Shown: in pieces, positions 1-64,000 of the stretch | How the letters are laid out: every line of letters begins with the position of its first letter | How positions within the stretch are numbered: position 1 is the first letter of the stretch | Origin: an uncultured Muribaculaceae bacterium | Lineage (GTDB): Bacteria; Bacillota_I; Bacilli_A; RF39; UBA660 | Reading direction: 5' to 3' | Length of the DNA: 64,000 nt | Assembly (NCBI GenBank): GCA_964422195.1 | Contig: CAYRAF010000001.1 | Location: 946-64,945 of the forward strand | Notes under the pieces: generated by a model | Databases searched by the model: none | What the model saw: only the letters and a program-made list of their open reading frames with translations | Told to the model about the DNA's origin: nothing | Translations under genes and position numbers: made by a program

Positions 1-336
1 ATTTGCTTTTTGATGAAGACCATCTATATTTTGAGTAATAATAGCTTTTAATTTATTAATATCTTCTAATCTTTTTAATAACCTATGTGTATCATTGGGA
101 TTATACTTTAAACAATTAAAGTTTTCTCTATAATAATTATAAAATATATCTGTATGATTAAAGAAACAATCATGACTTAACATATACTCTGCAGGATATT
201 CATAATCTTTTTTATATAATCCATCTTCACTTCTAAAATCTTTTAATCCACTATCAGTAGATACCCCTGCCCCAGTAAAGGCAACTATATAATTAGAATC
301 ATCAATCATTTTCTTTAACTCATCTATTTTATTCAT
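1..336 (-). CDS. Sir2-family NAD-dependent protein deacylase. Only the N-terminal ~112 aa are in the window; the gene runs off the left edge.
   Basis: Reverse-strand translation from the ATG at 336-334 gives MNKIDELKKMIDDSNYIVAFTGAGVSTDSGLKDFRSEDGLY...ITQNIDGLHQKAN. This carries the sirtuin GAGxS-x-SGI-xDFR and TQNIDxLH motifs. A GGTGG RBS lies 6 nt upstream. Confidence 0.7.
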   Translation of the reverse strand, partial: MNKIDELKKMIDDSNYIVAFTGAGVSTDSGLKDFRSEDGLYKKDYEYPAEYMLSHDCFFNHTDIFYNYYRENFNCLKYNPNDTHRLLKRLEDINKLKAIITQNIDGLHQKAN

Positions 337-430
337 GATCCACCTCTTATATATTAGTATAACATATTCTTGCATTAATAAACTTTTTGTTTTATTATAT
401 TAGTGTAAAAGAGGTAAGGATGGTAGTAAT

Positions 431-694
431 ATGAAAAAAGTAGTAACAGTACTTATTACTATTGTTTTTATTAGTATAATGGTATTATCCTTTGTTGGAG
501 TAATATATTATAAAAATGAAAATAATAGTATAGAAAAACAAAACACTAAAATGAAAGTTGATATTAAAAAGATGAAAAAAGATAGTAGTAAATATGAAGA
601 AGAAATAAAAAAACTAAAAGAAGAATCTAAAGAAAAACTAGAGGAATTAGAAATATGGCAAAAAGCAGAGAAGAACGTAAAAAAAGAAAAGTAA
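431..694 (+). CDS. Small membrane-anchored coiled-coil protein (hypothetical)
   Basis: N-terminal TM helix followed by a K/E-rich coiled coil. Overlaps the next ORF by 40 nt in another frame. Confidence 0.35.
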   Translation: MKKVVTVLITIVFISIMVLSFVGVIYYKNENNSIEKQNTKMKVDIKKMKKDSSKYEEEIKKLKEESKEKLEELEIWQKAEKNVKKEK

Positions 695-1593
695 AGAAAA
701 CTATTATCTTCATCGTATTCCTATCTATAATATCAGCTATTACGGTATTTAATGGTGTTCAATTTGCAAGTATTTATAAAAAAAATAGAGTTTTATTAAA
801 AGAAAAAACTTCTATAAAAAAAGAATATATAAGTTTAAAAGAAAAAAACGATAAAATAACTATAGAAATGAATGAAATAAAAGATACTGATAATAAGATA
901 AAAAAAACAAAGGAAAATGTCTTTAAATACGCTAAAGAATTGGAACAAGATATTAAAAATGGTAAATCAAATTCTAAAATTGCTTATCTTACTTTTGATG
1001 ATGGACCCTATTATTTAACTAATGATGTTTTAAAACTATTAAAAGAAAAAAAAGTTAAAGCCACTTTCTTTACAATAGGTGCTAATAAAGAAAAATGTTA
1101 TGATAATCAAGCTGTTAGCTGTCTTGGTACATATAAAAAAATAGTAGATAGTGGTCATACTATTGCCAATCACACATATTCACATGCAATTTTTTATGGT
1201 TTATATAATAGTACAGATTCTTTTGTAAAAGAAATAGAAAAACAAGAAAAAAATATTAAGGATAAAACTGGAGTAACAACTAATATCTTTAGATTCCCTG
1301 GTGGTTCTGCTACTGCAGGAAACTTAAAAAATGGAATAATGTCTAAACTTAGAAAAAAAGGTTATGGTTGGGTAGATTGGACAGCACAAGATGGTGATGG
1401 TGGTGAATTATCATCAACTGAAGAAGCTTGGTCAATATTTACTTCATCCATAGATGATAATATAGAAGTTGTTTTATTTCATGATTATAACTTAATTACA
1501 TATTCTATTTTACCTGATGCTATTGATTATTTAGAAAAAAACAATTATATTATTCTTCCATTATTTTATGATAGTGTAATGATAAACAAATAA
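655..1593 (+). CDS. Polysaccharide deacetylase (NodB/CE4 family), membrane anchored
   Basis: N-terminal TM segment. NodB motifs TFDDGP and HTYSH. Stretch FRFPGG present. Confidence 0.7.
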   Translation: MAKSREERKKRKVKKTIIFIVFLSIISAITVFNGVQFASIYKKNRVLLKEKTSIKKEYISLKEKNDKITIEMNEIKDTDNKIKKTKENVFKYAKELEQDIKNGKSNSKIAYLTFDDGPYYLTNDVLKLLKEKKVKATFFTIGANKEKCYDNQAVSCLGTYKKIVDSGHTIANHTYSHAIFYGLYNSTDSFVKEIEKQEKNIKDKTGVTTNIFRFPGGSATAGNLKNGIMSKLRKKGYGWVDWTAQDGDGGELSSTEEAWSIFTSSIDDNIEVVLFHDYNLITYSILPDAIDYLEKNNYIILPLFYDSVMINK

Positions 1594-1601
1594 AAAGAAA
1601 T

Positions 1602-2480
1602 CTATTTAGATTTCTTTTTTGTTTCAACATTTGTTTTCTTAGTAGTTGATTTTTTCTTAGGAGAAGTTTTTTTAACTTCTTCTTTATTTTCTTCTTTTTC
1701 TTCAATTTTAGCATCCGGTATTTCTGCTTCCTTTACTTTAGTATCTACTACTATTGTAGATGCACATACATCATGTAATCCTCTACCATCTAAACTCATA
1801 GCTATCATAAATAAGATAATCCATTGTACAAGATTTTTAGCTAAACTTGATACATGAAGTATACTATAACAATTATCTTTTGTAGCAATATACGCTACTA
1901 ATATATCTATTAAGAAGAAAACAACATTATATAGAATAATTGCTCTAACAAATAATTGAGCCATACTAGCAGGTTTATGTTCTTTTGTATCTAATGTCTT
2001 TAAACTCATTATCTTCTTTCCAAGTGTTTGGCCAACAAAATATTGGAATATAACAAAATATAATAATATTACAACAATATAAATTATATTACTAACAACC
2101 GAATACTTATTCATCTTATAATTATAATCCTTATATAAATCTTGAAGTTGATCAGTAGCATTATCTAAAATCTTATTATATTCTTTCTTAGTAATCTTTT
2201 TATCATCATATTTTTCTTCTACTAATTTATAATAATTTTCTGTCTTTTTTGAAAGTTTATTTAATTCTTTCTCATCAATTTTTTTATCTTTATAATATTT
2301 TTTAAAATATTTATTGAAGTCTTGATATTCTTCAGTATCCTTCAAATATGCTTCATAAACTTTATTATAATCATCTAATTGAACATTAATAACACTTATA
2401 TTTGATAACGCAGTAGCAAATAATCCTACCAATAGGATATCTATTACAAATGCAAATACCCTCTTAAAAAACATTTTCAT
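1602..2480 (-). CDS. RDD-family-like membrane protein with inserted coiled-coil region
   Basis: N-terminal RxxAxxIDxLLV motif and GQTLGKKIMSLK motif between TM helices. Confidence 0.4.
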   Translation of the reverse strand: MKMFFKRVFAFVIDILLVGLFATALSNISVINVQLDDYNKVYEAYLKDTEEYQDFNKYFKKYYKDKKIDEKELNKLSKKTENYYKLVEEKYDDKKITKKEYNKILDNATDQLQDLYKDYNYKMNKYSVVSNIIYIVVILLYFVIFQYFVGQTLGKKIMSLKTLDTKEHKPASMAQLFVRAIILYNVVFFLIDILVAYIATKDNCYSILHVSSLAKNLVQWIILFMIAMSLDGRGLHDVCASTIVVDTKVKEAEIPDAKIEEKEENKEEVKKTSPKKKSTTKKTNVETKKKSK

Positions 2481-2510
2481 AATAATTCCTCCTATCCAAA
2501 TTATAACATA

Positions 2511-3968
2511 CTATTTTTTCTTTTTAAACAACAATGAAATTAAACTTTGCTTTTCCCTAATTAAAGATTCTATATTATAACTTGGATTAATATTCTTATA
2601 AATAGTTTTAGCTAAATCATAAATATTTCCATAAGGATATATCATAAGTTTTTTTCTAATCTTATTAAGTTCAGGATCTATAATTATTAATGGCACTCTT
2701 TGTGATAAATTTAAGAAAACTTCATTGCCATAACCATCATTTATATTTTTTCTAATACCATAAAGTGACGATATAAATAAAGTATAATTACTATCCTTAC
2801 AAAGTCTATACATTTGTGATAAAATATCATCTATTTTAACAAATTCTTCACGTATATCCTTTATAGTATTAAAACTATCAATATTATAATTTAATACTAT
2901 AAGACCATATTTAGGATTATTAATAATATCAAATAACATAGAAGAATTATATAATATTCCTGTACTTGAATCAAAAAAATCAATATTATCACAAACTATA
3001 TTCTTTAATCCAGCACATCTATAATTTATATTACTAAGTCTATTTTTAGAATCAATTATCGCAGCTTTTGTATAAATGTTTTTCAAATAATTATTTACAC
3101 ATATATCTGTTGTTCTATCAGTAAATGCACTTGGTATTTGATATCCAATAGGAAACAAACTATATATATTATACTTAATACTTTCATATCTTCTTCTTAT
3201 TTTTTCAGGTATTTGCGAAAGTTTTTGAATAAACTTTTTTACATTCATATTAGTATAATTAAATATTAAAATATTATCATTATCAGCAATCTCATATCTT
3301 GTATTTATACAAAAAGTTTTTATATCACATGGCAATGTATTATTAGCAATTAGATTATTTATCTTTTGATCTGTCTCTCTCCATAACTCACTATAACCAT
3401 AAAATAACGAAGTAACATAATCATCTATTTTACTATCATCAGCTTCATCTGATATATAATTCATACCTACTACACTCGCTACTCTTAGCTTAGGAACAAA
3501 CCCATAACCAAACTTAGTAATTACACCTTTTAGTTCTTTATAATCTTTTATATTATCTGAAGTACAAACTAAATGAACATAAGCTTCTTTAACATTAATA
3601 TCCGCTATATTCTCCATAAAGTTTCTCAAATTATCTAACTCTTTTTCAGTATTAACAAAGTATATTACATGAAGCTTAGATTCAGGATTATTTATCTTAG
3701 CTTTAAACTGTAATAATTCATTATTACCAACTATTTTCTTATCTACGCTCTCATTCTTAATAAAACTATAATTTAAACTACCATCAGATCCTAAACTAAA
3801 ACTATTATAACCATCCATATAATTTAAAGCACTACAATCTAATTGAGTAGAAATATTATGTTTTAAATACATATCAAAATTAGGAGATAAATCTTCATTA
3901 TAAAGACTATATGAACCTTTTTGTTCATAGGCATAACCATTAATTAAAAACAAAACACTTTTCTTCAT
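2511..3968 (-). CDS. Hypothetical 485-aa protein, possibly alkaline-phosphatase-superfamily/iPGM-like
   Basis: Long ORF with a good coding signal. The N-terminus (MKKSVLFLINGYAY) is reminiscent of the iPGM start, but no catalytic motifs could be confirmed. Confidence 0.35.
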   Translation of the reverse strand: MKKSVLFLINGYAYEQKGSYSLYNEDLSPNFDMYLKHNISTQLDCSALNYMDGYNSFSLGSDGSLNYSFIKNESVDKKIVGNNELLQFKAKINNPESKLHVIYFVNTEKELDNLRNFMENIADINVKEAYVHLVCTSDNIKDYKELKGVITKFGYGFVPKLRVASVVGMNYISDEADDSKIDDYVTSLFYGYSELWRETDQKINNLIANNTLPCDIKTFCINTRYEIADNDNILIFNYTNMNVKKFIQKLSQIPEKIRRRYESIKYNIYSLFPIGYQIPSAFTDRTTDICVNNYLKNIYTKAAIIDSKNRLSNINYRCAGLKNIVCDNIDFFDSSTGILYNSSMLFDIINNPKYGLIVLNYNIDSFNTIKDIREEFVKIDDILSQMYRLCKDSNYTLFISSLYGIRKNINDGYGNEVFLNLSQRVPLIIIDPELNKIRKKLMIYPYGNIYDLAKTIYKNINPSYNIESLIREKQSLISLLFKKKK

Positions 3969-4049
3969 AGTACCTCTCCTATTCTAACTATTAAGATTAT
4001 AACATAAATATTAAAAAAAAAGAATAGTTTCCTATTCTAAATATTGTAG

Positions 4050-4511
4050 CTATTTTTTATCAGTAGAGCCAAATCCACCTTGTCTAACTCCAGTAGCGTT
4101 ATCATTATCTACAGTTAAGTATTTCATAAATACAACTTGTCCTATTACATCACCTTTTTTTACTTCAATATCATGATCACTACAGTTGAAGTATGCAAAA
4201 TAGAAATGACCATCATTATCTGGATTTCCATAATAATCACTATCAATCAATCCAACACTATTTGCCATTAAAAAACCTTTTTTTGGTCCACTACTACGAT
4301 TTAATAGTAAAAAGCATTCATCATCTTGACAATACGCTTTTAAACCAGTTGGTATTAATGTAGGTTTTATTCCTGGTGTAAATTTAGGAATTATTATATC
4401 CTCACCAGCTTCTACATCATATCCCGCTGCTCTAGCAGTCTTTCTTTCCGGAAGATTAATTCCTTTATCTTCCCATCCCTTTGCAATCTCAAATCCTCTT
4501 GACTTTTCCAT
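4050..4511 (-). CDS. dut: dUTP diphosphatase (trimeric dUTPase)
   Basis: Motifs AAGYDV, RSSG, GLIDSDYYG and C-terminal GGFGSTD. Sits directly downstream of nrdD. Confidence 0.75.
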   Translation of the reverse strand: MEKSRGFEIAKGWEDKGINLPERKTARAAGYDVEAGEDIIIPKFTPGIKPTLIPTGLKAYCQDDECFLLLNRSSGPKKGFLMANSVGLIDSDYYGNPDNDGHFYFAYFNCSDHDIEVKKGDVIGQVVFMKYLTVDNDNATGVRQGGFGSTDKK

Positions 4512-4520
4512 ATATACCTC

Positions 4521-6623
4521 CTAATCAAAAATCCTTTCAGAATTCTCCCTTGTTATCATATCATTTGAATATCCACAATTTTTTCTAATAATATCCATTT
4601 TATTTCTATCTTTATTACCACACTTTGGGCATACTAATTCATTATTTTCTTCATTAAATTTACCTTCATATCCACACGCATGACAATAATCATATTTTGA
4701 ATTAAATTCCACATATAATACATTTTCATATGCATATTTTAAAATAGTCTCTAAATCTTCTAAACTTTTATATTTATCTGGAACATCTAAATATATAATA
4801 GATCCCCCACTAGTTAAATCTTGGAATTCTCCCTCTAATTTCAATCTTTCAAATACATCTATATCATTACCATCTATATGATAAGAATTAGAATAACAAT
4901 CCTTATCAGTAACATCTTTTATAATACCAAATTCCTCTTTATCACAACTTAAGAATCTACATCCTAAGAATGGTGATTCTACACCACATAAAACAAATCC
5001 TAAGCCAGTTTCTTTTTTCCATCTATTACAAGAATCAATCATAGTTTTCATTATTTTTAAAGCAAATTTCTTACCATTTTCTTCTCTAATTGTCTCTTTA
5101 GTTAAATACTTTACAACTTCATGTATACCAACATACCCTAATGATAAAGTAGAATAGCCATTTTTTAAAAGCTTATCTATTACTTCACCCTTTTCTAATC
5201 TAGATATTGCTCCATGTTGCCAATGTATAGGAGAAGTATCAGAATATGTACCAAGTAAAGAATGATATCTGCACATTAATGCCTCGTAACATAAATCTAA
5301 TCTTTCTTCCAATAATTCCCAAAACTTATCTATATCATTTTTAGACTCAATTGCTATTCTAGGTAAATTTAGACTAATAATTCCTTGATTAAACCTACCT
5401 TCAAATTTATACTTATTATTACTATCTTTATAAGGAGATAAAAAACTAGTACATCCCATAGGACTAAAAACATTACCATTATAGATTTCTCTCATCTTTT
5501 TCGCAGAAATAAAATCTGGATATAGTCTCTTAGATGAACACTTTAAAGCAAGTGTAGTTAAATAATCATATTTACCACCATTTAAACAATTATTCTCATC
5601 AAGCACATAAACTAATTTAGGGTATATTGGTGTTATTAATAAACCATCCTCATTTTTTATTCCCTCATATCTTTGATTAATTATTTCTTCTATTATCATT
5701 GCATTTTCTTCTATATAAGGATCGTCATCAGCTAATCTTAAAAACAAAGTAACTGAAGGGGCTTGACCTGTAGTAGTCATCAAAGTATTTATTTGATATT
5801 GCATAGTTTGTACCCCAGATGATAATTCTTCTTTAACCCGATCATCAACTATACTCTCAATTATCTTTTTATCTATTTTTCCTTTATATTTATCATTTAA
5901 TTTCTTTAAAAATTTATCACGAGAAACTCTTAAGTATTTTCCTAAATGACTAATATCTATAGATTGTCCACCATATTGATTAGATGCTACTGCAGCTATT
6001 ATCTGAGTAGTAACAGTACAAGCCACTTGAAAAGATTTAGGTGACTCAATCATTTTACCATTCATCACAGTACCATTATCTAACATATCTTCTATATTAA
6101 CTAAACAACTATTAAAAATTGGTTGAATAAAATAATCCATATCATGAAAATATAAGACTCCTCTATCATGAGCTTCTATGATTTTTTCTGGAAGTAATAT
6201 TCTTTGAGTAATATCTTTAGAAACTTGACCAGCAATAAAGTCTCTTTGTGTAGAAGCAATAGATATAGTCCTATTAGAAACTCCTGGTGTTAAATCTCTA
6301 TTTTCATTTCTTATAATACTTAAAATAGATTCATCGGTCTTATTAGCTTTTCTAACCAAAGCCCTAGTATATCTATAAACTATATATTTTTTAGCAAGTT
6401 CAAACTTTTTAAATTCCATTAATTTCTGTTCTATAATATCTTGAATATCTTCTACTAATATTCTCTTTTTATTTAAAGATTCTATATATTCTATAATCTT
6501 TTCAATTTGTTTTTGAGTAGCTTTTTGTTTACCCTCAACTTCTGCATTAGCTTTTGATATTGCAAGTTCTATTTTAGATTTATCATAATATACTTCTTTA
6601 CCATTTCTTTTGATTACTTTCAT
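4521..6623 (-). CDS. nrdD: Anaerobic ribonucleoside-triphosphate reductase (class III)
   Basis: N-terminal ATP-cone (VIKRNGKEVYYDKSKI). C-terminal zinc ribbon CHACG...CPKCG followed by a glycyl-radical tail. 700 aa. Confidence 0.9.
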   Translation of the reverse strand: MKVIKRNGKEVYYDKSKIELAISKANAEVEGKQKATQKQIEKIIEYIESLNKKRILVEDIQDIIEQKLMEFKKFELAKKYIVYRYTRALVRKANKTDESILSIIRNENRDLTPGVSNRTISIASTQRDFIAGQVSKDITQRILLPEKIIEAHDRGVLYFHDMDYFIQPIFNSCLVNIEDMLDNGTVMNGKMIESPKSFQVACTVTTQIIAAVASNQYGGQSIDISHLGKYLRVSRDKFLKKLNDKYKGKIDKKIIESIVDDRVKEELSSGVQTMQYQINTLMTTTGQAPSVTLFLRLADDDPYIEENAMIIEEIINQRYEGIKNEDGLLITPIYPKLVYVLDENNCLNGGKYDYLTTLALKCSSKRLYPDFISAKKMREIYNGNVFSPMGCTSFLSPYKDSNNKYKFEGRFNQGIISLNLPRIAIESKNDIDKFWELLEERLDLCYEALMCRYHSLLGTYSDTSPIHWQHGAISRLEKGEVIDKLLKNGYSTLSLGYVGIHEVVKYLTKETIREENGKKFALKIMKTMIDSCNRWKKETGLGFVLCGVESPFLGCRFLSCDKEEFGIIKDVTDKDCYSNSYHIDGNDIDVFERLKLEGEFQDLTSGGSIIYLDVPDKYKSLEDLETILKYAYENVLYVEFNSKYDYCHACGYEGKFNEENNELVCPKCGNKDRNKMDIIRKNCGYSNDMITRENSERIFD

Positions 6624-6669
6624 GAAAAACCTCCATTATCTTTATTATAATAAATTTTTAATTTATAAA

Positions 6670-6687
6670 TTGTTGCTTTTGCAACAA
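6670..6687. promoter_or_regulatory. Perfect 7-4-7 palindrome TTGTTGC-TTTT-GCAACAA. Putative FNR/CRP-family operator for nrdD and the divergent regulator gene.
   Basis: Seen directly in the sequence. The centre lies about 41.5 bp upstream of the TSS predicted from the nrdD -10 (TATAAT at 6649-6644 on the minus strand). It also overlaps the -35 region of the divergent crp/fnr-like gene. Confidence 0.4.
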
Positions 6688-6740
6688 AAATAAAATATAA
6701 TATTTTTAAGCAAATACCAATTTAATAGGAGCTTTATTTT

Positions 6741-7376
6741 ATGGGAAAAATGACGTTATTTAATAACATTACAGAAGAAGATAAAAATAAATTATTAAAC
6801 TGTCTACAATGTCGTCAAGTTACATATAAGAAGGAACGTACTATCATCTCAAATTTAGTAAATACCCGTCTAATATGCATTGTTATTGATGGTATAGTAG
6901 ATTTAGTAAAATATGACTATAATGGAAACAGAACAATAATTGAAGAATTAGTTAAAGATGACGTTTTTGGTGAAGTGTTTTCTGCCAATCTTAGTAGCGA
7001 TATTGCAGTTGTTGCCAAAACAGACTGTGAAATTATGTTTTTAGATTATCATAACGTTATTACTAGATGTAAAAAAAATTGTCCTTTTCATGATAAACTA
7101 ATCGAAAATATGTTAAATATGATATCTAGTAAAATTATTGATAAGAATGAACGTATCGATGTATTAACTCAAAGATCAATTAGAGATAAGCTATTAAGTT
7201 ACCTAGAAAAACTAGCAAATCATAAACTATCTAAAACTTTTGTTATTCCTATATCATATACTGATCTAGCAGATTACTTATCGATTGATAGATCAGCAAT
7301 GATGAGGGAAATAAAAAAATTAAAAGATGAAGGATTTATAGATACAAATGGCAAAAAAATCACTATATTATATTAG
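6741..7376 (+). CDS. Crp/Fnr-family transcriptional regulator
   Basis: cNMP-binding beta-barrel plus C-terminal HTH (SYTDLADYLSIDRSAMMREIKKL). Cys-containing N-terminus (CLQC...C...C). Confidence 0.75.
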   Translation: MGKMTLFNNITEEDKNKLLNCLQCRQVTYKKERTIISNLVNTRLICIVIDGIVDLVKYDYNGNRTIIEELVKDDVFGEVFSANLSSDIAVVAKTDCEIMFLDYHNVITRCKKNCPFHDKLIENMLNMISSKIIDKNERIDVLTQRSIRDKLLSYLEKLANHKLSKTFVIPISYTDLADYLSIDRSAMMREIKKLKDEGFIDTNGKKITILY

Positions 7377-7382
7377 TGATTT

Positions 7383-8297
7383 TTATTTAAACAATTTTTT
7401 TAAATTTTTCTTCGGAAGTAATAATTCAACTACATAACTATTTTTAATAATAAACTCATCACCATTATCTTCTAATTCATCACCATCAATACACCAATTT
7501 TTTTCTAATTTATTATTAAATTTTATTTTTAACTCATTAGTTCGATAAAACTCAAATCCTGGTGCTTCATTAATCTTCCCTTTAAGCAAATATCTAATAT
7601 TTTTAAATATTTTATATCCACTAGTTAAATTGCAAAATAATACTTCAAATCTATCATCATCTAGTTTTATATCCTTATAAACATTATTAAATCCCGCTAT
7701 TCTATCAGCATTAGAAATAATAGCAAAAGTATATTTACCATGATGTTTCTCTTTACCAACTTCAAAATCTATATCATATAATTTAGGTCTACCAGCAATA
7801 TCTTTTAACATATAAACAACATATGCCAAATAACCTATTTTCTTTTTTAATTTAATTGGTGTGGTATACGGTATATCAGTAAATTTCCCAAAACAAGCAG
7901 AGTATGAAAAGACATTATCATTTATAGTACAGATATCTACTTTTTTAATCGTACCTGAAAGAATATTTTTCAAATTAGTAATTATATTAGTACCATAACC
8001 ATACATACTAGCTATATCATTAGTTGTTCCTTGCGGTAAAATAGCTAATACTAGTGGTTTTTTTCTTTGTACATTAGCACTAACTATTTCACTAAATGTA
8101 CCATCCCCACCCATAGATATAACTAAATCTGCATAATCAATATTATTTACTATTTCACTTGCATGGCCTCTATATTTAGTATATATAATTTCTAAATCAT
8201 AATTGTATTCAGATAATACTTTTCTAATTCTATCAAAAATATTATTAACCAATTTTTTACCACTTTTTGGATTATAAATAATAACACATTTTTTCAT
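7383..8297 (-). CDS. Diacylglycerol/lipid kinase family protein (YegS/DgkB-like)
   Basis: DAGK_cat motif ISMGGDGTFSE, ~300 aa. Confidence 0.75.
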   Translation of the reverse strand: MKKCVIIYNPKSGKKLVNNIFDRIRKVLSEYNYDLEIIYTKYRGHASEIVNNIDYADLVISMGGDGTFSEIVSANVQRKKPLVLAILPQGTTNDIASMYGYGTNIITNLKNILSGTIKKVDICTINDNVFSYSACFGKFTDIPYTTPIKLKKKIGYLAYVVYMLKDIAGRPKLYDIDFEVGKEKHHGKYTFAIISNADRIAGFNNVYKDIKLDDDRFEVLFCNLTSGYKIFKNIRYLLKGKINEAPGFEFYRTNELKIKFNNKLEKNWCIDGDELEDNGDEFIIKNSYVVELLLPKKNLKKLFK

Positions 8298-8349
8298 ATT
8301 ATCACCTAATTGCTAAACTAATTATATCATACAACGAAGAAAGAGACAA

Positions 8350-9441
8350 TTAATCTGCCTCCTCTGTTAACTTAACTTTAGCGGTATGTTCTTTACCATT
8401 TCTTATGTAAGTAATATTAACTGTATCTCCTACTTTATGTTTAAATAATTCATATCTTAAGTATCCTACTGAAACTACTTTTTGATTATCTATTTTTATA
8501 ATAATATCACCTTTTTTAATACCTGCTTTTCCAGCTCCAGAATTTTTATAAACTTCCGCAACTACAGCACCTTCAGTAATATCGCCAACATTAAATCCAT
8601 ATTGATATAAAGCAGTAGTATTAGATACATTTATTAATGTAACACCAAGCATTGGTCTTTTGATCGCTTTTCCACTTTCTAATTCATTTATATGTGCCAT
8701 AGCATACTCTATAGGAATAGCAAATCCCATACCTTCTATTTCGTCTTGAACTAATTTCATTGAATTAATTCCAATAACTTCACCATTTATATTAAGTAAA
8801 GGTCCACCAGAATTACCTGGATTAATAGCAGCATCAGTTTGTAAAACCTTCATAGCATAATTTGCTGAAGAAGAATCACCAACAGCTACTTCTACTATTC
8901 TATTTCTACCTGATAAAATACCACTAGTTACTGTTCCTCTATAATCATATCCAAGCGGAGAACCAACAGTAAATACTGAATCCCCTAATTTAGATTTTTC
9001 ACTATTACCAATCTCTGCAACTGCTAATACCTTATTTGCAGGTATTGTGATTACAGCTAAATCTAAGTACTCATCTCCTCCAACATAAGTAGCTTTTACT
9101 TCTTCATCTGTTGATAAAGTTATCCTTATATCTTTGGAACTTGAAACAACATGATAATTAGTTAATATATACCCCTTATCATTTATTTTTTTATAAACAA
9201 ATCCAGTTCCACTACTAGCTAATTTATTATTAGAATAATTTCTTATTAATACAACAGCATTATATACTTTTTCTACAGAAGCACTAATACCATCTTTATC
9301 AATAATAGTTGTTTTTTTATAAACTGTACTATTTTCAAATAATTTTTTACATAGTGGACTAGTCATAAAGAAAAACATACAAGCTGCCCCAACTATCACT
9401 GAAAATATTACTAAACATATTCTTATACTTTTTTCTCTCAT
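8350..9441 (-). CDS. htrA: HtrA/DegP-family serine protease with PDZ domain, membrane anchored
   Basis: N-terminal TM. Catalytic triad context: H..D and GNSGGPLLN. C-terminal PDZ domain. Confidence 0.85.
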   Translation of the reverse strand: MREKSIRICLVIFSVIVGAACMFFFMTSPLCKKLFENSTVYKKTTIIDKDGISASVEKVYNAVVLIRNYSNNKLASSGTGFVYKKINDKGYILTNYHVVSSSKDIRITLSTDEEVKATYVGGDEYLDLAVITIPANKVLAVAEIGNSEKSKLGDSVFTVGSPLGYDYRGTVTSGILSGRNRIVEVAVGDSSSANYAMKVLQTDAAINPGNSGGPLLNINGEVIGINSMKLVQDEIEGMGFAIPIEYAMAHINELESGKAIKRPMLGVTLINVSNTTALYQYGFNVGDITEGAVVAEVYKNSGAGKAGIKKGDIIIKIDNQKVVSVGYLRYELFKHKVGDTVNITYIRNGKEHTAKVKLTEEAD

Positions 9442-10388
9442 TATAACCTCTCCATTTCTATATTCTTTATATCTTCCCAGTTAGAAGGAAATCCCATCCT
9501 ATCATATACCTTATTGATTGTTATAGTATGTAAATTATATTCTAAGTTGTTTATACACCTCTTTATCTCTTCAACCATATTAGAAAACTCATATTTACTA
9601 AGCATTCTCTTTAATATTATAACTAAAGCAAACAAATCATCTTTACCATAAATATATTCGCCATCCATTTTATCTATATTAAGTAATTTATGATAAATAC
9701 AATCATCTATAGAAACCTTAGTTCTATTCTCATAAACTATATCTTCATGAGCACATAAATTACGATAATTAGCCAATATTGGTAAATACCTATTCAATTC
9801 CTCTACACTTATATTATATTGATCAGCCAAAGCTTTTTGATCATCAATTTTTAATATTGCAAATAATTCAGTAACTATTCCAAAGGATAAAACTTTAACT
9901 AATACCCATAAAGGAACATAACCATAATTAGTAATATAATGAAGCGTCGCAGAATGTTGAGCACCATTTGCTCTTACTTGCTTCTTCATCTTTTTTATTA
10001 AATCATTTACTTGCTTACTCTTAGCTGAATCTTCAACAAAGTTTTTAGGATTCAAATAATCTTTTTCTTTATATCCATATTTTTTTGATAATTGATAGGA
10101 TATCATAGATTTCAAATTATTTTCAATAACTAATAAATTTTTAAATAAAATATATCTAAAATCGCGATCAAATAGGAATAAGCTATATAATTCTTCAAAA
10201 GTAGTACCAGCTAAAAAAGATTTATCTTTACTAGACTTCATAAATAAATGTCTATATCCATTTATAAAGAAATAATTCTCTCTAAATAAAACTTCTTTAG
10301 CTAAAGCTTCATCATTAATTAATAAACCTTTAAATTTAAGAATTTCTACTTGTTCATCTAAATTTTTAAATTGCTTTATCCCCGCCAC
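9441..10388 (-). CDS. Abi_2 (AbiD/AbiF-like) abortive-infection family protein
   Basis: The N-terminus (KQFKNLDEQVEILKFKGLLINDEALAKEVLFRENYFFINGY) matches the Abi_2 family signature. Its stop overlaps the htrA start (TAATG). Confidence 0.55.
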   Translation of the reverse strand: MAGIKQFKNLDEQVEILKFKGLLINDEALAKEVLFRENYFFINGYRHLFMKSSKDKSFLAGTTFEELYSLFLFDRDFRYILFKNLLVIENNLKSMISYQLSKKYGYKEKDYLNPKNFVEDSAKSKQVNDLIKKMKKQVRANGAQHSATLHYITNYGYVPLWVLVKVLSFGIVTELFAILKIDDQKALADQYNISVEELNRYLPILANYRNLCAHEDIVYENRTKVSIDDCIYHKLLNIDKMDGEYIYGKDDLFALVIILKRMLSKYEFSNMVEEIKRCINNLEYNLHTITINKVYDRMGFPSNWEDIKNIEMERL

Positions 10389-10518
10389 TTATTCTCACCT
10401 ATTATAAATTATACCACAAAATATTCAGAAAATATATGATATTTTTATTAAATTTAAAGTTTATAATAGCCCAGACAATATTTAATCATTATCATACATT
10501 AAAATAACGGAGGTTATT

Positions 10519-11325
10519 ATGTATTCATTTATCTTTAATTTACCATATCCTGTGCAAGCACTACTTGCTGGTATATTTACTTGGGGAATAACGGCTTTAG
10601 GTGCAAGTATTATATTTATGTTCAAAAAAATAAACAAAACTTTTTTAGATGGAATGTTAGGTTTTTCTGCAGGTGTTATGATTGCAGCATCTTTTTTCTC
10701 ATTAATACAACCCGCTATTGAAAAATGTTTAGAATTAAAAATGATGCCTTGGTTAATGGTATCAATAGGCTTTTTATCAGGAGGTTTACTCTTATTTATT
10801 GGAGATAAAATATATGATATTTATAATAAAAAACATCCCCAAAATAAAAAAAACTCAAAAAATGAAAATATAAAACGTTGCATTATGCTAATATTTGCTA
10901 TTACACTACATAACATACCTGAAGGTATGGCAATAGGAATAGCCTTTGGTTCTATTAAATATGGTATGAATACTACTATGGCAGCACTTATTCTAACATT
11001 AGGTATTGGTATTCAAAATTTTCCTGAAGGAAGCGCTATAAGTGTACCATTAGTTAGAGAACATTTTTCTAAGAAAAAAGCATTCTTTCTTGGACAATTA
11101 AGTGCAATTGTTGAACCCATATCAGCATTCTTAGGAGCTTTAATTGTTATAAAAATGAATACTATTTTACCATTTATGTTATCTTTTGCAGCAGGTGCTA
11201 TGATTTATGTTGTTGTGGAAGAATTAATTCCAGAAAGTCAAACTAACGAAAGAAAAGATATTATGGCTTTATTCACCTTAATTGGCTTTTCTATTATGAT
11301 GATTTTAGACGTTGCATTAGGATAA
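10519..11325 (+). CDS. zupT: ZIP-family zinc transporter
   Basis: 8 TM segments. Conserved HNIPEGMAIG and QNFPEG motifs. Confidence 0.8.
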   Translation: MYSFIFNLPYPVQALLAGIFTWGITALGASIIFMFKKINKTFLDGMLGFSAGVMIAASFFSLIQPAIEKCLELKMMPWLMVSIGFLSGGLLLFIGDKIYDIYNKKHPQNKKNSKNENIKRCIMLIFAITLHNIPEGMAIGIAFGSIKYGMNTTMAALILTLGIGIQNFPEGSAISVPLVREHFSKKKAFFLGQLSAIVEPISAFLGALIVIKMNTILPFMLSFAAGAMIYVVVEELIPESQTNERKDIMALFTLIGFSIMMILDVALG

Positions 11326-11356
11326 AAAAAAGAAACTTTTAAGTTTCTTTTCTTTA
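11324..11356. terminator. Bidirectional rho-independent terminator between convergent genes
   Basis: A8-AGAAACTT-TTAA-AAGTTTCT-T4 hairpin, seen in the sequence. Confidence 0.45.
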
Positions 11357-11388
11357 CAATTAAACTACATAATATTCTTAAAACTTAT

Positions 11389-12921
11389 TTACTTCTTGTC
11401 TATCTTATCTTTTACAAAGCTTGCAAGGGCATTATTATCAATTGCATTATTAACCATTTTCATACCAAAACTTTTTGTTTTACCTACTTGCTTTCCTGGG
11501 TTAGTACCATGAACTATAGTATTATTAGCCCCATCCATTCGAGCATTACTAAGACCTTTCTTGGTTTTAATGAAATCATCAACCTGTCTTAGGTTAGTCA
11601 TATCACGTTTTGTTTCTTTTTCATATGTATGTCTAGCTCCAGTATTACGATATTTAGCATATATAATACCAAAGTAAATAAAACCACCAAATAGGAATAA
11701 CCAACTATAATCAGAATCAACAAAGAACATCATTAAGAAACATAATATTTCTATAATAGTTGAAATACCAACTAGTTTAGGCATATGAATAGGAACACTT
11801 CCCATTGTTTCTTTTGTTCTAGCATTAACTGCAACATAGTGAAGTAATTTTTTATCCCCACTAACCTGTTGATAACTATATAGCCATACTGGCAAATATG
11901 CTGCTTGCCATTGCTGACCTTTAGTATTCATATCTTCACTGGACCAAGCAACTCCACGATCATATTGCTTTAATGTATCATTTGCTGCAAAACGAGCAAC
12001 ATCTTTTGCTTGAGTATCCACTAATGTTTGTAAATCATCTATATTTGTATCACGCTTTTCAGAAGTATATCCTTTTAAATAATTAGCATTATATTTAACA
12101 CAATTTTCTGTATCAAAAGGCATAATAGCATTAATAATATTATTGGTTTTTTCTTTTGATGTAGTATTCAAGCGATCTGAACTTGATTCAACCGATAATC
12201 CTTGTATAGTTAAATCAAATTCTCTTTCTACATGATATAAATCAGCATCATATCTAGCTTCTTGATCATCACCAGAACCTACATAATACTTTCTTCTTAG
12301 ATGTTCTCCTTCACCATTTAAATTAACATGAGCATTAACATCAACTAACATATATGGAAAATATACTCCCATAATATTATTTGTAGTAAACTCAGCTTTA
12401 AATTTTGGATGAGCAAAAAATTTTCTTTTTCCAACAAATTGTTCAATAGAAACTTGTGCATCATTTTTAGTAACATTAAAAGGTAATACAACATCTGGAA
12501 CAGCGCCGTTTGGTATTTGCTCATTAACAGATAACGTATTTCTACACCAGTGACATCTAGCTTGGTTAGCAGAAGCTGTATCAATAACAACTTCTGCACC
12601 ACAACTACTACACTTAAATGTTAATACATCTTTAGTATCAGCCACTATATTTTGAGCACCTGAACCAATTACTTTTCCTTTTAATGAACTAATATCTTCC
12701 ACCATTCCTTTTACCTTTTCAGGTTCAAATTCATGGCGACAAAAGTTACATCTTAGTTTTCCATTTTTTACATTTGTTTCTATATCTGTTGCTCCACACT
12801 TTGGACATTTGTTTTGTCCATCTTTTGCTCCTACATCTGTTTTAATAACAGTTGTTTCTGAAGATGTAGTAGGAACTTCTTTATTCTCTGGAGCAGCCAC
12901 CTTACTATCATCATTATTCAT
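11389..12921 (-). CDS. YdjG/YdjH-like protein: two N-terminal zinc ribbons plus C-terminal TM helices
   Basis: CPKCG...CNFC and CSSCG...CHWC ribbons. C-terminal hydrophobic helices. Sits upstream of, and in an operon with, the SPFH protein, as in the B. subtilis pspA-ydjGHI arrangement. Confidence 0.5.
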   Translation of the reverse strand: MNNDDSKVAAPENKEVPTTSSETTVIKTDVGAKDGQNKCPKCGATDIETNVKNGKLRCNFCRHEFEPEKVKGMVEDISSLKGKVIGSGAQNIVADTKDVLTFKCSSCGAEVVIDTASANQARCHWCRNTLSVNEQIPNGAVPDVVLPFNVTKNDAQVSIEQFVGKRKFFAHPKFKAEFTTNNIMGVYFPYMLVDVNAHVNLNGEGEHLRRKYYVGSGDDQEARYDADLYHVEREFDLTIQGLSVESSSDRLNTTSKEKTNNIINAIMPFDTENCVKYNANYLKGYTSEKRDTNIDDLQTLVDTQAKDVARFAANDTLKQYDRGVAWSSEDMNTKGQQWQAAYLPVWLYSYQQVSGDKKLLHYVAVNARTKETMGSVPIHMPKLVGISTIIEILCFLMMFFVDSDYSWLFLFGGFIYFGIIYAKYRNTGARHTYEKETKRDMTNLRQVDDFIKTKKGLSNARMDGANNTIVHGTNPGKQVGKTKSFGMKMVNNAIDNNALASFVKDKIDKK

Positions 12922-12924
12922 AAG

Positions 12925-14151
12925 CTATAGTCCTAAAACTTCTGCTTTTACTTTATCATATTCTTCTTGTGAAATAGCTCCAGCATCAAGAAGTTTTTTC
13001 ATTTCTAATAGCTTTGCAGTTGGATCTTGAGCTGGTGCAGCTTGAGTTTCTGGTGCTGCAGCAGGTTGTTGATTAAATCCTGGTTGGTAAGCAGGTGGAG
13101 TATTAGGTTGTTGCATACCTCCCATCATACCACCGGCAGCATTCATACCCATTCCCATAAAGGCCATACCTGCTCCTCCTCCGTTTTCTCCAGCAGCTTG
13201 CATACCACGAGCAACAGATTGTTGCATAAACGCATTTCCTCTTGCTCCACTTAATGCATCAGCAGATTTAACATCTTTCATTAATTGTTTAGTATCTTCA
13301 TCATATTCAATAGCTAAAATAGCTGTTTTTACGATTTCAAGTCCACGATCAGTTTTCCATTGATAAGCATCTTCTACAGCTTGAGCCATAGCTTGTGCAA
13401 ATCCAATTTGATCTCCTTGAATCTTAGAAATTCTATTTCCTTTTGAAGGATCATTTGTATAATTTGAGAATGCAGCAGATAATGTACCAACTACTTCATT
13501 AAATAATTGTTCTCCTGCAGGATTATCCATATCTGCAAAATCAAATATTGGTGCTCCTGGCTGTAAATAAGATGCAGGAACAAAGTTCTTAACAAATAGT
13601 AATGGATCTACTATTTTTAATGTATAAGTACCACGAGTTACAGCTCCTACTTGTGTACCAAAGAAAGCATCATCCCAATATATTTCAGATTGTGTTCCAA
13701 ATCTGTTATTAGGAATTTCCTTTAAATTAACATAGAATGCTAATTGTTGTGCTCCTGGTTGACCACCAAATTTTACCTTTTCCCATGTAGACTTAATTGT
13801 TTGTCCAAAAATACCATCTCCAGCAAACATAGATTTTGAATTAGGATCATCAGATCTATATTCAAATCCACCTGCTTCGGCCACTATACCTGTTATTTGT
13901 CCATCTTGCATTGTAATTAATGCAGTGCCTTCAGGTACAATTATTTTACTTCCGTTTGTAATAATATTTTCATTACCTTTTGTGTTTTCTCCTCTTCCGT
14001 TATTTGTTCCTTGTGGAACAGCTTGAAATACTGCAGCTGTTGGTGTAATATCACTTCTTGGTGTATAAAAATCTTTCCATTGATCAGCAAAGGTTCCACC
14101 CAAAGCTCCAGAAAACGCTTTAATAAATCCCATAAAATACCTCCTTATCAT
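12925..14151 (-). CDS. SPFH/band-7-like protein (COG4260 virion-core-like, YdjI-like) with Gly/Met-rich linker and C-terminal SHOCT domain
   Basis: Matches the YdjI family pattern. The C-terminus (LLEMKKLLDAGAISQEEYDKVKAEVL) is a typical SHOCT domain. Confidence 0.6.
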   Translation of the reverse strand: MIRRYFMGFIKAFSGALGGTFADQWKDFYTPRSDITPTAAVFQAVPQGTNNGRGENTKGNENIITNGSKIIVPEGTALITMQDGQITGIVAEAGGFEYRSDDPNSKSMFAGDGIFGQTIKSTWEKVKFGGQPGAQQLAFYVNLKEIPNNRFGTQSEIYWDDAFFGTQVGAVTRGTYTLKIVDPLLFVKNFVPASYLQPGAPIFDFADMDNPAGEQLFNEVVGTLSAAFSNYTNDPSKGNRISKIQGDQIGFAQAMAQAVEDAYQWKTDRGLEIVKTAILAIEYDEDTKQLMKDVKSADALSGARGNAFMQQSVARGMQAAGENGGGAGMAFMGMGMNAAGGMMGGMQQPNTPPAYQPGFNQQPAAAPETQAAPAQDPTAKLLEMKKLLDAGAISQEEYDKVKAEVLGL

Positions 14152-14312
14152 TTTAAGATTTATTTAATAGATAGATAAAATTCATTATCATCCCTATCCT
14201 TTTTAATTATATCATATTTTTTTATATTTAGAATTAAAAAAAACATCGAATTTATTTCAATGTTTTTTATTGATTTTATCCTAATAATTTCTAGTTTAAA
14301 GATCCAAGCACA

Positions 14313-14930
14313 TTATTTTATTTCTATATTAATAAGTTCATTATTATCATCAAACTCCAATTTAAAAATTTCACAATTTTTTATTACCCCTTCTAATAAT
14401 ATTTTACATTTATAACTATATCTTAATTTATCATCAACAAGTTCAATATCACACCATTTTCTTAATAAATATGAAATAGCTGTAGCATGACTAACAATTG
14501 CAATTCTTTTTTCTTTACATTCATTTAAAATTTTCATAATTATAGCGTACATTCTATTCCTTACTTCTTTTTGACTTTCACCATTACCATATTTATAATT
14601 TTCATCTAAGAACTGTTTTCTTTCAAAGTTTTCAGGTAATTCTCCCCAATATGATATTCCAAATTTTCTTTCTCCTAAATCGCTAACTACATTTATCTCT
14701 AAATCATTTTTTTCTGCAATATATTTAGCCGTTTGAATAGTCCTAACATAATTTGAAGAAAACAAAACATCAATGTTAGTTAATTCTTTAGATGTAAGCT
14801 TTTCCTTTGCTAAATTCTCTCCTTCTATCGAAAGACAATACTTTTCGTTTTGAAGCTGCATTTTATCACTATTGTATTCATTATTAACTAAGAAAGCTTT
14901 TGAATGCCTTATTAAGTATAATGTTGTCAT
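14313..14930 (-). CDS. Histidine phosphatase family protein (PGM-like)
   Basis: N-terminal LYLIRHSKA (RHG-type motif). Later SHATAI His motif. Confidence 0.7.
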   Translation of the reverse strand: MTTLYLIRHSKAFLVNNEYNSDKMQLQNEKYCLSIEGENLAKEKLTSKELTNIDVLFSSNYVRTIQTAKYIAEKNDLEINVVSDLGERKFGISYWGELPENFERKQFLDENYKYGNGESQKEVRNRMYAIIMKILNECKEKRIAIVSHATAISYLLRKWCDIELVDDKLRYSYKCKILLEGVIKNCEIFKLEFDDNNELINIEIK

Positions 14931-14975
14931 AAATTAATTACCTCCATATAATTATTAAAAACTAGTTTTATATAC

Positions 14976-15449
14976 TTAGTATATAATTTTATCATCTTTT
15001 TCTAAAAAGTCATTAAATGTTTTTATAGTTTCATCTCTATAAATAGATTTTAATTCTAATTTATCACTATTAGATTTTATTTCTATTCCTTTAATGAAGT
15101 CATATATATAATCATCTTTAAAACCAATTTTAGCAGCATCATCAGTAGTATTTCCATAATATACAATTTTGATATTAGCCCAGATTATAGCAGATAAACA
15201 CATTGGACAAGGATAACAAGTTGTATATAATTCACATTCACTCAAATCATAAGAACCTAGAAATTTACAAGCATTCCTTATAGCAACTATTTCTGCATGT
15301 GCAGTAGGATCGTTAGAGCTTAAAACTTGATTTGACCCCTTTCCTATAATCTTACCATCTTTTACAACACAAGCTCCAAAAGGACCTCCAGCATTTGTTT
15401 TTAAATTTTCTTCTGCTAATTCCTTAGCCTCTTCCATATATTTATTCAT
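14976..15449 (-). CDS. guaD: Guanine deaminase (CDA fold, GuaD-like)
   Basis: GGPFGACVVKDG...SNDPTAHAEIVAIRNACK...CYPCPMCLSAI aligns closely with B. subtilis GuaD. 157 aa. Confidence 0.75.
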   Translation of the reverse strand: MNKYMEEAKELAEENLKTNAGGPFGACVVKDGKIIGKGSNQVLSSNDPTAHAEIVAIRNACKFLGSYDLSECELYTTCYPCPMCLSAIIWANIKIVYYGNTTDDAAKIGFKDDYIYDFIKGIEIKSNSDKLELKSIYRDETIKTFNDFLEKDDKIIY

Positions 15450-15489
15450 ATTATCTCCTATATCCTCTTATCAATATCTTAGTATTTTT

Positions 15490-15930
15490 CTATTTTGTTT
15501 TGTAATTTTTTAAAAATACTTCTAATTGTTCTTTATTATCAAAAATATCTTCAAAAATATTATACAATGTATCGGTAGTTTCATATTCACCTATTGCATA
15601 GCATTTTTTCCCTAATCCATAGGCTATCCCTGATTCAATATGCGCAGCTTTTCCTGCAGGTAAAACTAATAATAAATTCCTAGAACTTTTCTCTCCCTCT
15701 AAATCATCATGAAAAAGATTCAATACAATATCACTTTTTAACCCTAATGATTCAAATTCCTGCTGTCTTTCTTCTGGTGTTTGATCTTTATTACCATATC
15801 CCCAATTATCCTCATTTTTTAAAAAGCAATAATAAGAAATACTATATTTATCAAACATATCACAAATTCTTAATATATTATCTTTATTTCTTGCTCTACC
15901 TGCAATAAAAAATTCATATTTAATATCCAT
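15490..15930 (-). CDS. Nucleoside 2-deoxyribosyltransferase-like protein
   Basis: N-terminal FFIAGRAR and C-terminal HIESGIAYGLGKKCY resemble the DRTase-fold motifs (AGP...E.G.A.GKP). Confidence 0.5.
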   Translation of the reverse strand: MDIKYEFFIAGRARNKDNILRICDMFDKYSISYYCFLKNEDNWGYGNKDQTPEERQQEFESLGLKSDIVLNLFHDDLEGEKSSRNLLLVLPAGKAAHIESGIAYGLGKKCYAIGEYETTDTLYNIFEDIFDNKEQLEVFLKNYKTK

Positions 15931-16057
15931 ATTACCAACTCCAATATAATTATATCATATAAATTCTTAATTTGTTCACCTAGCTTGTTCTACTAGCTTA
16001 AGATAAATAAAGGGTTTGTAAAGTTTTGTAGCCTACATAACAGGGTTCCAATGTTCT
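15931..16057 (-). repeat. Leader/promoter module copy A. Contains a GTAGGCTAC palindrome, GCTAG-N2-GAAC direct repeats, an extended -10 TGATATAAT and a GGAG RBS.
   Basis: Near-identical to the copy at 18209-18335 and related to the copy at 17157-17290. Each sits immediately 5' of a minus-strand gene. Confidence 0.6.
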
Positions 16058-16101
16058 TATTGATATCTTAGTAATTTTTTACATATTTTTAAATTATATT
16101 A

Positions 16102-16130
16102 TTGATTACAGAACATTTGTTTGCTATAAT
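16102..16130 (+). promoter_or_regulatory. Sigma-A-type promoter for the small toxin-like mRNA: TTGATT-17 nt-TGcTATAAT
   Basis: Seen in the sequence. The predicted TSS at about 16138 coincides with the start of a 12-nt sequence (GGATACGTTTGA) that is complementary to 16360-16371. Confidence 0.45.
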
Positions 16131-16195
16131 ATATCTTGGATACGTTTGAAATATATCAGATGTTTTCCCTTCTAATTAAGAAGGGAGGTGGTATC

Positions 16196-16285
16196 GTGAC
16201 TAAAAGAGAGAAATCTCTATTTTTCATTATACTCCTTCTATTTATTATAATATTTATACTCTTGTATATTTTATTTTTTAGATAG
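16196..16285 (+). CDS. 29-aa hydrophobic peptide VTKREKSLFFIILLLFIIIFILLYILFFR. Candidate type I toxin.
   Basis: Strong SD AAGGGAGGTG, 5-nt spacer, GTG start. The SD is sequestered by the upstream CCCTTC/GAAGGG hairpin. Single TM helix with a charged N-terminus. Not in the ORF track because it is too short. Confidence 0.45.
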   Translation: MTKREKSLFFIILLLFIIIFILLYILFFR

Positions 16286-16287
16286 AA

Positions 16288-16399
16288 ATTAAAAACATCT
16301 GATTTCAACAATCGTTGACTTCAGATGCTATCCCAAGGGATTACGTCTGATTCGAGCAATCAAACGTATCCTTTTTTATTATATGAAGTTTCCCTCATC
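16288..16399 (-). ncRNA. Putative antisense antitoxin sRNA convergent with the toxin mRNA 3' UTR
   Basis: Minus-strand promoter TTGATA-17 nt-TGaTATAGT (plus coordinates 16435-16407). The minus-strand terminator hairpin CATCTGA...TCAGATG (16296-16327) is followed by a T-run, right next to the toxin stop codon. Overlap with the toxin mRNA is about 90 nt. Confidence 0.3.
16338..16378 (+). terminator. Putative terminator of the toxin mRNA, also the 3' half of the 5'/3' terminal pairing
   Basis: GGAT(T)ACGT...ACGTATCC followed by TTTTTT, seen in the sequence. Confidence 0.35.
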
Positions 16400-16478
16400 T
16401 GTATACACTATATCATAAATTTGAATTTTTATCAAGTTCTATAAACTTCTATCAATATCTTAGTGTTTTTTTATTATT

Positions 16479-17156
16479 TTATTTTTTTAATTTTCTTAGT
16501 GTTAAGACATGCCAGTTTTTCTGTTCTTTTCCACCTTCGTTATGATATTCTTCAATTTCAAATAAATTTTTTCTTAAGTTATCAATATCCTCTTTACTAA
16601 AATAAGCAAAAAATCTTTTTTCTTTTGTTTGTTTATCCTCTAAAATTTTATAATTATATTTAGTTCCATTAGGAAGAATCTCTGCTTCTGGATGAACTTC
16701 TGCGTTTTGAAAATTAATTATTAATAATCCATTATCTGATAATCCATTATATGCTACATCAAACAATTTTTTCATATCATCCATATCCAAATGCGGATTT
16801 CTCCATGATACTATAAGATCTGCTTTAAAAGCAAAAGTATCATCATACTCGTCAGATAAAAAATTATACTTTTTAACTTTTTTAATGCCAATTCTTTCTT
16901 GTTCGTTTAAAAAAGCATCAACAGTGTCCGTAGCTATAACATCATAACCTGCAGATTGAAGCATAAAAGCAAGCTGTCCACAACCACTTCCAAATTCAAT
17001 TATTTTTTTATTCTTATCTTTTTGTAGACCAGCATCTACATAGTTAAATAATCTTTCCCATTTTTCTGTTTCAGGCTCAATTTTATTTTGTTCTATATAT
17101 TCAAGTGCTCCACCAGAATTATACATATTTATAGTTTTTGAATTATGTTGGCTCAT
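16479..17156 (-). CDS. Class I SAM-dependent methyltransferase
   Basis: Motif I IIEFGSGCGQLAF, acidic motif II VIATD. 225 aa. Confidence 0.8.
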   Translation of the reverse strand: MSQHNSKTINMYNSGGALEYIEQNKIEPETEKWERLFNYVDAGLQKDKNKKIIEFGSGCGQLAFMLQSAGYDVIATDTVDAFLNEQERIGIKKVKKYNFLSDEYDDTFAFKADLIVSWRNPHLDMDDMKKLFDVAYNGLSDNGLLIINFQNAEVHPEAEILPNGTKYNYKILEDKQTKEKRFFAYFSKEDIDNLRKNLFEIEEYHNEGGKEQKNWHVLTLRKLKK

Positions 17157-17290
17157 ACAATATACCTCCTATATATGTATATATATAATACCATAGTAAT
17201 TGCTACTTTGTCACCTAGCTGGTTCTATTAGTCTAAAATAGATAAAGGTTTTGTGAAGTTCTGTAGCCTACGGCCTCTAAAAAGTGTATA
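17157..17290 (-). repeat. Leader/promoter module copy B (diverged), with GTAGGCTAC
   Basis: Shares the GTAGGCTACAGAACTTCACAAAACCTTTATCTATTTTAGACTAATAGAACCAGCTAGGTGA core (minus sense) with copies A and C. Confidence 0.5.
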
Positions 17291-17309
17291 TTTTTAATAT
17301 TTAGGCATA

Positions 17310-17334
17310 GAAAAAAGCCCGCAAATACGGACTT
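17310..17334 (-). terminator. Rho-independent terminator. A paralogous copy of the rpsI terminator, preceded by a duplicated rpsI 3'-end fragment.
   Basis: Minus strand GTCCGTATTTGCGGGC + T6. The upstream 21 nt (AATTTAGTAAGAGATAGGAAA) are identical to the last codons and stop of rpsI. Confidence 0.5.
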
Positions 17335-17464
17335 TCCAAAAGCTTTCCTATCTCTTACTAAATTAGCGTCACTTTATTTATGCGAGTTTACGGACATTTT
17401 GTAGCCTACTCGTAGCCTATTCTTAGTAGTACCTTAGTAATTTTCTTCTTTTCTATATATATTA

Positions 17465-18208
17465 TTAATATCCTCCATCAATTACCAATATTTCACTATT
17501 AACATAGCTTGATTCATCACTTGATAAATAATAAATTGTTTTTGCAATTTCTTCTGGTTTAGCAAATCTTTCTAAATATATTTTAGCATTTTCATCATCT
17601 ATATATTCTTGCGGCAATTCTTTATTCATATCAGTATCTGCCCAACCAATTGCAACTGCATTTACTCTAATGTTTGGCTTAAACTGATATGATAAATCTC
17701 TAGTAAGACTCTGTAATCCTATTTTAGAGACATTGTAATCTAAACATTCAGGAGAAATAGTTTTTGTACCATTGGTAGATGAGACATTTACTATAGTACT
17801 ACCCTTTTTCATATATTTTGAAGCCTCTCTTGAAACAATGAAGGCACCAATTACATTTACTTCTAATGTTCTTTTAAACTCCTCAACAGTAATACTTTCA
17901 AAATCTCTATCAAATACAATTCCTGCATTATTAACTACAGCATCAATTCTACCAAATACATTTATTATTTGCTCAATCATATTTTTTACTTCTAATTCGT
18001 TAGACACGTCAGCTTTAATTGCTAATGCTTTATTGTTAAATTCTTTTTCAACATATTCTTTCAATTCATCTGCAGCACTTGCAATTTTATTATAATTAAT
18101 AACGACATTATAGCCTTCTGAAGCAAACTTAATTATAGTAGCTTTGCCTATTCCTCTAGCACTACCAGTTACTAAAACAACTTTTTTATCCATTATTATC
18201 AACTCCAA
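17465..18208 (-). CDS. Short-chain dehydrogenase/reductase (SDR, FabG-like)
   Basis: TGSARGIGKA cofactor motif, NAG, YNVSK catalytic motif. Confidence 0.8.
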   Translation of the reverse strand: MELIIMDKKVVLVTGSARGIGKATIIKFASEGYNVVINYNKIASAADELKEYVEKEFNNKALAIKADVSNELEVKNMIEQIINVFGRIDAVVNNAGIVFDRDFESITVEEFKRTLEVNVIGAFIVSREASKYMKKGSTIVNVSSTNGTKTISPECLDYNVSKIGLQSLTRDLSYQFKPNIRVNAVAIGWADTDMNKELPQEYIDDENAKIYLERFAKPEEIAKTIYYLSSDESSYVNSEILVIDGGY

Positions 18209-18335
18209 TATAATTATATCATAAAAATTCTTAATTTGTTCAACTAGCTTGTTCTACTAGCTTAAGGTAAATAGAGGTTTCCCGAAGACTTTGTAGCCTA
18301 CCTGTAGCCTACTCGTAGCCTACGACGCTAGAAAC
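18209..18335 (-). repeat. Leader/promoter module copy C, with three tandem 11-bp-period GTAGGCTAC palindromes (18293, 18304, 18315)
   Basis: Seen in the sequence. About 90% identical to copy A over roughly 75 nt, including the extended -10 TGATATAAT and the RBS. Confidence 0.6.
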
Positions 18336-18362
18336 GTTCAAAAAGAAGATTTTTAGTCATGC

Positions 18363-18388
18363 AAAAAAGCCCGTAATACGGACTTTTT
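18363..18388 (-). terminator. rpsI rho-independent terminator
   Basis: Minus strand GTCCGTATTACGGGC followed by T6. Confidence 0.55.
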
Positions 18389-18410
18389 GAAACATATTGA
18401 ATAGTATTTC

Positions 18411-18833
18411 CTATCTCTTACTAAATTGTGGTGCACGTCTTGCTTTCTTTAAACCTGGTTTCTTTCTTTCTTTTACTCTAGAATCTCTTGTAATGAACCC
18501 TTCTGCTTTAAGAATTTTTCTAAAACTTGTTTCACTTGTTGGATCAGTATCTTTATCCATTTCAAGTAAAGCTCTAGTGATTCCTAAACGAATTGCTCCT
18601 GTTTGACCTGAGAATCCTCCACCTCTAACATCTACTTCTACATCAAAAGTTTCATTTGTATTAGTAGCAACTAAAGGTTGAGATAAATCCATAACTAAAG
18701 TTTCATAAGGTAAATATTCATGAACATCTTTACCATTAACAGTAATCTTACCAGATCCTGGGATTAATTTAACTCTAGCAATACTAGCTTTTCTACGTCC
18801 AGTTCCAGTATAAACATTTTTATCTTTTGCCAT
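18411..18833 (-). CDS. rpsI: 30S ribosomal protein S9
   Basis: Canonical S9 sequence, C-terminal ...[11 protein letters not shown]. Confidence 0.95.
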
Positions 18834-18848
18834 AAATAAACCCTCCTA

Positions 18849-19277
18849 TTATATATCCATTTCTTCTGGTTTTTGTGCTGTATGTGGATGATTTTCATTT
18901 TCATATACAAATAATTTTTTGTACATTGCTCTTCCTAAACGGTTATGAGGAAGCATTCCTTTAACAGCTCTTTCCATCATTTCAATTGGATATTTTTCTT
19001 TCATAACTTTAGCAGTTCTTTCTCTAAGTCCACCTGGATACATAGAGTGATTATAATACATTTTCTTTTCTAACTTGTTACCAGTTAAAGCAACTTCTTT
19101 TGCATTAACAATTATTACATAATCTCCACAATCAATATGTGGTGTATATGTAGCTTTGTGTTTACCGCGAAGTATTACAGCAGCTTTTGATGCAACTCTA
19201 CCTAATGGTTTACCTTTAGCATCTATAACATACCATTTACGTTCAACAGCTTCTTTTTTTTGCATAAAACTTTTCAT
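18849..19277 (-). CDS. rplM: 50S ribosomal protein L13
   Basis: Canonical L13 ([17 protein letters not shown]...). Confidence 0.95.
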
Positions 19278-19297
19278 ATTATTTCTCCTTCTTAGTT

Positions 19298-19320
19298 TTA
19301 ACTCTCCGGAACAGAGTTAA
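19298..19320 (-). promoter_or_regulatory. rplM leader hairpin (TTAACTCT-gttccgg-AGAGTTAA). Possible L13-leader-type autoregulatory element.
   Basis: Perfect 8-bp inverted repeat in the 5' UTR, 10 nt upstream of the RBS. Confidence 0.3.
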
Positions 19321-19354
19321 TTAATAATTGGGATTTCTAAATGTACCGATTAAG

Positions 19355-19383
19355 ATTATACTAAATATATGATTGAAAGTCAA
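19355..19383 (-). promoter_or_regulatory. rplM-rpsI promoter: TTGACT-17 nt-TATAAT (consensus)
   Basis: Seen on the minus strand. Confidence 0.55.
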
Positions 19384-19452
19384 TAAATTTTCTATGATTT
19401 TCCTTAATTTTAAGTATTTTGTGCTATAATGATAAAGGAAGGTAGTGATAAA

Positions 19453-20082
19453 ATGGCATCTGCGATTATACATATTGCTGTAGCAAATGAGTTAAATAAA
19501 AAACTTAAACGTAATAGCTCTAAATTACTTATTGGTACCATCGCACCAGATATTTCTAAAGAAATAGGACAAAATAAAGTTAAAAGTCATTTTTTAGATA
19601 GTAAAGATACTGATATTCCGAATATTAAAAAGTTTTTAAATAAATATAAAAATAATTTAAATGATGATTTTGTATTAGGATATTATATTCATCTATATAC
19701 TGATTATCTATGGTTTAAGTATTTTGTTACTGAGTTTATACATGATAATATGATAACAAAATTAGATGGTACCCCTGTTAAAATAACAGATAATATGGCA
19801 ACACTATACATATATAATGATTACACAGATATGAATGTAAAAGTAATTGATGCTTTTAATTTAGATTTAAAAATCTTTTACAATGAAATTCCTATTCTAA
19901 AAGATATTATAAAAGAAATACCAATGAAAAATATAGATATTATTGTAAATAAGATAGGAAAAATAATAGAGGCATCTAAAGATAAAAAGAATTTAGTATT
20001 TAATATTGATAATATTAAACAGTTTGTAAGCACCTCAATTGAGTTGATAGAAGCAGATTTAAAAGATTTAAATATATTATAA
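19453..20082 (+). CDS. Hypothetical protein, possibly a metal-dependent hydrolase-like protein
   Basis: Start moved to the second ATG, which has an AAGGAAGG RBS and an upstream TGcTATAAT. No secure family assignment. Confidence 0.45.
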   Translation: MASAIIHIAVANELNKKLKRNSSKLLIGTIAPDISKEIGQNKVKSHFLDSKDTDIPNIKKFLNKYKNNLNDDFVLGYYIHLYTDYLWFKYFVTEFIHDNMITKLDGTPVKITDNMATLYIYNDYTDMNVKVIDAFNLDLKIFYNEIPILKDIIKEIPMKNIDIIVNKIGKIIEASKDKKNLVFNIDNIKQFVSTSIELIEADLKDLNIL

Positions 20083-20094
20083 AAAAAGGATTAT

Positions 20095-20838
20095 TTAATA
20101 ATCCTTTTTTTTATAATTAACTTTCATTAAACACAATCCACAACTCTTAGCGCAATAAATATGATTTTTATTCTTTCCTTCTAACATTGTTTTTATCATT
20201 TCAGGTTCTATCTTATTCCTACCTATCTTTATTAATGTACCTACCATATTACGTATTTGATATTGCATAAACCCATTACCTTCAAAAGAAAACTCAATAA
20301 TATCTTTTATTCGTTTAATATTTGCTTTATATATAGTTCGGCTATAATCTTGTTTTTCAGTATCCCCACCAACAAACAATTCAAAGTTATGAGTACCTAC
20401 AAAAAATGAAATACCCTTATTCATTTTTTCTATATCTAAACTTTTACAATATTGATAAATATAATCTTTTTCTAAAGGATTAAACTCACCTATATTCAAT
20501 CTATAAATATACTTTTTACTAACTGCATTATATCTAGCATGAAAATCATCAGATACTATTTCAACCTTGATAATATGAATATCATCACTAATATTACTAT
20601 TAATTGCTCTTTTTAGTTTTTCTAAAGTAATATCAATATTTAAATCAAAATGGGCAGTTTGTCCTAAAGCATGAACTCCTTTATCAGTTCTACCAGATGA
20701 ACATATATCAACATGTTTACCACCATTAATAAAGGTTAAAGCATTTTCAATCTCACCTTGAATAGTCTTTAACCTAGGTTGTTTTTGATATCCATTATAG
20801 TTCTTTCCATTATATGAAAAAGTAATTAAATATCTCAT
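20095..20838 (-). CDS. truA: tRNA pseudouridine(38-40) synthase
   Basis: MRYLITFSYNGKNYNGYQKQP...GRTDKGVHALGQ catalytic Asp motif. Confidence 0.9.
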   Translation of the reverse strand: MRYLITFSYNGKNYNGYQKQPRLKTIQGEIENALTFINGGKHVDICSSGRTDKGVHALGQTAHFDLNIDITLEKLKRAINSNISDDIHIIKVEIVSDDFHARYNAVSKKYIYRLNIGEFNPLEKDYIYQYCKSLDIEKMNKGISFFVGTHNFELFVGGDTEKQDYSRTIYKANIKRIKDIIEFSFEGNGFMQYQIRNMVGTLIKIGRNKIEPEMIKTMLEGKNKNHIYCAKSCGLCLMKVNYKKKDY

Positions 20839-20846
20839 ACTAACTC

Positions 20847-21641
20847 CTATACATGTTTATATATATCTTTAATTAAATCCCTAATATCTTTATGATAATG
20901 TAATTTAGCTCCTTTTTTATTAGCCAAATTAGTAAACTTAACTAATTTTGGAACATCAACATTATTACTAATTAAAGTTTCAATATCTATAAATACTTCA
21001 CTAGAATTATATAGTTTAACTTTATTACAATCATCTGCGAATATTACATTTTCTGTATATTGATATAAGAAATCTACATCTTCTGATAAAATAATAATTG
21101 TTTTATGATATTTTTGTCTTAATAAATTTATTAATTTAAGGACTTTTCTTTTATTATTAAAATCTAATCCTTGGGTTGGTTCATCAAGTATTAATATTTT
21201 AGGATTATATATTAACACTGTCCCAAGCATAAGCAGTTTTATTTCACCGGTTGATAATGTATTAAGTTTTCTAAGTAAATATGATTCATCAAGACCAACC
21301 ATTTTTAAAGCATCTTTAATTCTAACAGTGATAGTATTATGTTCATAATTACTATGATCTAAAATACTTACTATATGATGTAATACACTATAATTTAAGA
21401 AACTTTTATCTAAATCTTTTTTTACATAACCAACCATTTTATTGATTTTTTCTTGATTATCTTCATTAACTAATACATCGCCAACACTCACATCCCCAAC
21501 CATAGGATATATATTTCCAACTATCATATTAGCGATATATTCTTTATTTTTTCCAATTATACCTACAATTGATGAATTTATAATAAAGTTAGTATAACTT
21601 AGATTACTTTTATAACCTACATCATTAAATCTTATTTCCAT
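20847..21641 (-). CDS. EcfA-like ABC ATPase paralog with degenerate Walker A, Q-loop and H-loop
   Basis: Walker A is GIIGKNKEY instead of GxxGxGKST. LSTGE signature and ILILDEPT Walker B retained. H-loop His replaced (SED). Confidence 0.65.
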   Translation of the reverse strand: MEIRFNDVGYKSNLSYTNFIINSSIVGIIGKNKEYIANMIVGNIYPMVGDVSVGDVLVNEDNQEKINKMVGYVKKDLDKSFLNYSVLHHIVSILDHSNYEHNTITVRIKDALKMVGLDESYLLRKLNTLSTGEIKLLMLGTVLIYNPKILILDEPTQGLDFNNKRKVLKLINLLRQKYHKTIIILSEDVDFLYQYTENVIFADDCNKVKLYNSSEVFIDIETLISNNVDVPKLVKFTNLANKKGAKLHYHKDIRDLIKDIYKHV

Positions 21642-22417
21642 AATTTATTCACCAACTTTTCTATATCAAAATAAATATCATCAACAAGATCATACATTTT
21701 TAATTTCAATGATAAATCAACTTCAAAAGGTAACTCAATACCTACTTTCAATAATAAACTATCATGTTTTAAAACTTCTTTTGTATCACCAGATATAATA
21801 ATATTCCCATCATGTATTACATAAGTTATATCTGAATATAAAATATCATTGATATCATTAGTAGTATAGATAACAGAAATCTTATCATTAACTAACTCCT
21901 TATATACCCTTGTAAGAACTTTTTTTAAATCATAACTTACATCAATGTTTGTATAATCAATCAGTAATATACTTGGTTTTTTCATTAATGCTTTACAAAA
22001 TTCAACTTTTATAAAATTATCCTTACTTAATCTACTTAAAGGCTTATCTAATAAGTTTTGAATATTAAATAACTCTAGCAAATAATTAAATTGATTATTA
22101 TCTCTTCTACTCACTTCTTCTAAAATATAATCATTAACTCTTTCTGACGAAGTATCACTATCTTTATTTATAAGTCCTATTTTCTTATAATAACCGTATT
22201 TACTTTTTTCATTTAAAGTTACTTTACCTATGGTTATCATGTCATTTGTATGATATATACCACCTAAAATATTAATAAGTGTACTCTTACCACATTTGTT
22301 GGAACCTATAATAGATATTATTTGTCCTTGTTTAATATTCATATTTAGATTGTCAAAAATAGTTCTATTATCAATAGTATAAGATAAATTATTAACTACT
22401 AATAACCCATTATTCAT
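21632..22417 (-). CDS. EcfA-like ABC ATPase paralog with intact Walker A but no catalytic Glu or His and a degenerate signature
   Basis: Walker A GSNKCGKST is intact. Walker B is ILLIDYTN (Glu replaced by Tyr). Signature LSKDN. H-loop TTND. Confidence 0.65.
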   Translation of the reverse strand: MNNGLLVVNNLSYTIDNRTIFDNLNMNIKQGQIISIIGSNKCGKSTLINILGGIYHTNDMITIGKVTLNEKSKYGYYKKIGLINKDSDTSSERVNDYILEEVSRRDNNQFNYLLELFNIQNLLDKPLSRLSKDNFIKVEFCKALMKKPSILLIDYTNIDVSYDLKKVLTRVYKELVNDKISVIYTTNDINDILYSDITYVIHDGNIIISGDTKEVLKHDSLLLKVGIELPFEVDLSLKLKMYDLVDDIYFDIEKLVNKLWK

Positions 22418-22486
22418 ATTTACCCCTCCAAACAGAAGAATATAGTATACTATAAAACTAAAAAAAATGCAATAAAAAAGGAAAAA

Positions 22487-24283
22487 TTATATTTGTTTAA
22501 CTTTTCCTTTATTTTTATTAATTAAATATTCCTTTAATTTTTTATAACCTTTATTTTCTATTTGATCTATTCTTTTATCTCTAACACTATAGATAGCAGC
22601 AAGTTCAGATAGTTTATAAACATACCCATCTAATCCTAATCTTTTACTTAATATATCTTGTGTTCTTAATGCTATATAAATACATTTATTACCAAGATGT
22701 TTGTTTTTATTCTCTTCAACACTTAATTCTACTGGAGTATAGTTTATATATATATTATGTTCAATATTATAAAATCTAGTTAATTCCATCATTTGTTCAA
22801 GTGTTATACATTTATTTTTTTGAGCAGTTGCTAACATTTCATTAACATAAATTTCTTTAAATTTTATGGAAGCATTAGGTTTAGTATTTCCCTCATATAA
22901 CTCTCTTAATACTTCACTATCATATAATTTATTTATACTGGTTACTATTTGATTTATTTTATTAGTAGACACTTTATTATTACTTAACATCACTTTTAGT
23001 CTAGCGTCATATTTTTGTGTTGATGTCTTTAAGGTTTCTTTAAAAACCCAAAAATCATATATTCTATTAATTTGGTCATTTAACTCTTCTATTCTTTTTA
23101 TATCACTAACAGTATATATTTTCTTGCTTAATAATTGTCCAAATTCTAAGATAATCTTTTTCTCTTTTTCAGTATACATACCAGTTACATCAATATATTC
23201 TTCATTAATATTAATATAGTACTTTTCCATATTTATAATGGCACTACGTACATTATCAATTGATTCTTTATCCTCTAATAGTTTTTCTATATTTTTAATA
23301 CTCTTATCCTCTACTACTTCAAATAAATCACTATTATCATCTTCTGTAATAGTAGCATTTAAAGAAATAGTATCATAGTTACTTTGTATACTCTTGATAT
23401 TTTCCATTAATTTTTTATACTTATTATCAAACTTTTTCATCAATTGATCTGTTATAGATAATTCTTCACTTAATATCCTATAACATGCGGCAATATCATC
23501 TTTACTAGTATTTTCTGCATATAATAATTGTTGATATTGATATAAAGCTTCAACTTGCCTTTCGTTAAGTCCTAGCTTATCATAAAACTCTTTTAATGTC
23601 TTATCATTTTCATAAAAAGCAATTAATAATTCATGAAGAGTCATATTTCTCTTATAAGTTTCTTTAAATTTATCATTTAATTGTCTTAATTTGTTTTGAT
23701 CTCGTGCTATATTAGATGGTACTTTAATATTTCTAGAGTTTATATATAAATATCTACTAATATATTGACGTATCCAATAAGTAGCATAAGTGCCAAACTT
23801 AACTTTTTTGGATACATCAAATTTTTGAGCAGCTTTATGAAGCCCTATATTACCTTCTTGTATTAAATCTAAAAAATTATCTTCGCTAGCATATCTTCTA
23901 GCAATGGATAAAACTAATCTTAGGTTAGATACTATCAATTTATCTAAGTATTTACTATCAAATTCTTTTTTTACTGCACATTCTAATTCTTCTTCTGGTT
24001 CTAATAACGGATATCTACTAATTTCTTCATAATACTTTTTAATAGAGTCTTCAGTATAATAATCATCTTCACTAAGCATTTGTTCATTAAATTCTTCAGT
24101 TATAGTTTGATTATCTTTAATAGATACTTTTTCTTCTTCTAATAATTCATATAGCATATCCAAATCATCATCTAAAAACAAATCATCCATCATTTTATTA
24201 ACTTTAGATAACGATATACTTTTATTACCATTCTCTATAATACTATTATCTCTAATAAATTTTAATACTTTTTGTTTATCCAT
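22487..24283 (-). CDS. RpoD-like sigma-70 family factor (598 aa) with a large insertion between regions 3 and 4
   Basis: Region 2 (LDLIQEGNIGLHKAAQKFDVSKKVKFGTYATYWIRQ) and region 4 (LSELAAIYSVRDKRIDQIENKGYKKL) are clear. About 330 aa of unassigned sequence lies between them. Confidence 0.75.
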   Translation of the reverse strand: MDKQKVLKFIRDNSIIENGNKSISLSKVNKMMDDLFLDDDLDMLYELLEEEKVSIKDNQTITEEFNEQMLSEDDYYTEDSIKKYYEEISRYPLLEPEEELECAVKKEFDSKYLDKLIVSNLRLVLSIARRYASEDNFLDLIQEGNIGLHKAAQKFDVSKKVKFGTYATYWIRQYISRYLYINSRNIKVPSNIARDQNKLRQLNDKFKETYKRNMTLHELLIAFYENDKTLKEFYDKLGLNERQVEALYQYQQLLYAENTSKDDIAACYRILSEELSITDQLMKKFDNKYKKLMENIKSIQSNYDTISLNATITEDDNSDLFEVVEDKSIKNIEKLLEDKESIDNVRSAIINMEKYYININEEYIDVTGMYTEKEKKIILEFGQLLSKKIYTVSDIKRIEELNDQINRIYDFWVFKETLKTSTQKYDARLKVMLSNNKVSTNKINQIVTSINKLYDSEVLRELYEGNTKPNASIKFKEIYVNEMLATAQKNKCITLEQMMELTRFYNIEHNIYINYTPVELSVEENKNKHLGNKCIYIALRTQDILSKRLGLDGYVYKLSELAAIYSVRDKRIDQIENKGYKKLKEYLINKNKGKVKQI

Positions 24284-24299
24284 TTGCTAAATCACCTTA

Positions 24300-24581
24300 C
24301 TACTTATTAACCTCATTATAATAACTTCTTTCTGATAAATCCATAGATAGTTTTTCTAAATCATCAACATCACCATAAGAATCAAAAATAACTCTTTCTA
24401 TTTCAAATACTAAATCTTTTAAATTAGTATAATTATTATAGCTTATGTGATATTTATTTAAAATATATTTTTCATTATCATTTAGCATTATACCAGATTT
24501 ACTTTTCTTTAAATAATCTTCATTAATCATAATCAAATCATTTATATCATATTCTTTATTATTTATTATCACTATTATCAC
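24300..24581 (-). CDS. Hypothetical 93-aa protein
   Basis: ORF only. Overlaps the start of the downstream gene. Confidence 0.3.
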   Translation of the reverse strand: MIIVIINNKEYDINDLIMINEDYLKKSKSGIMLNDNEKYILNKYHISYNNYTNLKDLVFEIERVIFDSYGDVDDLEKLSMDLSERSYYNEVNK

Positions 24582-25812
24582 CTAAATTACTAATAGCGCT
24601 TAATAGAGCTAATTTACCATATTCATATGTTAATGATCCCTGTTGATATGCAATATATGGTTCTCTAATAGGGCCATCACAAGATATTTCAATAGATGAG
24701 CCTTGAATAAAAGATCCACTAGCCATAATAACTTGATCATCATAACCAGGCATATCTGAAGGCAAAGCTAAAGCATTAGAATCAATTGCTGAAGCTTTTT
24801 GTATACCTTGAACATACTTAATTAATTTTTCTTTATCTTTAAATATAATATTCTGTACTATATCTACTCTTTCTTCATTATATTTAGGTTCTACTAAATA
24901 ACCTAAATTTTCCAAAACTTTGCTAGTTAAAAGAGCTACTTTTAAACTATTTAAAACTACTGTAGGTGCTAAATACAAACCTTGTAATATATATCGATTA
25001 ATTCCAAGCGTAGGTCCAACTTCATTTCCTTCCCCTGGTAAAGTTAATCTCTCCGCACATAAATCAACCAACTCTTTTTTACCAACTATATATGCTCCAT
25101 TTGGTGCTATTCCACCACCAAGATTCTTTATTAAAGACCCTACTGCTAAATCACAACCTATTTCTATAGGTTCTTTAGTAGTAACAAACTCACAATAACA
25201 ATTATCCACCATAATAATTATATCTCTATCAATTTTCTTAATAAACTTTACTACTTTTTCTAGCTTTTCTATAGAAATACTCTTTCTCGTAGAATACCCT
25301 TTGCTCCTTTGAATTTCAATTACTTTAACCTTTTCTTTACTCAAATAATCTTTTATTCTATCATAATCAAAATCATTATCTTTAAGTTCGATTTCATCAT
25401 ATAAAACTCCAAAAGATTTTAAACTAGATGGATTATCTTTTATACCAATAACTTCGTGAAGAGTATCATAAGGAGTTCCTGTTATACTAAGTAATCTATC
25501 ATTTGGTCTTAGTAAACCAAATAAAGCTACCGTTAAAGCATGTGAACCTGAAATAAATTGACTTCTAACTAAAGCACTTTCACTTTTAAAAATATCTTTA
25601 TAAACATTCTCTATTGCATCTCTACCTATATCATTATATCCATATCCTGTAGTTGAATTAAAGTGTACTTCACTAATATTGTTATCATGAAAAGCTTTTA
25701 ACAGTTTCATACTATTATTCATACAAATACTTTCATATTTATTAAATTCTTCTCTTAGTTCTTTTTCACTTTCATTGATAATATCCATATATTTATTATT
25801 CATTATTATCAC
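24559..25812 (-). CDS. YnbB-like PLP-dependent enzyme (aluminium-resistance / Cys-Met-metabolism lyase family)
   Basis: N-terminal region aligns with the B. subtilis YnbB family. 417 aa. Confidence 0.65.
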   Translation of the reverse strand: MIIMNNKYMDIINESEKELREEFNKYESICMNNSMKLLKAFHDNNISEVHFNSTTGYGYNDIGRDAIENVYKDIFKSESALVRSQFISGSHALTVALFGLLRPNDRLLSITGTPYDTLHEVIGIKDNPSSLKSFGVLYDEIELKDNDFDYDRIKDYLSKEKVKVIEIQRSKGYSTRKSISIEKLEKVVKFIKKIDRDIIIMVDNCYCEFVTTKEPIEIGCDLAVGSLIKNLGGGIAPNGAYIVGKKELVDLCAERLTLPGEGNEVGPTLGINRYILQGLYLAPTVVLNSLKVALLTSKVLENLGYLVEPKYNEERVDIVQNIIFKDKEKLIKYVQGIQKASAIDSNALALPSDMPGYDDQVIMASGSFIQGSSIEISCDGPIREPYIAYQQGSLTYEYGKLALLSAISNLGDNSDNK

Positions 25813-26494
25813 CTCTTAATATAATCAGAGAACCATTTTCTTTATTACCATTTAATATTTCTAAAACCACTTTACTAATCTCATCAGGTTCTATTAATTT
25901 AGCTTGTCCTATCCTTTTCATTTCATTTTTTAAAAATTCAGGATTCATTTCTTTAATAGACTCTGTATTAACATAATTAGGTGCAATTGTATAAAAATTA
26001 TTATTAGGTAGCGCATATACTAAAGACTTTGTTAATTGTATTAATCCTGCTTTTGATACAGCATAATCAATGTTATATTCATTATAAGTATATATACCAT
26101 CTGTAGATGAAATGTTGATGATAATTGATTCATTTAATAAATCTAATCCATTCTTTATTATTAAAAAAGGTCCAACTATATTAGTATCAAGTGTCTTAAT
26201 AAACTCATCTTTAGTTTTATCATAAATATTATTTCCAATATCTATACCTACATTATTTATAAGTAAATCAATATGTTTATACTGTTTTTTTATCTCCTGA
26301 TACATATTTATTATAGAATCTTCGTTAGTAATATCACATTGAAGTACTAATGCTTTATTTTTATAAGTACTAACTAAATTTTTATTATTATAGTATGTAA
26401 TTATGACTTCAAAGTCATTTTTTATTAAAGTATCTACAAGAGTAGTACCTATACCTATAGAACATCCTACTATTAAAGCAACTTTTTTATCCAC
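25796..26494 (-). CDS. SDR-family oxidoreductase
   Basis: VGCSIGIG cofactor motif, YAVSK catalytic motif. Confidence 0.7.
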   Translation of the reverse strand: MDKKVALIVGCSIGIGTTLVDTLIKNDFEVIITYYNNKNLVSTYKNKALVLQCDITNEDSIINMYQEIKKQYKHIDLLINNVGIDIGNNIYDKTKDEFIKTLDTNIVGPFLIIKNGLDLLNESIIINISSTDGIYTYNEYNIDYAVSKAGLIQLTKSLVYALPNNNFYTIAPNYVNTESIKEMNPEFLKNEMKRIGQAKLIEPDEISKVVLEILNGNKENGSLIILRGDNNE

Positions 26495-26546
26495 ACTACC
26501 ACCTCAGATAACATATTATAACATAAAACAAAAAAAAGATAAATAT

Positions 26547-26912
26547 TTATCTTTTTGTAAAAGCATATACTAAAGTTAAATAATTATAGCTAATTATTAT
26601 TAAAAAATATATACTACTATTTAAACTAAAATCATATGAAATACTAGCTAGTGATATTAGCACTAATAAAAAACTCTCTATTAAGCATTTTACTTTTCTA
26701 TATGATTTAGTTTTTATCCTATATAAATCATCAACTATCATGCATGTAAGTATAATTGGGATAATTTTTAAAATCGTACTTAATATAAGATGAAAATTAT
26801 ATATATCATTATTAAATATCATATTAGCTATTATCCCAATTATTAGTACAATACCAAACATTATAGTAAATTTATAATTTCCTATTAATTCATTATCAAC
26901 TTTTTTCTTCAT
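26547..26912 (-). CDS. Small integral membrane protein (hypothetical)
   Basis: Four predicted TM helices. Confidence 0.35.
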   Translation of the reverse strand: MKKKVDNELIGNYKFTIMFGIVLIIGIIANMIFNNDIYNFHLILSTILKIIPIILTCMIVDDLYRIKTKSYRKVKCLIESFLLVLISLASISYDFSLNSSIYFLIIISYNYLTLVYAFTKR

Positions 26913-26949
26913 ATTATCACCTAATTAAAAAGTTGTTTTACAACAACTT

Positions 26950-27522
26950 TTATTTAACACCTGCATTTTTTAAGAAATCAATATATTCATCATATTCAGT
27001 ATATCCTACTAATCCATCAACATATTTACCATCTTTAGCAACTATAACAAGTGGTGTAGCTCCATAGTTTTCTTCTAAGAAATCATTAAGACCAGCAATT
27101 TTTTCAGCAGTTTCTTCATCAACAGTAGTTATATCTAAATATTTAGTAGTGAATCCCATTTCTTTTTGTGCTTTTTGCATACTTGGTAAGAATGCTACAC
27201 AATAATGACAAGTTTCTCTTCCTAAATAGATTACACTTGTTCCTTTACCACTACCTTTTAATAATTTAATAAAATCATTACCACTAATAGCTTCAAACAT
27301 ACTTACATCATATTCAGTATTTTCAGTTTCTTCAGATCCAGTTGAACTAGACTTACTAGTTGTAGATGTATTATCACCAACTGCTATTAATAATAAAATA
27401 GTATTTACAACAGCTATTACTGTTAATATTTTAGCAAATAACAATAACTTTTTTAAAATATCTTCGTTTTTCATAATAAAACCTCCTAGTAAAATAATAA
27501 CATAAATATAATTTTTAATCAA
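26950..27522 (-). CDS. Membrane-anchored thioredoxin-like thiol-disulfide oxidoreductase
   Basis: Signal/TM, then Ser/Thr-rich linker, then a CHYC (CxxC) thioredoxin fold. Confidence 0.6.
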   Translation of the reverse strand: MIKNYIYVIILLGGFIMKNEDILKKLLLFAKILTVIAVVNTILLLIAVGDNTSTTSKSSSTGSEETENTEYDVSMFEAISGNDFIKLLKGSGKGTSVIYLGRETCHYCVAFLPSMQKAQKEMGFTTKYLDITTVDEETAEKIAGLNDFLEENYGATPLVIVAKDGKYVDGLVGYTEYDEYIDFLKNAGVK

Positions 27523-27586
27523 TAATAATAAACGTTTACTTTCTTCAAAAAAACTGATATAATACTTAATTAATTCGGAGGTAACT

Positions 27587-28864
27587 ATGAAAATAGATAA
27601 AAGTTATGCGGCTATTTCATTATTTAATTATATATCTAAATATTCCATTACGAGATTATCAACAGAAAACCTAGATTTTCTTTTAGATACTATTATTGAT
27701 GAAATATATGATGAATATGAGATTAACTTTTCATTAAATAATGATATGAATACAAATCAAAGTTTTACGAGTGAGCTAAGTATTAGTGAAAAATATATAT
27801 CAATTAATCCTAATAATCATATCCCACTATATATGCAATTATTTAAATGCAAAAAAGTTAATCAATTAAATGATTATTTATTATTTGATAAATATTTTAA
27901 CAGAGTATTAGATAGCGAGTATATAACAGAAGCTTTAAATCGTGTACATAAGGATATAAAAAAAGAATCTACAAAGCATATAGAAGATGCCTTAGTCCTT
28001 TATACTGAAATTATTGAGCATTATAGGAAATTAAAATCAGCAGAAGAAAATGAACAACATAGTCTATATGAACAAGAACATAAAATACTATGTAACCTCC
28101 AAAGAATAAAGGAAGAGTTAATAAATGATATTTTATATAATTATGTTAGTTTAGAAGCAATCAATATATTATATAATGAAAAACCAGATACATATTTCGA
28201 TATAAAAAACCCTAATATAGTATTAAGCAAATTTATAAATGATGTATTAAATGAAAAAGATATCATAGATATGGAACAAAAACAAAATATAGTTGAAAGT
28301 ATGAACTTTAAAGGAGCTACAGCTGTTTCAGGAGCATTAATTGATATTATACTAAAAGAAATAGTAACAGATGAATATTTTAATATTTTAAATACCTTTA
28401 TAAAGAATAATCCTCTAAACTTTGGAAGATCAAATTTCATAGAATTAAAATATGCTATTTTAGTTTACTCTACACAGTATGAAAGAAAGTTCTTAAATTC
28501 AAGCAACAAGTATTATGATGATAAAACAGTAAATAAAAATGTTGTAAAACAAGCTATCAGTTATACAAATATATATGAAAATAAATTAAAACAATTAACA
28601 AATTATATATTAGAAAAAAATAATGATTATTATAAAGATAATGATTGTTATATGAGTGTTATTGATAAATGTATTCTTTTACAAGCTTATCTAAACACAT
28701 CACCTAACAAGAGAATATATTCTACATATCAAGATATATTCAAAGCACATAAAAACAGTGATAAAAATAATTATTCTATTTCAAATTTTATGTTAAAAGA
28801 ATTAGTAACAAACCCAGAACAAAAAGGAAAAACAAAACAAAAAAAACTAGGAGAAAATAATTAA
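27587..28864 (+). CDS. Hypothetical 425-aa protein
   Basis: No recognisable motifs. Convergent with addA, with overlapping stops. Confidence 0.45.
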   Translation: MKIDKSYAAISLFNYISKYSITRLSTENLDFLLDTIIDEIYDEYEINFSLNNDMNTNQSFTSELSISEKYISINPNNHIPLYMQLFKCKKVNQLNDYLLFDKYFNRVLDSEYITEALNRVHKDIKKESTKHIEDALVLYTEIIEHYRKLKSAEENEQHSLYEQEHKILCNLQRIKEELINDILYNYVSLEAINILYNEKPDTYFDIKNPNIVLSKFINDVLNEKDIIDMEQKQNIVESMNFKGATAVSGALIDIILKEIVTDEYFNILNTFIKNNPLNFGRSNFIELKYAILVYSTQYERKFLNSSNKYYDDKTVNKNVVKQAISYTNIYENKLKQLTNYILEKNNDYYKDNDCYMSVIDKCILLQAYLNTSPNKRIYSTYQDIFKAHKNSDKNNYSISNFMLKELVTNPEQKGKTKQKKLGENN

Positions 28865-31800
28865 TCTTCTAGTTTTTTTAATTCATTATTAAGTATAGAA
28901 TATAAATAAGTATAAATAGGTTTATTTGTTTTTGTAGAAACAAAATCTTTATAAATTTCAAGTTGTTTTTTATAAGCATCATCATCTATATTTTTAAGTT
29001 TATAATCAATTACCTTAATATGATCAGGATATACAATAACCAAATCAATAATACCATTAAATTCTTTATTTTCTTTTTCATAAACAAATTCATACTCTTT
29101 ATAAAATTTGGCATTTTTTATATTTCCAATTTTTTCTATAAAATTGCTAATATATACATAGTATTTATTATCTTTATACTTATCTACATTATTAAAATCA
29201 ATTGTCTCAAATAAATAATGAATATAAGTACCTAAATTAAGCTTATCTACTTCATCGTGAGTAATTAATTTATTAATATTTTTAGATACCTTTGAAGTAC
29301 TTATCATTTTACTATCAATAACTATATTATTAATTGTAACTTTATCATCACTTTTTCTTATAATGTCTTTAATACTTATATCTTTAGAAATATTATAGTC
29401 TTTGCTGATATTCAAGTTTTTTATATCTACCTCTTTTATATTCGTTTTTAAAACACTATTAAGTGATACTAAAATATCTAAAAATGAACGATAATTTTCT
29501 CTAACACTATTATCTACTTCAATATCCTCTAGTTCTTTTAATGAAGTAACTATTATCATTTTTTCACGTGCTCTAGTTAAAGCAACATATAATAGCCTAA
29601 TCTTTTCACTTATCTCTTCACTATAGTATTTAACACTTACTAATTTATTAAGTATTGTTTTTGATATGCCTTCATTATTGATTGGAGTTATAATACCATA
29701 TTTATTATCAAACATAAATCTACTCTCTATATCCCTAAAATTAAACTTTTTATGAAAACCAGAAAAGTAGCAAACAGGGAACTCTAATCCCTTAGATTTA
29801 TGAATATTCATAATTTTAACATTATCCCCTTGCTTATTATTAATTGAATACTTAATATCATTATCACTACTATCCATTTTATTTAAGTAGTCTCTAAACA
29901 TATAAGGGCTATAACCAAGTTTATTCAAATTATCTGCGATATTTTTTAAATTATCTATTCTAACAAAACTATCTTCAACCTTTGAGATGGTTATACATCT
30001 TTCATATACATTAAATTTAGCTATTATCATATCTAATAATTCTATATTAGATACACTATCTATATTATAAGCTATTTCTTCACAAATTCTATATATTTCA
30101 GTTTCTTTGTATTTATCATTAGTAAATACTTCAAATATTTCTTGATCATTCATATCAGATAAAAAACTTCTAGCGACAGATGTATAATAATATTTAAACT
30201 CTTGATCAAAAATACCATCTTTTATTTTTAAACATAAATTTATTATACTTTTTATAACTAAGATATCTTTTTCTTCATTTAACTTTTGATCCATATAAAT
30301 AGTTAAAGGGATATTTAAATACTCAAATATTTTCTTATATATAGTAAAGGCACTACCACGATCCATAATAATACAAAAATCATTATAAGTAGCTTTTCTA
30401 ATTTTACTCATATCTTTATCAAAAACTAAATATCCATCTTCTATCTTATTTTTAATATCATTAGCAATTATAAAGGCTTCTATCTCTTCTTTACTATACT
30501 TTTTATCATCATAATTATAATTATATATATCCAAGTTATTATTATGTCCTACATCTTCTAAATCATATAGAGTTAAACCATAATTCATCTGGTGTGAATC
30601 CTTATAATCTGCCCCACCAATATAATTATCCATTATTATATTAAATATTTTATTAATATTAGTTAATACTTCACTTCTTGATCTAAAGTTTTTAAGTAAA
30701 TCTATTTTTTTACCATTAATCCCTTTACTATAATTATCATATTTATTTTTAAATATTAAAGGATTAGCATTCCTAAATCTATATATAGATTGCTTAACGT
30801 CTCCAACCATGTATAAATTATTATTCTCAATTAAAGACATAAATTTTTCTTGAATATCAGAAGTATCTTGATATTCATCTAATAGTATTTCATTATATGT
30901 ATTCTTTATTTCTTCTAAAACACCTGGATTATCTTCTAATAATCTAATAGCCATAAGTGCTATATCATTAAACTCATACGTATCATTTATTTGCTTATAA
31001 GAAATTAATCTTTCATCTAATATATTTATTATTTTTATAATTATTTCAACATAATTCTTAGTACTTAAAATATCATTTTTTATATCATCTAAAGATTCAT
31101 ATTTTACTAAGTCTTGTAATTCTTTATAATAATCTTTTATTAATTTAGCTTGTTTTCTAAACATTAAAGAAAACTTACCCATTAATTTAAAATCTTTATT
31201 AGATAGTTTTTTTATTTTTAGATAATCTTTAGTTCCTATTAAATCTTCTAATACTCCACATATTTCTTGATATTTATTATTATCACTATCAGTCTCTATT
31301 AAACCTTCTAATATCTTTAAATTAGAATTTAGTTTATCAATTGTATTATGTATTAAATTTAAATACTCATTAACTATACTATCTAAGTATTCATCATTAT
31401 AAAAGTTATCAACATAATTTGTTAAAAACTCTTGCTTATTTATCAATTTATCTAAGTCATTGTTTATATTATAAATATAGTTTTTTATTGTTTTATCATC
31501 TTTTACACAAAAATCTGTGATTAGTTTTAAGAATTTTTGATCTTCTTCCATATATAATTCATCAAATATTTCATCTAGTAACTCTTGCTCTTTAATATTT
31601 ATAATAGATGAATCTATAATTGAAATATCCTTTGATACATTAAGTAAGTAATGATATTTTTTAACCATAGATAAAGAGAATGAATCAAAAGTAGTAATGT
31701 ATGCAGAATCTATTAAATCAAGTTGACGACTTAAACTATCATCTTTTTCAATTTTTTGTCTTATTCTTTCCTTCATCTCATTTGCAGCTTCATTAGTAAA

Positions 31801-31962
31801 AGTTAGTATTAATAATTTATCTATATTAACACCACTCTTTAATTTTCTTAAAACTCTTTCAGAGAGCACTGCGGTTTTTCCAGAACCTGCACCTGCAGAA
31901 ACAATAATATTACTACCTTCTTCATTTATTGCTTGTAATTGTTCTTCAGTAAATTTAGGCAT
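28861..31962 (-). CDS. addA: ATP-dependent helicase/nuclease subunit A (UvrD-type helicase plus PD-(D/E)xK nuclease)
   Basis: Walker A SAGAGSGKT. UvrD motifs. 1033 aa. Confidence 0.85.
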   Translation of the reverse strand: MPKFTEEQLQAINEEGSNIIVSAGAGSGKTAVLSERVLRKLKSGVNIDKLLILTFTNEAANEMKERIRQKIEKDDSLSRQLDLIDSAYITTFDSFSLSMVKKYHYLLNVSKDISIIDSSIINIKEQELLDEIFDELYMEEDQKFLKLITDFCVKDDKTIKNYIYNINNDLDKLINKQEFLTNYVDNFYNDEYLDSIVNEYLNLIHNTIDKLNSNLKILEGLIETDSDNNKYQEICGVLEDLIGTKDYLKIKKLSNKDFKLMGKFSLMFRKQAKLIKDYYKELQDLVKYESLDDIKNDILSTKNYVEIIIKIINILDERLISYKQINDTYEFNDIALMAIRLLEDNPGVLEEIKNTYNEILLDEYQDTSDIQEKFMSLIENNNLYMVGDVKQSIYRFRNANPLIFKNKYDNYSKGINGKKIDLLKNFRSRSEVLTNINKIFNIIMDNYIGGADYKDSHQMNYGLTLYDLEDVGHNNNLDIYNYNYDDKKYSKEEIEAFIIANDIKNKIEDGYLVFDKDMSKIRKATYNDFCIIMDRGSAFTIYKKIFEYLNIPLTIYMDQKLNEEKDILVIKSIINLCLKIKDGIFDQEFKYYYTSVARSFLSDMNDQEIFEVFTNDKYKETEIYRICEEIAYNIDSVSNIELLDMIIAKFNVYERCITISKVEDSFVRIDNLKNIADNLNKLGYSPYMFRDYLNKMDSSDNDIKYSINNKQGDNVKIMNIHKSKGLEFPVCYFSGFHKKFNFRDIESRFMFDNKYGIITPINNEGISKTILNKLVSVKYYSEEISEKIRLLYVALTRAREKMIIVTSLKELEDIEVDNSVRENYRSFLDILVSLNSVLKTNIKEVDIKNLNISKDYNISKDISIKDIIRKSDDKVTINNIVIDSKMISTSKVSKNINKLITHDEVDKLNLGTYIHYLFETIDFNNVDKYKDNKYYVYISNFIEKIGNIKNAKFYKEYEFVYEKENKEFNGIIDLVIVYPDHIKVIDYKLKNIDDDAYKKQLEIYKDFVSTKTNKPIYTYLYSILNNELKKLED

Positions 31963-31985
31963 CTAATCACCTCTTTTCTTATCTA

Positions 31986-34343
31986 TTACTCATCTAGAAA
32001 ACTTAAATCTTCTTTTTTTTCTAATTTAACATAATCTTTATTACTAACATAACATATATCTTTAAACTTACAGTATTTACAGCCAATTATGTCTTTAGCA
32101 CTATCACCTATCTGTTTAGGATTAATGCTAAAGTCTACATCTAAAATATTATCTATAGTTTTATCCACTACATTTTCTGTTACTGATATCAATTTATCTA
32201 TTTGATCGTTAGTTAATACTTTTTTAGTCTTAAAATTACCATTTTTATATAAACCCATTCCACTTATAACACTAGAATTTACATAATCATCATCTAACAT
32301 CTTTAAAATATCAACATCACTATTACTATAACCCCTTAATTTTAAATTATCTTTTTTTACTTCTTCTAGACTTTTTTTATCATCTTTTAATACTTCATCA
32401 TTTAAAATTGTTTGTAAGTAAAAGCCAGCAAAAACTACATTTTCTAGCTTTTTATAGTTTTTAGATAGATATAAATAAATTGGTAATTGTATTCCAATAC
32501 CATATGAACTATTTATTATATCTATAGGAGTATTACCTGTTTTATAATCTATAATTGCAACAACACATCTATCTCCTACTTTTTTATAACAAATCTTATC
32601 AATAAATCCCTTAAAAGTAACTTTTATATCCCTACTTTTATCAATTTCAATCTTATTTTCACACAACACATTAGATAAAACACTATGATTCATTTGTTCT
32701 TTAATAGTATCAATTATAAAGTATAATTCTTTAATTAACTTTTTAAGTAAAAACTTCTCCTTAACAGTTAAAACTCTTTCATTATTATTTAAATAATTAC
32801 TAACTTCTTCATCAACACTTGTATCACTCATTAAACATTTTTCTAAAACATAATGAAATAGTGAGCCAACAAAAGTAATAAAGTTATCTTCATATATATC
32901 TAGTTTTAAAACATTAGTCAAATAATACCTAAAAGCACATTTATTATAATTATCTAAAGTAGAATACGAAAGACATAGTTCATGATTTATGTAATTATAA
33001 AACATTTCTTTATCTATTCCACTAAACCTATTATCATAGTTATTATAATTTATTGAGATACTATTTCCTAATAAATCTATATCCTTATCCTTAGTTCCAA
33101 ATTTAATATAATTATCTATTTTTTTAGCTAATTTTATCTTAATCGCAGTATTAGAATATTTATAATCATAAACACCTTCTTCTACATCTAATTTTAAAGT
33201 ATTAATTAAATTAGAAGGGTAATATGATTTAGTATTAGACTTATCTTTATATGTAATTACTAAATTCTTTATACTTAAAATCTTATTTTTAGTTCTTTCT
33301 AGTATTAATTTATTTTCTTCTTCTGTAGTATCCAAATCAACTAGCTTTTTAATATTATCACTAATAAAATCTTCATCTTTTTTATATTTAGGAATACTAT
33401 TTAAGTTAAAGTTTAATAAGAAAATATAATCATCTTTACTAGCTTTACTTAATGGTATAACTTCTACCGCTTTATCAATTTTTTCACTTATAACTTTAGT
33501 ATTCTTTAAATCACTAATTATAAAATCTTTTACTTTATATTTATCATCTACAAAACTATATGAATTACATATTTCTATTATTTTATTAACTATAACTCCT
33601 GTATATTTATTCTTTAACTTATCTATAGTTTTACTAATATCATTATCAAAATTATCTAAAAAATATTTAGAGATATTAGTAGCCAGAATAGAAACCCCTG
33701 TATTAAAATTTGTTGGTATATTATAATAATCAAATATTCTTTTAAGAGAGTTTTCATAATCAGCATCTACTCCAACTAACTTTATTTTATTTATATCAAT
33801 ACCATCTACTATTAAATCTAATATCTTATTAGCAACAAACTCTACTTCATCTTCTAAACTATCTAAATGATATACTTTTGGTTTGTATGTATTAGCATCA
33901 TCACTTATATAAGATACTTCACCAAGTTTTGTTAGTAGACTTTTATCAAACTTAGATAAATAGTTCAGATTATAAGCAATAATCTTTTTATCTTTTATAT
34001 AATCCAGGAAGAAATCATCATATATTAAAAGATTTAAATCATCTAATCTTTTCTTTAATTCCACTAATTGATCTAACTTCAAATTATTATATAATTTATC
34101 CTCAATATAATATAAATTATCTATATATACTTTAGCAACCTCAGGCTTAACTCTTAAAAACTTTGAAGTTTCATATATAGCTTCTTTTGTATAATCGAAT
34201 AACAACTTTTTCTTAAGTTCACTCATGGTAAAAAAATGAACACTATACATCTTATCTTTATGACTTATATAGTCAATAAGTAAAGATTTATCTTCATTAC
34301 TACAAATAATAAACATATCTTTTTCTTCTTCTAAAAACTTCAT
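31986..34343 (-). CDS. addB: ATP-dependent helicase/nuclease subunit B
   Basis: C-terminal nuclease with Fe-S cysteines (C...CKYCKFKDIC). Located upstream of addA. Confidence 0.8.
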   Translation of the reverse strand: MKFLEEEKDMFIICSNEDKSLLIDYISHKDKMYSVHFFTMSELKKKLLFDYTKEAIYETSKFLRVKPEVAKVYIDNLYYIEDKLYNNLKLDQLVELKKRLDDLNLLIYDDFFLDYIKDKKIIAYNLNYLSKFDKSLLTKLGEVSYISDDANTYKPKVYHLDSLEDEVEFVANKILDLIVDGIDINKIKLVGVDADYENSLKRIFDYYNIPTNFNTGVSILATNISKYFLDNFDNDISKTIDKLKNKYTGVIVNKIIEICNSYSFVDDKYKVKDFIISDLKNTKVISEKIDKAVEVIPLSKASKDDYIFLLNFNLNSIPKYKKDEDFISDNIKKLVDLDTTEEENKLILERTKNKILSIKNLVITYKDKSNTKSYYPSNLINTLKLDVEEGVYDYKYSNTAIKIKLAKKIDNYIKFGTKDKDIDLLGNSISINYNNYDNRFSGIDKEMFYNYINHELCLSYSTLDNYNKCAFRYYLTNVLKLDIYEDNFITFVGSLFHYVLEKCLMSDTSVDEEVSNYLNNNERVLTVKEKFLLKKLIKELYFIIDTIKEQMNHSVLSNVLCENKIEIDKSRDIKVTFKGFIDKICYKKVGDRCVVAIIDYKTGNTPIDIINSSYGIGIQLPIYLYLSKNYKKLENVVFAGFYLQTILNDEVLKDDKKSLEEVKKDNLKLRGYSNSDVDILKMLDDDYVNSSVISGMGLYKNGNFKTKKVLTNDQIDKLISVTENVVDKTIDNILDVDFSINPKQIGDSAKDIIGCKYCKFKDICYVSNKDYVKLEKKEDLSFLDE

Positions 34344-34390
34344 TTTCTCACCAACTATATTGTATCACAAAATAAAAATCTATAGAATGT

Positions 34391-34852
34391 CTATAGATTA
34401 TTTTCATTTAATTTTTTTAACATTGTTTTAGTTTGATTATATACAGTAAATTGTTCATATCTTTCCCTATTCATATATATTGTTTTACCATTCAACCATT
34501 TTTGAACTTTTTCTATTTTTTGATCAAAATTTTCATAAGGTGAATCTTTAACTTTAATTTCATGCTCAAAACTGTAATATACAAGTAATGTTTCACTTAC
34601 TCTATTTCCTTTATCATCTACTGGTCCAAATACAAAAGCACTTAAATATTCTTCTTTATTTGGATTAATATCATACAAAGGGTAATTAGCTTTCATAAAT
34701 TTAACCCCTATATTAATATCTCCTGATTTCAAAGTTTCAATAAAAGCTTCTGCTAATTCTTCAGGAAAATGTTCCCTTATCCAACTTTTTTCCCTATTCT
34801 TTGTTAAAACTGTAGAATATCCTTTAGCTATTATCATAGTATTCCTCCCCAT
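34391..34852 (-). CDS. Hypothetical 153-aa protein
   Basis: ORF only. Confidence 0.4.
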   Translation of the reverse strand: MGRNTMIIAKGYSTVLTKNREKSWIREHFPEELAEAFIETLKSGDINIGVKFMKANYPLYDINPNKEEYLSAFVFGPVDDKGNRVSETLLVYYSFEHEIKVKDSPYENFDQKIEKVQKWLNGKTIYMNRERYEQFTVYNQTKTMLKKLNENNL

Positions 34853-34881
34853 TTATATGAAATATTATAGTTGTCTAACAA

Positions 34882-35430
34882 TTAAATGTCAATGAATAAA
34901 TGTAATATGTTTTTTACTTCATCTATATTATTACAAATATAAAAATTATGTATCCTATCTTTATGAATAAAACCTGTATTCAAATTATTATTTATAAATT
35001 TGATAATATCGTCATAAAAAGAATTGATGTTAAAAAGTATTATTGGTTTATTATACAAGTTTAGAGAAGTATCCGTTAGTACTTCAAAAAATTCATCTAA
35101 TGTACCAATACCACCTGGAGCTATTACAAAAATATCAGCTTCTTCTTCCATGATTTTCTTTCGTGAATGCATACTATCAACGGATATTACATTAGTACAG
35201 TTGTCATAAATATCTTCAAACTTTTCCATAAATCTAGGAACAACACCTGTAATTATTGATTTTTCTTTAGCAAATCCTCTAGCTATTGCTCCCATAAGGC
35301 CAGTTGCTCCTCCACCAAAAACTAAATCAAAGTTTTCACCAAGATATTCACCTAATTCTTCTGTTTTATCTACATAATTTTTTTCTATATCTTCACTAGC
35401 TGCACCAAAAAAACATATCTTTTTCTTCAT
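34882..35430 (-). CDS. LOG-family (TIGR00730) Rossmann-fold nucleotide-binding protein
   Basis: GGGATGLMGA and PGGIGTLDEFFE motifs. Confidence 0.7.
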   Translation of the reverse strand: MKKKICFFGAASEDIEKNYVDKTEELGEYLGENFDLVFGGGATGLMGAIARGFAKEKSIITGVVPRFMEKFEDIYDNCTNVISVDSMHSRKKIMEEEADIFVIAPGGIGTLDEFFEVLTDTSLNLYNKPIILFNINSFYDDIIKFINNNLNTGFIHKDRIHNFYICNNIDEVKNILHLFIDI

Positions 35431-35476
35431 TAAATCACCTAGTAATTATATGAATAGGAGTATAAAAAAAGAACAA

Positions 35477-36340
35477 TTACTTGTCCTTTAATAAACGTTT
35501 TACCTTTCTTTTTAAATTAACTTGAGACATTTCATACTTCTCTTTTACTTTAATCAATGCCTCCTCATAAGTTAAATCCTCAAGTGACATTGTTTTTAAA
35601 GTTGATCCTACAATCCAAAATATTTGATCAGAAATATTTCCGTCTTTATCTATTTTAACAAATGTTGTTAGAGACCTATGCTCATCTTCATCATCTTGAT
35701 TAGATATGTCTATTTGCGTAACTCCTAAAGCTATATCATTTTTATATATATAATCAGATAACCAATCCCCAATAACGTTATCTTCTAAAAATTCCGCAAT
35801 TCTTCCATAATCTTTTATAAGAATATCATCAAAATCTGGACTAAACATCTGAGTTTTATAATTATAAAATTTTCTTTTTTCCCCTGATATTCCCATAAAG
35901 ATATAAATAGAATCATTAAAATACTTGCTCCTATCAATATAAATATCATCATCAGCTGAAAACAATGATATTTCTTGTAATCCATCTGGAGTAACAATTA
36001 AATGCTTAACAGCTTGTCCATTTCCATTTTTTTCTAAAATAAACATATTATTATCATCTATAAAAGGATCACGTTTTCTCCCATTAAACGGTCTATTATA
36101 ATATGGAACATACCCATTTTCATCTGTTTTAGTTGGACTATATAATACCTTTCCTTCCTGGTTAAAAATAATGAAATATGGAGTACCATAAGATAAATTC
36201 ATGGATTCATAATCATTTCGTATTTGAGCATATATTAATCCATTTTTTTCAAATATATCTGCACAGTCTGCACAATAAGGATCTACTTCTCTTACTTTTG
36301 AAAGAGCAAATTTTTTCTTTTCTATATAATCTTTTAACAC
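35477..36340 (-). CDS. Hypothetical 287-aa protein
   Basis: ORF only. Confidence 0.4.
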   Translation of the reverse strand: MLKDYIEKKKFALSKVREVDPYCADCADIFEKNGLIYAQIRNDYESMNLSYGTPYFIIFNQEGKVLYSPTKTDENGYVPYYNRPFNGRKRDPFIDDNNMFILEKNGNGQAVKHLIVTPDGLQEISLFSADDDIYIDRSKYFNDSIYIFMGISGEKRKFYNYKTQMFSPDFDDILIKDYGRIAEFLEDNVIGDWLSDYIYKNDIALGVTQIDISNQDDEDEHRSLTTFVKIDKDGNISDQIFWIVGSTLKTMSLEDLTYEEALIKVKEKYEMSQVNLKRKVKRLLKDK

Positions 36341-36424
36341 GCTATCACCTCTTATGACTGCTTATTATAACTGATAATTATGATAATTGCAATAAAAAAG
36401 AACCATAAAAAAGAACCATTGGTT

Positions 36425-37429
36425 CTATTTTGTCATTAAATATTTAGCTGTTCTAACCATTTGTGTTGAGTAGCCCATCTCATTATCATACCAAGCTACT
36501 ACTTTAACTAATTGTTTTCCTTCTACTTCAAGAACACTTGTTAATAATCCATCTACTACTGCTCCATAATGTGAACCAATAATATCACTTGAAACAATTG
36601 GATCTGTAGTGTACTTAATAGTTTTATTCTGATTGTCTTCAAAAGCCTTGTTTATTTCTTCTACTGTAACATTCTTTGAAAGCTCTAATACTAAATCTAT
36701 AACTGATCCAGTAGGTACAGGTACACGCATTGCCGTACCTGATAGTTTTCCATCTAATTTAGGAAGAACTTTACCTATAGCTTTCGCAGCTCCAGTAGAA
36801 GACGGAATAATATTCATGGCAGCTGCTCTACCGCGTCTTTCATTAATATCTTTTTTATGAGCAACATCTAATGTTACTTGATCATTTGTATAAGCATGTA
36901 CTGTAGTCATATATCCTCTTTCTACACCAAAAGTTTTATCAAGTATATCAAGTACTGGTGCCAAACAATTTGTTGTACAAGAAGCTGCAGAAATTATATC
37001 TTCACTACCATCTAATATATCATGATTTACATTATAAACAACTGTTTTTAAATCTCCCTTAGCAGGAGCAGAAATAATAACTTTCTTAGCTCCAGCATCA
37101 ATATGAGCTTGTGCTTTTTCTTTATCTGTAAATAAACCAGTACATTCAAATACTACATCAATATCTAAATCTTTCCACGGCAAATTAATAGGATCTTTTT
37201 CTGCATATACTTTTATTTTCCTATCTCCAATAATAATCTCATCTTCATCAAATGAAATTTCATCTTCTCTATAATTTCTATGATTAGTATCATACTTTAA
37301 TAAATGAGATAATTGTCTCGCATCAGTTAAATCATTGATGGCAACTACTTCTAAATCACTATCTTCTTCCATAAGTCTAAATACTAATCTTCCTATACGA
37401 CCAAATCCATTAATCGCAACTCTAATCAT
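36425..37429 (-). CDS. gap: Glyceraldehyde-3-phosphate dehydrogenase (type I)
   Basis: MIRVAINGFGRIGR and SCTTNC motifs. Start moved to M6, which has a GGGAG RBS 8 nt upstream. Confidence 0.9.
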   Translation of the reverse strand: MIRVAINGFGRIGRLVFRLMEEDSDLEVVAINDLTDARQLSHLLKYDTNHRNYREDEISFDEDEIIIGDRKIKVYAEKDPINLPWKDLDIDVVFECTGLFTDKEKAQAHIDAGAKKVIISAPAKGDLKTVVYNVNHDILDGSEDIISAASCTTNCLAPVLDILDKTFGVERGYMTTVHAYTNDQVTLDVAHKKDINERRGRAAAMNIIPSSTGAAKAIGKVLPKLDGKLSGTAMRVPVPTGSVIDLVLELSKNVTVEEINKAFEDNQNKTIKYTTDPIVSSDIIGSHYGAVVDGLLTSVLEVEGKQLVKVVAWYDNEMGYSTQMVRTAKYLMTK

Positions 37430-37462
37430 TTTATCATCTCCCAAATTTATTTTACCATTTTT

Positions 37463-39148
37463 TTATTCTTTATAACAACTTCCTCCAATAAATTCCCTTA
37501 AAATAGAATCTGCTGGTATTGCTTCTGATGAAATAGGTAAGAATATTTTTATTAAATTTAATAATCTTCTTGCCTCTTCATAATAAGGTGAATCTTCACT
37601 AACAGAGTATAAAAGAGGTTCTACATAAGTTCTTAATACTCCAATTTCATAAATGGAATATGTATTAAAAACAAAATTGGCATTATCTTGATATGGATAT
37701 ATATTTTCTTCTTCCCCAATACGAACCTTCTTCCATTGTTTTAATGATTCTTCTACATTGATTCCTCTAGTATAAGTATCCCTAACAATTCTCCTTAATA
37801 ATCTTGTATCAGAAGAAGAAAATCTATTATGAGAATCTAGATTGGTTTTAGTAAATGGCGCTAAGTATATTTTAAATTTTTTCTCATCAGGAATATCTTT
37901 TAATAGCACCGGATTTAAACAATGAATCCCTTCTATTACTAATACATCATCCTCTTCTAAACTCATATCTTTAATAAATTCTTTTTTAGCTTGTTTAAAG
38001 TTAAATACTGGGGCTTTTATTGTCTCTCCTTTTAATAGAGCAGATATTTGTTCATTAAATAAATCTATGTCTACAGCACCCAAAGATTCAAAATCATAGT
38101 TTCCTTCTTTGTCCTTCGGAGTATCTTTACGTTCCTTAAAATAATCATCTAAAGATAGCATTTTTGGTCTTACACCATAATTTTTTAGCAAAACACATAG
38201 TTTTCTAGTAGTTGTTGTTTTTCCAGAGGATGAAGGACCAGCTAAAAGAATTACCCTTATATTCTTTCTATTTTGACTAATATCCTTAGCTAGATGTATT
38301 AATTTGGTGTTATGAACCACCTCGTTAACCCTAATCAAATCATCTATTTCTGCACGTGTTACCACATCATTCAAATCTGCAACCCCATTTATACCTATAG
38401 TTTTTTGCCATAATCTATAATCTTCATACATATCATATATAGAACTTCTATGTCTATAATCCTTTATAGTATCGCAATATACTGTGGGATAACGCAAGAC
38501 AAAACCTTTATTATTAACGCAACTAATTTCAAAATCCGTTAATACTCCAGTATCCATAGGCATTATACAAAAGAAATAATCATAGATATTATTTAATCTA
38601 TAAAGAGTTATATATGTATTAGTATTATAATTTAACATACCTGCCTTCGGTAAATCATTAATACTCTCAAAATATTTTATAGCATCTTTTCTTAATGTAT
38701 TTACTTTTTTTATTTCTAGCTTTTCTTTTGCTAATTCTCTAATTTTAGTTTCTATCTCATCAGTAATATCCTCATTAACGTTAAAATTAGTAGATATATA
38801 CATACTTTTATCAATAGAATGTTCTACAATTATTTCTTTATCACTACCATAAAGTTCTTTAATTGCTACATTACAAGCAAATACTAAAGTATTAACATAC
38901 ATCATATTTCCATATGAAGTTGATAAATCAAAAAATTCCACAATCGCATCTTTATTCAATTGATAACTTAATTCTTTTATTACATTATCAACATAAGCTC
39001 CTAGTATAGAAAATTTAAATGATGAAGCATACCTTTTAGATAATTCTAGTAAAGTTGTTCCTTTTTTTACTTCTATTTCTTTATCCCCAATTTTTATTCT
39101 TACATCATCCATAGTATCACCTATTGTAATTATACCATAATAAGACAA
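37463..39148 (-). CDS. TGS-domain / uridine-kinase-family P-loop nucleoside kinase (about 560 aa)
   Basis: Walker A LLAGPSSSGKTTT. N-terminal ThrRS-like TGS region. Confidence 0.55.
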   Translation of the reverse strand: MSYYGIITIGDTMDDVRIKIGDKEIEVKKGTTLLELSKRYASSFKFSILGAYVDNVIKELSYQLNKDAIVEFFDLSTSYGNMMYVNTLVFACNVAIKELYGSDKEIIVEHSIDKSMYISTNFNVNEDITDEIETKIRELAKEKLEIKKVNTLRKDAIKYFESINDLPKAGMLNYNTNTYITLYRLNNIYDYFFCIMPMDTGVLTDFEISCVNNKGFVLRYPTVYCDTIKDYRHRSSIYDMYEDYRLWQKTIGINGVADLNDVVTRAEIDDLIRVNEVVHNTKLIHLAKDISQNRKNIRVILLAGPSSSGKTTTTRKLCVLLKNYGVRPKMLSLDDYFKERKDTPKDKEGNYDFESLGAVDIDLFNEQISALLKGETIKAPVFNFKQAKKEFIKDMSLEEDDVLVIEGIHCLNPVLLKDIPDEKKFKIYLAPFTKTNLDSHNRFSSSDTRLLRRIVRDTYTRGINVEESLKQWKKVRIGEEENIYPYQDNANFVFNTYSIYEIGVLRTYVEPLLYSVSEDSPYYEEARRLLNLIKIFLPISSEAIPADSILREFIGGSCYKE

Positions 39149-39208
39149 AAATACTAAGTATAAATTTAATAATATTTAACTATTATATTTATAGGAAGTG
39201 ATATTTAT

Positions 39209-39793
39209 ATGAATTTAACTCCTATCGTTATTGATAAAGAGAATAATATTGAAAGAAGTTATGATATTTTTTCAAGATTATTAAAAGATAGAATAATTAT
39301 CCTTAGTGGTGAAATAAATGATGATAGTTCTAATAGTATAGTGGCACAACTTTTATATTTAGATTCTCTAAATCATAGTGATATAAGTTTATATATTAAT
39401 TCACCTGGTGGTTCTATTACTGCAGGTATGGCTATATATGATACTATGAATTTTATTAAAAGTGATGTTTCAACTATATGTATTGGTATGGCAGCATCAA
39501 TGGGAGCTTTTTTATTATCAAGCGGAAAAAAAGGAAAAAGATATATATTACCTAATTCAGAAGTTATGATACATCAACCATTAGGTGGTGTTAAAGGTCA
39601 AGCCACTGAAATAAAAATAGCTGCTGAAAGAATATTAAATTTAAAAGAAAAAATTAACAGAATTCTTGCAAAAAACACTTCTAAGAGTATTAAAACGATT
39701 GAAAGAGATACTGAAAGAGATAATTTTTTAGATGCTACTGAAGCATTAGAATATGGTATCATTGATAAAATAATCAAAAAAAAAGATAGTTAA
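39209..39793 (+). CDS. clpP: ATP-dependent Clp protease proteolytic subunit
   Basis: Ser (GMAASMGA), His (MIHQPLGG) and Asp triad context. Confidence 0.9.
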
Positions 39794-39800
39794 CTATCTT

Positions 39801-41171
39801 TTATTTTTTTAGTATATTTACTTTTACTTTTGTTACTTTAGGCTCATAAGTTGCTCTCAAGTCACTACCAGTAACTTTAACTTCTACTTCATGTGTTCCT
39901 ACGCCTAAACCTTCTAAATCTATATACGCACTTATTGAAGACGCTTCTATATCTTTTATAACACTCTTTGTACCACTAACTACTACTGCAACTTGACTAT
40001 CTTCTTTAGAAGAAGCCTGTACTTTTAATCCATCTCCTAAATTACGAGTTTCTATATATATATCATTGAATGTTTTATCTTTATCTAAATCACCAACAAT
40101 AACATTAACTTTAGCTTTAGTAGAACTTAATGTTTTGATTCCTTTAGGTTTATCTATAGTTACATTATATTCCTTATTTACTGCAAGTCCTTTAACATCA
40201 AGTTTAACAGAAATAGATTCAACTTTTTCTAATGCTTTTTCAGAACCATAAATAACTACTGTATTAGTATCAGATCTGATGTCTTCTATACCTTTACCAA
40301 ATGCCAACGTTCCAGTAGGAACATACTTAATTGGAACACTCTTAGATGGAGATTCTATTGTTATAGTAGCATCCACTTTTTTAGGAACTATCTCTACATC
40401 AACTATTTCTCCTTTTGAATCATAAGCTACTAACGGAATATCTTCTAAAACAGTCTTTCCTGCAGTAGGTGATTTCATATTATTAACATCAATTAAAGCT
40501 TTTATACTAGCAACTTGATCTAATCTGTATTCAGCCCCTTTTACTACTACATCACTACTTGATAAATCAACATCTGTTATTTGTAGTTTTTCATTCAATT
40601 GATTTTCATGTAGTATATCATATGATAAAGACATCTTTTTAGATTGCTTTTCATAAATAACAATAGACGCAGTTGATGGATCTATTTTATAAGAAACAGA
40701 TGAAACTGCTTGTGAATATTTAAGTTTAACTGTATGACTGCCTGGTTTTAAGTCACTTAAATCAACAGATACTTCTTGAGTTGGATATTGTTTAGCAAGA
40801 TATACATCAGATTTTCTACCAATTAATGTAATATCTACTGTTTCTGGTAAACCATCTACTACATAAGCTTCTTCATTATAAATAGCAGTTACTTTTTGCC
40901 CATATAAAACTTCTGCAGAATTATCAAGTAAATTAATTGTCTCTCTATCTACCAAAAAGAACACTAATAACGCTATTGCTAAAGAGAAGATTATTAAGAA
41001 TTGTTTATTATTTAAAAGTCTATCAAACAAGCCTCTGCTTCCTTGTTTAGAATCCATATATCTAACAAACACCTTTGCTAGTGGAGTTATTATTATTTTA
41101 TCTATTACTCTATATATTGCTTTAAGGATTGCTAGGATGATTAATCCTATACCATTAATTATTTTCTTCAT
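39801..41171 (-). CDS. cdaR: YbbR-domain protein (CdaR, regulator of diadenylate cyclase)
   Basis: N-terminal TM plus repeated YbbR-like domains. Immediately downstream of cdaA, with overlap. Confidence 0.7.
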   Translation of the reverse strand: MKKIINGIGLIILAILKAIYRVIDKIIITPLAKVFVRYMDSKQGSRGLFDRLLNNKQFLIIFSLAIALLVFFLVDRETINLLDNSAEVLYGQKVTAIYNEEAYVVDGLPETVDITLIGRKSDVYLAKQYPTQEVSVDLSDLKPGSHTVKLKYSQAVSSVSYKIDPSTASIVIYEKQSKKMSLSYDILHENQLNEKLQITDVDLSSSDVVVKGAEYRLDQVASIKALIDVNNMKSPTAGKTVLEDIPLVAYDSKGEIVDVEIVPKKVDATITIESPSKSVPIKYVPTGTLAFGKGIEDIRSDTNTVVIYGSEKALEKVESISVKLDVKGLAVNKEYNVTIDKPKGIKTLSSTKAKVNVIVGDLDKDKTFNDIYIETRNLGDGLKVQASSKEDSQVAVVVSGTKSVIKDIEASSISAYIDLEGLGVGTHEVEVKVTGSDLRATYEPKVTKVKVNILKK

Positions 41172-41988
41172 ATATCTCTTCCTCTTCCATTTTGTTTGAA
41201 TATTCTGTTTCTTGACTAGGTTTTAATTCATCAATTAACATCATTCTAACTTCATCAATTGTTAAGTTATAAAATAATTCTCCTTTTAAAGCAATAGATA
41301 TTTTTCCTGTTTCTTCTGATACTACTACAATTATAGAATCAGTTTCTTCACTAAGACCAATAGCCGCTCTATGACGAGTACCAAGAGTCTTTCTTCCTTT
41401 AACATTATTACTTGTTGGGAATACTGCACTAGCACATGTAATTCTATCACCTTGAATAATTACACCACCATCATGAAGTGGATTATTAGGAAAAAAGATA
41501 GATATCAATAACTCACTAGTTAAATCTGCATATAAAGGTTTAGCTTTAGCTATATAATCGGATAAAGATATATCTCTTTCTATAACTATCAAAGCTCCTA
41601 TTTTTGCTTTTCTCATATAATCAACTGCCTGAGTCATTTCATAAACAACTTTTTCTCTCTCGTCTACAGTTAAAACTTTATGTCTACCTAGCAATTGAGA
41701 TTTACCTAATTGTTCAAGTATTCCTCTGATTTCTGGTTGGAATATAATAATTAAGGCAAGTGGTCCCCACATAATTACATACTCAAGTAATAAGCCAACT
41801 GTTGTAAGTCCAAATAAACCACTAGCAAACTTTAATACCAGTATAATTATTACACCCTTTATTAATAAACTTATTTTTACATTATTCTTAATGTTTTTGA
41901 AAATATAATATAGTAACACCCATACTATCATTATATCTGCAATTTTTTTCACAATATTTAATATATTATTTAAAGTCATTATCAACAC
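41155..41988 (-). CDS. cdaA: Diadenylate cyclase
   Basis: Three N-terminal TM helices. DAC domain with DGGVII and GTRHRAAIG. Confidence 0.85.
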   Translation of the reverse strand: MLIMTLNNILNIVKKIADIMIVWVLLYYIFKNIKNNVKISLLIKGVIIILVLKFASGLFGLTTVGLLLEYVIMWGPLALIIIFQPEIRGILEQLGKSQLLGRHKVLTVDEREKVVYEMTQAVDYMRKAKIGALIVIERDISLSDYIAKAKPLYADLTSELLISIFFPNNPLHDGGVIIQGDRITCASAVFPTSNNVKGRKTLGTRHRAAIGLSEETDSIIVVVSEETGKISIALKGELFYNLTIDEVRMMLIDELKPSQETEYSNKMEEEEIYEENN

Positions 41989-42029
41989 TCCTCTTTTTTA
42001 ATTATAACATTAAATCATTTATTTAAAAA

Positions 42030-42296
42030 CTATATTACCTCATCTTTATTATTTTTATTAGGAACATGAGTTATTATTTCCTCATTCTGTGAGTATAAAG
42101 TTTGATCACCTAATACCGTTTCTTCATCAGTTTTTCCATTATAATTTTTAGTTAATATAAAGTTATTCTCTATATTAAACTTTCTTTCAGATAAAAAGCC
42201 AATAATCCCCAATATGATAATAATAGAAATTATTGTAGTTATAACGTATACATATCCACTTAATGTTTCCGTAAAAAAAGATAACACTGCATCCAC
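42030..42296 (-). CDS. Small membrane protein (hypothetical)
   Basis: One TM helix, ORF only. Confidence 0.3.
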   Translation of the reverse strand: MDAVLSFFTETLSGYVYVITTIISIIIILGIIGFLSERKFNIENNFILTKNYNGKTDEETVLGDQTLYSQNEEIITHVPNKNNKDEVI

Positions 42297-42390
42297 GCTA
42301 ACACCCTCTATCTTTTAATATCATATCATTTTATTTAGATTTTTACAACTAGAAGAAAAAAAGTAATCAGTTTTTTTGATTACTTTACGT

Positions 42391-42627
42391 TTATACATGC
42401 TTTTCCATGTATTTTTTAGCATAACTACATATAGGTATTATTTGTTTATTATTCTCTTTTGCTATTTTAATTATTTTCTCCATGAGTTCTTGAGCTATAC
42501 CTTGTCCTCTATATTCTTGCTCTACAAATACACTTACTATCGATATATTGTCATTATCTATATATATAAGTTTTCCTATAACTTTATTATCAATTACTTT
42601 TGTTATTTCTTCTTTCAAAACAATCAC
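42391..42627 (-). CDS. Small GNAT-family acetyltransferase (78 aa)
   Basis: QEYRGQGIAQELM acetyl-CoA-binding motif. Confidence 0.5.
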   Translation of the reverse strand: MIVLKEEITKVIDNKVIGKLIYIDNDNISIVSVFVEQEYRGQGIAQELMEKIIKIAKENNKQIIPICSYAKKYMEKHV

Positions 42628-42646
42628 CTACTAAAAAAGCATATTA

Positions 42647-43702
42647 CTATGCTTTTCTTTGATATTTTAATTCTCCCATCCTAGATGTAGGTACAAATCC
42701 TGCTTCTGCAGCTACTACGTCTGGAATTCTATTAACAATAGCTGAACATGTTAACTCAACAGTGTTTGGTCTTGTAATAACTAAATTAGTATCAGGATCA
42801 CCATACACTGTCCAATCATTTCTATCACAATCTTCAGGAGCATATACTTTACCAATACACTCCGTTTCTAAAGTTATTCCTTCTTCTGTCTCTGTAGTAA
42901 CAACCGCAGACATACCAGTAGCATCTCCAGCCTTAACAGTCATACCTAATGTAGAAGATTCAATGTCTTCTGTATGAGTCATAGGAACACATTTTTGTGT
43001 TTGACTTTTTACTGTTAATCCTAATTTATCACATAACCAACCATTAACATTCCACATATATGAAGGTAAGAATTCTCCGCTATCAATTAATTTTTGCCTT
43101 TCCTCTTCACTAATTCTATCAGCAGATGCAACCTCTTTATCAAAATCTTCTAAAGTCAACCCTGCTCCATGAGCCTTAGCCAAAGCTATACCATAATCTT
43201 CTACATTATAAGAAGAACTACCCTTTATCTTAGTAATATTATGCGTAGATCCTGCAAGAGTCGTAATTAAATTACCCCAAAAAGCATCTTGGTATCCACT
43301 ACCTGTAATAGTACAATTACTTTCTTTTGCTAACTTATCAATTTCAGCAGTTAATCTTGGACTAGAATTAGATGGATAGAAAGCTTCTTCACAAGTAGTA
43401 ATTGCATTTATACCAAGTTCAGCACATAATAATAAGATATCTTTTACATCTTGCATTAAACTCATAGTAGTAACAATTACTATATCTGGTTTAACTTTCT
43501 CAAGTAATTTTCTTGTATCATCAGCACTTGTGATTTTTATTCCTTTTTCTTCTGTTTCCATAACAACAGAAATATCCTTTCCAATAACATCTGGATTAAT
43601 ATCAATAGCTCCTACTATTTCAGAACCATTTTCATAAACATATCTCATAATATATTTACTCATTTTACCGCATCCATATTGGACTACTTTAAATTTTTTC
43701 AT
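42647..43702 (-). CDS. DapB-like NAD(P)-dependent amine dehydrogenase family (2,4-diaminopentanoate-dehydrogenase-like)
   Basis: N-terminal Rossmann VQYGCGKMS. About 350 aa, architecture like Ord/DapB-N. Confidence 0.4.
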   Translation of the reverse strand: MKKFKVVQYGCGKMSKYIMRYVYENGSEIVGAIDINPDVIGKDISVVMETEEKGIKITSADDTRKLLEKVKPDIVIVTTMSLMQDVKDILLLCAELGINAITTCEEAFYPSNSSPRLTAEIDKLAKESNCTITGSGYQDAFWGNLITTLAGSTHNITKIKGSSSYNVEDYGIALAKAHGAGLTLEDFDKEVASADRISEEERQKLIDSGEFLPSYMWNVNGWLCDKLGLTVKSQTQKCVPMTHTEDIESSTLGMTVKAGDATGMSAVVTTETEEGITLETECIGKVYAPEDCDRNDWTVYGDPDTNLVITRPNTVELTCSAIVNRIPDVVAAEAGFVPTSRMGELKYQRKA

Positions 43703-43793
43703 AAATACCTCCTATTATCTAATTTTATTATAGCATTTTTCAATAATTTAAAAACAAAAAAAAGAAAAAGTTTACACTTTATAACAACTTTTT

Positions 43794-45200
43794 CTAATCT
43801 TCAAAAAAAGCTTTATATGCTTTATAAGCAGTATAAATATCAAATTTACTTGTAATTTCATATGGCGAATGCATTGATATAACTGGTACCCCACAATCAA
43901 TAACATCTACACCTTTATTGGCAAGTATATATGCAATAGTACCACCACCACCGATATCTACTTTACCAAGCTCTGACATTTGGTACTTAATACTGTTTTC
44001 TTCAAATATTTCGCGTATTTTAGCTACATATTCAGCATTTGCATCACTAGCTCCAGCTTTTCCAAAAGATCCAGTATATTTATTTATATCAATACCAAAA
44101 CCAATATATGAAGCGTTGTTTTTTTCTGATACACTTTGATAATTTGGATCAACACCACCATTAACATCTGCTGATAACATCATAGAGTTACAATAAGCTC
44201 TATTTAAAGCTCCTATATTATTATTACCTGTCTTATTTAAAAGCTCATTCATAAAATAATCAAACATTTCTGAACACATTCCAGTATTACCAACACTACC
44301 TATTTCTTCTTTATCTGTAAACATAGCTACAATTGTTCTATCATTATTCTTAGCATCCAATAATGCTCGTAATGTTGCATATGAACACGCTTTATCATCT
44401 TGACCATATGACGCTACCATACTTCTATCAAGCCCTAAAGTTCTTGCTTTAAATGCTGGTACAACCTCTAGTTCCGATGAATAGAAATCTATTTCCTTGA
44501 TATCATACTTTTCATTAAGTATTTTCAAAATATTTTTCTTAATAGCATCTTCCTTATCCTTAGTAGGAATAGAACCAACTACTAAATTTAGATTTTCTCC
44601 CTCAATAACCTCTTTTAATTTTTTCTCTTCATATTCAACAGATAAATGTGGAAGCAAATCAGTAATCGTAAATACTGGATCTTTATCATCTTCACCTATA
44701 CAAACATCAATCTTTTCTCCACTAGGTTTAACTATTACCCCATGAATAGCAAGAGGTATAGTAGTCCATTGATATTTCTTTATTCCACCATAATAATGAG
44801 TTTTAAATAATGCTAATTTTGCATCTTCATATAAAGGATTTGGTTTTAAATCCAATCTTGGAGAATCTATATGAGCTCCTATTAGATTTATTCCATTAAT
44901 AATCTCCTCTTTCCCAATAATTGCTGCATAAATACTTTTATCACGATTAATCATATATACTTTAGAACCAACTTCTAATTTTTCTAAAGTTTCTATATCA
45001 GCAAAACCGTTTTCTTCTAAAGAAGCTTTTATAAACTTAGAAGCTTCTCTTTCTGTTTTAGAATTATTTAAAAAATTAATATAATCATCAGAAAAAGCAA
45101 AAATTACATCTTTTTCTTTTTCATCTAAATCCAACCATCCACTTGTTTTTTTATTTAATAAGTCTTCCATAATATCCTCCTTATATTTATGATACCACAA
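43794..45200 (-). CDS. M18-family aminopeptidase
   Basis: About 465 aa. His/Asp/Glu metal-ligand-containing blocks typical of aminopeptidase I. Confidence 0.65.
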   Translation of the reverse strand: MWYHKYKEDIMEDLLNKKTSGWLDLDEKEKDVIFAFSDDYINFLNNSKTEREASKFIKASLEENGFADIETLEKLEVGSKVYMINRDKSIYAAIIGKEEIINGINLIGAHIDSPRLDLKPNPLYEDAKLALFKTHYYGGIKKYQWTTIPLAIHGVIVKPSGEKIDVCIGEDDKDPVFTITDLLPHLSVEYEEKKLKEVIEGENLNLVVGSIPTKDKEDAIKKNILKILNEKYDIKEIDFYSSELEVVPAFKARTLGLDRSMVASYGQDDKACSYATLRALLDAKNNDRTIVAMFTDKEEIGSVGNTGMCSEMFDYFMNELLNKTGNNNIGALNRAYCNSMMLSADVNGGVDPNYQSVSEKNNASYIGFGIDINKYTGSFGKAGASDANAEYVAKIREIFEENSIKYQMSELGKVDIGGGGTIAYILANKGVDVIDCGVPVISMHSPYEITSKFDIYTAYKAYKAFFED

Positions 45201-45251
45201 AGATATAAAAAAAATGTAATTTTTTAATACAAAAAAAATAGTTATTTTTAA

Positions 45252-47360
45252 CTATCTTTTCTTTCTAAATAATGTTTTAATTTTAGAAATATTCTTACTA
45301 ACAGAAATATCCATTATATCATTATATTTTTCTACAAACTCAGATGCTGTTTTAGGAATATACTTCATTCCACTAACTCTTAAGGTGCTTCTTAATGATA
45401 CATATCCATTTTTTAGTTTTTCTTTAATACTATCATCAAATTTTATTTGTTTTCTTCCTTTACTAGTTTGAACTTCTACTAATCTAGATAATGAAGAAGC
45501 TTTTTGGTCATAACTTTCCTTTACAGTATCATAAATCTTATCTGTAGCTTCTTCTGTTGCTTCTATATACTCCTTCTTTCTTCTAGCAGATATTCCAGTT
45601 ACAACTGCCATAGCTAATGCAGTAAGTGCTTCTGTAGGATTAACATTACCAACTTTAAATGTTAGCATGCTTTTTTCTTCATTCTTATCATCATTTATTT
45701 CTTCAACTTCTAAGTTTTTTATCTGATATTCTATTCCATCGCTACCTTTTACTTTAGAGCCATTTTTAAGTAATTTACCATCTTTATCAGTTATTTTTAT
45801 ATCAGCAGTTTGATTACTAGCAGTTTGTATTGTAATAGTATCACTATATGTGCAAACACCATCATAATCTTTAGTTGATTCTAATATAGTATTTGTTTTA
45901 TTACTAATTTTTTTATCAGCATGATCTAATAAATCATTAACACTTACCCAACCTGTTGGACCATTACCAAGATGTATCATTGGCTCTAAATCATCAATAC
46001 TACATCCTAATCTTTTGGACTCATTTTTTAAAACTTTAGATAGATTTATGCCTGTATTATATGCAACATTTTGTATTTCACCTTTATATAATACAGATAT
46101 ATATTCTACATTATAGTCACCAGGTTCTCTTATACCATCATACTTAAAAGTGCCATATTTTGCATCTCCATTATATTTGGCATCACTAGATACATAGTAA
46201 TGAACACCAGCTGGTACAGAAATATTTTCTCCCGTTTTAATATTTTTAGCAAAACTTTGCATATCAACAACTGTTTCCTTACTTTTTGATTCTTTATAAG
46301 TATTTTGTGATACTTTATATGATAATTTCTCCGTACCTTTAGCAATATGTTTTACTATTTTTTCAGAGCCAAACATAGATGCTACCATAATTGCAGCAGT
46401 AGTTAATGATAAGGTTACAGGAACAACTCTACCTCTATAGAATCTATAAAATATTTTATATTTTTCCTGTTTTTTTTCTTTTTTTATTTCTTTTTGTTCT
46501 TCTGATTTATGTTCTTCATTATCGAATGTTTTAATTAATTCATATAAATCAGTTTTTGGTTCTTCTTTAACTTGTATTTCTTCTTGTTTTTCTTCTGTAC
46601 TAGTTACTGGATCTTCATAATCATCAATAGATGTGTTAGCTTCAGTTTCTTTTTCAATTAAATCATATAAATTAACTGATTCTTTTTCTGTTGATATTTT
46701 TTCTTCTTTTGCCTTGTTTAATTCAATTATTCTTTTTTCTTTATCTTCTTGATCATATAAACTGAATAAATCAACCTTTTCATCCTCTGCAATAGCATAC
46801 TCGTTTAGTACTTCTCTTATTGAATCTCTAGTGTAATAGACTCCATTAGCTAAATCATTATTCTTCTTTCCAAGCATCAACATTCCTTTTTTTATTTCTT
46901 TTTCATCATAACCTGATTGTTTGATACTTAATTTTTTAGAGTATTTATTATCTCTCAAAATTATTGAACTATGATTTTCCTCTATTTTTTTACTAATTAT
47001 TGATACTAACTCAGCCTTTTCAATTCTGGCACCTGTATTTCTATTAATTAAACTCTCATTTTCAGCTATTGTATCAACATATTCTAAAATAAGCGGTTTT
47101 ATTTGTTCCCAAGAAATATAATTACCATTTTCTAGTTTTACATGATTTTTATTAAATCCCATCATAATATTTGAACTTCTTTTAAATTTTTTACCATCAT
47201 TAGATACTAATACTCCTCTATCCTCTCTATTAACATTTACAGGAGCATCAATTATACATAATTCACTACAGTTAAGCAAATTAATTCTCAAGTTTCTTAT
47301 TTTTGTATTTTCATCAATATTCACACTACCACCTGACTTCAGTGTTGTATTATAATACAT
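45252..47360 (-). CDS. Hypothetical 702-aa membrane protein. Acidic/K-rich repeats on the cytoplasmic side, single TM, then an extracellular domain.
   Basis: ORF plus hydrophobic segment LSLTTAAIMVASMFG. Internal repeats LYDLIEKE / LYELIKTF. Confidence 0.5.
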   Translation of the reverse strand: MYYNTTLKSGGSVNIDENTKIRNLRINLLNCSELCIIDAPVNVNREDRGVLVSNDGKKFKRSSNIMMGFNKNHVKLENGNYISWEQIKPLILEYVDTIAENESLINRNTGARIEKAELVSIISKKIEENHSSIILRDNKYSKKLSIKQSGYDEKEIKKGMLMLGKKNNDLANGVYYTRDSIREVLNEYAIAEDEKVDLFSLYDQEDKEKRIIELNKAKEEKISTEKESVNLYDLIEKETEANTSIDDYEDPVTSTEEKQEEIQVKEEPKTDLYELIKTFDNEEHKSEEQKEIKKEKKQEKYKIFYRFYRGRVVPVTLSLTTAAIMVASMFGSEKIVKHIAKGTEKLSYKVSQNTYKESKSKETVVDMQSFAKNIKTGENISVPAGVHYYVSSDAKYNGDAKYGTFKYDGIREPGDYNVEYISVLYKGEIQNVAYNTGINLSKVLKNESKRLGCSIDDLEPMIHLGNGPTGWVSVNDLLDHADKKISNKTNTILESTKDYDGVCTYSDTITIQTASNQTADIKITDKDGKLLKNGSKVKGSDGIEYQIKNLEVEEINDDKNEEKSMLTFKVGNVNPTEALTALAMAVVTGISARRKKEYIEATEEATDKIYDTVKESYDQKASSLSRLVEVQTSKGRKQIKFDDSIKEKLKNGYVSLRSTLRVSGMKYIPKTASEFVEKYNDIMDISVSKNISKIKTLFRKKR

Positions 47361-47423
47361 AATTAGCTTTTTGTACAGAAAAAAATTGATTATTTTATGA
47401 TTTTATGCTATAATTTGCTACAT

Positions 47424-47764
47424 GGGGATGTAATGGTTTCGACGGGAATATTTGAGCTTAAGTAGCAAGTCGTAAGTTATACGTTACATACAAATTTAAA
47501 ATATCTGGAAACAGAAACGAATTAGCTTTCGCCTAAGTTTAGAAAGCACTACTATACTCTGATATCTACTAAGAGATATAGTGGTTCATTTTTGTAGGTT
47601 ATACTATTTAAGTGTCTATATTAAATAGCGAACTTTTATAGACTAGCTATAATGTTACTTGTTAGTTTGTTTACGTTATAGCAAATCTTTTAAACTAACT
47701 AAGCTTGTAGAAGCTTTTGTGTTAATATTTTCGGACAGCGGTTCAATTCCGCTCATCTCCACCA
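47424..47764 (+). ncRNA. ssrA: tmRNA (SsrA)
   Basis: 5' GGGGATGTAATGGTTTCGACGGG and 3' GGACAGCGGTTCAATTCCGCTCATCTCCACCA. TGcTATAAT promoter at 47406-47414. Predicted tag frame GGA...GCC TAA (47508-47537) encodes (A)GNRNELAFA. Confidence 0.85.
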
Positions 47765-47883
47765 TTGAGATTAATATACGCACACCTTTATTAGATGTGT
47801 GTTTTTTTATATAGTTATCTAATAACTTTTATTTTATTTTATACTTAAAAAATGTATGTTATAATAAATTAGGATGTGAGAGT

Positions 47884-49680
47884 ATGATAAAAGATAATAT
47901 CAAAATTATTAAAGATTTTTTTAAGTTAGTAAAAGGAAGCAAAAAATGGATATTCTTTTTATTCCTAGGTTCAATAATGGCTCATATATCAAGTTTAATT
48001 ATTCCAATTTTTGCGGCAAACATCATTTATGAAGTTACAAACGCAAATGCTAATGCTACTTACTTGAATATTTGCTTACTTGCTATTGCTTATGTAGCTT
48101 ATAATCTATTTTGGTATTTAAACTATGTTTCTTACTCGTACAATTTTGAATATAGTTATAAAAATTTAAGAGGAAAAATTATGGACAAAGTATTTACTTA
48201 TGATACAGAATTTTCAGATAAAGTATCTAAGGGTGCTATTTTAAATACAGTAAATACCGATACCGCTAATCTGTCAGAAATGATAGACAATATTTGTGAG
48301 ATTATTGTTGTTTTTATAAAATTAATAGTTATGCTATTCATATTCTTAAAAACAAACGTTGTTATTGGAATTCTTACTTTACTACTAGAGTATTTATATA
48401 TAAAATCGTTTGATTATTGCAACGTTCAAAGCACAAAACACTTACGAAGCCAATTAAAATATAGAGATAAATTAACAGATAATTTATCGCAAATCTTAAA
48501 TGGCCTTGGAGAAATAAAAACTTTTAATATATATAACAAGATGAAAAACAACTTTTATATCATTGCTAATAAATGGTCTAAGCAATATTTAATGAAAAGA
48601 AAATATGCTAATATTAGAGAAAGTTTATTACCATTTATTATTCATATAGGTAAAATTATGTTATATCTTTTATTAGTTACTTTTGTTTTAAAAGGAAAAT
48701 TCGAAGTCAATATATTAATTTTACTGATTAGTTATTTTGAGGAAATTATGTCAGATACAGAAGAAGTAATGGGATATTCTAGACAAATTAGAGAATGGTC
48801 TATTTCAATTACCAGAATCAATAATATATTGAACTATTCTAGTAAAGAACAAATAACATTTGGGATGAATGATAATGATTATATTACTGGATTAGTAGAG
48901 TTTAAGAATGTTAACTTTTCTTATAAATCTAAAAATAAAGGAAATATTAAAAATATTACTTTTAATGCTGAACCTAATAAAATTACTGCTTTAGTCGGAC
49001 ATAGTGGTAGTGGTAAAACAACTATTACAAATTTACTACTTCGTAAATATAAAACAGATTCTGGTAACATATTGATCGATAAAGAAAATATTTATGATTA
49101 TTCTGAAGAAACTTATTCTACTAATGTTGTTGGCGTAAATCAATCTCCTTTCTTGTTCAATATGAGCATAAAAAAGAATTTAAGCTTAATTGATCCAAAT
49201 GTAAAAAATCAAATAGAAGCTTGTAAACGTGTTGGAATCCATGATTACATTATGTCTTTACCTAAAGGATACAATACTATTCTTACTGAAAATGCAGTTA
49301 ATTTTTCTGGTGGGCAAAGACAATTACTGGCTATTGCTAGAACATTGCTTTCACAAGCAGAAGTATTAATTTTTGATGAAGTAACTAGTTCTCTTGATAC
49401 AATATTAGTAGAAAAAATTAAAGATATATTTGAAAATTTAAAATTAGATCATACAATTATTATTATCACCCATAAAAAAGACGTTATGAAAATTGCTGAT
49501 CATATAATTGTCTTAAATAAAGGAAAAATTGTGGGACAGGGAACCCATGAAAAGTTAATGAAAGATAATAAATATTATATTGATTTACAAACTAATAATT
49601 ATTCAAGTTCACATAAAAAGACATTAGAAAAAGAGATTGAAGATGATGAAGAAGGTGATGAGGAAGAAGAAGAAAAATAA
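47884..49680 (+). CDS. ABC exporter, fused permease-ATPase (MsbA/LmrA-like)
   Basis: Six TM helices plus NBD with GHSGSGKTT, LSGGQRQ, IFDEVTS. Confidence 0.85.
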   Translation: MIKDNIKIIKDFFKLVKGSKKWIFFLFLGSIMAHISSLIIPIFAANIIYEVTNANANATYLNICLLAIAYVAYNLFWYLNYVSYSYNFEYSYKNLRGKIMDKVFTYDTEFSDKVSKGAILNTVNTDTANLSEMIDNICEIIVVFIKLIVMLFIFLKTNVVIGILTLLLEYLYIKSFDYCNVQSTKHLRSQLKYRDKLTDNLSQILNGLGEIKTFNIYNKMKNNFYIIANKWSKQYLMKRKYANIRESLLPFIIHIGKIMLYLLLVTFVLKGKFEVNILILLISYFEEIMSDTEEVMGYSRQIREWSISITRINNILNYSSKEQITFGMNDNDYITGLVEFKNVNFSYKSKNKGNIKNITFNAEPNKITALVGHSGSGKTTITNLLLRKYKTDSGNILIDKENIYDYSEETYSTNVVGVNQSPFLFNMSIKKNLSLIDPNVKNQIEACKRVGIHDYIMSLPKGYNTILTENAVNFSGGQRQLLAIARTLLSQAEVLIFDEVTSSLDTILVEKIKDIFENLKLDHTIIIITHKKDVMKIADHIIVLNKGKIVGQGTHEKLMKDNKYYIDLQTNNYSSSHKKTLEKEIEDDEEGDEEEEEK

Positions 49681-49714
49681 CAAAAAAAACATTAAAATAA
49701 AATGGAGGTATAAA

Positions 49715-50106
49715 ATGTATAAAGAAGATCTAGAACTTGCAAAGAAAGCAAGACTTAATGCTCATTCACCATATAGTAACTTTCAAGTAGGAGCAGCACT
49801 TAGAACTAAAAATGGAAAATTGTATACAGGATGTAATATTGAGAATCATGGTATACAAGGAATATGTGCAGAACGTACAGCATTTGCAAAAGCTATTTCT
49901 GAAGGTGAAAAAGATTTTGAATGTATAACGGTTGTTGGAGCTTTGAAAAACACAGAGCCTCAGAAGAATGTATGCCTTGTGGATATTGTAGACAATTTAT
50001 GAGTGAATTTGTTGATAAAGATTTTAAAATTTATGTTGCTAATGAAAACAATGATATAAAAGAATATTCAATATCAGATTTATTACCACACAGTTTTGAT
50101 TTTTAA
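49715..50106 (+). pseudogene. cdd: Cytidine deaminase disrupted by a frameshift
   Basis: First frame: MYKEDL...CAERTAF...ITVVGA then a stop 19 codons later. Second frame (49921-50106) carries MPCGYCRQFMSEF, the second zinc-ligand motif. The junction is near the A-run at 49945-49953. Confidence 0.7.
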
Positions 50107-50119
50107 TAAAAAGAACAAA

Positions 50120-51337
50120 CTACTTTGTTCTTTTACTTTTATCTATTTTACTTGAAAGTAGGCTAGCTGGAATAATAGAATCAAATCCATACTTATCTTT
50201 GATTTTATCTAAAGCTACGTCTACCTTTTTTTTATTAATATCTTCTTCCTTTTCAAATAAACTTACTTGGTAAGAAGAATCTTCTACTAAATCAGCAAGT
50301 CTTATTCCAATATTTCTAATATAATCTTTTTTCCAAGTTTTTTGGAATAATGCAAATGCTGTTTCATAAATAACCTTAGTTTCATTAGTAGCATTTCTTA
50401 ACTTAGTTTGATGTGAATAATCAAAAAAATCTTTATTTCGAAGTGTAATAGCAATAGTTTTGGCATACCCTTTTTGTTTCCTTAAAGTTCTTCCTACTTC
50501 TTCTGCTTCTTGTAATAATACCTTTTTTATAAATTCGATATCCACAGTATCTGTTGATAACGTTTTAGAAACACTAATATTTTTATTTTTACTTTGGTAT
50601 TTTCCATTTCCAACTTTACTATCATCTATTCCATTTGCATGCCTTATCATAACAATGGCATTATTTTTAAAATGTTTTTCCAGTTTTTTAACATCAGCAT
50701 GAGCAAGATCATAAATAGTTTTAATACCAAGTTCATTTAACTTTTTTGTTGAACTCTTCCCCACCATAAATAACTCACCAACAGGAAGTGGCCACATTTT
50801 ATTTTCAATTTCTTCTTTATATAATGTATGTACTTTATTTGGTTTTTCAAAGTCACTTGCCATTTTTGCACATAATTTGTTATTTCCTATTCCGATATTG
50901 ACAGTAAATCCAAAGTTTTTTTCTATATAATCTTTTATCTGATAAGCAAGTTTTTCTAAGTCTTTATAAATATATTTAGTATTACTCATATCTAAAAAAC
51001 ACTCATCTATAGAAAATATTTCCATATTAGGTGAAAAATCACTTAAATAATTAAACAATTTATAACTCATTTTACTGTATAGTTTATAATTAGGGGGATA
51101 TATTTCTAAGTTTTTACATTTCTTTTTAGCCATATATATTGTTTCTGCAGTTTTAATACCATACTTTTTAGCAACAGGACTTTTAGCAAGTACAATACCA
51201 TGTCTTTTGTCTTCATCTCCACCAATAATAGAAGGTACTTTTCTTATATCTTTTTTATAACCTTTATTTAAAAGATCTACTGCAGTCCATGATAAAAAAG
51301 CATTATTAACATCAATATGAAATATAACTCTATCCAT
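50120..51337 (-). CDS. dinB: DNA polymerase IV (Y family)
   Basis: MDRVIFHIDVNNAFLS...SIDECFLD motifs. Confidence 0.9.
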   Translation of the reverse strand: MDRVIFHIDVNNAFLSWTAVDLLNKGYKKDIRKVPSIIGGDEDKRHGIVLAKSPVAKKYGIKTAETIYMAKKKCKNLEIYPPNYKLYSKMSYKLFNYLSDFSPNMEIFSIDECFLDMSNTKYIYKDLEKLAYQIKDYIEKNFGFTVNIGIGNNKLCAKMASDFEKPNKVHTLYKEEIENKMWPLPVGELFMVGKSSTKKLNELGIKTIYDLAHADVKKLEKHFKNNAIVMIRHANGIDDSKVGNGKYQSKNKNISVSKTLSTDTVDIEFIKKVLLQEAEEVGRTLRKQKGYAKTIAITLRNKDFFDYSHQTKLRNATNETKVIYETAFALFQKTWKKDYIRNIGIRLADLVEDSSYQVSLFEKEEDINKKKVDVALDKIKDKYGFDSIIPASLLSSKIDKSKRTK

Positions 51338-51351
51338 AGCATCACCTACTA

Positions 51352-52206
51352 TTAATTATTAACTTCTATTTGTTTTTCATCTACATATTCATAATTTAAC
51401 CTATTATCTTTATTCACAATACTTTCTCCTAAACTTTTTTCTATATCGTCTCTAGCAACTTTTGCAGCATGTCCACCAAGTTTAGCAACTTTTTTATTTG
51501 CATTAAGTCCTTGTGGTTTTTGTTTTTTTGCCAGTCTTTTAGTAACTTCTTCTCCCAAGTTTGCAAGAGTAACTTCCAAACTATCCATATTATCTCTTAA
51601 AGACTCTTTGCGAAGCCCTTTATATTGTTTATATTCTTGTGCTGTCATCCCAGACCATTCTTTATATATTTCATTAGTTAATATAGCATACTCTTTTTCC
51701 TCAGTTATTCCTCCATCTTTCCAAGTATCAGTTAATGATTTTCTATCTTGTATACCCTTTATACGTTTTGCAATCCAGTATTCATCATAACCTTTAGCTC
51801 TATATGTATCAATTGCTCTTTGTACTGTAATTGATGGATCAAAAACCTCATCTATTCTTTCTTTTCCTAAATGTGCAAGCCACTGTTTTATGGGTTCAGC
51901 ATTTTTACTAGGAACCGCTTCAATAATTCTAAACATTCCTTCTATATCAACTACATCTGTCATACTATATTTACCATCTATAGATTTTAATTTAAAATAG
52001 TTAAAATTTGTAAAGGTTTCATTTCCTTCATCTTTAAGTCTCTTTTTTAAGACCCTCCAATAAGTCTGAACATTTTTACTATCAGTCAAGACTCTTACTA
52101 TATCTACGACACTGATATAATATTTTTCTTCATCCTTATTCCATACTGTTCTTATTGTTTCATTATTAAATATTTTGTTAATTAAATACATCTTATTTTG
52201 ATTCAT
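51352..52206 (-). CDS. DinD-like DNA-damage-inducible protein (Bro-N-like N-terminus plus DinD-like C-terminus)
   Basis: The N-terminus resembles the Bro-N fold. The C-terminal part (QEYKQYKGLRKESLRDNMDSLEVTLANL) aligns with E. coli DinD. Same operon as dinB. Confidence 0.5.
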   Translation of the reverse strand: MNQNKMYLINKIFNNETIRTVWNKDEEKYYISVVDIVRVLTDSKNVQTYWRVLKKRLKDEGNETFTNFNYFKLKSIDGKYSMTDVVDIEGMFRIIEAVPSKNAEPIKQWLAHLGKERIDEVFDPSITVQRAIDTYRAKGYDEYWIAKRIKGIQDRKSLTDTWKDGGITEEKEYAILTNEIYKEWSGMTAQEYKQYKGLRKESLRDNMDSLEVTLANLGEEVTKRLAKKQKPQGLNANKKVAKLGGHAAKVARDDIEKSLGESIVNKDNRLNYEYVDEKQIEVNN

Positions 52207-52287
52207 TTTTTTCTCCCCTGATATTTTATTTTTTACTACTTATAATTAAATTTTATATTAACAAATTGTAAAAGTCAATACAAAATT

Positions 52288-52299
52288 GTACATTTGTTC
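52288..52299 (-). promoter_or_regulatory. Possible LexA (Cheo-box-like) site GAACAAATGTAC abutting the -35 of the dinD-dinB promoter
   Basis: Minus-strand GAAC-N4-GTAC has one mismatch to GAAC-N4-GTTC. Followed by TTGACT-17 nt-TAAAAT. Confidence 0.3.
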
Positions 52300-52346
52300 T
52301 ATTTTTTTGTAAAGAAAAAGCAACATTTTTAGCTGCTTCAATTTTA

Positions 52347-53864
52347 TTATATAATTAAACTTTTACCAGTCATCTCCTCTGGTATTTCCATATTCATAAG
52401 AGTTAGCATTGTTGGTGCAATATCAGCAAGTTTACCATCTTTTAATTCTATTCCTTCTTTAGTAATGATACATGGTACTGGGTTTGTAGTATGCGTAGTT
52501 ACAGGTCTTTTTTCTTTATCCCACATAATATCACAGTTTCCATGATCAGCAATAATAATTAAAACACCACCAAGTTCATTAACCTTATTATATATTTTAT
52601 CTAAACATTTATCCATATGTTCAACCGCTTCTTTAGCAGCTTCATAAACACCGGTATGTCCAACCATATCACCATTCGCAAGATTCATAATAGTAACATC
52701 ATAATTACCTACTTCCCTTAAGAATGCATCTGTAACTTCATATACACTCATTTCTGGTTTTAAATCATACGTAGCTACTTTAGGTGAAGGAATAAGTATC
52801 TTCTTCATATCATCATATTCTATTTCTTTTCCCCCATCAAAGAAGAATGTAACATGTGGATATTTTTCTGTTTCTGCAACCCTAAGTTGACTTAATCCAT
52901 TGTTATGTAAATAATCAACCATAATATTTTTCATATCCAAATCATCAAAGGCATGAGGACAAGTTACTGTTTCCGTAACTGGATACATTGTCATAACTTT
53001 CAGATTATTAAAATGTTTAACCTTTATTCCTTTTTCACTAGCATCTTTTTCATAGGCATCAGGATTACTAAATAAAGTAAACATTTCTCTTAATCTATCT
53101 TTTCTAAAATTAAAAGCTATTATTCCATCATTATCATTTAATGGATTAGAATCAATTATACCAGGAATAACAAACTCATCAAACTTGCCGTTTTTATAAT
53201 TGTCATCAACTAATTCTTTATATGTATTATATTTTGGGCCATCTCCATATACTATTGCATCATATGAAAGTTTTAATCTATCAAAATTGTTATCCCTATC
53301 CATTCCATAATATCTTCCAGATATTGTATTTATCTTTCCAATTCCTATCTCATTCATTTTATCATTTAATTTATCTAAATAAGTTAAAGCACTTTTTTCA
53401 TAAGTATCTCTTCCATCAAGGCAAATATCAAAGTATACGTTATTAACCCCTTCTGCTTTACAAATATCTAAAAGAGCCAACGCATGATCTATATGTGAAT
53501 GAACTCCACCATCAGATAATAAACCAAATAAATGTAAATTACTATTATTGCTTTTTACATGATTAAGTACATCTAATATTTCTTTGTTTTTATATAAATC
53601 TTTACTTTCTATTGCCCCTGTTATTGCCTCAAGTGGTTGAAGAGCAATTCTTCCTGATCCTAAATTCATATGCCCTACTTCACTTGTTCCCATTTGACCT
53701 TCTGGAAGTCCTACAGCTGGACCACTTGCTTGAAGTATGGAATGAGGATACTTATCCATTAACATATCGAGTGTAGGAGTATCTGCATTTTTAAAAGCAT
53801 TACCATCACTATCTTCTCTTACTCCACATCCATCTAATATACATAATACTAACGGTTTTTTCAT
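52347..53864 (-). CDS. gpmI: 2,3-bisphosphoglycerate-independent phosphoglycerate mutase
   Basis: N-terminal LCILDGCG. Ser-phosphorylation and metal-binding blocks. 505 aa. Confidence 0.9.
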   Translation of the reverse strand: MKKPLVLCILDGCGVREDSDGNAFKNADTPTLDMLMDKYPHSILQASGPAVGLPEGQMGTSEVGHMNLGSGRIALQPLEAITGAIESKDLYKNKEILDVLNHVKSNNSNLHLFGLLSDGGVHSHIDHALALLDICKAEGVNNVYFDICLDGRDTYEKSALTYLDKLNDKMNEIGIGKINTISGRYYGMDRDNNFDRLKLSYDAIVYGDGPKYNTYKELVDDNYKNGKFDEFVIPGIIDSNPLNDNDGIIAFNFRKDRLREMFTLFSNPDAYEKDASEKGIKVKHFNNLKVMTMYPVTETVTCPHAFDDLDMKNIMVDYLHNNGLSQLRVAETEKYPHVTFFFDGGKEIEYDDMKKILIPSPKVATYDLKPEMSVYEVTDAFLREVGNYDVTIMNLANGDMVGHTGVYEAAKEAVEHMDKCLDKIYNKVNELGGVLIIIADHGNCDIMWDKEKRPVTTHTTNPVPCIITKEGIELKDGKLADIAPTMLTLMNMEIPEEMTGKSLII

Positions 53865-53876
53865 AAATATCCCTCC

Positions 53877-55145
53877 TTAATTTCCTAAACAAAATGTTGC
53901 ATATACTGGTACATATTTAATATTCTTTTTCTTACTAAAATTATCTTCAGTAATTCTTATTGCTTCTAGTACTGTATACTTTCTCATAAATATTCCTAAA
54001 GACTTAGATTTAGATAAATCTTTATTAACAAGTTCTATAGGCACAATTCCTCCAACTTTATTTTGAATTACAAAGCTAAGGCCACTTTTTCCCTCAGATT
54101 GATAATAGAATACATTCATATTTTGACGAGATAAAGAAATAGCTACACTGTTTTCATAAAGCAAGTTTTTTAACTTTTGATCAGTTAAAAATCTCATTCT
54201 AGAAACATTTAAACTATTAAATAAAATTCCGGTATCGTTAAAATACAATTTAAAACTATCTTTATCCTTACAACTTGTAAGTGGAGACTTTGCTTCACTA
54301 ATTCTATGTATTTTATATAAAAAGTTATTTACACTTAAAAAGTTAATGCTTGATTCATACTCTTTTGCTCTACTTCCAGTACCCATAAGTCCATACTGAA
54401 ATTTTCTATTTTCTTTTTGTAATTGATAAACTGCACTATTCATAACTTCTACACTTCTAGGTGTATCTATTAAGTTTTTCATACGATAAAAGTCTTTATA
54501 ATAAGTATCCCTAATCTTACTTTGAATAGTTTTTATTGTTAATACATCTGCGCCATTTATACTAGCTTCTACTACTTCAGGAAGACCACCTGTCATAACA
54601 AACTCATTAAATAAGTCTAAAGCTACACTATGAAAAGGCATTGGCTTATTATTCTTAAAAGACTCTTTTATAAAATCTATTAATTGTTTTTGATCTCTAG
54701 CAATCAAATATTCCTCAAAATCCATCGGAAACATTTGTTTAAACTGTAATTCCTCGCCCTTAAATCTAACAAGATTTGCTTTTAATGATGTAATCATAAT
54801 AATATGATATTCAGATGTAGGCATACCAAACTTCTTAATACCTTTTACAATATCACTATTATTAACATTATCTATTACAATCAAAGTATCTTCTTTCTTT
54901 ATTTCCTCACCAGAAAGTAATGATAAATTAAATATTATTTTTTCTGGAGTATTCTCTGTTTTAAATATTTTAATTAAATCATTGTAATTTTCACTATTAA
55001 AATAAGCAATATTCTTATAATTAGTTCTTCCAAATTCTAATACACTATATGTTTTGCCTATCTGTTTTGTACCATATATAAGTAAAGGTTTTCTAGAATC
55101 ATCCTTTCTCCACCTTTGCAAAAAAACATTAATTTTTCGTTCCAT
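53877..55145 (-). CDS. AAA+ ATPase with C-terminal DUF4143-like domain
   Basis: Walker A GTKQIGKT. About 420 aa, architecture of the ATP-binding-protein family. Confidence 0.6.
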   Translation of the reverse strand: MERKINVFLQRWRKDDSRKPLLIYGTKQIGKTYSVLEFGRTNYKNIAYFNSENYNDLIKIFKTENTPEKIIFNLSLLSGEEIKKEDTLIVIDNVNNSDIVKGIKKFGMPTSEYHIIMITSLKANLVRFKGEELQFKQMFPMDFEEYLIARDQKQLIDFIKESFKNNKPMPFHSVALDLFNEFVMTGGLPEVVEASINGADVLTIKTIQSKIRDTYYKDFYRMKNLIDTPRSVEVMNSAVYQLQKENRKFQYGLMGTGSRAKEYESSINFLSVNNFLYKIHRISEAKSPLTSCKDKDSFKLYFNDTGILFNSLNVSRMRFLTDQKLKNLLYENSVAISLSRQNMNVFYYQSEGKSGLSFVIQNKVGGIVPIELVNKDLSKSKSLGIFMRKYTVLEAIRITEDNFSKKKNIKYVPVYATFCLGN

Positions 55146-55225
55146 AATATGTATCCTCCTTACTATAATCCTAATTTAAGTATACATTTTTACTAACACA
55201 AAGTCAATCATTCGTAAAAAAAAGA

Positions 55226-56032
55226 CTATATCTTAGTCTTATGAAATTCTAATCTTAAGTTATCTGCGACTGTGACAATGAATTCACTATTAGTTGGTTT
55301 TGCTTTATCTATATCAACACTGTAACCAAAAATATCTTCCATCAAATCCCAGTTACCCCTATTCCAACTAACTTCAATCGCATGCCTAATTGCTCTTTCT
55401 ACTCTAGATACTGTTGTATCAAATTTATCAGCAATTCTAGGATATAAATCTTTAGTAATTCTTCCTGTTAATTCTGGATTGTCATATATCATAGATATAC
55501 CTTCTCTAATATATTGATACCCCTTAATATGTGAAGGTACTCCAAGTTCATGTAATATCTTTGTAATAGATATTTCCAAATTATTATGATAAACATCTAT
55601 TGAGCTTTTACTATAATTATTGTTTCCCATACATTCTATTATACGTTTTTCTAAATCTGCAAGTTCAAAAGGTTTTAATATAAAGTAATCAATACCAAAC
55701 TCTGATACCCTTCTTATCATAGCTTGAGTATTATAAGATGTAAGAATAATTACCTTTTTGCTTATTCCCTCTTTTACCATACTTTCTAATACTTCTACTC
55801 CATCTTTTTTAGGCATAATCAAATCTAGTAAAATTAAATCATAATCATTTTGTTGCTCTCTAATTATCTTTAATCCTTCCTCACCGTTTTCTGCCTGTAA
55901 TACTACTTTTATATTAGCGTGATCATTAAAATACTCCTTGATCATTTCTATTAGTTCTATATTATCATCAATCATTAGAACCCTTATGTTTTCTTTCATT
56001 ATATCTCCTTTCTTACTACCACGCATATACAT
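55226..56032 (-). CDS. spo0A: Sporulation master regulator Spo0A (receiver plus Spo0A_C)
   Basis: Receiver domain (LMIDDN...LLDLIMP). C-terminal [18 protein letters not shown]...[18 protein letters not shown] signature. The true start is probably M12 (MKENIRV). Confidence 0.85.
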
Positions 56033-56096
56033 TATATAATAAATTTCTACATAAAAAAAGAGCTAATAATAGCTACTTTTGTCGAAAAACATAATT

Positions 56097-56813
56097 TTAC
56101 ATTTTTGTTATTAATTCTTGTAGTTTATTTAAATCTAAGCTTATACTTCCAAGTAAATAACCATCTAATCCTTTTATTCTATTTATTCTTTCAATATTAC
56201 TATTATTAACACTTCCACCATATAAAACTCTAATTTTAACTTTAAAGTTTTTATATATTAAATCCTTTATATATAATATAATTTCTTCTATTTCATTAGA
56301 AGAAGGAGTTTTACCACTACCAACCGCCCATACAGGTTCATAAGCAATAATTATATTAGATATATCCTTAGAATTTATCTTACTTAAAGATTCTTTTAGT
56401 TGTTGACTGATTACTTCTTTAGTTGTATTAGTACTTTTTTCAATCATAGTTTCTCCTACACATAGTATAGGCTTTATTTTATTTAAAAGTAATAATCTAA
56501 TCTTTTTATTTATATCTTGATCATTTTCATTAAAATTCTTTTTTCGTTCACTATGACCAACTAAAGAATATTTAACTCCTAAAGATTTAAGTTGTAAAGC
56601 TGAAACTTCACCAGTGTATGCGCCATCTTTATTAGAAGATGAATTTTGACTTCCTACAATAAATCCATTATCTATAAAATTTGTTAAATATATATCGCTA
56701 GGGCAAACCACTAGTTTATTACCATTAATATCTATATTAGTTAGATCAACAATATACTTTTTAATATTCTTATATTCTAAATTCATTTTATGATTTAAAA
56801 TAAGATACTTCAT
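56097..56813 (-). CDS. tpiA: Triosephosphate isomerase
   Basis: VGHSERK and AYEPVWAVGSGK motifs. Confidence 0.85.
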   Translation of the reverse strand: MKYLILNHKMNLEYKNIKKYIVDLTNIDINGNKLVVCPSDIYLTNFIDNGFIVGSQNSSSNKDGAYTGEVSALQLKSLGVKYSLVGHSERKKNFNENDQDINKKIRLLLLNKIKPILCVGETMIEKSTNTTKEVISQQLKESLSKINSKDISNIIIAYEPVWAVGSGKTPSSNEIEEIILYIKDLIYKNFKVKIRVLYGGSVNNSNIERINRIKGLDGYLLGSISLDLNKLQELITKM

Positions 56814-58036
56814 TTTTTATCAACAACCTTCTTATATAGTTTAGATATCCAACCAAATCTTTCTTTTTTATTTTCTAAAGCATACTTATAAACATTTAAT
56901 ACAGCTTCAGCATAGTATTTTGAACTATACTTATCAGCGCTTCTCCTAGCCCCGTTTGCAAGTCTTTCTAATTCTTTTTTATTATTTGAAAGTTCTAGTA
57001 CTATAGATGCACATTCATCTTCAGTTTTAAATATTTTACCATTCAAACCATCAACAACAACATTTAAGAAACTTTCATCTTCAATACAAATTGGAGGAAG
57101 TGATGCAGCCATAGCCTCTATAACAGTTAATCCTTGAGTCTCTGTAGTTGACGCTGTTACAAAAAGATCAAATAAATTATAATAAATTGGTACTTCTTCC
57201 CAAGGAACTTTACCAGTAAATATAGTAATATTATCTATTTTTAGTTTTTTAGATAATTTCTTTAAACTATCAACATCAGGACCATCACCTACAATAACCA
57301 ATTTTATATTATTATTCTTTTTATAGACTTTACTAACAACATTAAGTATTGTATCTATACTTTTTTCTTCAGCTATTCGACCAACATAACCAATTATAAA
57401 ATCACGTTTTTTTAAATCCAAAGACTTTCTTAAATCATCAATATCTTTTTGTTTAACATTTTCTTTATAAAATCTATCTATTTCTATACCAGTTGGTATT
57501 ATATGAACATTACGATCAACTTTATATTTGTTTTTAAATAAGTCATATGTTTTTTTAGTAGGCACTATCAACTCAGTTACAGTTTTATCACAATAAAATA
57601 AGCTTAAATACTTAACAATTTCTTTACTAGAGTTATTAAAATATCCATGAGTTATATAGTGTACATAATCTTCATACATTGTATGATAAGTATGTACCAG
57701 CGGAATATTTAACTGATTAGCGCATATTCTAGCAAAGTTACCAACACCAAATTCAGTATGTGAATGAATTACATCTAAATTCCATTTTTTAACTTGTCTA
57801 AAAGCTCTTATAGACATAGCTCCACTAATTCTATAATCGTACAGCTTTACAGGAATTCCTGGTAATCTAACAACGTGTTCATCTTCTTCATATTTATATT
57901 TCATAGCTTCTGGATTAACAGTTACTACATAAACGGTATGACCAAGTTTTTCTAATGCTCTTTTTAACATACAAACACTAGTAGATACACCATTAATAAA
58001 AGGTGGATATGTATCAGCAAATAAACCTATTCTCAT
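56810..58036 (-). CDS. GT4-family glycosyltransferase (glycolipid synthase-like)
   Basis: MRIGLFADTYPPFINGVS N-terminus. C-terminal E-x7-E GT4 region. Confidence 0.75.
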   Translation of the reverse strand: MRIGLFADTYPPFINGVSTSVCMLKRALEKLGHTVYVVTVNPEAMKYKYEEDEHVVRLPGIPVKLYDYRISGAMSIRAFRQVKKWNLDVIHSHTEFGVGNFARICANQLNIPLVHTYHTMYEDYVHYITHGYFNNSSKEIVKYLSLFYCDKTVTELIVPTKKTYDLFKNKYKVDRNVHIIPTGIEIDRFYKENVKQKDIDDLRKSLDLKKRDFIIGYVGRIAEEKSIDTILNVVSKVYKKNNNIKLVIVGDGPDVDSLKKLSKKLKIDNITIFTGKVPWEEVPIYYNLFDLFVTASTTETQGLTVIEAMAASLPPICIEDESFLNVVVDGLNGKIFKTEDECASIVLELSNNKKELERLANGARRSADKYSSKYYAEAVLNVYKYALENKKERFGWISKLYKKVVDKK

Positions 58037-59040
58037 TTTTGCTCATCTCCTTTATATAGATTAAATATTATACCTCCAATAATAATAGGAATATAATATG
58101 ATATAGTTCTAAATATAATTAATATAGCAGGCAGTGTCGCCCCATTTATAAAATTACCAAAAAATGACATAAATGAATACTCAAATCCACCGGTAGCACC
58201 TGGTAAAGGTATAAATGAAGCAACTAAATATACATATGCAGAGGCTGTTATAACTTCAATCGCATTTATATTACTTATACCAAAACCATACGCCACAAAT
58301 AATGGGGTTATATAAAAGAAACATAAACCAATAAAATTAATTATAACGCCCTTAATTAATATCTTTTTATTAGATAATAAGTATTTAGCATTACTATGGA
58401 ATTCTTTTAACTTTTTATCAACTTTTGTTAATGTTTTCTCTTTATTCTTAATAATTCGTAATTTAATTAATATCTTAGTAATACCTCTAACAAAGAAATC
58501 TGTTATTCTTTTATCCAAACTGATAATTATTAAAGCAATTACAACTAAAGTATTAAATAAAAATCCTAATCCTACCAATAGTCTTAATATATCTATTCTA
58601 GTAAAAAAATGGCAAAAATAATTGATGCTAACAGCAATGACACCTAATATAACCAAAGCTATTTGGTAGAATATAAATTCCTGAATTACTATATTTGTAG
58701 ATTTAGATACCGATATATTATTCTTTCTTAACATATATACTTGCATAGGTTGTCCACCTGTTTGAAATGGTGTTATTCCATTAAAGAATTGTACTATTAA
58801 ATTTTGCAAAAAAGCTTTCTTATAAGTAAATGACTTATTATTGTTAATTGCAACAATCCTCAACGATTCAGCTTTACACATTAAATATATTAAAAAAGAT
58901 AACATAGATAATACTATAAATATTACTCTCATATTTAATAATTCATGTACGATATCATTAAAATCATCTTTTAATATTATATACATTGCAATAACAGTAA
59001 TAATTAATATTATAAATGTATTTTTTTTAAAGTTTTTCAT
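58033..59040 (-). CDS. UPF0104 / LPG-synthase-TM-like flippase-type membrane protein
   Basis: Eight TM helices. Coupled to the GT4 gene, with overlapping start and stop. Confidence 0.55.
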   Translation of the reverse strand: MKNFKKNTFIILIITVIAMYIILKDDFNDIVHELLNMRVIFIVLSMLSFLIYLMCKAESLRIVAINNNKSFTYKKAFLQNLIVQFFNGITPFQTGGQPMQVYMLRKNNISVSKSTNIVIQEFIFYQIALVILGVIAVSINYFCHFFTRIDILRLLVGLGFLFNTLVVIALIIISLDKRITDFFVRGITKILIKLRIIKNKEKTLTKVDKKLKEFHSNAKYLLSNKKILIKGVIINFIGLCFFYITPLFVAYGFGISNINAIEVITASAYVYLVASFIPLPGATGGFEYSFMSFFGNFINGATLPAILIIFRTISYYIPIIIGGIIFNLYKGDEQK

Positions 59041-59047
59041 CTCATCA

Positions 59048-60241
59048 CTACTTTTTCTTTATATTTTTTAATCCTGGAAGTTCTTTTCCTTCCAAATATG
59101 TAAGTGTAGCACCACCACCAGTAGAAGCATGTGTTACCTTATCCTTATATCCAAGTTCTAAAGCAGCCGCTACTATATCTCCTCCACCTAAAATACTAAT
59201 TGCTTTGGTATTAACAACCTTATCTAAAATAGCTTTAGTTCCTTTAGAAAAATTTTCTTTTTCATAGACCCCAAGAGGTCCATTCCATAAAATGGTTTTA
59301 GCCTCTTCTATATAACTACTAAATAGATCTATAGTTTTATCACCAATATCTACTCCTTCTAAAGAAGAATCAATATTTGTAACATTAGAAATCTTAACTA
59401 TTTTATTACTTTCTATATCATCTGTTAATACTGTATCAACTGGTAGAACTATTTTGTCTTTGTATTTAGATAACATTTCCTTACAGAACTCTATATTATC
59501 ACTATCTAACAATGATTTACCAATATCATAACCTAAAGCTTTTAAAAAGGTATAACTCATTCCTCCACCTATTAATATTTTATTAGCTTTATTAACTAAG
59601 TTAGTAATAACGCCTATTTTATCACTAACCTTTGATCCTCCTAATATAACTATAAATGGTTCTTCAGGATTATTTAATTTAGAAAGTTCTTTTAACTCCT
59701 TTTCAACAAGAAATCCAATACCACTTTCTAAATAAGTAGAAATACCAACATTAGAAGCATGTTCTCTATGAATAGTACCAAATGCATCATTTATAAATAC
59801 ATCACCTAAGGATGCCCAATATTTACCAAGTTCTATATCATTAGAACTCTCTTTCTTACCATCTAAATCCTCATATCTAGTATTTTCCATTAATAATACA
59901 TCACCATTATTTAAACTATTAATTGCATCTTCCAATTCTTTGCCTCTAGTTTTATCAATAAAAATGACTTCTTTATTTAATAATTCACTTAATCTAATAG
60001 ATACTATTTTTAAACTATTATTAGCTAAATCTTCTTTTTCTTTAATTCTTCCAAGATGTGACATCAAAATAATTTTAGCACCTTCACCTATTGCATACTT
60101 AATAGTCTCTAAACTTCCTACTATCCTATTATCATCTATAATTTTACTATTCTTTATAGGAACATTATAATCACATCTAATAATAACTTTCTTATTCTTA
60201 ATATTTATATCTCTTATCGTCTTATACATTTTCTTCACCAT
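59048..60241 (-). CDS. pgk: Phosphoglycerate kinase
   Basis: RCDYNVP and GGGASLE-like motifs. 397 aa. Confidence 0.9.
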   Translation of the reverse strand: MVKKMYKTIRDINIKNKKVIIRCDYNVPIKNSKIIDDNRIVGSLETIKYAIGEGAKIILMSHLGRIKEKEDLANNSLKIVSIRLSELLNKEVIFIDKTRGKELEDAINSLNNGDVLLMENTRYEDLDGKKESSNDIELGKYWASLGDVFINDAFGTIHREHASNVGISTYLESGIGFLVEKELKELSKLNNPEEPFIVILGGSKVSDKIGVITNLVNKANKILIGGGMSYTFLKALGYDIGKSLLDSDNIEFCKEMLSKYKDKIVLPVDTVLTDDIESNKIVKISNVTNIDSSLEGVDIGDKTIDLFSSYIEEAKTILWNGPLGVYEKENFSKGTKAILDKVVNTKAISILGGGDIVAAALELGYKDKVTHASTGGGATLTYLEGKELPGLKNIKKK

Positions 60242-60291
60242 AATTATTATATCATTTTAATAAACAAAAAAAAAGATATGAATACTCATAT

Positions 60292-63200
60292 CTATTTTTT
60301 TATCTCTATATTTAATTTACCAGATATATGGAATATATCATTACTATATATTACTACTGGTTCAAATACATATCTACCATTGTTAGTAGCAACAAAAGGA
60401 ATATTAATATCAACTTTCTTTTGTTTTGGTGATACAGTTATAACTAAATAATTATTTTTAACATCACTAACATAATAATTATCATTTAATTTTAACTCTT
60501 CACTATTATAAGCAAGTCCTCTAGGTATAACTATTTTTATATCGCTATATTCTTTAGAATTATTAGTATATTTAACGTTTAAATTAACTTCTTCATTTTT
60601 ATTAACTTTATTTTTGATGCTTGTTTTAACATCTTTCTTAATTTTATTAGAAGATATTTCATCTATAGAAGTTGTATAATAATAACTTACTTTTAAGTTT
60701 TTAGAAGCATTTTCAAACTTTAATGTATCTAAATCTTTATTATTTAAAGTTATTTCTTTAACCTTAAATCCATTAACACTAACTTTCTCTTTATTTTTTC
60801 CATAATTAACAGTTATAGTTTTTTTAACTTCAATATCACTTGTACTATGTTCTAAATAAGATATAATAGCAAAATTTAAATATGTACTTGTACTATTTTT
60901 TTGAATTAATAAGTCTATGATATTTGCAGCATTTCCTTTATCTACCATACTAGCAAGAATAGAAATAAGTGAAGATATATCATCATTTTCAATTTTATTT
61001 TTACCTACATATATTTCGTTATCCTTTATTTTTACTTTTAGTGATTTATATATAGATTTAGCATTATCATAATCTCCTGAGAATGCATACGCTAAAGCTA
61101 ATGTAACATTTTCTTCTATATCCCTATCTTTATCTTTAGTTTTTAAAGTATCTAAATCTTCAAGTATAGCCTCAGAACTTGCAGCTTTATATAAATATAA
61201 TCTATATTTATTTTTTAAATTATTATCTAACTTATTAATATAATCTGTGCTTATATCAATTGATTCTCCATAGTAACTCAAGAAATATAAATTAGCATAT
61301 TTCTTTGTAATAGCTGTTAATAATAAATCACCAGTGTTTTCCTTACCGTACTTAGTTACTAATCCATCATAAATATAATTATCAAGATTTGGATATACAT
61401 AATCATTATCATCATCATTGTAATATTTTTGATTTAATCTAGAAGCTTCATAATAACCTATTTGAGTATCAACTCTAACATTAAAGTTCTTTTGTAATGT
61501 ATCAATATATTTTAAATATTTTTCTAAATTATTATCATATATTTCTAATTTAATAGGGCTCTTAGTAGCTTTTATGTTAGTTTTATCTATAATATCAACT
61601 GTTGTCTTATCAGGAACTTCTTGTGTATAACCAACTATCTTAACTGTATACTTGATAGCATCTGATAATTCTCCATTTTTAGCACTTATCTTAACTTCAT
61701 ACTCACCAACATCAAATTTGCCAAAATTAGCACTTACGTATTCATCAACAATACCATCTACATTTTGTTTTTTACCATTAACTTCAAATGTATATTTAAC
61801 ATCATCCTTTGCTTTTTTTCCATGACTTATAGCATTTATTACTAAATCATCACTATATTTAACACCTGTTGGAGTTACACTTTCTATGAAGAAATCATTA
61901 GTTGATACTATTGTCTTAGTATTAACACCAACATAATCATCTTTATTGGCAGCATGTACAGTTATTCTAAATTTAGTTATATTGTCTGGAAGTTTAAACT
62001 TAACAGTTGCAGTTCCATTTTTCTTAGTTTCAACAGTAGTAAAGAACGCTGTATCTTTAAAGACGCCTCTATAATTCTGTTCTCCTCCTGTAGATCCTCT
62101 TCCCCCTGGTGGTAATAAATAATAATCTCTATCTGTAGACATTTGATACATGTCATAATATCTATCAGCAAATAATGTTTCTAAAATACTTGTATCATCT
62201 TCCTTAATATTAAATATTGCTTCATCTACAACACTAATATTTAATTGAGTTTTAAGCCCTTTATTATTTTTATCTTTAACATTAACTGTTACTTCTACTT
62301 CATCACCAGGCTTATATTCCTCTTTGTCAGTTTTAACATCAACTGTCAATTTCTTGTTTTCTTCATTAAAATCAACATAATTTCTAACTATACTGTAAAC
62401 CTTACCATCTTTTAGATAAGCCCCTGCAATATTAACTCCAGGATATAAATCATTAGTAAATTTAAATGACAAACTATCTTTTGTAACAAGTGAAGTATTC
62501 TTAATTTGCTCTTTATAGAAAACCGTTAATACCGTACCCTCATTTTCTATTTCTTTATAACTATTATCTGTTAACGTATAAGACACTTTATCTCCAACGT
62601 TTGCCTTATCACCATTGACCTTGAATACATAACTATAAGGATAAATCTCTCCATAATCATAATAATCCCCATTATAATTATCATAATCTAATTCATAAAA
62701 ATAATCTGTATATTGATATTCTCTACCTTTAGAATCTTTAATTGTCATACGGGCATAATAATCAACTGTTTTGTTTTCTTCATTTACTGGAGTGTAATTT
62801 AAATCCTTAATAGTATATTTACCATCTTTTAATTTAACATTATAAGTTTTTACTAAATCCTCTGTACTTTCCCAATTATATTCTTTTTCCATCTTGCCAG
62901 AGTACTCATTATAATATTCACCACTTTCTATTCCGCGTGATTCATATTTATATATTTCAACTTTAACATCAGTATTATAAGCTTCTTTTACAAACTTATC
63001 ATAATCCCACCATAAGTATTCTTCTTTTTCTATTTTAGCTGTATCCCATTTATTGGCTTTAATTGTTAAACTAAAATCTCCTTTTTTTCCGCTTATAGTA
63101 CTATATGAGTATATATCATAATTTAATACATTAATATTAGTACTAGCAAAAGGAACAAAGTTTTCATCCTCATAGTTACCAGTATATACATATAATTCAT

Positions 63201-64000
63201 AATTACTAACAGCAATATCCTTTTCAAAAGGTGCATTTATTTCAAAATGAGCAACACCTTGCGCATCAGTAACAGCCTTATAATCCCTATCATTAAAACG
63301 AGCTTTTACTGATTTATTTTTAACTTTAATACCAGTAATATGAGTTACTGTTACATCAAAACTAATTTTTTCACCAACACTATATGTATTTTTCTTAATA
63401 TCAAGATCATATTCATATGTTGGTTTAACATAATTATAAATTGATACATCTCTAGTTGCTAATAAGCTATCATTATATAAAAGACTTATAGTATAGAATT
63501 CACTATCAACATTATTTTTTAAATCTATTGTTGTATTAAATGTTCCATCTTTATTTAAAGAAATTCTCTTTTTAAATCCAGAATATTCTAATACAAAATT
63601 ATTTGATATTTTATCAATAAATTGGTTTTGTGGAACATATCCCCATACTTGTATAGTATCTTCATTTTTATAAAGTGGTCTATCAGTATAAATATAGGCA
63701 TTAGGATAATTGTTAATATCATAATTAGCTACTTCTACTAATATAGGATTTTTAGAATTACTATCAATAGTAATATAAGTATTATTGTTTTTATTATTGT
63801 TGATACTTGTAAATTTAGCAATACCATTTTTATCAGATTTAATAGTTTTTCCATTAAATTCCACAGGTATAGATGTTTTTACTTTACCATCTTTTATAGT
63901 CCATACTAAAGTATCTCTTTCAGTATTAATAACATATCCTTGTATATCACTAACTTGAATATATTGATAACCAACCCGTCCATTTAAAACTATTTTTGCA
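60292..64000 (-). CDS. Alpha-2-macroglobulin-family-like giant surface protein (thioester Cys absent). The N-terminus lies beyond the window edge.
   Basis: More than 1200 aa of MG-like beta-rich repeats. GGEQ in place of CGEQ. A helical TED-like segment follows. The ORF continues in frame to the window end. Confidence 0.45.
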   Translation of the reverse strand, partial: AKIVLNGRVGYQYIQVSDIQGYVINTERDTLVWTIKDGKVKTSIPVEFNGKTIKSDKNGIAKFTSINNNKNNNTYITIDSNSKNPILVEVANYDINNYPNAYIYTDRPLYKNEDTIQVWGYVPQNQFIDKISNNFVLEYSGFKKRISLNKDGTFNTTIDLKNNVDSEFYTISLLYNDSLLATRDVSIYNYVKPTYEYDLDIKKNTYSVGEKISFDVTVTHITGIKVKNKSVKARFNDRDYKAVTDAQGVAHFEINAPFEKDIAVSNYELYVYTGNYEDENFVPFASTNINVLNYDIYSYSTISGKKGDFSLTIKANKWDTAKIEKEEYLWWDYDKFVKEAYNTDVKVEIYKYESRGIESGEYYNEYSGKMEKEYNWESTEDLVKTYNVKLKDGKYTIKDLNYTPVNEENKTVDYYARMTIKDSKGREYQYTDYFYELDYDNYNGDYYDYGEIYPYSYVFKVNGDKANVGDKVSYTLTDNSYKEIENEGTVLTVFYKEQIKNTSLVTKDSLSFKFTNDLYPGVNIAGAYLKDGKVYSIVRNYVDFNEENKKLTVDVKTDKEEYKPGDEVEVTVNVKDKNNKGLKTQLNISVVDEAIFNIKEDDTSILETLFADRYYDMYQMSTDRDYYLLPPGGRGSTGGEQNYRGVFKDTAFFTTVETKKNGTATVKFKLPDNITKFRITVHAANKDDYVGVNTKTIVSTNDFFIESVTPTGVKYSDDLVINAISHGKKAKDDVKYTFEVNGKKQNVDGIVDEYVSANFGKFDVGEYEVKISAKNGELSDAIKYTVKIVGYTQEVPDKTTVDIIDKTNIKATKSPIKLEIYDNNLEKYLKYIDTLQKNFNVRVDTQIGYYEASRLNQKYYNDDDNDYVYPNLDNYIYDGLVTKYGKENTGDLLLTAITKKYANLYFLSYYGESIDISTDYINKLDNNLKNKYRLYLYKAASSEAILEDLDTLKTKDKDRDIEENVTLALAYAFSGDYDNAKSIYKSLKVKIKDNEIYVGKNKIENDDISSLISILASMVDKGNAANIIDLLIQKNSTSTYLNFAIISYLEHSTSDIEVKKTITVNYGKNKEKVSVNGFKVKEITLNNKDLDTLKFENASKNLKVSYYYTTSIDEISSNKIKKDVKTSIKNKVNKNEEVNLNVKYTNNSKEYSDIKIVIPRGLAYNSEELKLNDNYYVSDVKNNYLVITVSPKQKKVDINIPFVATNNGRYVFEPVVIYSNDIFHISGKLNIEIKK

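Follow-up and report, generated by a model that had tools for sequence, protein, structure and literature searches.

Why do three unrelated genes, lying one behind another downstream of the ribosomal protein gene rpsI, each begin with the same non-coding sequence? The question is posed by the window analyzed here (the whole 64-kb stretch of DNA), for which a preliminary description proposed a small regulon controlled at an OmpR/PhoB-type activator site or, alternatively, serial duplication of a promoter cassette during gene acquisition. The second idea pointed in the right direction. Positions 11346–18410 probably form a variable island that arose by repeated site-specific integration of very small, integrase-less elements at the rpsI 3′ end, and the three modules are likely the rpsI-proximal attachment-site arms of successive elements, combined with the promoter that expresses each cargo. 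Shared sequence would then reflect an inherited mobile-element backbone rather than co-regulation, because its central block is kept across genera even where the −10 box is missing and is tied to the repeat GTAGGCTAC.

The three module copies are real, and a repeat finder and a profile search both placed them where they had first been described. Each is about 90 nt long and lies on the minus strand. A profile built from module copies matched the window only at 18301–18213 (module C, nhmmer E 1e-23), 16036–15949 (module A, E 4e-22) and 17271–17185 (module B, E 9e-20), with no further copies in the 64 kb. The repeat finder aligned 15930–16016 with 18194–18280 at 93% identity over 87 nt, in keeping with the roughly 90% estimated earlier for A and C, and delimited a three-copy family of 61 nt (15976–16036, 17211–17271 and 18240–18300) with 85% and 70% identity to the reference copy. 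The 24-mer core occurs twice (0 expected) and GTAGGCTAC six times in 64 kb (0.1 expected), always on the minus strand and always between 16028 and 18323. Every module runs from a GTAGGCTAC repeat (the last of several in C, a single one at 17263–17271 in B and at 16028–16036 in A) through a conserved block, which in C ends in CTTAAGCTAGTAGAACAAGCTAGTTGAACAAA, to a TG-extended −10. The promoter scan reported TGAACA-18-TATAAT at 18242–18213 and 15978–15949 and GTGACA-18-TATTAT at 17214–17185; as previously proposed, the three genes very probably have a promoter each. The direct repeat within the module reads AAGCTAG-TA/GT-GAAC. Its spacing is a 13-nt period and not the 12 nt given earlier. Two other identities for these sequences were considered and rejected. 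Rfam at gathering thresholds returned only tmRNA over the window, and nothing matched 15900–18450 at E up to 1, so the modules are not a known RNA leader; similarity of the direct repeats to the rpsI end was too weak for a secondary core.

The modules belong to a longer repeated unit that begins inside rpsI itself (18411..18833, minus strand, Pfam Ribosomal_S9, E 7e-46). Reading along the minus strand, the end of the gene forms a core, AATTTAGTAAGAGATAGGAAA (18407..18427), the left direct repeat of what we call mini-element 1. This exact 21-mer is found twice in the window, at 18427–18407 and 17364–17344, against 0.03 expected. It is followed by a terminator hairpin, AAAGTCCGTATTACGGGCTTTTTT (18363..18386), which was identified by reading the sequence and is conserved and duplicated in four taxa, and then by three GTAGGCTAC repeats (18293..18323, motif search), putative arm-type integrase-binding sites that constitute the sole tandem array of at least three copies at an 11-bp period in the 64 kb. 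Module C and the first cargo gene come next. The right arm (17372..17438) consists of the 3′ motif ACTAAGGTACTACTAAG, then ATAGGCTAC-GA-GTAGGCTAC and then AAAATGTCCGTAAACTCGCATAAATAAAG; it includes two GTAGGCTAC copies at 17420–17401 and is conserved in three other loci (L029, L038 and L041). It leads into the second core (17344..17364), a duplicated rpsI 3′ end that serves mini-element 1 as its right direct repeat and element 2 as its left one; it aligns with rpsI ends and with the internal duplicates found in four taxa. A duplicated terminator hairpin stands at 17311..17335 (repeat-finder family D7 and comparison with other taxa).

Behind the second and third cargo genes the same parts recur in reduced form, again on the minus strand. 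Cargo 2 is followed by the 3′ motif ACTAAGATATTGATAGAA (16447..16464). A further 3′ motif, ACTAAGATATCAATAAGA (16055..16072), continues as ..CTGTTAT and is joined directly to module A; core and terminator have been lost from this junction (16072–15949), and the same fused type occurs in L010 and L015. The motif behind cargo 3, ACTAAGATATTGATAAGA (15466..15483), abuts the ribosome-binding site of a deaminase gene. Along the backbone, the rpsI 3′ end and terminator are followed by one to three GTAGGCTAC repeats spaced at 11 bp and by a 55-nt conserved block; next come, in most cases, a TGnTATAAT promoter, then a single cargo gene, the 3′ motif (ACTAAG..TAAG) and further GTAGGCTAC repeats, and a second rpsI end closes the unit. 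Unrelated cargos have the leader in common as far as the ATG, and cargo-specific DNA begins very regularly after GTGAACAAA and stops at AAAATTACTAAG. The cassette-like organization that had been suspected is borne out. The preliminary description had passed over the duplicated rpsI end and terminator (17364–17311), the 3′ motif behind each cargo gene, and a toxin–antitoxin-like unit at 16085–16440.

Mini-element 1 encodes a short-chain dehydrogenase/reductase (SDR) and nothing else, with no integrase, excisionase or transfer genes. The SDR gene (17465..18193, minus strand; Pfam adh_short_C2, E 6e-59) starts at the ATG at 18193, a correction to the earlier annotation, and all its NCBIfam matches fall below their family cut-offs. 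Cargo 2 (16479..17156, minus strand) is a SAM-dependent methyltransferase-like gene, recognized by weak and mostly sub-cut-off Pfam methyltransferase matches, a homologue of which is present as fragments in the rpsI island of L029. Cargo 3 (15490..15930, minus strand) encodes a 146-aa protein that has no match in Pfam, NCBIfam or PDB sequence searches, and the ‘DRTase-like’ label once attached to it finds no backing there. Between cargos 2 and 3 lies a unit resembling a type I toxin–antitoxin system (16085..16440, minus strand), composed of a structured minus-strand RNA (fold z-score −7.15) and a 29-codon hydrophobic plus-strand ORF (16196–16285), with convergent promoter-like sites in the promoter scan. 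The distal part of the island, 11389–15449, holds four more minus-strand genes assigned by Pfam: a deaminase (14976–15449), a histidine phosphatase (14313–14930), an SPFH/SHOCT protein (12925–14151) and a 510-aa zinc-ribbon protein (11389–12921). No recognizable backbone stands between these genes, and a module stands in front of a histidine-phosphatase homologue in L042. The Pfam scan covered part of the window; most genes outside the island were recognized from their translations and from the Pfam families of syntenic genes in relatives.

The same backbone lies directly behind rpsI in at least nine other taxa whose S9 proteins are 65–77% identical, with a different cargo each time (loci include L015, L029, L030, L037, L038, L039, L040 and L041). 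Across these loci the non-coding module is conserved at a mean of 0.77, compared with 0.73 for the rpsI coding sequence. Behind the first cargo, the rpsI 3′ end and terminator are duplicated in the window and also in L029 (~68 nt, nearly identical), L038 and L041; each of these four has the left edge of its repeat at AATTTAGTAAGAGATA, and the internal core copies are preceded by a conserved arm, CGCATAAATAAAGG..GCT. These direct repeats, which carry the 3′ end of the target gene, correspond to the attL and attR sites expected of a cis-mobilizable element (CIME). The repeat-bearing block is always found beside GTAGGCTAC repeats and nearly always beside the rpsI 3′ end. Cargo units have been transferred horizontally. 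The 146-aa protein is 98% identical in L040, whose S9 is 65% identical, and the toxin–antitoxin-like unit is 92% identical there (with an ATG in place of the GTG start) and occurs as a variant in L042; relative to the window, L040 carries these two units in reversed order. Exact-protein look-ups with the window’s S9, L13 and 146-aa protein matched same-strain fragments only. A scan of a genome collection with a 17-mer gave 29 loci, six of them true copies and the rest mostly chance. Scans of viral contigs with the module, the rpsI-core attachment site, or the arm repeat plus flank gave nothing or chance matches in high-GC contigs; the internal attachment site had no BLAST match in phage and plasmid collections, and a literature search for GTAGGCTAC recovered primers and unrelated sequences only.

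Comparison with close relatives resolves the site into distinct states. The island is flanked by truA, rplM and rpsI on one side and by ZIP and Abi_2 on the other, and synteny on both sides is retained. The ZIP transporter gene (10519..11325, plus strand) marks the conserved far-side chromosomal flank and shares 56% identity with its counterpart beside the L025 array. The rpsI locus was walked in six related species, which displayed empty, single-cassette and multi-cassette states and no integrase. A species with a 92%-identical S9 has an empty site in which 45 nt separate rpsI from ZIP and rpsI ends differently (AAACGTTAA); species with a 93–94%-identical S9 have one cassette, whose cargo is a GNAT gene or an unrelated 151-aa gene; in the window species the interval is 7 kb. 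By locus, L151–L154 are empty, L136–L150 have one cassette, and the window and L146 have eight genes. The check proposed in the preliminary description gave the predicted result: the modules and their genes are missing between rpsI and the next conserved gene in relatives, as are all the distal genes from the deaminase to the zinc-ribbon protein. Presence or absence at a conserved site with empty relatives, a further mark of CIMEs, is seen here too. In the window rpsI closes with AGT AAG AGA TAG and the relatives’ empty sites with AAA CGT TAA; the window’s last codons are of the type supplied by the element.

The GTAGGCTAC arrays connect this locus with a family of tyrosine integrases. Lambda-type attP sites carry arm-type sites, to which heterobivalent tyrosine integrases bind through their N-terminal domain. 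In viral contigs, tyrosine integrase genes are directly followed on their 3′ side by three and five copies of GTAGGCTAC. Of 80 related integrases (the NGFGSVYK-type family, in viral contigs L050–L129), 52 had sufficient sequence downstream, and 32 of these were accompanied by a tandem array, defined as at least three copies of TGTWRGYTAC-type repeats with an 11-bp period within 600 nt of the integrase stop codon. Such arrays appeared only twice elsewhere in 345 kb and never in shuffled sequence. The family includes rpsI-specific members: 13 integrase loci sit at rpsI with a common layout of rpsI stop, terminator, ~55 nt, three arm repeats, direct-repeat pair, small ORF and integrase. The module’s direct-repeat block takes the position at which these elements hold their second direct-repeat pair beside the arm repeats. 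Exact core matching for the second end of large rpsI prophages gave single matches except for the small element L130, which is complete at 7.8 kb, has arm repeats at either end and leaves 36 nt from its last arm repeat to the second core; the corresponding distance in the window is 38 nt. Within the window, tandem 9–10-mer repeats of the TGTWRGYTAC type at an 11-bp period flank the core on both sides, as in lambda-type sites, and the whole site spans ~285 bp. The terminator and then three arm repeats on the rpsI side, with 36–38 nt from arm repeat to core on the other, match the geometry of the integrase-bearing rpsI elements L104 and L130. The window site differs from NGFGSVYK-type sites in that the repeat is GTAGGCTAC instead of GGTAACTAACA and the element lacks an integrase. 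A tblastn search with four integrases found no homologue, and hence no cognate integrase, in the window or in ~45 related loci, and none of the integrase-bearing rpsI elements of the same layout in other Firmicutes has GTAGGCTAC arm repeats at rpsI. Because GTAGGCTAC comes close to being a palindrome, which way it faces a partner integrase cannot be told.

We hypothesize that each element is essentially a lambda-type attachment site of ~285 bp around one cargo gene. The rpsI-side arm comprises the rpsI-end core, terminator, a ~40-nt spacer, one to three GTAGGCTAC repeats at 11-bp spacing and a conserved block that ends in AAGCTAGTAGAAC-AAGCTAGGTGAACAAA, followed by the TG-extended −10 promoter, ribosome-binding site and cargo ORF; the far arm comprises ACTAAG-N5/6-MTAAG, one or two GTAGGCTAC repeats, ~38 nt and the core again. 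Integration, presumably around CCACAATTYTCAAA, would provide rpsI with a new 3′ end and terminator. Where a further element entered that same core, a complete internal attachment site would remain, as at 17438–17185, and deletion between arm repeats would fuse neighboring cassettes, as at 16072–15949. The repeats GTAGGCTAC are predicted to be bound by the N-terminal arm-binding domain of an integrase that acts in trans and is encoded elsewhere or now lost, and the predicted cargo promoters would be expected to fire. The 13-nt direct repeats may be an accessory or excisionase site, or an operator.

The last option touches on the regulon first proposed, in which the modules are one regulated promoter and AAGCTAG-N2-GAAC at the −35 position binds a response-regulator-type activator, which places the three genes under common control. 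OmpR/PhoB-family sites are known to take the form of tandem direct repeats at −35; all three modules have the TG-extended −10, the second repeat overlaps the −35-like TGAACA or GTGACA, and the direct repeats are among the most conserved positions of the module. A regulatory protein may bind there. However, about six of 18 module copies have no −10 box at that position and keep the block (in L015, L037, L039 and L041), which is never seen without an adjacent GTAGGCTAC and belongs to an rpsI-linked island wherever its context is visible. The copies are confined to that island, with none elsewhere in the 64 kb, instead of lying as operators before dispersed units at a fixed promoter distance. The cargos have no relation to one another and change from taxon to taxon, the modules bring no regulator gene with them, and promoter-like matches in this A+T-rich region are near chance overall (40 found, 33.5 expected). 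With the shared block conserved across genera even where the −10 is absent, we regard the regulon as distinctly improbable. Still less credible, to the point of being very nearly discounted, is an integron-like origin, in which an integron integrase would act on the junctions as attC-type sites in folded, single-stranded form. One-gene cassettes arranged head-to-tail, a junction element of 110–280 nt in each, and a toxin–antitoxin-like unit within the array, as in chromosomal integrons, would suit it. Yet the junctions fold no better than shuffled sequence on either strand (z −1.2 to +0.1), and attC-like junctions were rejected since neither junctions nor modules carry a single-stranded-DNA folding signal. 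Neither IntI with attI and Pc, nor any other integrase gene or attI-like platform, adjoins the array; the cassettes bring their own promoters, and 11-bp tandem arm repeats with a duplicated target-gene end are lambda-type hallmarks.

A more serious rival concerns present-day activity and not the site-specific origin: the backbone could be the relic of old integration, with cassettes now moving between strains solely by transformation or other DNA transfer and homologous recombination in conserved flanks, as Neisseria ‘minimal mobile elements’ do, and with no site-specific recombinase active today. None of the arrays had an integrase nearby, many junctions have decayed, and cargo swaps are bounded by conserved flanks. 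One SDR allele break falls 33 nt inside the ORF with 100% identity upstream, the signature of homologous and not site-specific exchange. Against recombination as the only route stand intact internal attachment sites and near-perfect core repeats in several taxa (~68 nt in L029), and arm repeats that are exact 9-mers in up to three copies. Because the module is as conserved as a ribosomal protein gene, selection on the sites appears to have continued. We therefore consider this reading unlikely, although less so than the regulon. No excised circle or recent integration event was observed.

Repeated site-specific integration has its closest precedents in CIMEs and tandem accretion at gene 3′ ends, as described for the ICESt1/ICESt3 family and for streptococcal IMEs and ICEs in the rpsI 3′ end (PMC5704250, section 2.3 and Table 1; PMC5090054; PMC5357655). 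The parallels are the rpsI target, flanking direct repeats that include the gene end, retention of both attachment sites without integrase or transfer genes, and tandem arrangement with internal attachment sites. CIMEs, however, are several kb of decayed ICE or IME, whereas the elements here are ~1.0–1.2 kb with one cargo gene, share a standard backbone with a cargo promoter and sharp cargo boundaries across genera, and reside in uncultured low-GC gut and rumen Bacilli in which no helper element was found. The impression is of a family of minimal elements that propagates, not of separate products of decay. Repeated integration at one conserved gene end, producing a hypervariable island with partial target copies, is also known from the ssrA-specific islands of Dehalococcoides, which integrate site-specifically at a single-copy RNA gene (PMC3146451), and from Prochlorococcus tycheposons at RNA genes (bioRxiv 10.1101/2020.12.28.424599); their targets are tRNA or tmRNA genes, and their elements are larger and usually have their own integrase.

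Integron arrays share with this island the single-gene cassettes, small accessory enzymes, variable content between close relatives and an internal toxin–antitoxin-like unit; they differ in having an adjacent integrase and attI and folded hairpins, and in lacking cassette-borne promoters and insertion at a ribosomal protein gene end. SCC and pseudo-SCC islands at the rlmH (orfX) 3′ end in staphylococci and pdif modules in Acinetobacter plasmids are further parallels. Like the elements described here, they are recombinase-less modules between recombination sites, in tandem at one chromosomal gene end, with the recombinase in trans; unlike them, they use serine Ccr recombinases or XerC/D, SCC is much larger, and neither has an arm-repeat architecture.

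Cargo boundaries are too regular for random decay of larger elements, and a further cargo-exchange process is therefore needed. We tentatively suggest, as a conjecture that may well prove wrong, a self-standing class of minimal mobile cassettes (a ~285-bp site, a standard promoter and leader, one ORF) that are not decay products and that a trans-acting, rpsI-specific tyrosine integrase captures, shuffles and spreads among genera of gut Bacilli. rpsI would then serve as an integron-like platform with double-stranded arm-type sites, stabilized by a type I toxin–antitoxin cassette. If mobile as units, these mini-elements would be among the smallest integrative elements known and would offer a second, mechanistically different route to integron-like cassette arrays. 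What appeared to be a regulon becomes a defined gene-flow hotspot in an uncultured gut and rumen Bacilli lineage, for which attachment site, arm sites and type of integrase can be predicted exactly; the ~285-bp site with its integrase would be a compact tool for placing genes after rpsI where genetic manipulation is difficult. Small phosphatases, nucleotidases, deaminases, GNAT acetyltransferases, NUDIX hydrolases and SDRs are prominent among the cargos, a hint that these reduced genomes are under selection for ‘house-cleaning’ of nucleotides and metabolites.

The island at the 3' end of rpsI spans 11346-18410, downstream of a minus-strand run of truA (20838-20095), rplM (19277-18849) and rpsI itself (18833-18411). 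On the same strand it holds an SDR gene (18193-17465), a methyltransferase-like gene (17156-16479) and a gene for a 146-aa protein (15930-15490), each of them cargo, followed by genes for a deaminase (15449-14976), a histidine phosphatase (14930-14313), an SPFH/SHOCT protein (14151-12925) and a 510-aa zinc-ribbon protein (12921-11389). The preliminary description had reported a repeated module in front of each of the three cargo genes, and this was borne out. The copies at the SDR and 146-aa genes are 93% identical over 87 nt, a 61-nt family is present in all three copies, and a profile built from them matches the window solely at 18301-18213 (SDR), 17271-17185 (methyltransferase-like) and 16036-15949 (146-aa gene). 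The arm repeat GTAGGCTAC occurs six times in the window against 0.1 expected, always within the module region. A promoter scan also recovered the extended -10 claimed for every module, with a TG-extended -10 at the module end and a -35-like hexamer 18 nt upstream; the direct repeat AAGCTAG-NN-GAAC, described as spaced by 12 nt, has a period of 13 nt instead. The AAGCTAGNNGAAC repeats, like the ACTAAG-N5-CTAAG motif, may be protein-binding sites. We consider it probable that successive miniature integrase-less elements accreted at the rpsI 3' end, and that each of the three modules is the rpsI-proximal attachment-site arm of one such element together with its cargo promoter.

The structure of such an element can be read from features that had gone unnoticed, namely a duplicated rpsI end with its terminator, a 3' motif behind the cargo and extra arm repeats after the SDR gene. 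The final 17 nt of rpsI plus 4 nt (AATTTAGTAAGAGATAGGAAA) recur with the terminator hairpin behind the SDR gene (17364-17311), and a conserved 3' motif, AAAATT-ACTAAG-N5/6-MTAAG, lies behind each cargo gene (minus-strand copies at 17438-17422, 16464-16447, 16072-16055 and 15483-15466). Behind the SDR gene this motif leads into two further GTAGGCTAC-type repeats, a conserved 29-nt stretch (AAAATGTCCGTAAACTCGCATAAATAAAG) and then the duplicated rpsI end. The unit between both rpsI ends measures 1.06 kb and consists, in order, of terminator, spacer, three arm repeats, conserved block, promoter, SDR gene, 3' motif, two arm repeats and 38 nt. Like the arm repeats, the 3' motif shows direct repetition, CTAAG being followed by CTAAG or ATAAG at a period of 11-12 bp; it forms the right-hand edge of every cargo swap observed and may bind a second protein.

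The same backbone was found in other taxa. Module cores were detected in four Erysipelotrichaceae/Tenericutes-labelled MAGs by a scan of one genome per species and in six additional contigs by a metagenome scan. In loci L015, L029, L030, L037, L038, L039, L040 and L041 the module lies directly behind the rpsI terminator, despite S9 proteins only 65-77% identical to that of the window. Feature maps give a shared order of core (the rpsI 3' end copy), terminator, arm repeats, block, cargo, 3' motif, arm repeats, 29-nt arm and core, after which terminator, arm repeats, block and the next cargo follow again. Locus L029 carries a 1.2-kb alpha/beta-hydrolase element between near-identical 68-nt repeats of rpsI end plus terminator, and the DNA beyond the second repeat differs. 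When the rpsI ends of four taxa are aligned with the internal duplicate of each, the repeat has its left edge at AATTTAGTAAGAGATA every time, and a conserved arm, CGCATAAATAAAGG..GCT, precedes the internal copies. At junctions lacking core and terminator (window 16072-15949, L010 and L015) the 3' motif passes via ..CTGTTAT directly into arm repeat and block, the exact product that a deletion between arm repeats would give. Compared between taxa, the non-coding module matches the rpsI coding sequence in conservation (mean identity 0.77, up to 0.91, versus 0.73). At L030 (1585-1691) the final 53 nt of rpsI form a perfect tandem duplicate (…CAAAGAGATAA|AGAAACC…CAAAGAGATAG) with zero nt between, preceding terminator and module; this suggests either that attachment-site homology can extend ~50 nt into rpsI or an aberrant recombination product.

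Arm repeats of this kind also accompany tyrosine integrases. In viral contigs, tandem GTAGGCTAC-NN-GTAGGCTAC arrays of three and five copies stand directly past the stop codons of two tyrosine integrase genes (Pfam Phage_integrase), one of them ~100 nt from a tRNA gene 3' end. These two integrases retrieved 80 related loci. In 52 of them 100 nt or more of downstream sequence is available, and 32 of the 52 have an array of three or more tandem copies at an 11-bp period within 600 nt of the integrase stop. The 9-10-mers of these arrays are related (TGTTAGCTAC, TGTTAGTTAC, TGTGTATTAC, GTAGGCTAC), and elsewhere only two such arrays occur in 345 kb, with none in shuffled sequence. The window has exactly one, at 18291-18323. 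Among the viral integrase loci (L050-L129), the repeat sequence seems to change together with a short stretch of the integrase N-terminus (W.ARVT.GW with GTAGGCTAC, YVAKKTKGW with TGTTAGTTAC, F/WR.R.T.GW with TGTGTATTAC), which could be a readable recognition code of the arm-binding domain.

Thirteen integrase loci are integrated at rpsI and convergent with it, in the order rpsI stop, 25 nt, terminator hairpin, ~55 nt, GGTAACTAACA three times, a direct-repeat pair TCTTGTGCAA, a small ORF and the integrase. A complete 7.8-kb element, L130, has core and arm repeats at both ends, with 36 nt from the last arm repeat to the second core versus 38 nt in the window. The layout is the same, except that in the window a cargo gene replaces the integrase and the remaining element; no integrase homologue was found in the window or any related rpsI locus. 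In streptococci, tyrosine-integrase IMEs and ICEs are well known to integrate at the rpsI 3' end; integrase-less derivatives that retain both attachment sites and accumulate in tandem are termed CIMEs (PMC5704250, PMC5090054, PMC5357655). Our account of the integrase involved, of promoter activity and of what the 13-nt direct repeats do is inference.

Close relatives were found by a protein-database search with S9 and their rpsI loci read. One strain, its S9 99% identical, shares the eight-gene island. In species with 93-94%-identical S9, synteny is kept on both sides (AddA ... truA-rplM-rpsI | ZIP-Abi_2-HtrA-DAGK-Crp-NrdD-dUTPase) and a single gene lies between rpsI and ZIP, usually a GNAT, though L147 has an unrelated 151-aa gene instead, the swap being limited on the left near an arm repeat and on the right at AAAAATTACTAG. 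The absence of modules and genes between rpsI and the next conserved gene, raised earlier as a check, was found in a species with 92%-identical S9: the rpsI-ZIP gap is 45 nt, with a terminator common to both genes. There rpsI ends in TCAAAACGTTAA, not ..AAGAGATAG. All occupied sites, including the integrase-bearing elements of other Firmicutes, end in AAGAGATAR, which indicates that the element supplies a new gene end; the crossover would lie within AATTYTCAAA. The array of RUG10970 is likewise flanked by a ZIP gene (56% identity), with entirely different cargo. In a rumen species whose S9 is 81% identical, six genes make up the island, and decayed traces of arm, core and terminator lie between them.

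The modules had been read mainly as the shared promoters of a small regulon. They do carry predicted promoters, but an alignment of 18 copies leaves this reading unsupported. The invariant parts of the block are GTAGGCTACA, CTTTAT and TAGTAGAAC.AGCTAGGTGAACAAA, and the TGnTATAAT box stands at a fixed distance in about 12 of the 18; it is missing in L015, L037, L039 and L041, where the cargo start is further off and the block is nevertheless kept. The block is more than a promoter. Serial acquisition of promoter-bearing cassettes, offered as the alternative, came close to the mark. Single-strand-folded junctions were rejected because neither modules nor junctions fold as single-stranded DNA; these match no Rfam family, and nothing similar turned up in phage and plasmid collections. 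As for the origin of the miniature elements, cargo-specific DNA starts past GTGAACAAA and stops at the 3' motif, and such regular boundaries, with a standard leader common to unrelated cargos, suggest that they propagate as a family rather than arise each time by decay.

Horizontal movement of units follows from locus L040, where the 146-aa gene is 98% identical and S9 only 65%. At the DNA level the match extends from the module block up to the stop codon of that gene and breaks off in the 3' motif. The protein, previously called DRTase-like, has no sequence match in Pfam, NCBIfam or PDB; it is conserved and mobile, with 76% identity in L015. A co-occurring strain (L001, 1667-1819 versus window 18193-18040) is 100% identical across rpsI, the module and 33 nt into the SDR gene, past which identity falls to about 75%. 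One SDR allele has been swapped for another here, and the breakpoint within the ORF is the signature of homologous recombination.

Cargo observed comprises SDRs, GNATs, histidine phosphatases, pyrimidine 5'-nucleotidase, inositol monophosphatase, NUDIX, DUF402, queuosine salvage, PHP, peptide deformylase, alpha/beta hydrolase, deaminase, methyltransferase and several unknowns. In the window, L010/L025, L029, L038, L041, L042 and L161 it is enriched in small enzymes for nucleotides and phosphate esters (histidine phosphatases, 5'-nucleotidase, IMPase, NUDIX, DUF402, deaminase, a HAM1-like pseudogene, PHP and queuosine salvage), with GNATs and SDRs frequent as well; resistance or classical defence genes were not among the cargo observed.

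The array also contains a type I toxin-antitoxin-like unit (16085-16440, both strands) between two 3' motif copies. It encodes a 29-codon hydrophobic ORF, MTKREKSLFFIILLLFIIIFILLYILFFR (16196-16285, plus strand), with a GTG start and GGAGG upstream, and a convergent, strongly structured minus-strand RNA (fold z -7.15), with promoter-like sites at both ends and no Rfam match. The unit recurs beside cassettes in two other taxa (L040 6430-6820; L042 1180-1530); in L040 it is 92% identical, starts with ATG and follows the 146-aa gene, which it precedes in the window.

Elsewhere in the window, truA and rplM are separated by a zinc-dependent phospholipase-C-like gene (19429-20082, plus strand), and a 598-aa sigma-70-like gene stands upstream of ECF ATPase genes (22487-24283, minus strand). 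Both are present in the window's species (L146 too) and missing from the otherwise syntenic sister species L136; these represent additional small indels around the ribosomal operon. A tmRNA gene (47424-47764, plus strand; Rfam 150 bits) is followed by plus-strand genes within an otherwise minus-strand region, and tmRNA genes are common integration sites.

Follow-up and report, generated by a model that had tools for sequence, protein, structure and literature searches.

[quoted passage not shown] Several known type I toxins have a length near 29 aa. The class has been described in no more than three phyla and a few dozen families (PMC12390103, PMC8594479); its Gram-positive families have 3'-overlapping antisense RNAs, and tandem repeats are a type I trait (PMC8594479). 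RNase III degrades the txpA/RatA duplex (PMC3531473), SR4 binds the 3' part of bsrG via its terminator loop (PMC3834814), and aapA3 and hok have a 5'-3' long-distance interaction and metastable hairpins (PMC6733600). Here, we analysed a window of 64,000 nucleotides, the whole stretch of DNA under study, in which ~340 bp probably form an intact member of a hitherto undescribed family of type I TA modules. Read from the sequence, a very small gene for a membrane peptide, whose predicted mRNA is tightly folded, appears to be faced by a gene for a small antisense RNA (Table 1). The family resides in uncultured low-GC gut and rumen Bacilli, with one to several copies in each. The in silico evidence covers anatomy, conservation, coding selection, covariation and the strand specificity of each helix. 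All five sequence features described in the initial annotation are present where it placed them, and each element of the type I TA architecture that it proposed is present, conserved and under selection in at least 72 copies.

Table 1. Features of the locus, most of them predicted, in window positions.
Feature	Position	Strand	Description
Toxin promoter	16102-16130	+	-35 TTGATT (16102-07), 17-nt spacer, extended -10 TGcTATAAT (16122-30)
Toxin mRNA	16138-16378	+	predicted, ~241 nt: 5' UTR, ORF, 3' UTR, terminator; 72 distinct homologues aligned
Clamp 5' strand GGAUACGUUUGA	16138-16149	+	12 bp with 16360-16371
5' UTR segment a AUCAGAUGUUU	16155-16165	+	closed-fold partner: 3' UTR segment b (16293-16303)
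SD-sequestering hairpin	16167-16185	+	anti-SD CCCUUC (16167-72), loop, GAAGGG (16180-85)
Extended Shine-Dalgarno (SD) GAAGGGAGGUGGU	16180-16192	+	3-5 nt 5' of the start codon
Toxin-like ORF	16196-16285	+	GTG start, 29 codons and TAG; stop codon 16283-85
Antisense (antitoxin) RNA	16289-16400	-	predicted, ~112 nt: SL1, A-rich linker, SL2, SL3/terminator
Antisense terminator hairpin	16296-16327	-	CAUCUGA..UCAAC/GUUGA..UCAGAUG, U-run 16295-16291
c:d helix	16321-16350	+	UCAGAUG (16321-27) with CGUCUGA (16344-50), enclosing CC/GG; closed fold
Toxin mRNA intrinsic terminator d:e	16338-16377	+	bulged hairpin 16338-52 / 16358-71, T6 (16372-77)
Antisense SL1 (5' stem-loop)	16383-16398	-	AUGAGG-GAAA-CUUCAU; outside the toxin mRNA
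Antisense promoter	16407-16435	-	-35 TTGATA (16435-30), 17-nt spacer, extended -10 TGaTATAGT (16415-07)

Comparison with described type I systems

As in bsrG/SR4, txpA/RatA, bsrE/SR5 and yonT/SR6 of Bacillus subtilis, the two genes are convergent and the antisense gene lies over the 3' part of the toxin mRNA (PMC8594479). The candidate toxin is likewise small and hydrophobic, the SD lies in a double-stranded region (PMC3834814), the predicted antisense RNA is a chain of stem-loops, of which the terminator loop can make the first contact (PMC3834814), and the long duplex would be expected to be an RNase III substrate (PMC3531473). In the B. subtilis group, however, the overlap includes the end of the ORF (PMC8594479), whereas here it comprises 3' UTR only, the antisense U-run lying downstream of the stop codon. 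No similarity to the peptides of the TxpA/RatA and BsrG/SR4 group was detected, nor any match to an Rfam antitoxin, Pfam or NCBIfam. Toxins of the B. subtilis group have a charged C-terminal tail, whereas the peptide described here has a charged N-terminus. To our knowledge, a 12-bp 5'/3' clamp with a double strand exchange has not been described in that group.

The mRNAs of aapA/IsoA (Helicobacter) and hok/Sok (enterobacterial plasmids) are also closed by a conserved, covarying 5'/3' interaction, as the full-length mRNA is here, and in all of them local hairpins would form first in transcription and later be replaced by a more stable long-range fold (PMC6733600). Like these systems, the family is chromosomal and multi-copy. 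In aapA/IsoA and hok/Sok, the long-range fold controls access to the SD, and the antisense RNA is directed at the 5' part or the ORF (PMC6733600, PMC8594479). In contrast, SD occlusion here is local and independent of the clamp in our models, the antisense RNA lies at the 3' end, and clamp and antisense RNA would compete for the same 3' UTR sites. The hok and aapA systems belong to another phylum, their peptides show no homology to this one, and hmmscan against Pfam/NCBIfam gave no match to a Hok profile. Fst/RNAII (par of pAD1 and chromosomal homologues) shares with the locus a Firmicutes host, convergent transcripts with a terminator region in common (PMC8594479) and a peptide of about 30 aa. 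Its RNAs, however, interact by complementary repeats outside the overlap (PMC8594479), of which none was found here, and the overlap here is ~89 nt long and holds two hairpins. Neither a Pfam toxin model nor the Fst family profile was matched by hmmscan (E up to 10). In the Fst mRNA, the 5' end is sequestered in a helix and the SD is covered by a stem-loop, two features that this locus shares. The family joins a Bacillus-type 3'-antisense layout to a hok/aapA-like 5'-3' closure, and this combination makes the role of closure directly testable, as ribosome access on the one hand or antitoxin access and stability on the other.

With a predicted mRNA of 241 nt and a 29-aa peptide with one hydrophobic helix, the locus has the dimensions of the type I class (mRNA of 150-400 nt, peptide under about 60 aa), and part of the toxin mRNA is complementary to the product of a putative cis-antisense gene with a promoter and terminator of its own. 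The view that a 29-aa toxin is far shorter than typical was not sustained: the literature sets an upper bound only, 'typically under 60 aa' (PMC11264685). The perfect complementarity, and the parallel with RatA and SR4 (PMC3531473, PMC3834814), lead us to infer that the antisense RNA would block toxin synthesis.

The suggestion of an undescribed family agrees with our database searches, in which no Rfam, Pfam or NCBIfam match was obtained and no source was found to name the ORF. A gathering-threshold Rfam scan of the 64-kb window detected tmRNA only, and for 15900-16600 a permissive cmscan (both strands, E up to 10) yielded no more than two chance eukaryotic matches. Weak, unrelated transmembrane matches were all that hmmscan of the peptide returned from Pfam and NCBIfam (E up to 10). 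BLAST of the element found nothing in plasmids and, in phages, one 58-nt AT-rich match (E 6e-3) that we dismissed as not meaningful. In viral contigs, two peptide patterns from a two-sequence protein alignment found nothing, and the 3' anchor matched twice by chance, at the wrong spacing and unsupported by nhmmer. The 64-kb window holds no paralogues. As 29 aa is too short for homology search, we replaced the peptide as query by a 49-aa upstream-extended frame, which found P0001; exact look-up of the same frame gave no record. The family would add a well-supported new type I member in uncultured, small-genome gut and rumen Bacilli, where none is annotated.

Family members, promoters and the small ORF

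We recovered 129 related stretches by nhmmer and by two collection scans with DNA patterns (a 5' UTR anchor and a 3' anchor); 74 are full length and 72 of these distinct. Of the 22 matches in the genome-collection scan, 21 proved real, and they came from 16 species-level MAGs; the metagenome scan contributed 106 stretches, from many metagenomes. A candidate in Bacteroidia (L004, 37% GC) was rejected as a chance 21-mer match, the element being absent. Copies are often tandem or multiple within a genome and lie in unrelated genomic contexts; one adjoins dnaJ (L002), and in another (L101) the element is on the opposite side of the neighbouring gene. Assemblies and contigs end inside the element, which explains assembly breaks in the host MAGs. 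All 18 untruncated copies found via the 5' UTR anchor carry the antisense half. In addition, toxin-less derivatives keep the antisense half, either as 3'-half-only copies or as 140-nt ORF-deleted minis, and three copies have lost the SD or the start codon (L014, L120 and L022).

Promoter-like sites are frequent in this 26% GC DNA (24 found, 17.8 expected by chance), and a single match on the plus strand therefore carries little weight. Across the family, the plus-strand promoter noted in the initial annotation proved to be conserved: its -10 is TATAAT in 56/72 copies, with the TG extension in 40/72, and in the 72 members it sits at a constant distance from the conserved 5' end; transcription is predicted to start at G16138. 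The promoter named on the opposite strand is conserved as well, with a -10 matching at 5 or more of 6 positions in 70/72 copies, the TG extension in 50/72 and a conserved TTGA in the -35. Family conservation begins at the plus-strand promoter and ends at the minus-strand promoter, and the flanks are unrelated. We infer that both units are transcribed.

The GTG-initiated ORF is real and conserved. It encodes (V/M)TKREKSLFFIILLLFIIIFILLYILFFR, in which a single hydrophobic helix lies between a charged N-terminus and a basic C-terminus. An ORF of 24-29 aa is kept in 68/72 copies, with the consensus MTKRE.S.F.IILLLF...K/R. ATG was picked as the start in 62 of 71 copies, GTG being the minority start by this ORF picker. 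The dN/dS values were 0.21 and 0.29, the remaining frames are closed, and a 12-nt indel within the family ORF stays in frame; by these sequence measures the peptide ORF is under purifying selection. A protein library contains 22 related small ORFs. We rejected the 49-aa upstream in-frame extension (TTG 16136) as the genuine ORF, since it lacks an SD, its first codon coincides with or precedes the predicted start of the transcript, and the 'residues' that it adds correspond to the conserved clamp of the RNA. Gene callers overlook the family ORF or wrongly extend it into the 5' UTR.

The extended SD is conserved in the family as GAAGGGAGGTG / GAAAGGTGGTG. The proposed CCCTTC/GAAGGG hairpin is present and covers the 5' half of the extended SD. 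Of the 68 members with a locatable start, nearly all are predicted to form a comparable hairpin, its stem varying between copies (one fold has a 5-bp stem only). The SD 8-mer is paired in 53 of 55 members. Modelled accessibility was constant across the full-length, antisense-bound, nascent and 3'-trimmed states (SD 0.15-0.17, AUG 0.09). In these thermodynamic models, SD occlusion is local and unaffected by the clamp, and the idea of a clamp that hides the SD as in hok and aapA was not supported. Because accessibility is equal across the states, the models reveal neither a translational on-switch nor an antisense block beyond decay.

Toxicity of the peptide is hinted at indirectly, by the ORF-deleted and start-less copies that keep the antisense gene and by the multilayer translational occlusion. 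With the same anatomy, the locus might instead encode a harmless membrane protein of small size, the expression of which a cis-antisense RNA would adjust; it would then be a gene for a regulated small protein and have no part in addiction or defence. A dN/dS of 0.2-0.3 suits any functional small protein, the peptide, whose toxicity is a prediction, matches no known toxin family, and a hydrophobic peptide of 25-29 aa need not be toxic. Against this stand the multiple and tandem copies in unrelated contexts, the assembly breaks within the element, the several layers of occlusion on a very strong SD, the retention of the antisense gene in derivatives that have lost the ORF or its start, and its presence in every untruncated 5'-anchor copy. 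Taken together, such traits characterise type I TA loci (PMC8594479) and would be uncommon in a small protein with a housekeeping role, and we consider the non-toxic alternative unlikely.

Folding of the mRNA and of the antisense RNA

Folding of 16138-16378 predicted both SD sequestration and end pairing, with a minimum free energy (MFE) of -84.4 kcal/mol (z = -10.6); none of 200 shuffles was as stable. The homologous copy next to dnaJ gave a similar score (z = -10.7). The 5' end, GGATACGTTTGA (16138-49), has its exact reverse complement at 16360-71, just before T6. This end pairing had been proposed at first together with a terminator; the clamp was found and covaries, but the terminator proper is a local hairpin. 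The clamp helix is in the MFE fold of 71/72 members, 99.3% of its cells are paired, and both sides have changed in a compensatory manner at 7 of 12 pairs. None of 500 shuffles reached the observed values, a significance that the shuffle controls overstate because many family members are closely related, and slid controls gave 27-43% pairing. Since wobbles at the clamp comprise 35 G-U and 5 A-C cells, in favour of the plus strand, the clamp is a plus-strand RNA helix.

Perfect 12-bp inverted repeats ~220 bp apart, in a multi-copy element with varied contexts and contigs ending inside it, would also suit a non-autonomous, MITE-like mobile element, in which the repeats (16138-49 / 16360-71) would be termini recognised by a transposase and the ORF and 'promoters' would be incidental. 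However, conservation continues beyond the repeats for ~40 bp upstream and ~65 bp downstream and takes in both promoters, and the repeats are thus not the termini of the unit. One-sided repeat changes are nearly all G-U-compatible on the plus strand only (35 vs 5); as they follow plus-strand wobble, the constraint is at the RNA and not the DNA level. Furthermore, the ORF is under codon-level selection, and the minus strand carries a stem-loop with a GNRA loop and wobbles that fit the minus strand. We rejected this reading, which is extremely improbable, for want of terminal repeats under DNA-level constraint.

The plus-strand terminator has the arms GGATTACGTCTGATT (16338-52) and AATCAAACGTATCC (16358-71), followed by T6. 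Its 3' arm doubles as the clamp 3' strand, so that the hairpin competes with the clamp, and its complement is antisense stem-loop 2. In this hairpin, 86.4% of cells are paired, with double changes at 8 of 13 pairs (one pair is GC in 27 and AU in 26), and wobbles occur on both strands (41 and 49). A simple terminator scan found none and overlooked this bulged hairpin. Two further helices belong to the closed fold. The a:b helix, present in the MFE fold, has 91.6% of cells paired and one pair with a CG/UA exchange, and the c:d helix has 97.3% of cells paired with 55 G-U vs 5 A-C cells, which makes it specific to the plus strand; the high conservation of a, b and c is partly ascertainment because the two search patterns fixed parts of them, the clamp 3' strand and the metagenome 5' ends being left free. 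The closed fold is ~12 kcal/mol more stable than the local folds. The local and closed folds of the mRNA are mutually exclusive, and both are conserved.

On the opposite strand, the initial annotation had predicted an antisense RNA of about 110 nt with a 3' UTR overlap of about 90 nt, close to our ~112 nt and ~89 nt (16290-16378); its end lies just past the toxin stop codon. Its fold has -39.7 kcal/mol (z = -6.3), a value matched by none of 200 shuffles. The stems of SL1 covary (AUGAAG/CUUCAU in 26 copies, GUGAAG/CUUCAU in 18, AUGCAAG/CUUGCAU in 5, AUGAGA/UCUCAU in 5 and AUGGAA/UUCCAU in 2), the loop is GAAA in 31 copies and is a GNRA loop on the minus strand only, and the minus strand folds better than the plus strand in 63/72. 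The terminator hairpin and U-run foreseen for this strand are likewise present and conserved. Read on the plus strand, the same sequence corresponds to b:c, one of the local 3' UTR hairpins; 96.7% of its cells are paired, double changes occur at 9 of 12 pairs, and 14 wobbles fit the minus strand vs 4 that fit the plus strand. The non-overlapping 5' part of the antisense RNA paired with mRNA positions 1-130 no better than shuffles did (-10.2 vs -9.1 kcal/mol), and an additional Fst- or SprA1-like trans pairing between this part and the translation initiation region was rejected. The 72 natural variants offer an unusually clear comparative view of an mRNA with two conserved, exclusive folds, in which wobble asymmetry reveals the strand of action of each helix.

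A proposed mechanism of toxin control

In the mechanism that we propose, the plus strand would yield the ~241-nt mRNA for a single-helix membrane peptide of 29 aa, presumably toxic by membrane damage. Translation would be restrained locally, by the anti-SD hairpin over a very strong extended SD and by pairing of the start codon with the first ORF codons. The local fold would carry two 3' UTR hairpins, b:c and the terminator d:e, and must arise during transcription because d:e is the terminator. In the closed fold, the 5' end would pair with the terminator 3' arm in the 12-bp clamp, a with b, and c with d. From its own promoter, the minus strand would give a ~112-nt RNA with a GNRA-capped stem-loop, an A-rich linker and two complementary stem-loops. 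This RNA would make kissing contacts with the loops of the mRNA hairpins while the mRNA is open and nascent, and zip into a long duplex; RNase III would cut the duplex and bring about mRNA decay as in txpA/RatA and bsrG/SR4. The closed fold may be compact, with protected ends, and hard for the antisense RNA to reach.

Two 5' UTR segments (16138-49 and 16155-65) are identical in sequence to segments of the antisense RNA and address the same two 3' UTR sites. Tentatively, and with some doubt, we suggest that these segments make up an imitation of the antitoxin within the toxin mRNA itself, which by a double strand exchange would convert an open, antisense-sensitive nascent form into a self-closed, end-protected and antisense-resistant reservoir. 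If so, the long-range fold would govern how accessible the mRNA is to the antitoxin and how stable it is, not ribosome access, and hok-like programmed refolding would have arisen independently in a Gram-positive lineage.

The competition of 5' UTR segments and antisense RNA for the same two sites, together with the greater stability of the closed fold, could also mean that the antisense RNA is an activator, which by pairing with the 3' UTR would displace the closing 5' UTR segments and license translation or processing of the peptide mRNA. This is very unlikely, as the modelled accessibility of SD and AUG is no higher with the 3' UTR blocked and a perfect 89-bp duplex is a classic RNase III substrate that would lead to decay (PMC3531473). 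Moreover, the antisense gene persists in copies without the toxin, and this agrees better with protection by the antisense RNA than with activation.

Anatomy of the window copy

The module pairs a toxin-like mRNA on the plus strand with an antisense RNA facing it on the minus strand. Both promoters, the exactly complementary mRNA ends with the T6 behind them, the SD-sequestering CCCTTC/GAAGGG hairpin, the GTG-initiated ORF and the minus-strand hairpin with its U-run, all proposed in the initial annotation, are present in the sequence (see table), and the CCCTTC/GAAGGG hairpin covers the 5' half of the long SD. In a promoter scan of the window, both promoters scored 10/12 with a TG extension; such matches are frequent in this 26% GC window (24 found vs 17.8 expected), so single promoter matches prove little alone. 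Folding of the mRNA, also suggested at that stage, predicted a paired SD and paired ends, with a minimum free energy (MFE) of -84.4 kcal/mol, where shuffles give -40.6 ± 4.1 (z = -10.6); for the predicted antisense RNA the value is -39.7 kcal/mol (z = -6.3). The pairing of the mRNA ends had also been read as the terminator, and here the reading changes: the plus-strand terminator is a local bulged hairpin. Its 3' arm is shared with the 12-bp helix that joins the mRNA's 5' and 3' ends (the clamp), so terminator hairpin and clamp are alternatives.

Features of the module and its surroundings in window coordinates
Feature	Position	Strand	Sequence or remark
Element	16100-16438		only copy in the window (nhmmer)
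mRNA promoter	16102-16130	+	TTGATT-17-TGcTATAAT
Predicted mRNA	16138-16378	+	241 nt
mRNA 5' segment	16138-49	+	GGATACGTTTGA; exact reverse complement at 16360-71, then T6
Segments a / b	16155-65 / 16293-303	+	
Segments c / d	16321-27 / 16344-50	+	
Long SD	16180-92	+	GAAGGGAGGTGGT
ORF	16196-16285	+	GTG start, 29 aa
Counterpart of artefactual extended frame	16136-16285	+	TTG start at 16136
mRNA terminator	16338-52 / 16358-71	+	bulged hairpin plus T6
Antisense promoter	16435-16407	-	TTGATA-17-TGaTATAGT
Predicted antisense RNA	16289-16400	-	
Antisense 5' stem-loop	16398-16383	-	
Antisense terminator hairpin	16327-16296	-	followed by U-run
tmRNA gene	47424-47764	+	RF00023
Promoter/leader repeat	15924-16036; 18187-18312	-	~115 nt
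Weaker promoter/leader copy	17263-17364	-	

Relatives, hosts and copy arrangement

The search for relatives proposed in the initial annotation showed that the element recurs at the DNA and ORF level in genomes and metagenomes. The upstream-extended 49-aa frame matched one unnamed 48-aa ORF (P0001, JGI metagenome), whose locus (L002) has the whole module at the DNA level, with different flanks and dnaJ as its neighbour. A scan of the species-representative genome collection with a 21-mer from the 5' UTR returned 22 stretches, of which 21 are genuine copies; the 16 MAGs carrying them come from rumen, sheep ileum, and rabbit and Hadza gut, and are recorded as uncultured Erysipelotrichaceae, Bacilli or Tenericutes. 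A metagenome scan with a 3' UTR anchor returned 106 stretches. In the fetched loci, nhmmer with a profile built from the genome copies found 129 hits (74 full length, 72 distinct), and the 72 were aligned. Conservation in the family spans from the -35 of the plus promoter to the -35 of the minus promoter, and this bounding by the two promoters indicates that the selected unit is two convergent transcription units.

Several MAGs carry 2-3 copies, and tandem head-to-tail pairs are common. Independent assemblies have contigs that stop within the element, at its 3' UTR or close by (L001, at window 16370; L003; L008; L010), consistent with a multi-copy repeat in those genomes. On a related metagenome contig (L101:5854-6776 vs window 15466-16438; flank 95% identical), the homologue of the 146-aa gene has the module on its opposite side, so the module has moved locally between close relatives. 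Contigs L007, L009 and L023, from MAGs labelled Muribaculaceae, carry the element and have a GC content of 24-27%, like the other hosts; their place in Bacteroidota MAGs is probably a binning error. A diverged sister subfamily, often directly beside a main-type copy, was also observed (L007:679-905, L036:344-569, L096:3676-3905 and L082:3536-3762); it has the same architecture (clamp GGAACAUUUAAU/AUUAAAUGUUCC, SD and 3' hairpin) and different peptides, e.g. MMKFKTFILKVLKSISIILLLSTLMVLAIKK and MFKKDLIIFSLFMLVFLLVLLLFIVLI.

Folds of the mRNA and the antisense RNA

The MFE structure of the mRNA is a closed fold, in which the clamp forms and segments a and c pair with b and d, respectively. Across the 72 aligned sequences, the clamp was paired in 99.3% of cells, a:b in 91.6% and c:d in 97.3%; a, b and c were in part set by the search patterns, which left free the 3' strand of the clamp and, in the metagenome copies, the 5' ends. 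Seven of the 12 clamp pairs have changed on both sides (e.g. CG in 50 copies with UA in 17; GC in 44 with AU in 19 and GU in 7). None of 500 shuffles reached the observed values, a control that is generous because many copies are closely related, and slid controls gave 27-43% pairing. Furthermore, RNAalifold found the clamp independently, the MFE fold contains it in 71/72 members, and the ends of diverged sister copies are wholly different yet complementary (GGAACAUUUAAU/AUUAAAUGUUCC and GGAACAUUUAGU/ACUAAAUGUUCC). The local fold covaries too, with 96.7% of cells paired in b:c and 86.4% in the terminator d:e, and 17 pairs changed on both sides. The closed fold is more stable by ~12 kcal/mol (mean -76.5 vs -64.7 for folds with a pair span of at most 60 nt). 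These comparisons argue for two conserved, mutually exclusive folds of the mRNA.

On the minus strand, the antisense -10 matches at five or more of 6 positions in 70/72 copies; 50 carry a TG extension, and the -35 is TTGA. The antisense 5' stem-loop lies outside any plus transcript, between the predicted antisense start (~16400) and the toxin mRNA end. Its stem covaries (AUGAAG/CUUCAU in 26 copies, GUGAAG/CUUCAU in 18, AUGCAAG/CUUGCAU in 5, AUGAGA/UCUCAU in 5 and AUGGAA/UUCCAU in 2), its minus-strand loop is GAAA in 31 copies, and minus-strand folding beats plus-strand folding in 63/72. Downstream come a linker rich in A and two stem-loops whose sequence complements ~89 nt of the toxin 3' UTR; the 3' end is predicted just beyond the toxin stop codon. 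As far as selection can show, the antisense RNA is real. No obvious terminator was seen on the minus strand between the end of the 225-aa ORF (stop 16479) and the antisense promoter (16440-16479), and read-through from that gene could contribute antisense transcription over the module.

Since a G-U pair turns into an A-C mismatch when the opposite strand is read, counting both shows on which strand a helix is selected. Plus-strand G-U pairs outnumbered A-C mismatches in the clamp (35 vs 5) and in c:d (55 vs 5), which points to the mRNA; b:c gave 4 vs 14, pointing to the antisense RNA terminator, and d:e gave 41 vs 49, a reading for both strands that fits a hairpin serving as plus terminator and as antisense stem-loop 2. 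For RNA and toxin-antitoxin specialists, the module offers a clean two-state mRNA with covariation resolved by strand.

The small ORF and the class of the module

A 24-29 aa ORF behind a strong SD is retained in 68/72 copies (starts by the ORF picker: ATG 62, GTG 6, TTG 3), with the consensus MTKRE.S.F.IILLLF.I.I.LLFK/R. The 25-aa class has a pairwise dN/dS of 0.21 (460 pairs) and the 29-aa class one of 0.29, and an in-frame 12-nt indel separates the two; stops close both other frames. On sequence grounds, the small ORF qualifies as a genuine gene. Among 1.84 billion representative proteins, scanned in full with HMMER, 22 small ORFs share the C-terminal peptide (P0001-P0022). Gene callers annotate them at 43-99 aa, in every case by running the frame upstream through the 5' UTR (e.g. 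MDTFEIYQMFSL...); the true family ORF behind the SD is 24-29 aa. The 29-aa length, initially called far shorter than typical, is ordinary. In P0017 (99 aa), an N-terminal CxxC...CxxC zinc-ribbon-like segment accompanies QTKREKSLFLIILLLFIIVF as the membrane segment (E 1.8e-4); this likeness may be chance, or P0017 may be a fusion with the peptide or its origin.

The ORF can be lost while the antisense half is kept. SD and ATG are lost in L014, the SD is ruined and the start changed to ATA in L120, and L022 has ATA at the start. Three 140-nt 'mini' elements (L087, ~2823-2666; L115, ~3432-3574; L109, ~834-696) lack the SD-ORF segment, so that their 5' and 3' UTRs adjoin, and retain the antisense half; in six internal copies only the 3'/antisense half is present (L096:5542-5716, L126, L030, L033, L090 and L116). 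All 18 untruncated copies found via the 5' UTR anchor have the antisense half. This asymmetry is a prediction of a toxin-antitoxin pair and circumstantially suggests a harmful ORF.

An anti-SD hairpin is predicted in nearly every member with a locatable start, with widely varying stem sequences; in MFE folds the SD 8-mer was paired in 53/55 and the start codon fully paired in 42. Partition-function models gave an accessibility of 0.15-0.17 for the SD and 0.09 for the AUG, alike in the full-length, 3' UTR-blocked (antisense-bound), nascent (no 3' UTR) and 3'-trimmed states, so SD occlusion is local and constitutive in silico. SD occlusion as such agrees with the initial annotation; given the unchanged accessibility in these models, the clamp is not what hides the SD. 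The closed fold might instead shield both RNA ends and conceal the hairpin loops with which the antisense RNA would make kissing contacts.

The module shares the layout of Gram-positive type I families, i.e. convergent genes that encode a small hydrophobic peptide and an antisense RNA overlapping at the 3' end (PMC8594479). Duplex formation is followed by RNase III-dependent decay in txpA/RatA (PMC3531473), and first contact is made by the antisense terminator loop in bsrG/SR4 (PMC3834814); by analogy with both, an antisense-mRNA duplex would form and then undergo RNase III-dependent decay. The antisense 5' part has no extra complementarity to the toxin translation initiation region, so interaction is expected through the overlap, unlike in Fst/RNAII and SprA1 (PMC8594479). 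A long-distance interaction governs SD access in hok and aapA, whereas occlusion in the module is independent of the clamp in models; the parallel with them lies in covarying 5'-3' closure and in transient local hairpins needed before the long-range fold (PMC6733600). Membership in the txpA/RatA, bsrG/SR4, hok, aapA or Fst families was rejected, since Rfam covariance models and Pfam/NCBIfam profiles of known families do not match the module, the overlap excludes the ORF, Fst-like repeats are absent and SD access is not under the control of the clamp. The peptide matches no Pfam or NCBIfam model and is nameless in every source, in line with the undescribed family suggested initially. Corrected for terminator, peptide length and the relation of SD occlusion to the clamp, the original reading is supported overall: this is most likely a type I toxin-antitoxin module, and its best place in that class is as a new family. 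In full-text literature searches, no paper tied type I systems to Erysipelotrichaceae and none relevant to Mollicutes came up; the genomes in T1TAdb are limited to those with an earlier literature report (PMC8594479).

The sole Rfam family above gathering score in the window is the tmRNA (150 bits, E 4e-59). The promoter/leader repeat (~89% identity) lies upstream of the 146-aa ORF (15930) and a 247-aa short-chain dehydrogenase ORF (18208), and contains GTAGGCTAC motifs, GCTAGTAGAACAAGCTAG, a -35 of TGAACA, TGATATAAT and an SD; the weaker copy precedes the 225-aa methyltransferase-like ORF. The repeat may represent an operator or regulon signal common to these ORFs.

Follow-up and report, generated by a model that had tools for sequence, protein, structure and literature searches.

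Why does the end of a ribosomal protein gene occur twice in this DNA, once in rpsI itself and again 3' of a short-chain dehydrogenase/reductase (SDR) gene? Within the window, meaning the whole 64-kb stretch of DNA that was analyzed, the 21-nt sequence AATTTAGTAAGAGATAGGAAA from the end of rpsI has only two exact copies, both on the minus strand, in direct orientation and spaced 1,063 nt apart (Table 1). With up to three mismatches allowed, 0.03 matches are expected by chance, and two or more were seen in 0 of 100 shuffles. The initial annotation had recognized this recurrence, although its coordinates were one base too high and it assigned all 21 nt to rpsI; 17 of them are the final codons and stop (AA TTT AGT AAG AGA TAG), and the remaining four lie downstream. 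As it had also described, each copy is followed by its own terminator-like sequence, consisting of an A-tract, a hairpin and a T6 run. Both hairpins fold at −14.5 kcal/mol (z=−4.3 for terminator A), and neither was called by a terminator scan. The stretch from the 21-mer through the T-run is 65 nt long in one copy and 54 nt in the other. Aligned, the two agree at 48 of 52 positions and show a single 13-nt gap, so the earlier wording “direct repeats of about 60 bp” is fair. The same pairwise alignment, which had been proposed as a check, shows fainter similarity for ~15 nt past the T-run and an abrupt 5' edge, the 44 nt on the left being 30% identical, as in random sequence. Read with the preceding T, the second copy is TAA TTT AGT AAG AGA TAG, i.e., stop-FSKR-stop, and rpsI itself is intact. 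The second copy is not free-standing; it is joined to a conserved cassette-end element, here called E.

What lies between and around the two copies? They enclose a 1.06-kb unit made of a terminator, GTAGGCTAC repeats, a promoter, the SDR gene and E (~115 nt, conserved). The GTAGGCTAC motif occurs six times in the window (0.10 expected), always on the minus strand and always inside 16028-18323. Promoters with a TG-extended −10 element are predicted, from consensus matches, 5' of the SDR gene, the methyltransferase-like gene (MT), the gene for a 146-aa protein and an antisense RNA, and terminator hairpins lie between cassettes. Leader C is 93-95% identical to the leader at 15931-16027. The SDR promoter and 5'UTR are conserved in three related loci (L099, L103, L106), and SDR homologues are full-length (242 aa). 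In spacer x2, the motif ACTTTTTAGAGGyC-GTAGGCTAC is kept in L025, L087, L090, L094, L096 and L106. The MT gene is 84% nt-identical to an L025 gene sited ~690 nt 3' of rpsI; its best Pfam matches (Methyltransf_12, _23 and _25, E about 1e-5) fall below curated cut-offs, and only Methyltransf_16 passes, narrowly (21.5 vs 21 bits, E=2e-4). Pfam gives no match for the small hydrophobic peptides or the 146-aa protein. A histidine-phosphatase-like gene, like that among the older cargo here, is the first cassette 3' of rpsI in L095. No compositional anomaly marks the 7-kb island, and its distal end (11326-11420) holds no tail remnant. No known RNA family was matched in 15400-18500 at E-values up to 1, and tmRNA was the only one in the whole window. 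AddA- and AddB-like genes are also present in the window.

Table 1. Features of the rplM-rpsI locus and the island downstream of it (window positions)
Feature	Position	Strand	Evidence or remark
rplM, ribosomal protein L13	18849-19277	-	Pfam Ribosomal_L13, E=1.9e-48
rpsI, ribosomal protein S9, 140 aa	18411-18833	-	Pfam Ribosomal_S9, E=7.2e-46; last codons are the insertion target
Core copy 1 (attL-like)	18407-18427	-	Exact 21-mer; last 17 nt of rpsI including stop, plus GAAA
Terminator A, AAAAAGTCCGTATTACGGGCTTTTTT	18363-18388	-	Fold; now ends rplM-rpsI; same module type 3' of rpsI in L093
Spacer x1, terminator A to repeat cluster	18324-18362	-	End CTAGCGTC conserved in L093
Cluster 1, three GTAGGCTAC units, 11-nt period	18293-18323	-	Repeat count
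Leader C, SDR promoter and ribosome-binding site	18194-18292	-	−35 TGAACA 18237-18242; TG-extended −10 TATAAT 18213-18218
SDR cargo gene, 242 aa, ATG at 18193	17465-18193	-	Pfam adh_short_C2, E=6e-59
Cassette-end element E	17365-17448	-	nhmmer E-value 1.6e-23 (model built from 8 E copies, the window's own among them)
E5' with TAAGA repeats	17419-17448	-	Part of E
Cluster 2, AGGCTACGAGTAGGCTAC	17401-17418	-	Part of E
Block 4, ending GCATAAATAAAGTGACGCT	17365-17400	-	Part of E
Core copy 2 (attR-like)	17344-17364	-	Exact 21-mer; stop-FSKR-stop with preceding T
Terminator B, GGAAAGTCCGTATTTGCGGGCTTTTTT	17311-17337	-	Fold; homologous to rpsI terminators of L025 and L106; now 3' of SDR
Spacer x2 (17272-17310) and cluster 3 (single GTAGGCTAC, 17263-17271)	17263-17310	-	Motif conserved
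Leader B, next cassette's promoter (GTGACA ... TG-TATTAT, 17185-17214)	17157-17262	-	Consensus match
MT, SAM-dependent methyltransferase-like gene, 225 aa, next cargo	16479-17156	-	Pfam, weak
Type I toxin-antitoxin-like cassette (predicted)	16037-16468	both	Kept in L062, L095, L028
Its promoter; Shine-Dalgarno; 29-aa hydrophobic ORF	16102-16132; 16183-16191; 16196-16285	+	
Its convergent promoter	16406-16435	-	
E5' remnants flanking it	16446-16468; 16037-16080		
Cluster 4 (16028-16036) and leader A with promoter (15949-15978)	15931-16036	-	Short junction without tail and terminator
Older cargo, partly decayed	14313-15930	-	Components in the rows below
146-aa protein	15490-15930	-	Followed by E5' remnant 15464-15489
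Cytidine/dCMP-type deaminase	14976-15449	-	
Histidine phosphatase	14313-14930	-	
Variable island, rpsI to conserved ZIP / Abi_2 / HtrA genes, 7,085 nt	11326-18410	-	L003 comparison

Comparison with relatives identifies the extra DNA as an insertion. In the closest relative, L003 (RpsI 92% identical), rpsI sits 74 nt from the ZIP homologue, with no trace of the intervening region; hence, 7.1 kb of the window is extra. The second copy and its flank (terminator B, spacer x2 and GTAGGCTAC) are 81% identical over 97 nt to the region downstream of rpsI in L025, which lacks the SDR cassette. There, rpsI is followed by terminator B, x2, a degenerate repeat and then an MT homologue, the same order as that found 3' of copy 2. 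These empty-site equivalents, L025 and L003, are cross-species. The initial annotation had allowed that copy 2 might prove to be the 3' end of an independent gene in genomes lacking the SDR cassette; instead, the L025 comparison favors insertion, with copy 2 corresponding to a former or alternative end of rpsI. Terminator B is the older rpsI terminator, displaced. The SDR cassette has also spread horizontally. In L106, rpsI is only ~80% identical to that of the window, whereas identity is 99.4% across the ~850 nt of the SDR cassette that reach from promoter to block 4. Across relatives, SDR identity is 81-84%, compared with 63-74% for RpsI and 66-71% for RplM, and the SDR gene lies directly 3' of rpsI wherever the contig includes the upstream flank (L099-L103, L108).

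The region downstream of rplM-rpsI is a hotspot, as had been suspected from this single locus. Among ~80 species, the distance from rpsI to the Abi_2/HtrA genes ranges from 88 nt to >9 kb, and the intervening genes are mostly co-oriented with rpsI. The modular architecture recurs as well: rpsI-tail repeats enclose one promoter-led gene in L009, L046, L062, L091 and L093, and in L093, they form a two-cassette array. The repeat is one junction type within a modular cassette family defined by E, the GTAGGCTAC clusters and the terminator modules. All repeats are direct, with lengths of 33-100 nt across loci. Thirteen of 15 displaced tails encode Lys-Arg-stop, in six nucleotide versions, as expected if each was once a genuine rpsI end. 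The homology edge is sharp, with the left 44 nt 23-32% identical across loci and the 18-nt core 72-100% identical. In L009, L046, L062 and L106, the attL side keeps the host codons TTCTCA and the attR side has TTTAGT or TTAACA, and in L091, divergence begins straight after AGTAA. Based on these two observations, a crossover would be placed at about AGTA/A (the slash marks the exchange). Gene conversion could, however, homogenize the two tails within a genome, which weakens the case for a host-specific right half of the core.

Other loci match the eight-copy model of element E with nhmmer E-values of 1e-34 to 8e-26, and all hits are on the rpsI strand. The spacing from repeat cluster to core is 35 nt in all 13 of the 13 E copies, and the terminus, 35 nt beyond the repeats, is always TAATTTAGTAA. 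In L009, the variant repeat CAGCATACA occurs in both arms. E is present in other species and in metagenomes, and the junction between E and the core is found in independent assemblies (L106 and eight metagenome contigs); of 14 matches in the metagenome pattern search, 6 are chance occurrences inside unrelated genes. Three ideas about E were rejected. First, a consensus fold of eight E copies gives only a 7-bp hairpin inside the GTAGGCTAC repeats (−5.5 kcal/mol, no covariation), rather than an attC-like hairpin. Second, local alignment of E to the upstream rpsI coding sequence scores no better than shuffles. Third, E might open with the core in inverted form (TTACTAA), able to pair with TTAGTAA, but this sequence is not kept across E copies. 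The stretch comprising E, tail and terminator has no blastn match among phages and plasmids. The E pattern has 0 matches in IMG/VR viral contigs, and the GTAGGCTAC-pair pattern has 2, both unrelated (48% GC).

What process could build such junctions? We lean toward reading the two rpsI-end copies as the attL-like and attR-like junctions of a Campbell-type insertion catalyzed by a trans-acting recombinase, with later reshuffling by homologous recombination. Specifically, a circular, ~1.06-kb, single-gene cassette would recombine with the last codons of rpsI. The cassette would carry, in order, replacement last codons and a stop, a terminator, a spacer, the 11-nt-periodic GTAGGCTAC repeats, a promoter, the SDR gene and E, the last (~115 nt) comprising TAAGA repeats, GTAGGCTAC repeats and then 35 nt ending in GCTAATTTAGTAA. 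After insertion, cassette DNA would complete and terminate rpsI, while the old rpsI end and terminator would be shifted downstream and would terminate the SDR transcript. Repeated rounds would yield a co-oriented array with the newest cassette beside rpsI, and the arrays would afterwards be remodeled by homologous recombination and deletion between conserved modules. Because E and the post-terminator module resemble the two arms of a complex attP, the enzyme would be a site-specific recombinase, most likely a tyrosine integrase working with an accessory factor, encoded elsewhere and supplied in trans. The window has 54 ORFs of 110 aa or more; Pfam was run on 53 of them, and none has a recombinase domain. 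In a motif scan of ORFs from 90 related loci, a single serine recombinase came up (in L015, 5 kb away from rpsI) and none next to rpsI, together with one weak tyrosine-type match that is probably spurious; a Pfam census of 143 interval ORFs has no integrase among the 25 most frequent families. Two further observations weigh against the insertion model. L028 has a similar rpsI-tail repeat with terminator around a single gene, but without E and with no evident promoter. In addition, one cargo gene is found downstream of terminator modules of more than one kind, and the 5' limit of its homology coincides with the GTAGGCTAC cluster, so the clusters may be crossover points rather than arm sites.

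Several known systems share parts of this anatomy. In Streptococcus, the 3' end of rpsI is a documented target of the tyrosine integrases of ICEs and IMEs (PMC4701971, PMC5090054). By analogy, these elements (e.g., IMESag-rpsI) and the CIMEs, cis-mobilizable elements without an integrase that tandem accretion leaves behind, can be likened to the locus in target gene and position (PMC4701971, PMC5090054, PMC5704250). In both, the element brings a copy of the gene end and the gene stays intact, direct gene-end repeats mark the junctions, elements accumulate in tandem at one site, and some units have no integrase of their own (CIMEs). At the locus, likewise, a conserved gene has been entered at its 3' end and the element supplies the replacement end; direct core repeats lie at both junctions, and the homology boundary is sharp. 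In contrast to the Streptococcus elements, its units are ~0.6-1.4 kb and carry one gene, their own promoter and a shared ~115-nt end element; the window has no integrase, relaxase or conjugation gene; related loci have at most one candidate recombinase; and the hosts are uncultured RF39-like Bacilli. ICEs and IMEs encode an integrase and transfer genes, and CIMEs, which lack these, rely on a related resident element; here, no integrase is encoded within or near the array, and no helper element was identified.

Integrons, especially sedentary chromosomal ones, also resemble the locus. Both have co-oriented arrays of small, mostly single-gene cassettes at one platform, a conserved 3' element and cargo of the same flavor (GNAT, NUDIX, HIT, small enzymes, unknowns, a toxin-antitoxin-like cassette), and in both the newest cassette is presumably nearest the platform. 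Unlike integrons, the locus has no adjoining intI (53 window ORFs; motif scan of 90 loci), its E elements form no attC-type single-stranded hairpin in the eight-copy fold, and its cassettes are not promoterless but bring a predicted promoter and a terminator. Moreover, the target (the rpsI end) is duplicated on insertion, and an essential gene provides the platform with its stop region. The ssrA islands of Dehalococcoides are many kb each, and each has its own integrase. These tandem genomic islands integrate at ssrA (PMC3146451). Site-specific insertion, one after another, into a conserved gene's 3' end has left a series of direct gene-end repeats there, comparable to those at this locus. The layout is also reminiscent of a lambda-type attP, with a short core between two arms and direct repeats phased at ~11 nt and at a fixed distance, although this is a resemblance of layout only. 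Here, GTAGGCTAC occurs on both sides and TAAGA repeats on one, the full cassette-to-cassette junction is ~230-260 nt, and the clusters, unlike lambda-type arms, also behave as recombination or deletion points.

Other classes fit poorly. By inspection of the E copies, GCATAA-ATAAAG-TGACG lacks the inverted TTATG arm of a Xer/dif module (28-bp site, two 11-bp arms, 6-bp spacer), and there is no switch of gene orientation or GC skew at the locus. A LexA (Cheo) box in the leader, also sought by inspection, does not fit. Transposons and IS elements would leave 2-14-bp target duplications, inverted ends and a transposase, whereas the repeats here are 33-100 nt and all direct, with no transposase domain. 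REP/BIME sequences are dispersed, GTAG-headed palindromes of 20-40 nt, whereas GTAGGCTAC has 9 nt and is confined to one part of the 64 kb.

Could homologous recombination alone account for the arrays? Under this alternative, which we judge unlikely but worth serious attention, a single ancient illegitimate fusion of E to an rpsI tail made the tail, terminator, spacer, GTAGGCTAC cluster and leader into portable homology. Cargo would then be shuffled, without the need for a dedicated recombinase, by RecA-mediated Campbell insertion, by unequal crossing-over and by allelic replacement following DNA uptake. Some breakpoints fall outside the core; they count against the insertion model and indicate that ordinary homologous recombination is at work. 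For example, the identity of L001 to the window is 100% over 1,550 nt and drops to 71% from 35 nt into the SDR gene; L106 has its breakpoints in the leader and where block 4 ends. The shared identity at the junctions is nonetheless very short (21 nt in the window, ~10 nt in L091), and a divergence of 8-25% between species makes a poor RecA substrate. Shuffling is further indicated by cupin gene 3' ends that differ in L099, L100 and L102 despite an identical SDR protein, and by the neighbors to the left and right of the GTAGGCTAC cluster, which occur in all six combinations. No recombinase lies near any array, and the AddA- and AddB-like genes of the window are in keeping with this route. Neutral decay of a relic, however, would not keep the uneven conservation of E, the fixed 35-nt spacing, the phased tandem repeats and the repeat variant shared by both arms. 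The boundary also falls at the same nucleotide in every locus, although common descent would give that too.

A Campbell-type insertion with later reshuffling, our preferred reading, also accounts for the locus better than does local tandem duplication, the other half of the initial proposal that the cassette was “inserted into, or duplicated with” the rpsI terminator region. The insertion half stands, given the L025 flank, the L106 cassette and SDR conservation. In a simple duplication within this lineage, slippage or unequal exchange would have copied the rpsI 3' region, and the SDR gene would either have been in place beforehand or have entered between the copies. The copies are indeed direct, 1,063 nt apart and have an exact 21-mer in common, but their terminator modules differ in type (A shared with L093; B shared with L025, L106, L087 and L090), copy 2 is fused to an element known from other species and metagenomes, L106 carries this SDR cassette although its rpsI differs, and the close relative L003 shows no trace of the region. 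Duplication is therefore already disfavored by the data, and we consider it improbable. It is more improbable still that copy 2 arose as a terminator module under its own selection, or through an assembly error, and records no recombination event: the window does come from a metagenome-assembled genome, the same-species contig L001 has an inverted-repeat artefact at its start and intrinsic terminators can converge in form, but 17 nt of coding sequence with a conserved Lys-Arg-stop has no role in termination, the junction of E and core recurs in independent assemblies from other samples (L106 and the eight metagenome contigs), and the attL side is identical in L001 and L002.

What does this mean for the organisms concerned? 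The relatives of RF39 are uncultured gut organisms with small genomes, and little is known of their means of gene exchange. Firmicutes-type bacteria are considered all but devoid of integron-type gene capture. Similarly built cassettes behind rpsI in many uncultured gut bacteria suggest a gene-capture platform with no adjoining recombinase gene. Small genes that come ready for expression (SDR, methyltransferase, GNAT, NUDIX, HIT, deaminase, phosphatase and unknowns) join, pass between species and are lost again at one well-defined place, the final codons of a gene for an essential ribosomal protein. More tentatively, RF39-like gut Bacilli may possess an undescribed platform that uses the rpsI stop region as an attachment site for self-contained cassettes, each with a terminator, a promoter, one gene and a ~115-nt arm-like end element. 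Their insertion and excision would fall to a dedicated recombinase whose gene lies at another genomic site or on a helper element. This would be a functional analogue of integrons in Firmicutes-type bacteria, with double-stranded, lambda-like att sites and toxin-antitoxin-like cassettes in the arrays. The junction anatomy is conserved enough to serve as a search query. Should homologous recombination act alone, the locus remains a clear example of how non-coding modules that are conserved can supply the portable homology through which cassettes are exchanged. Should a recombinase act in trans, the arrays would constitute a new cassette system, with potential as a tool for site-specific integration, and would allow recent gene flow to be traced in gut metagenomes.

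The end of rpsI, together with its terminator, is duplicated around the SDR (short-chain dehydrogenase/reductase) unit. The 21-mer AATTTAGTAAGAGATAGGAAA occurs exactly twice in the window, once at the rpsI end (copy 1, attL-like) and once after the SDR gene (copy 2, attR-like), against a chance expectation of 0.03 matches even with 3 mismatches permitted. The initial annotation had recognized this repeat correctly, at coordinates one base too high. Both copies lead into an A-tract, a hairpin and a T6 run (fold −14.5 kcal/mol each). From the 21-mer through the T-run, the copies measure 65 versus 54 nt, with 48 of 52 aligned positions identical and one 13-nt gap. The minus-strand order is truA, a phospholipase-C-like gene on the plus strand, rplM, rpsI, SDR, a methyltransferase-like gene, a 548-nt spacer, a 146-aa gene, a deaminase, a histidine phosphatase, an SPFH/SHOCT protein, a zinc-ribbon protein, and then conserved ZIP, Abi_2 and HtrA-like genes.

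Positions of features in the window
Feature	Coordinates	Strand
rplM	18849-19277	minus
rpsI	18411-18833	minus
21-mer, copy 1	18407-18427	minus
SDR gene	17465-18193	minus
21-mer, copy 2	17344-17364	minus
Methyltransferase-like gene	16479-17156	minus
Toxin-antitoxin-like module	16037-16468	
Module promoter	16102-16132	plus
GGGAGG Shine-Dalgarno sequence	16183-16191	plus
29-aa hydrophobic ORF	16196-16285	plus
Convergent TG-extended promoter	16406-16435	minus
SPFH/Band-7 protein gene	12925-14151	minus
Zinc-ribbon protein gene	11389-12921	minus
Abi_2-family gene	9441-10388	minus
HtrA-like protease gene	8350-9441	minus
Zinc-dependent phospholipase-C-like gene	19429-20082	plus
Second SDR gene	25796-26494	minus
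Spo0A homologue	55226-56032	minus

What is the evidence for insertion into a hotspot? First, in the related locus L025, which lacks SDR, a terminator, a spacer and a degenerate repeat come after rpsI's own end. Over 97 nt, this region shares 81% identity with the window sequence 3′ of copy 2, and the methyltransferase gene after it is 84% identical to that of the window. The L025 arrangement is the equivalent of an empty site. The proposed insertion is borne out, since the flank of copy 2 matches a genuine rpsI downstream region; the concern that copy 2 might be an independent element in SDR-less genomes also resolves in favor of insertion, because L025 has rpsI's own end there. Second, in the closest available relative, L003 (RpsI 92% identical), 74 nt separate the rpsI end from a ZIP homologue, with Abi_2 and HtrA next, so window positions 11326-18410 (7,085 nt) are extra DNA. 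Third, the rpsI-to-Abi_2 gap varies among ~80 species, from 88–200 nt in nine species, where it holds just the terminator and the Abi_2 promoter, through 368 nt in locus L080, to >9 kb, and the genes within it are mostly co-oriented with rpsI. This range, from 88 nt to >9 kb, upholds the suggestion of a hotspot after rplM-rpsI. Overall, the insertion-into-hotspot interpretation is supported and the finding is real.

Other genes of the region deserve mention. The Abi_2-family (abortive-infection-like) gene and the HtrA-like protease gene are adjacent, and the pair is conserved 3′ of rpsI in ~50 species at 54–80% identity, forming the far edge of the variable region; such core-like behavior is unusual for the Abi family. 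The distal part of the variable island consists of the SPFH/Band-7 gene, whose product has a SHOCT tail, paired with a gene for a 510-aa protein bearing several zinc ribbons. The same interval of locus L066 also contains an SPFH homologue (65% identical). The phospholipase-C-like gene, between truA and rplM, is absent from that position in L003. It also seems to move around the locus, as its Pfam family occurs 8 times inside the rpsI-Abi_2 interval of other species. The source is an uncultured, RF39-like bacterium within the Bacilli, and its low-GC genome encodes a clear Spo0A homologue (Spo0A_C, E=4e-41).

The SDR cassette itself is horizontally mobile, always landing behind rpsI. SDR homologues are abundant at 76–83% identity, and wherever a contig includes the upstream flank (L099–L103, L108), the SDR gene lies 65–100 nt after rpsI, preceded by a short terminator and then a conserved promoter and 5′UTR. 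Between these contigs and the window, SDR is 81–84% identical whereas RpsI is just 63–74% and RplM 66–71% identical, the opposite of what vertical descent would predict. In locus L106, the rpsI 3′ region, with a tail reading CAATTCTCAAAGAGATAG, is only ~80% identical to the window, yet a cassette stretch of ~850 nt that starts at the promoter and takes in SDR and E (the element ending a cassette before the displaced rpsI tail) is 99.4% identical. The L106 cassette ends in ...TGATAATTTAGTAAGAGATAG and sits behind a type-B, not a type-A, terminator module. Locus L001, whose RpsI protein is identical to that of the window, matches perfectly for 1,550 nt, from rplM to 35 nt into SDR, and then falls to 71% identity (L001 1702-1819), so the slot is occupied by another SDR allele; nt 1-157 of this contig repeat downstream sequence in inverted orientation, probably as an artefact of assembly. 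Contigs L099–L102 (~5100-7230), which share an identical SDR protein, differ as to whether PNP_UDP_1 and 346-aa genes separate the cupin and FtsK/FHA genes, and their cupin genes have different 3′ ends, so strain-to-strain variation also affects the part of the array remote from rpsI. The second SDR gene of the window (232 aa) shares short stretches of 77–78% identity with the cassette SDR.

Similar events occur with other cargo. When the rpsI tail of each related locus was used to look for another copy within that locus, direct repeats were found in four: L009 (59 nt, 98% identical, 794 nt downstream), L046 (51 nt, 651 nt downstream), L062 (79 nt, 92% identical, 1,434 nt downstream) and L028 (33 nt, 97% identical, 631 nt downstream). 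The repeat encloses a single promoter-led gene in the first three. The rpsI terminator repeat of L028 (1340-2060) surrounds a NUDIX gene, without E or an evident promoter, and the NUDIX stop codon falls within the tail-like copy; this is a different flavor of the same kind of event. Eight metagenome contigs built in the same way were recovered with a pattern based on the conserved end element. For example, L093 carries rpsI and two cassettes, each ended by E and an rpsI tail, giving three tail copies, and in L095 rpsI is followed by a histidine-phosphatase-like gene, a toxin-antitoxin-like module and a GNAT cassette. Cassette cargo includes GNAT (two clear cases and a weak one below the cut-off), NUDIX and HIT proteins, and five cargo proteins have no Pfam match. 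HMM matches to E lie on the rpsI strand only, and always 3′ of rpsI where the contig includes rpsI.

Some arrangements are irregular. In L087 (reverse-complemented, 2307-2600), another of the eight metagenome contigs, two E-tail-terminator units follow each other, separated by four GTAGGCTAC repeats but not by any gene; one tail carries the rpsI-type CCACAA instead of CGCTAA. In L083 (reverse-complemented, 183-660), rpsI looks truncated after ~codon 105 and is fused to an unrelated 14-codon end, directly followed by E and a TAATTTAGTAAACGTTAA tail, suggesting either a deletion that joined rpsI to a cassette end or a chimeric contig. The window array also contains, as a cassette, a module resembling a type I toxin-antitoxin system, with a 29-aa hydrophobic ORF (MTKREKSLFFIILLLFIIIFILLYILFFR) and a convergent promoter. 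It is conserved in L062, L095 and L028 at 71–82%, and neither of its peptides matches Pfam.

How are the cassettes built? From 5′ to 3′ on the minus strand, the SDR unit comprises terminator A (the hairpin after copy 1), a 39-nt spacer, a cluster of three GTAGGCTAC units with an 11-nt period, a leader with a TG-extended −10 promoter, SDR, and an end element of ~85 nt terminating in ...GTAGGCTAC-35 nt-TAATTTAGTAA. Within the 64 kb, GTAGGCTAC occurs six times (expected 0.10), always on the minus strand and within 16028-18323. The SDR leader is 93–95% identical to that of the 146-aa gene, and a ACTAAGATA-type motif follows every cargo gene in the window. E consists of ~3 TAAGA(C/T) repeats, 1–4 GTAGGCTAC repeats and a last stretch with GCATAAATAAAGG inside and GCTAATTTAGTAA at its end, exactly 35 nt long in 13 of 13 cases; it has no significant similarity to the rpsI coding sequence. 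Between attL-like and attR-like copies, the 18-nt core (the last rpsI codons and stop) is 72–100% identical, and the 44 nt to its left are unrelated (23–32%). Beyond tail and terminator, a conserved spacer (...ACTTTTTAGAGGyC) precedes a further GTAGGCTAC cluster. L009 uses the variant CAGCATACA on both sides of the core, and L083 has the form GTAGCATAC. Host codons TTCTCA are kept in the rpsI-side copy of L009, L046, L062 and L106, with TTTAGT or TTAACA in the E-side copy, and the two tail copies of L091 part ways right after AGTAA; combined, these five loci would place the exchange at about AGTA|A. Lys-Arg-stop is retained in 13 of 15 E-linked tails, despite six different nucleotide versions, which fits each such tail having once been a real rpsI end, later displaced by a newer cassette.

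The mechanism of insertion is unproven. The sequences fit Campbell-type insertion at the rpsI end, whereby a circular cassette would insert at the last rpsI codons and provide a new rpsI end and terminator, then its own promoter and gene. E would be fused to the former rpsI end, whose terminator would now end the cassette transcript, and the array would grow through repeated insertion. The complete cassette-to-cassette junction (repeats, 35 nt, core, terminator, spacer, repeats; ~230–260 nt) is arranged like a complex attP that has phased arm sites, and the rpsI 3′ end is a documented tyrosine-integrase target in streptococcal ICEs and IMEs (PMC4701971, PMC5090054). On these grounds we infer, with slightly better than even confidence, a site-specific recombinase acting in trans, ahead of homologous recombination only. 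Of the 54 window ORFs of at least 110 aa, 53 were scanned and none has a recombinase or transposase domain; near the 90 related loci, just one recombinase candidate was found.

The main rival, that homologous recombination alone assembled the arrays, is rather unlikely. Ordinary homologous recombination clearly also acts at the locus. The switch from identity to 71% inside SDR in L001 is taken as such an event, and the breakpoints of L106 fall in the leader and where block 4, the last part of E, ends. One cargo gene (MPKVIFKKM..., ~250 aa) lies behind three distinct upstream contexts, with the GTAGGCTAC cluster as the homology edge. Short junctions missing the tail and terminator look like deletions between clusters, and so does the gene-less unit of L087. 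The output is integron-like, as a co-oriented single-gene cassette array with a common 3′ element and cargo that includes a toxin-antitoxin-like cassette, but an integron is rejected: there is no intI and no attC hairpin, the cassettes have promoters, and the target is duplicated. Transposon-like, REP-like and dif-like readings were also rejected, the last by inspection of the E copies.

The locus has its nearest likeness in integrative elements at the rpsI 3′ end and integrase-less CIMEs, which have target and junction logic in common with it. In contrast to these, its units are kilobase-sized, uniform and expression-ready, with no known helper element. We classify the locus as site-specific integrative cassettes at a gene's 3′ end. 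Literature searches on integrases and integrative elements, and on RF39 and gene cassettes, yielded no description of such arrays. Sequence comparison across loci points beyond the SDR unit, to a wider result not visible from the window alone: behind rpsI, RF39-like gut bacteria carry a modular cassette system that recurs from locus to locus.
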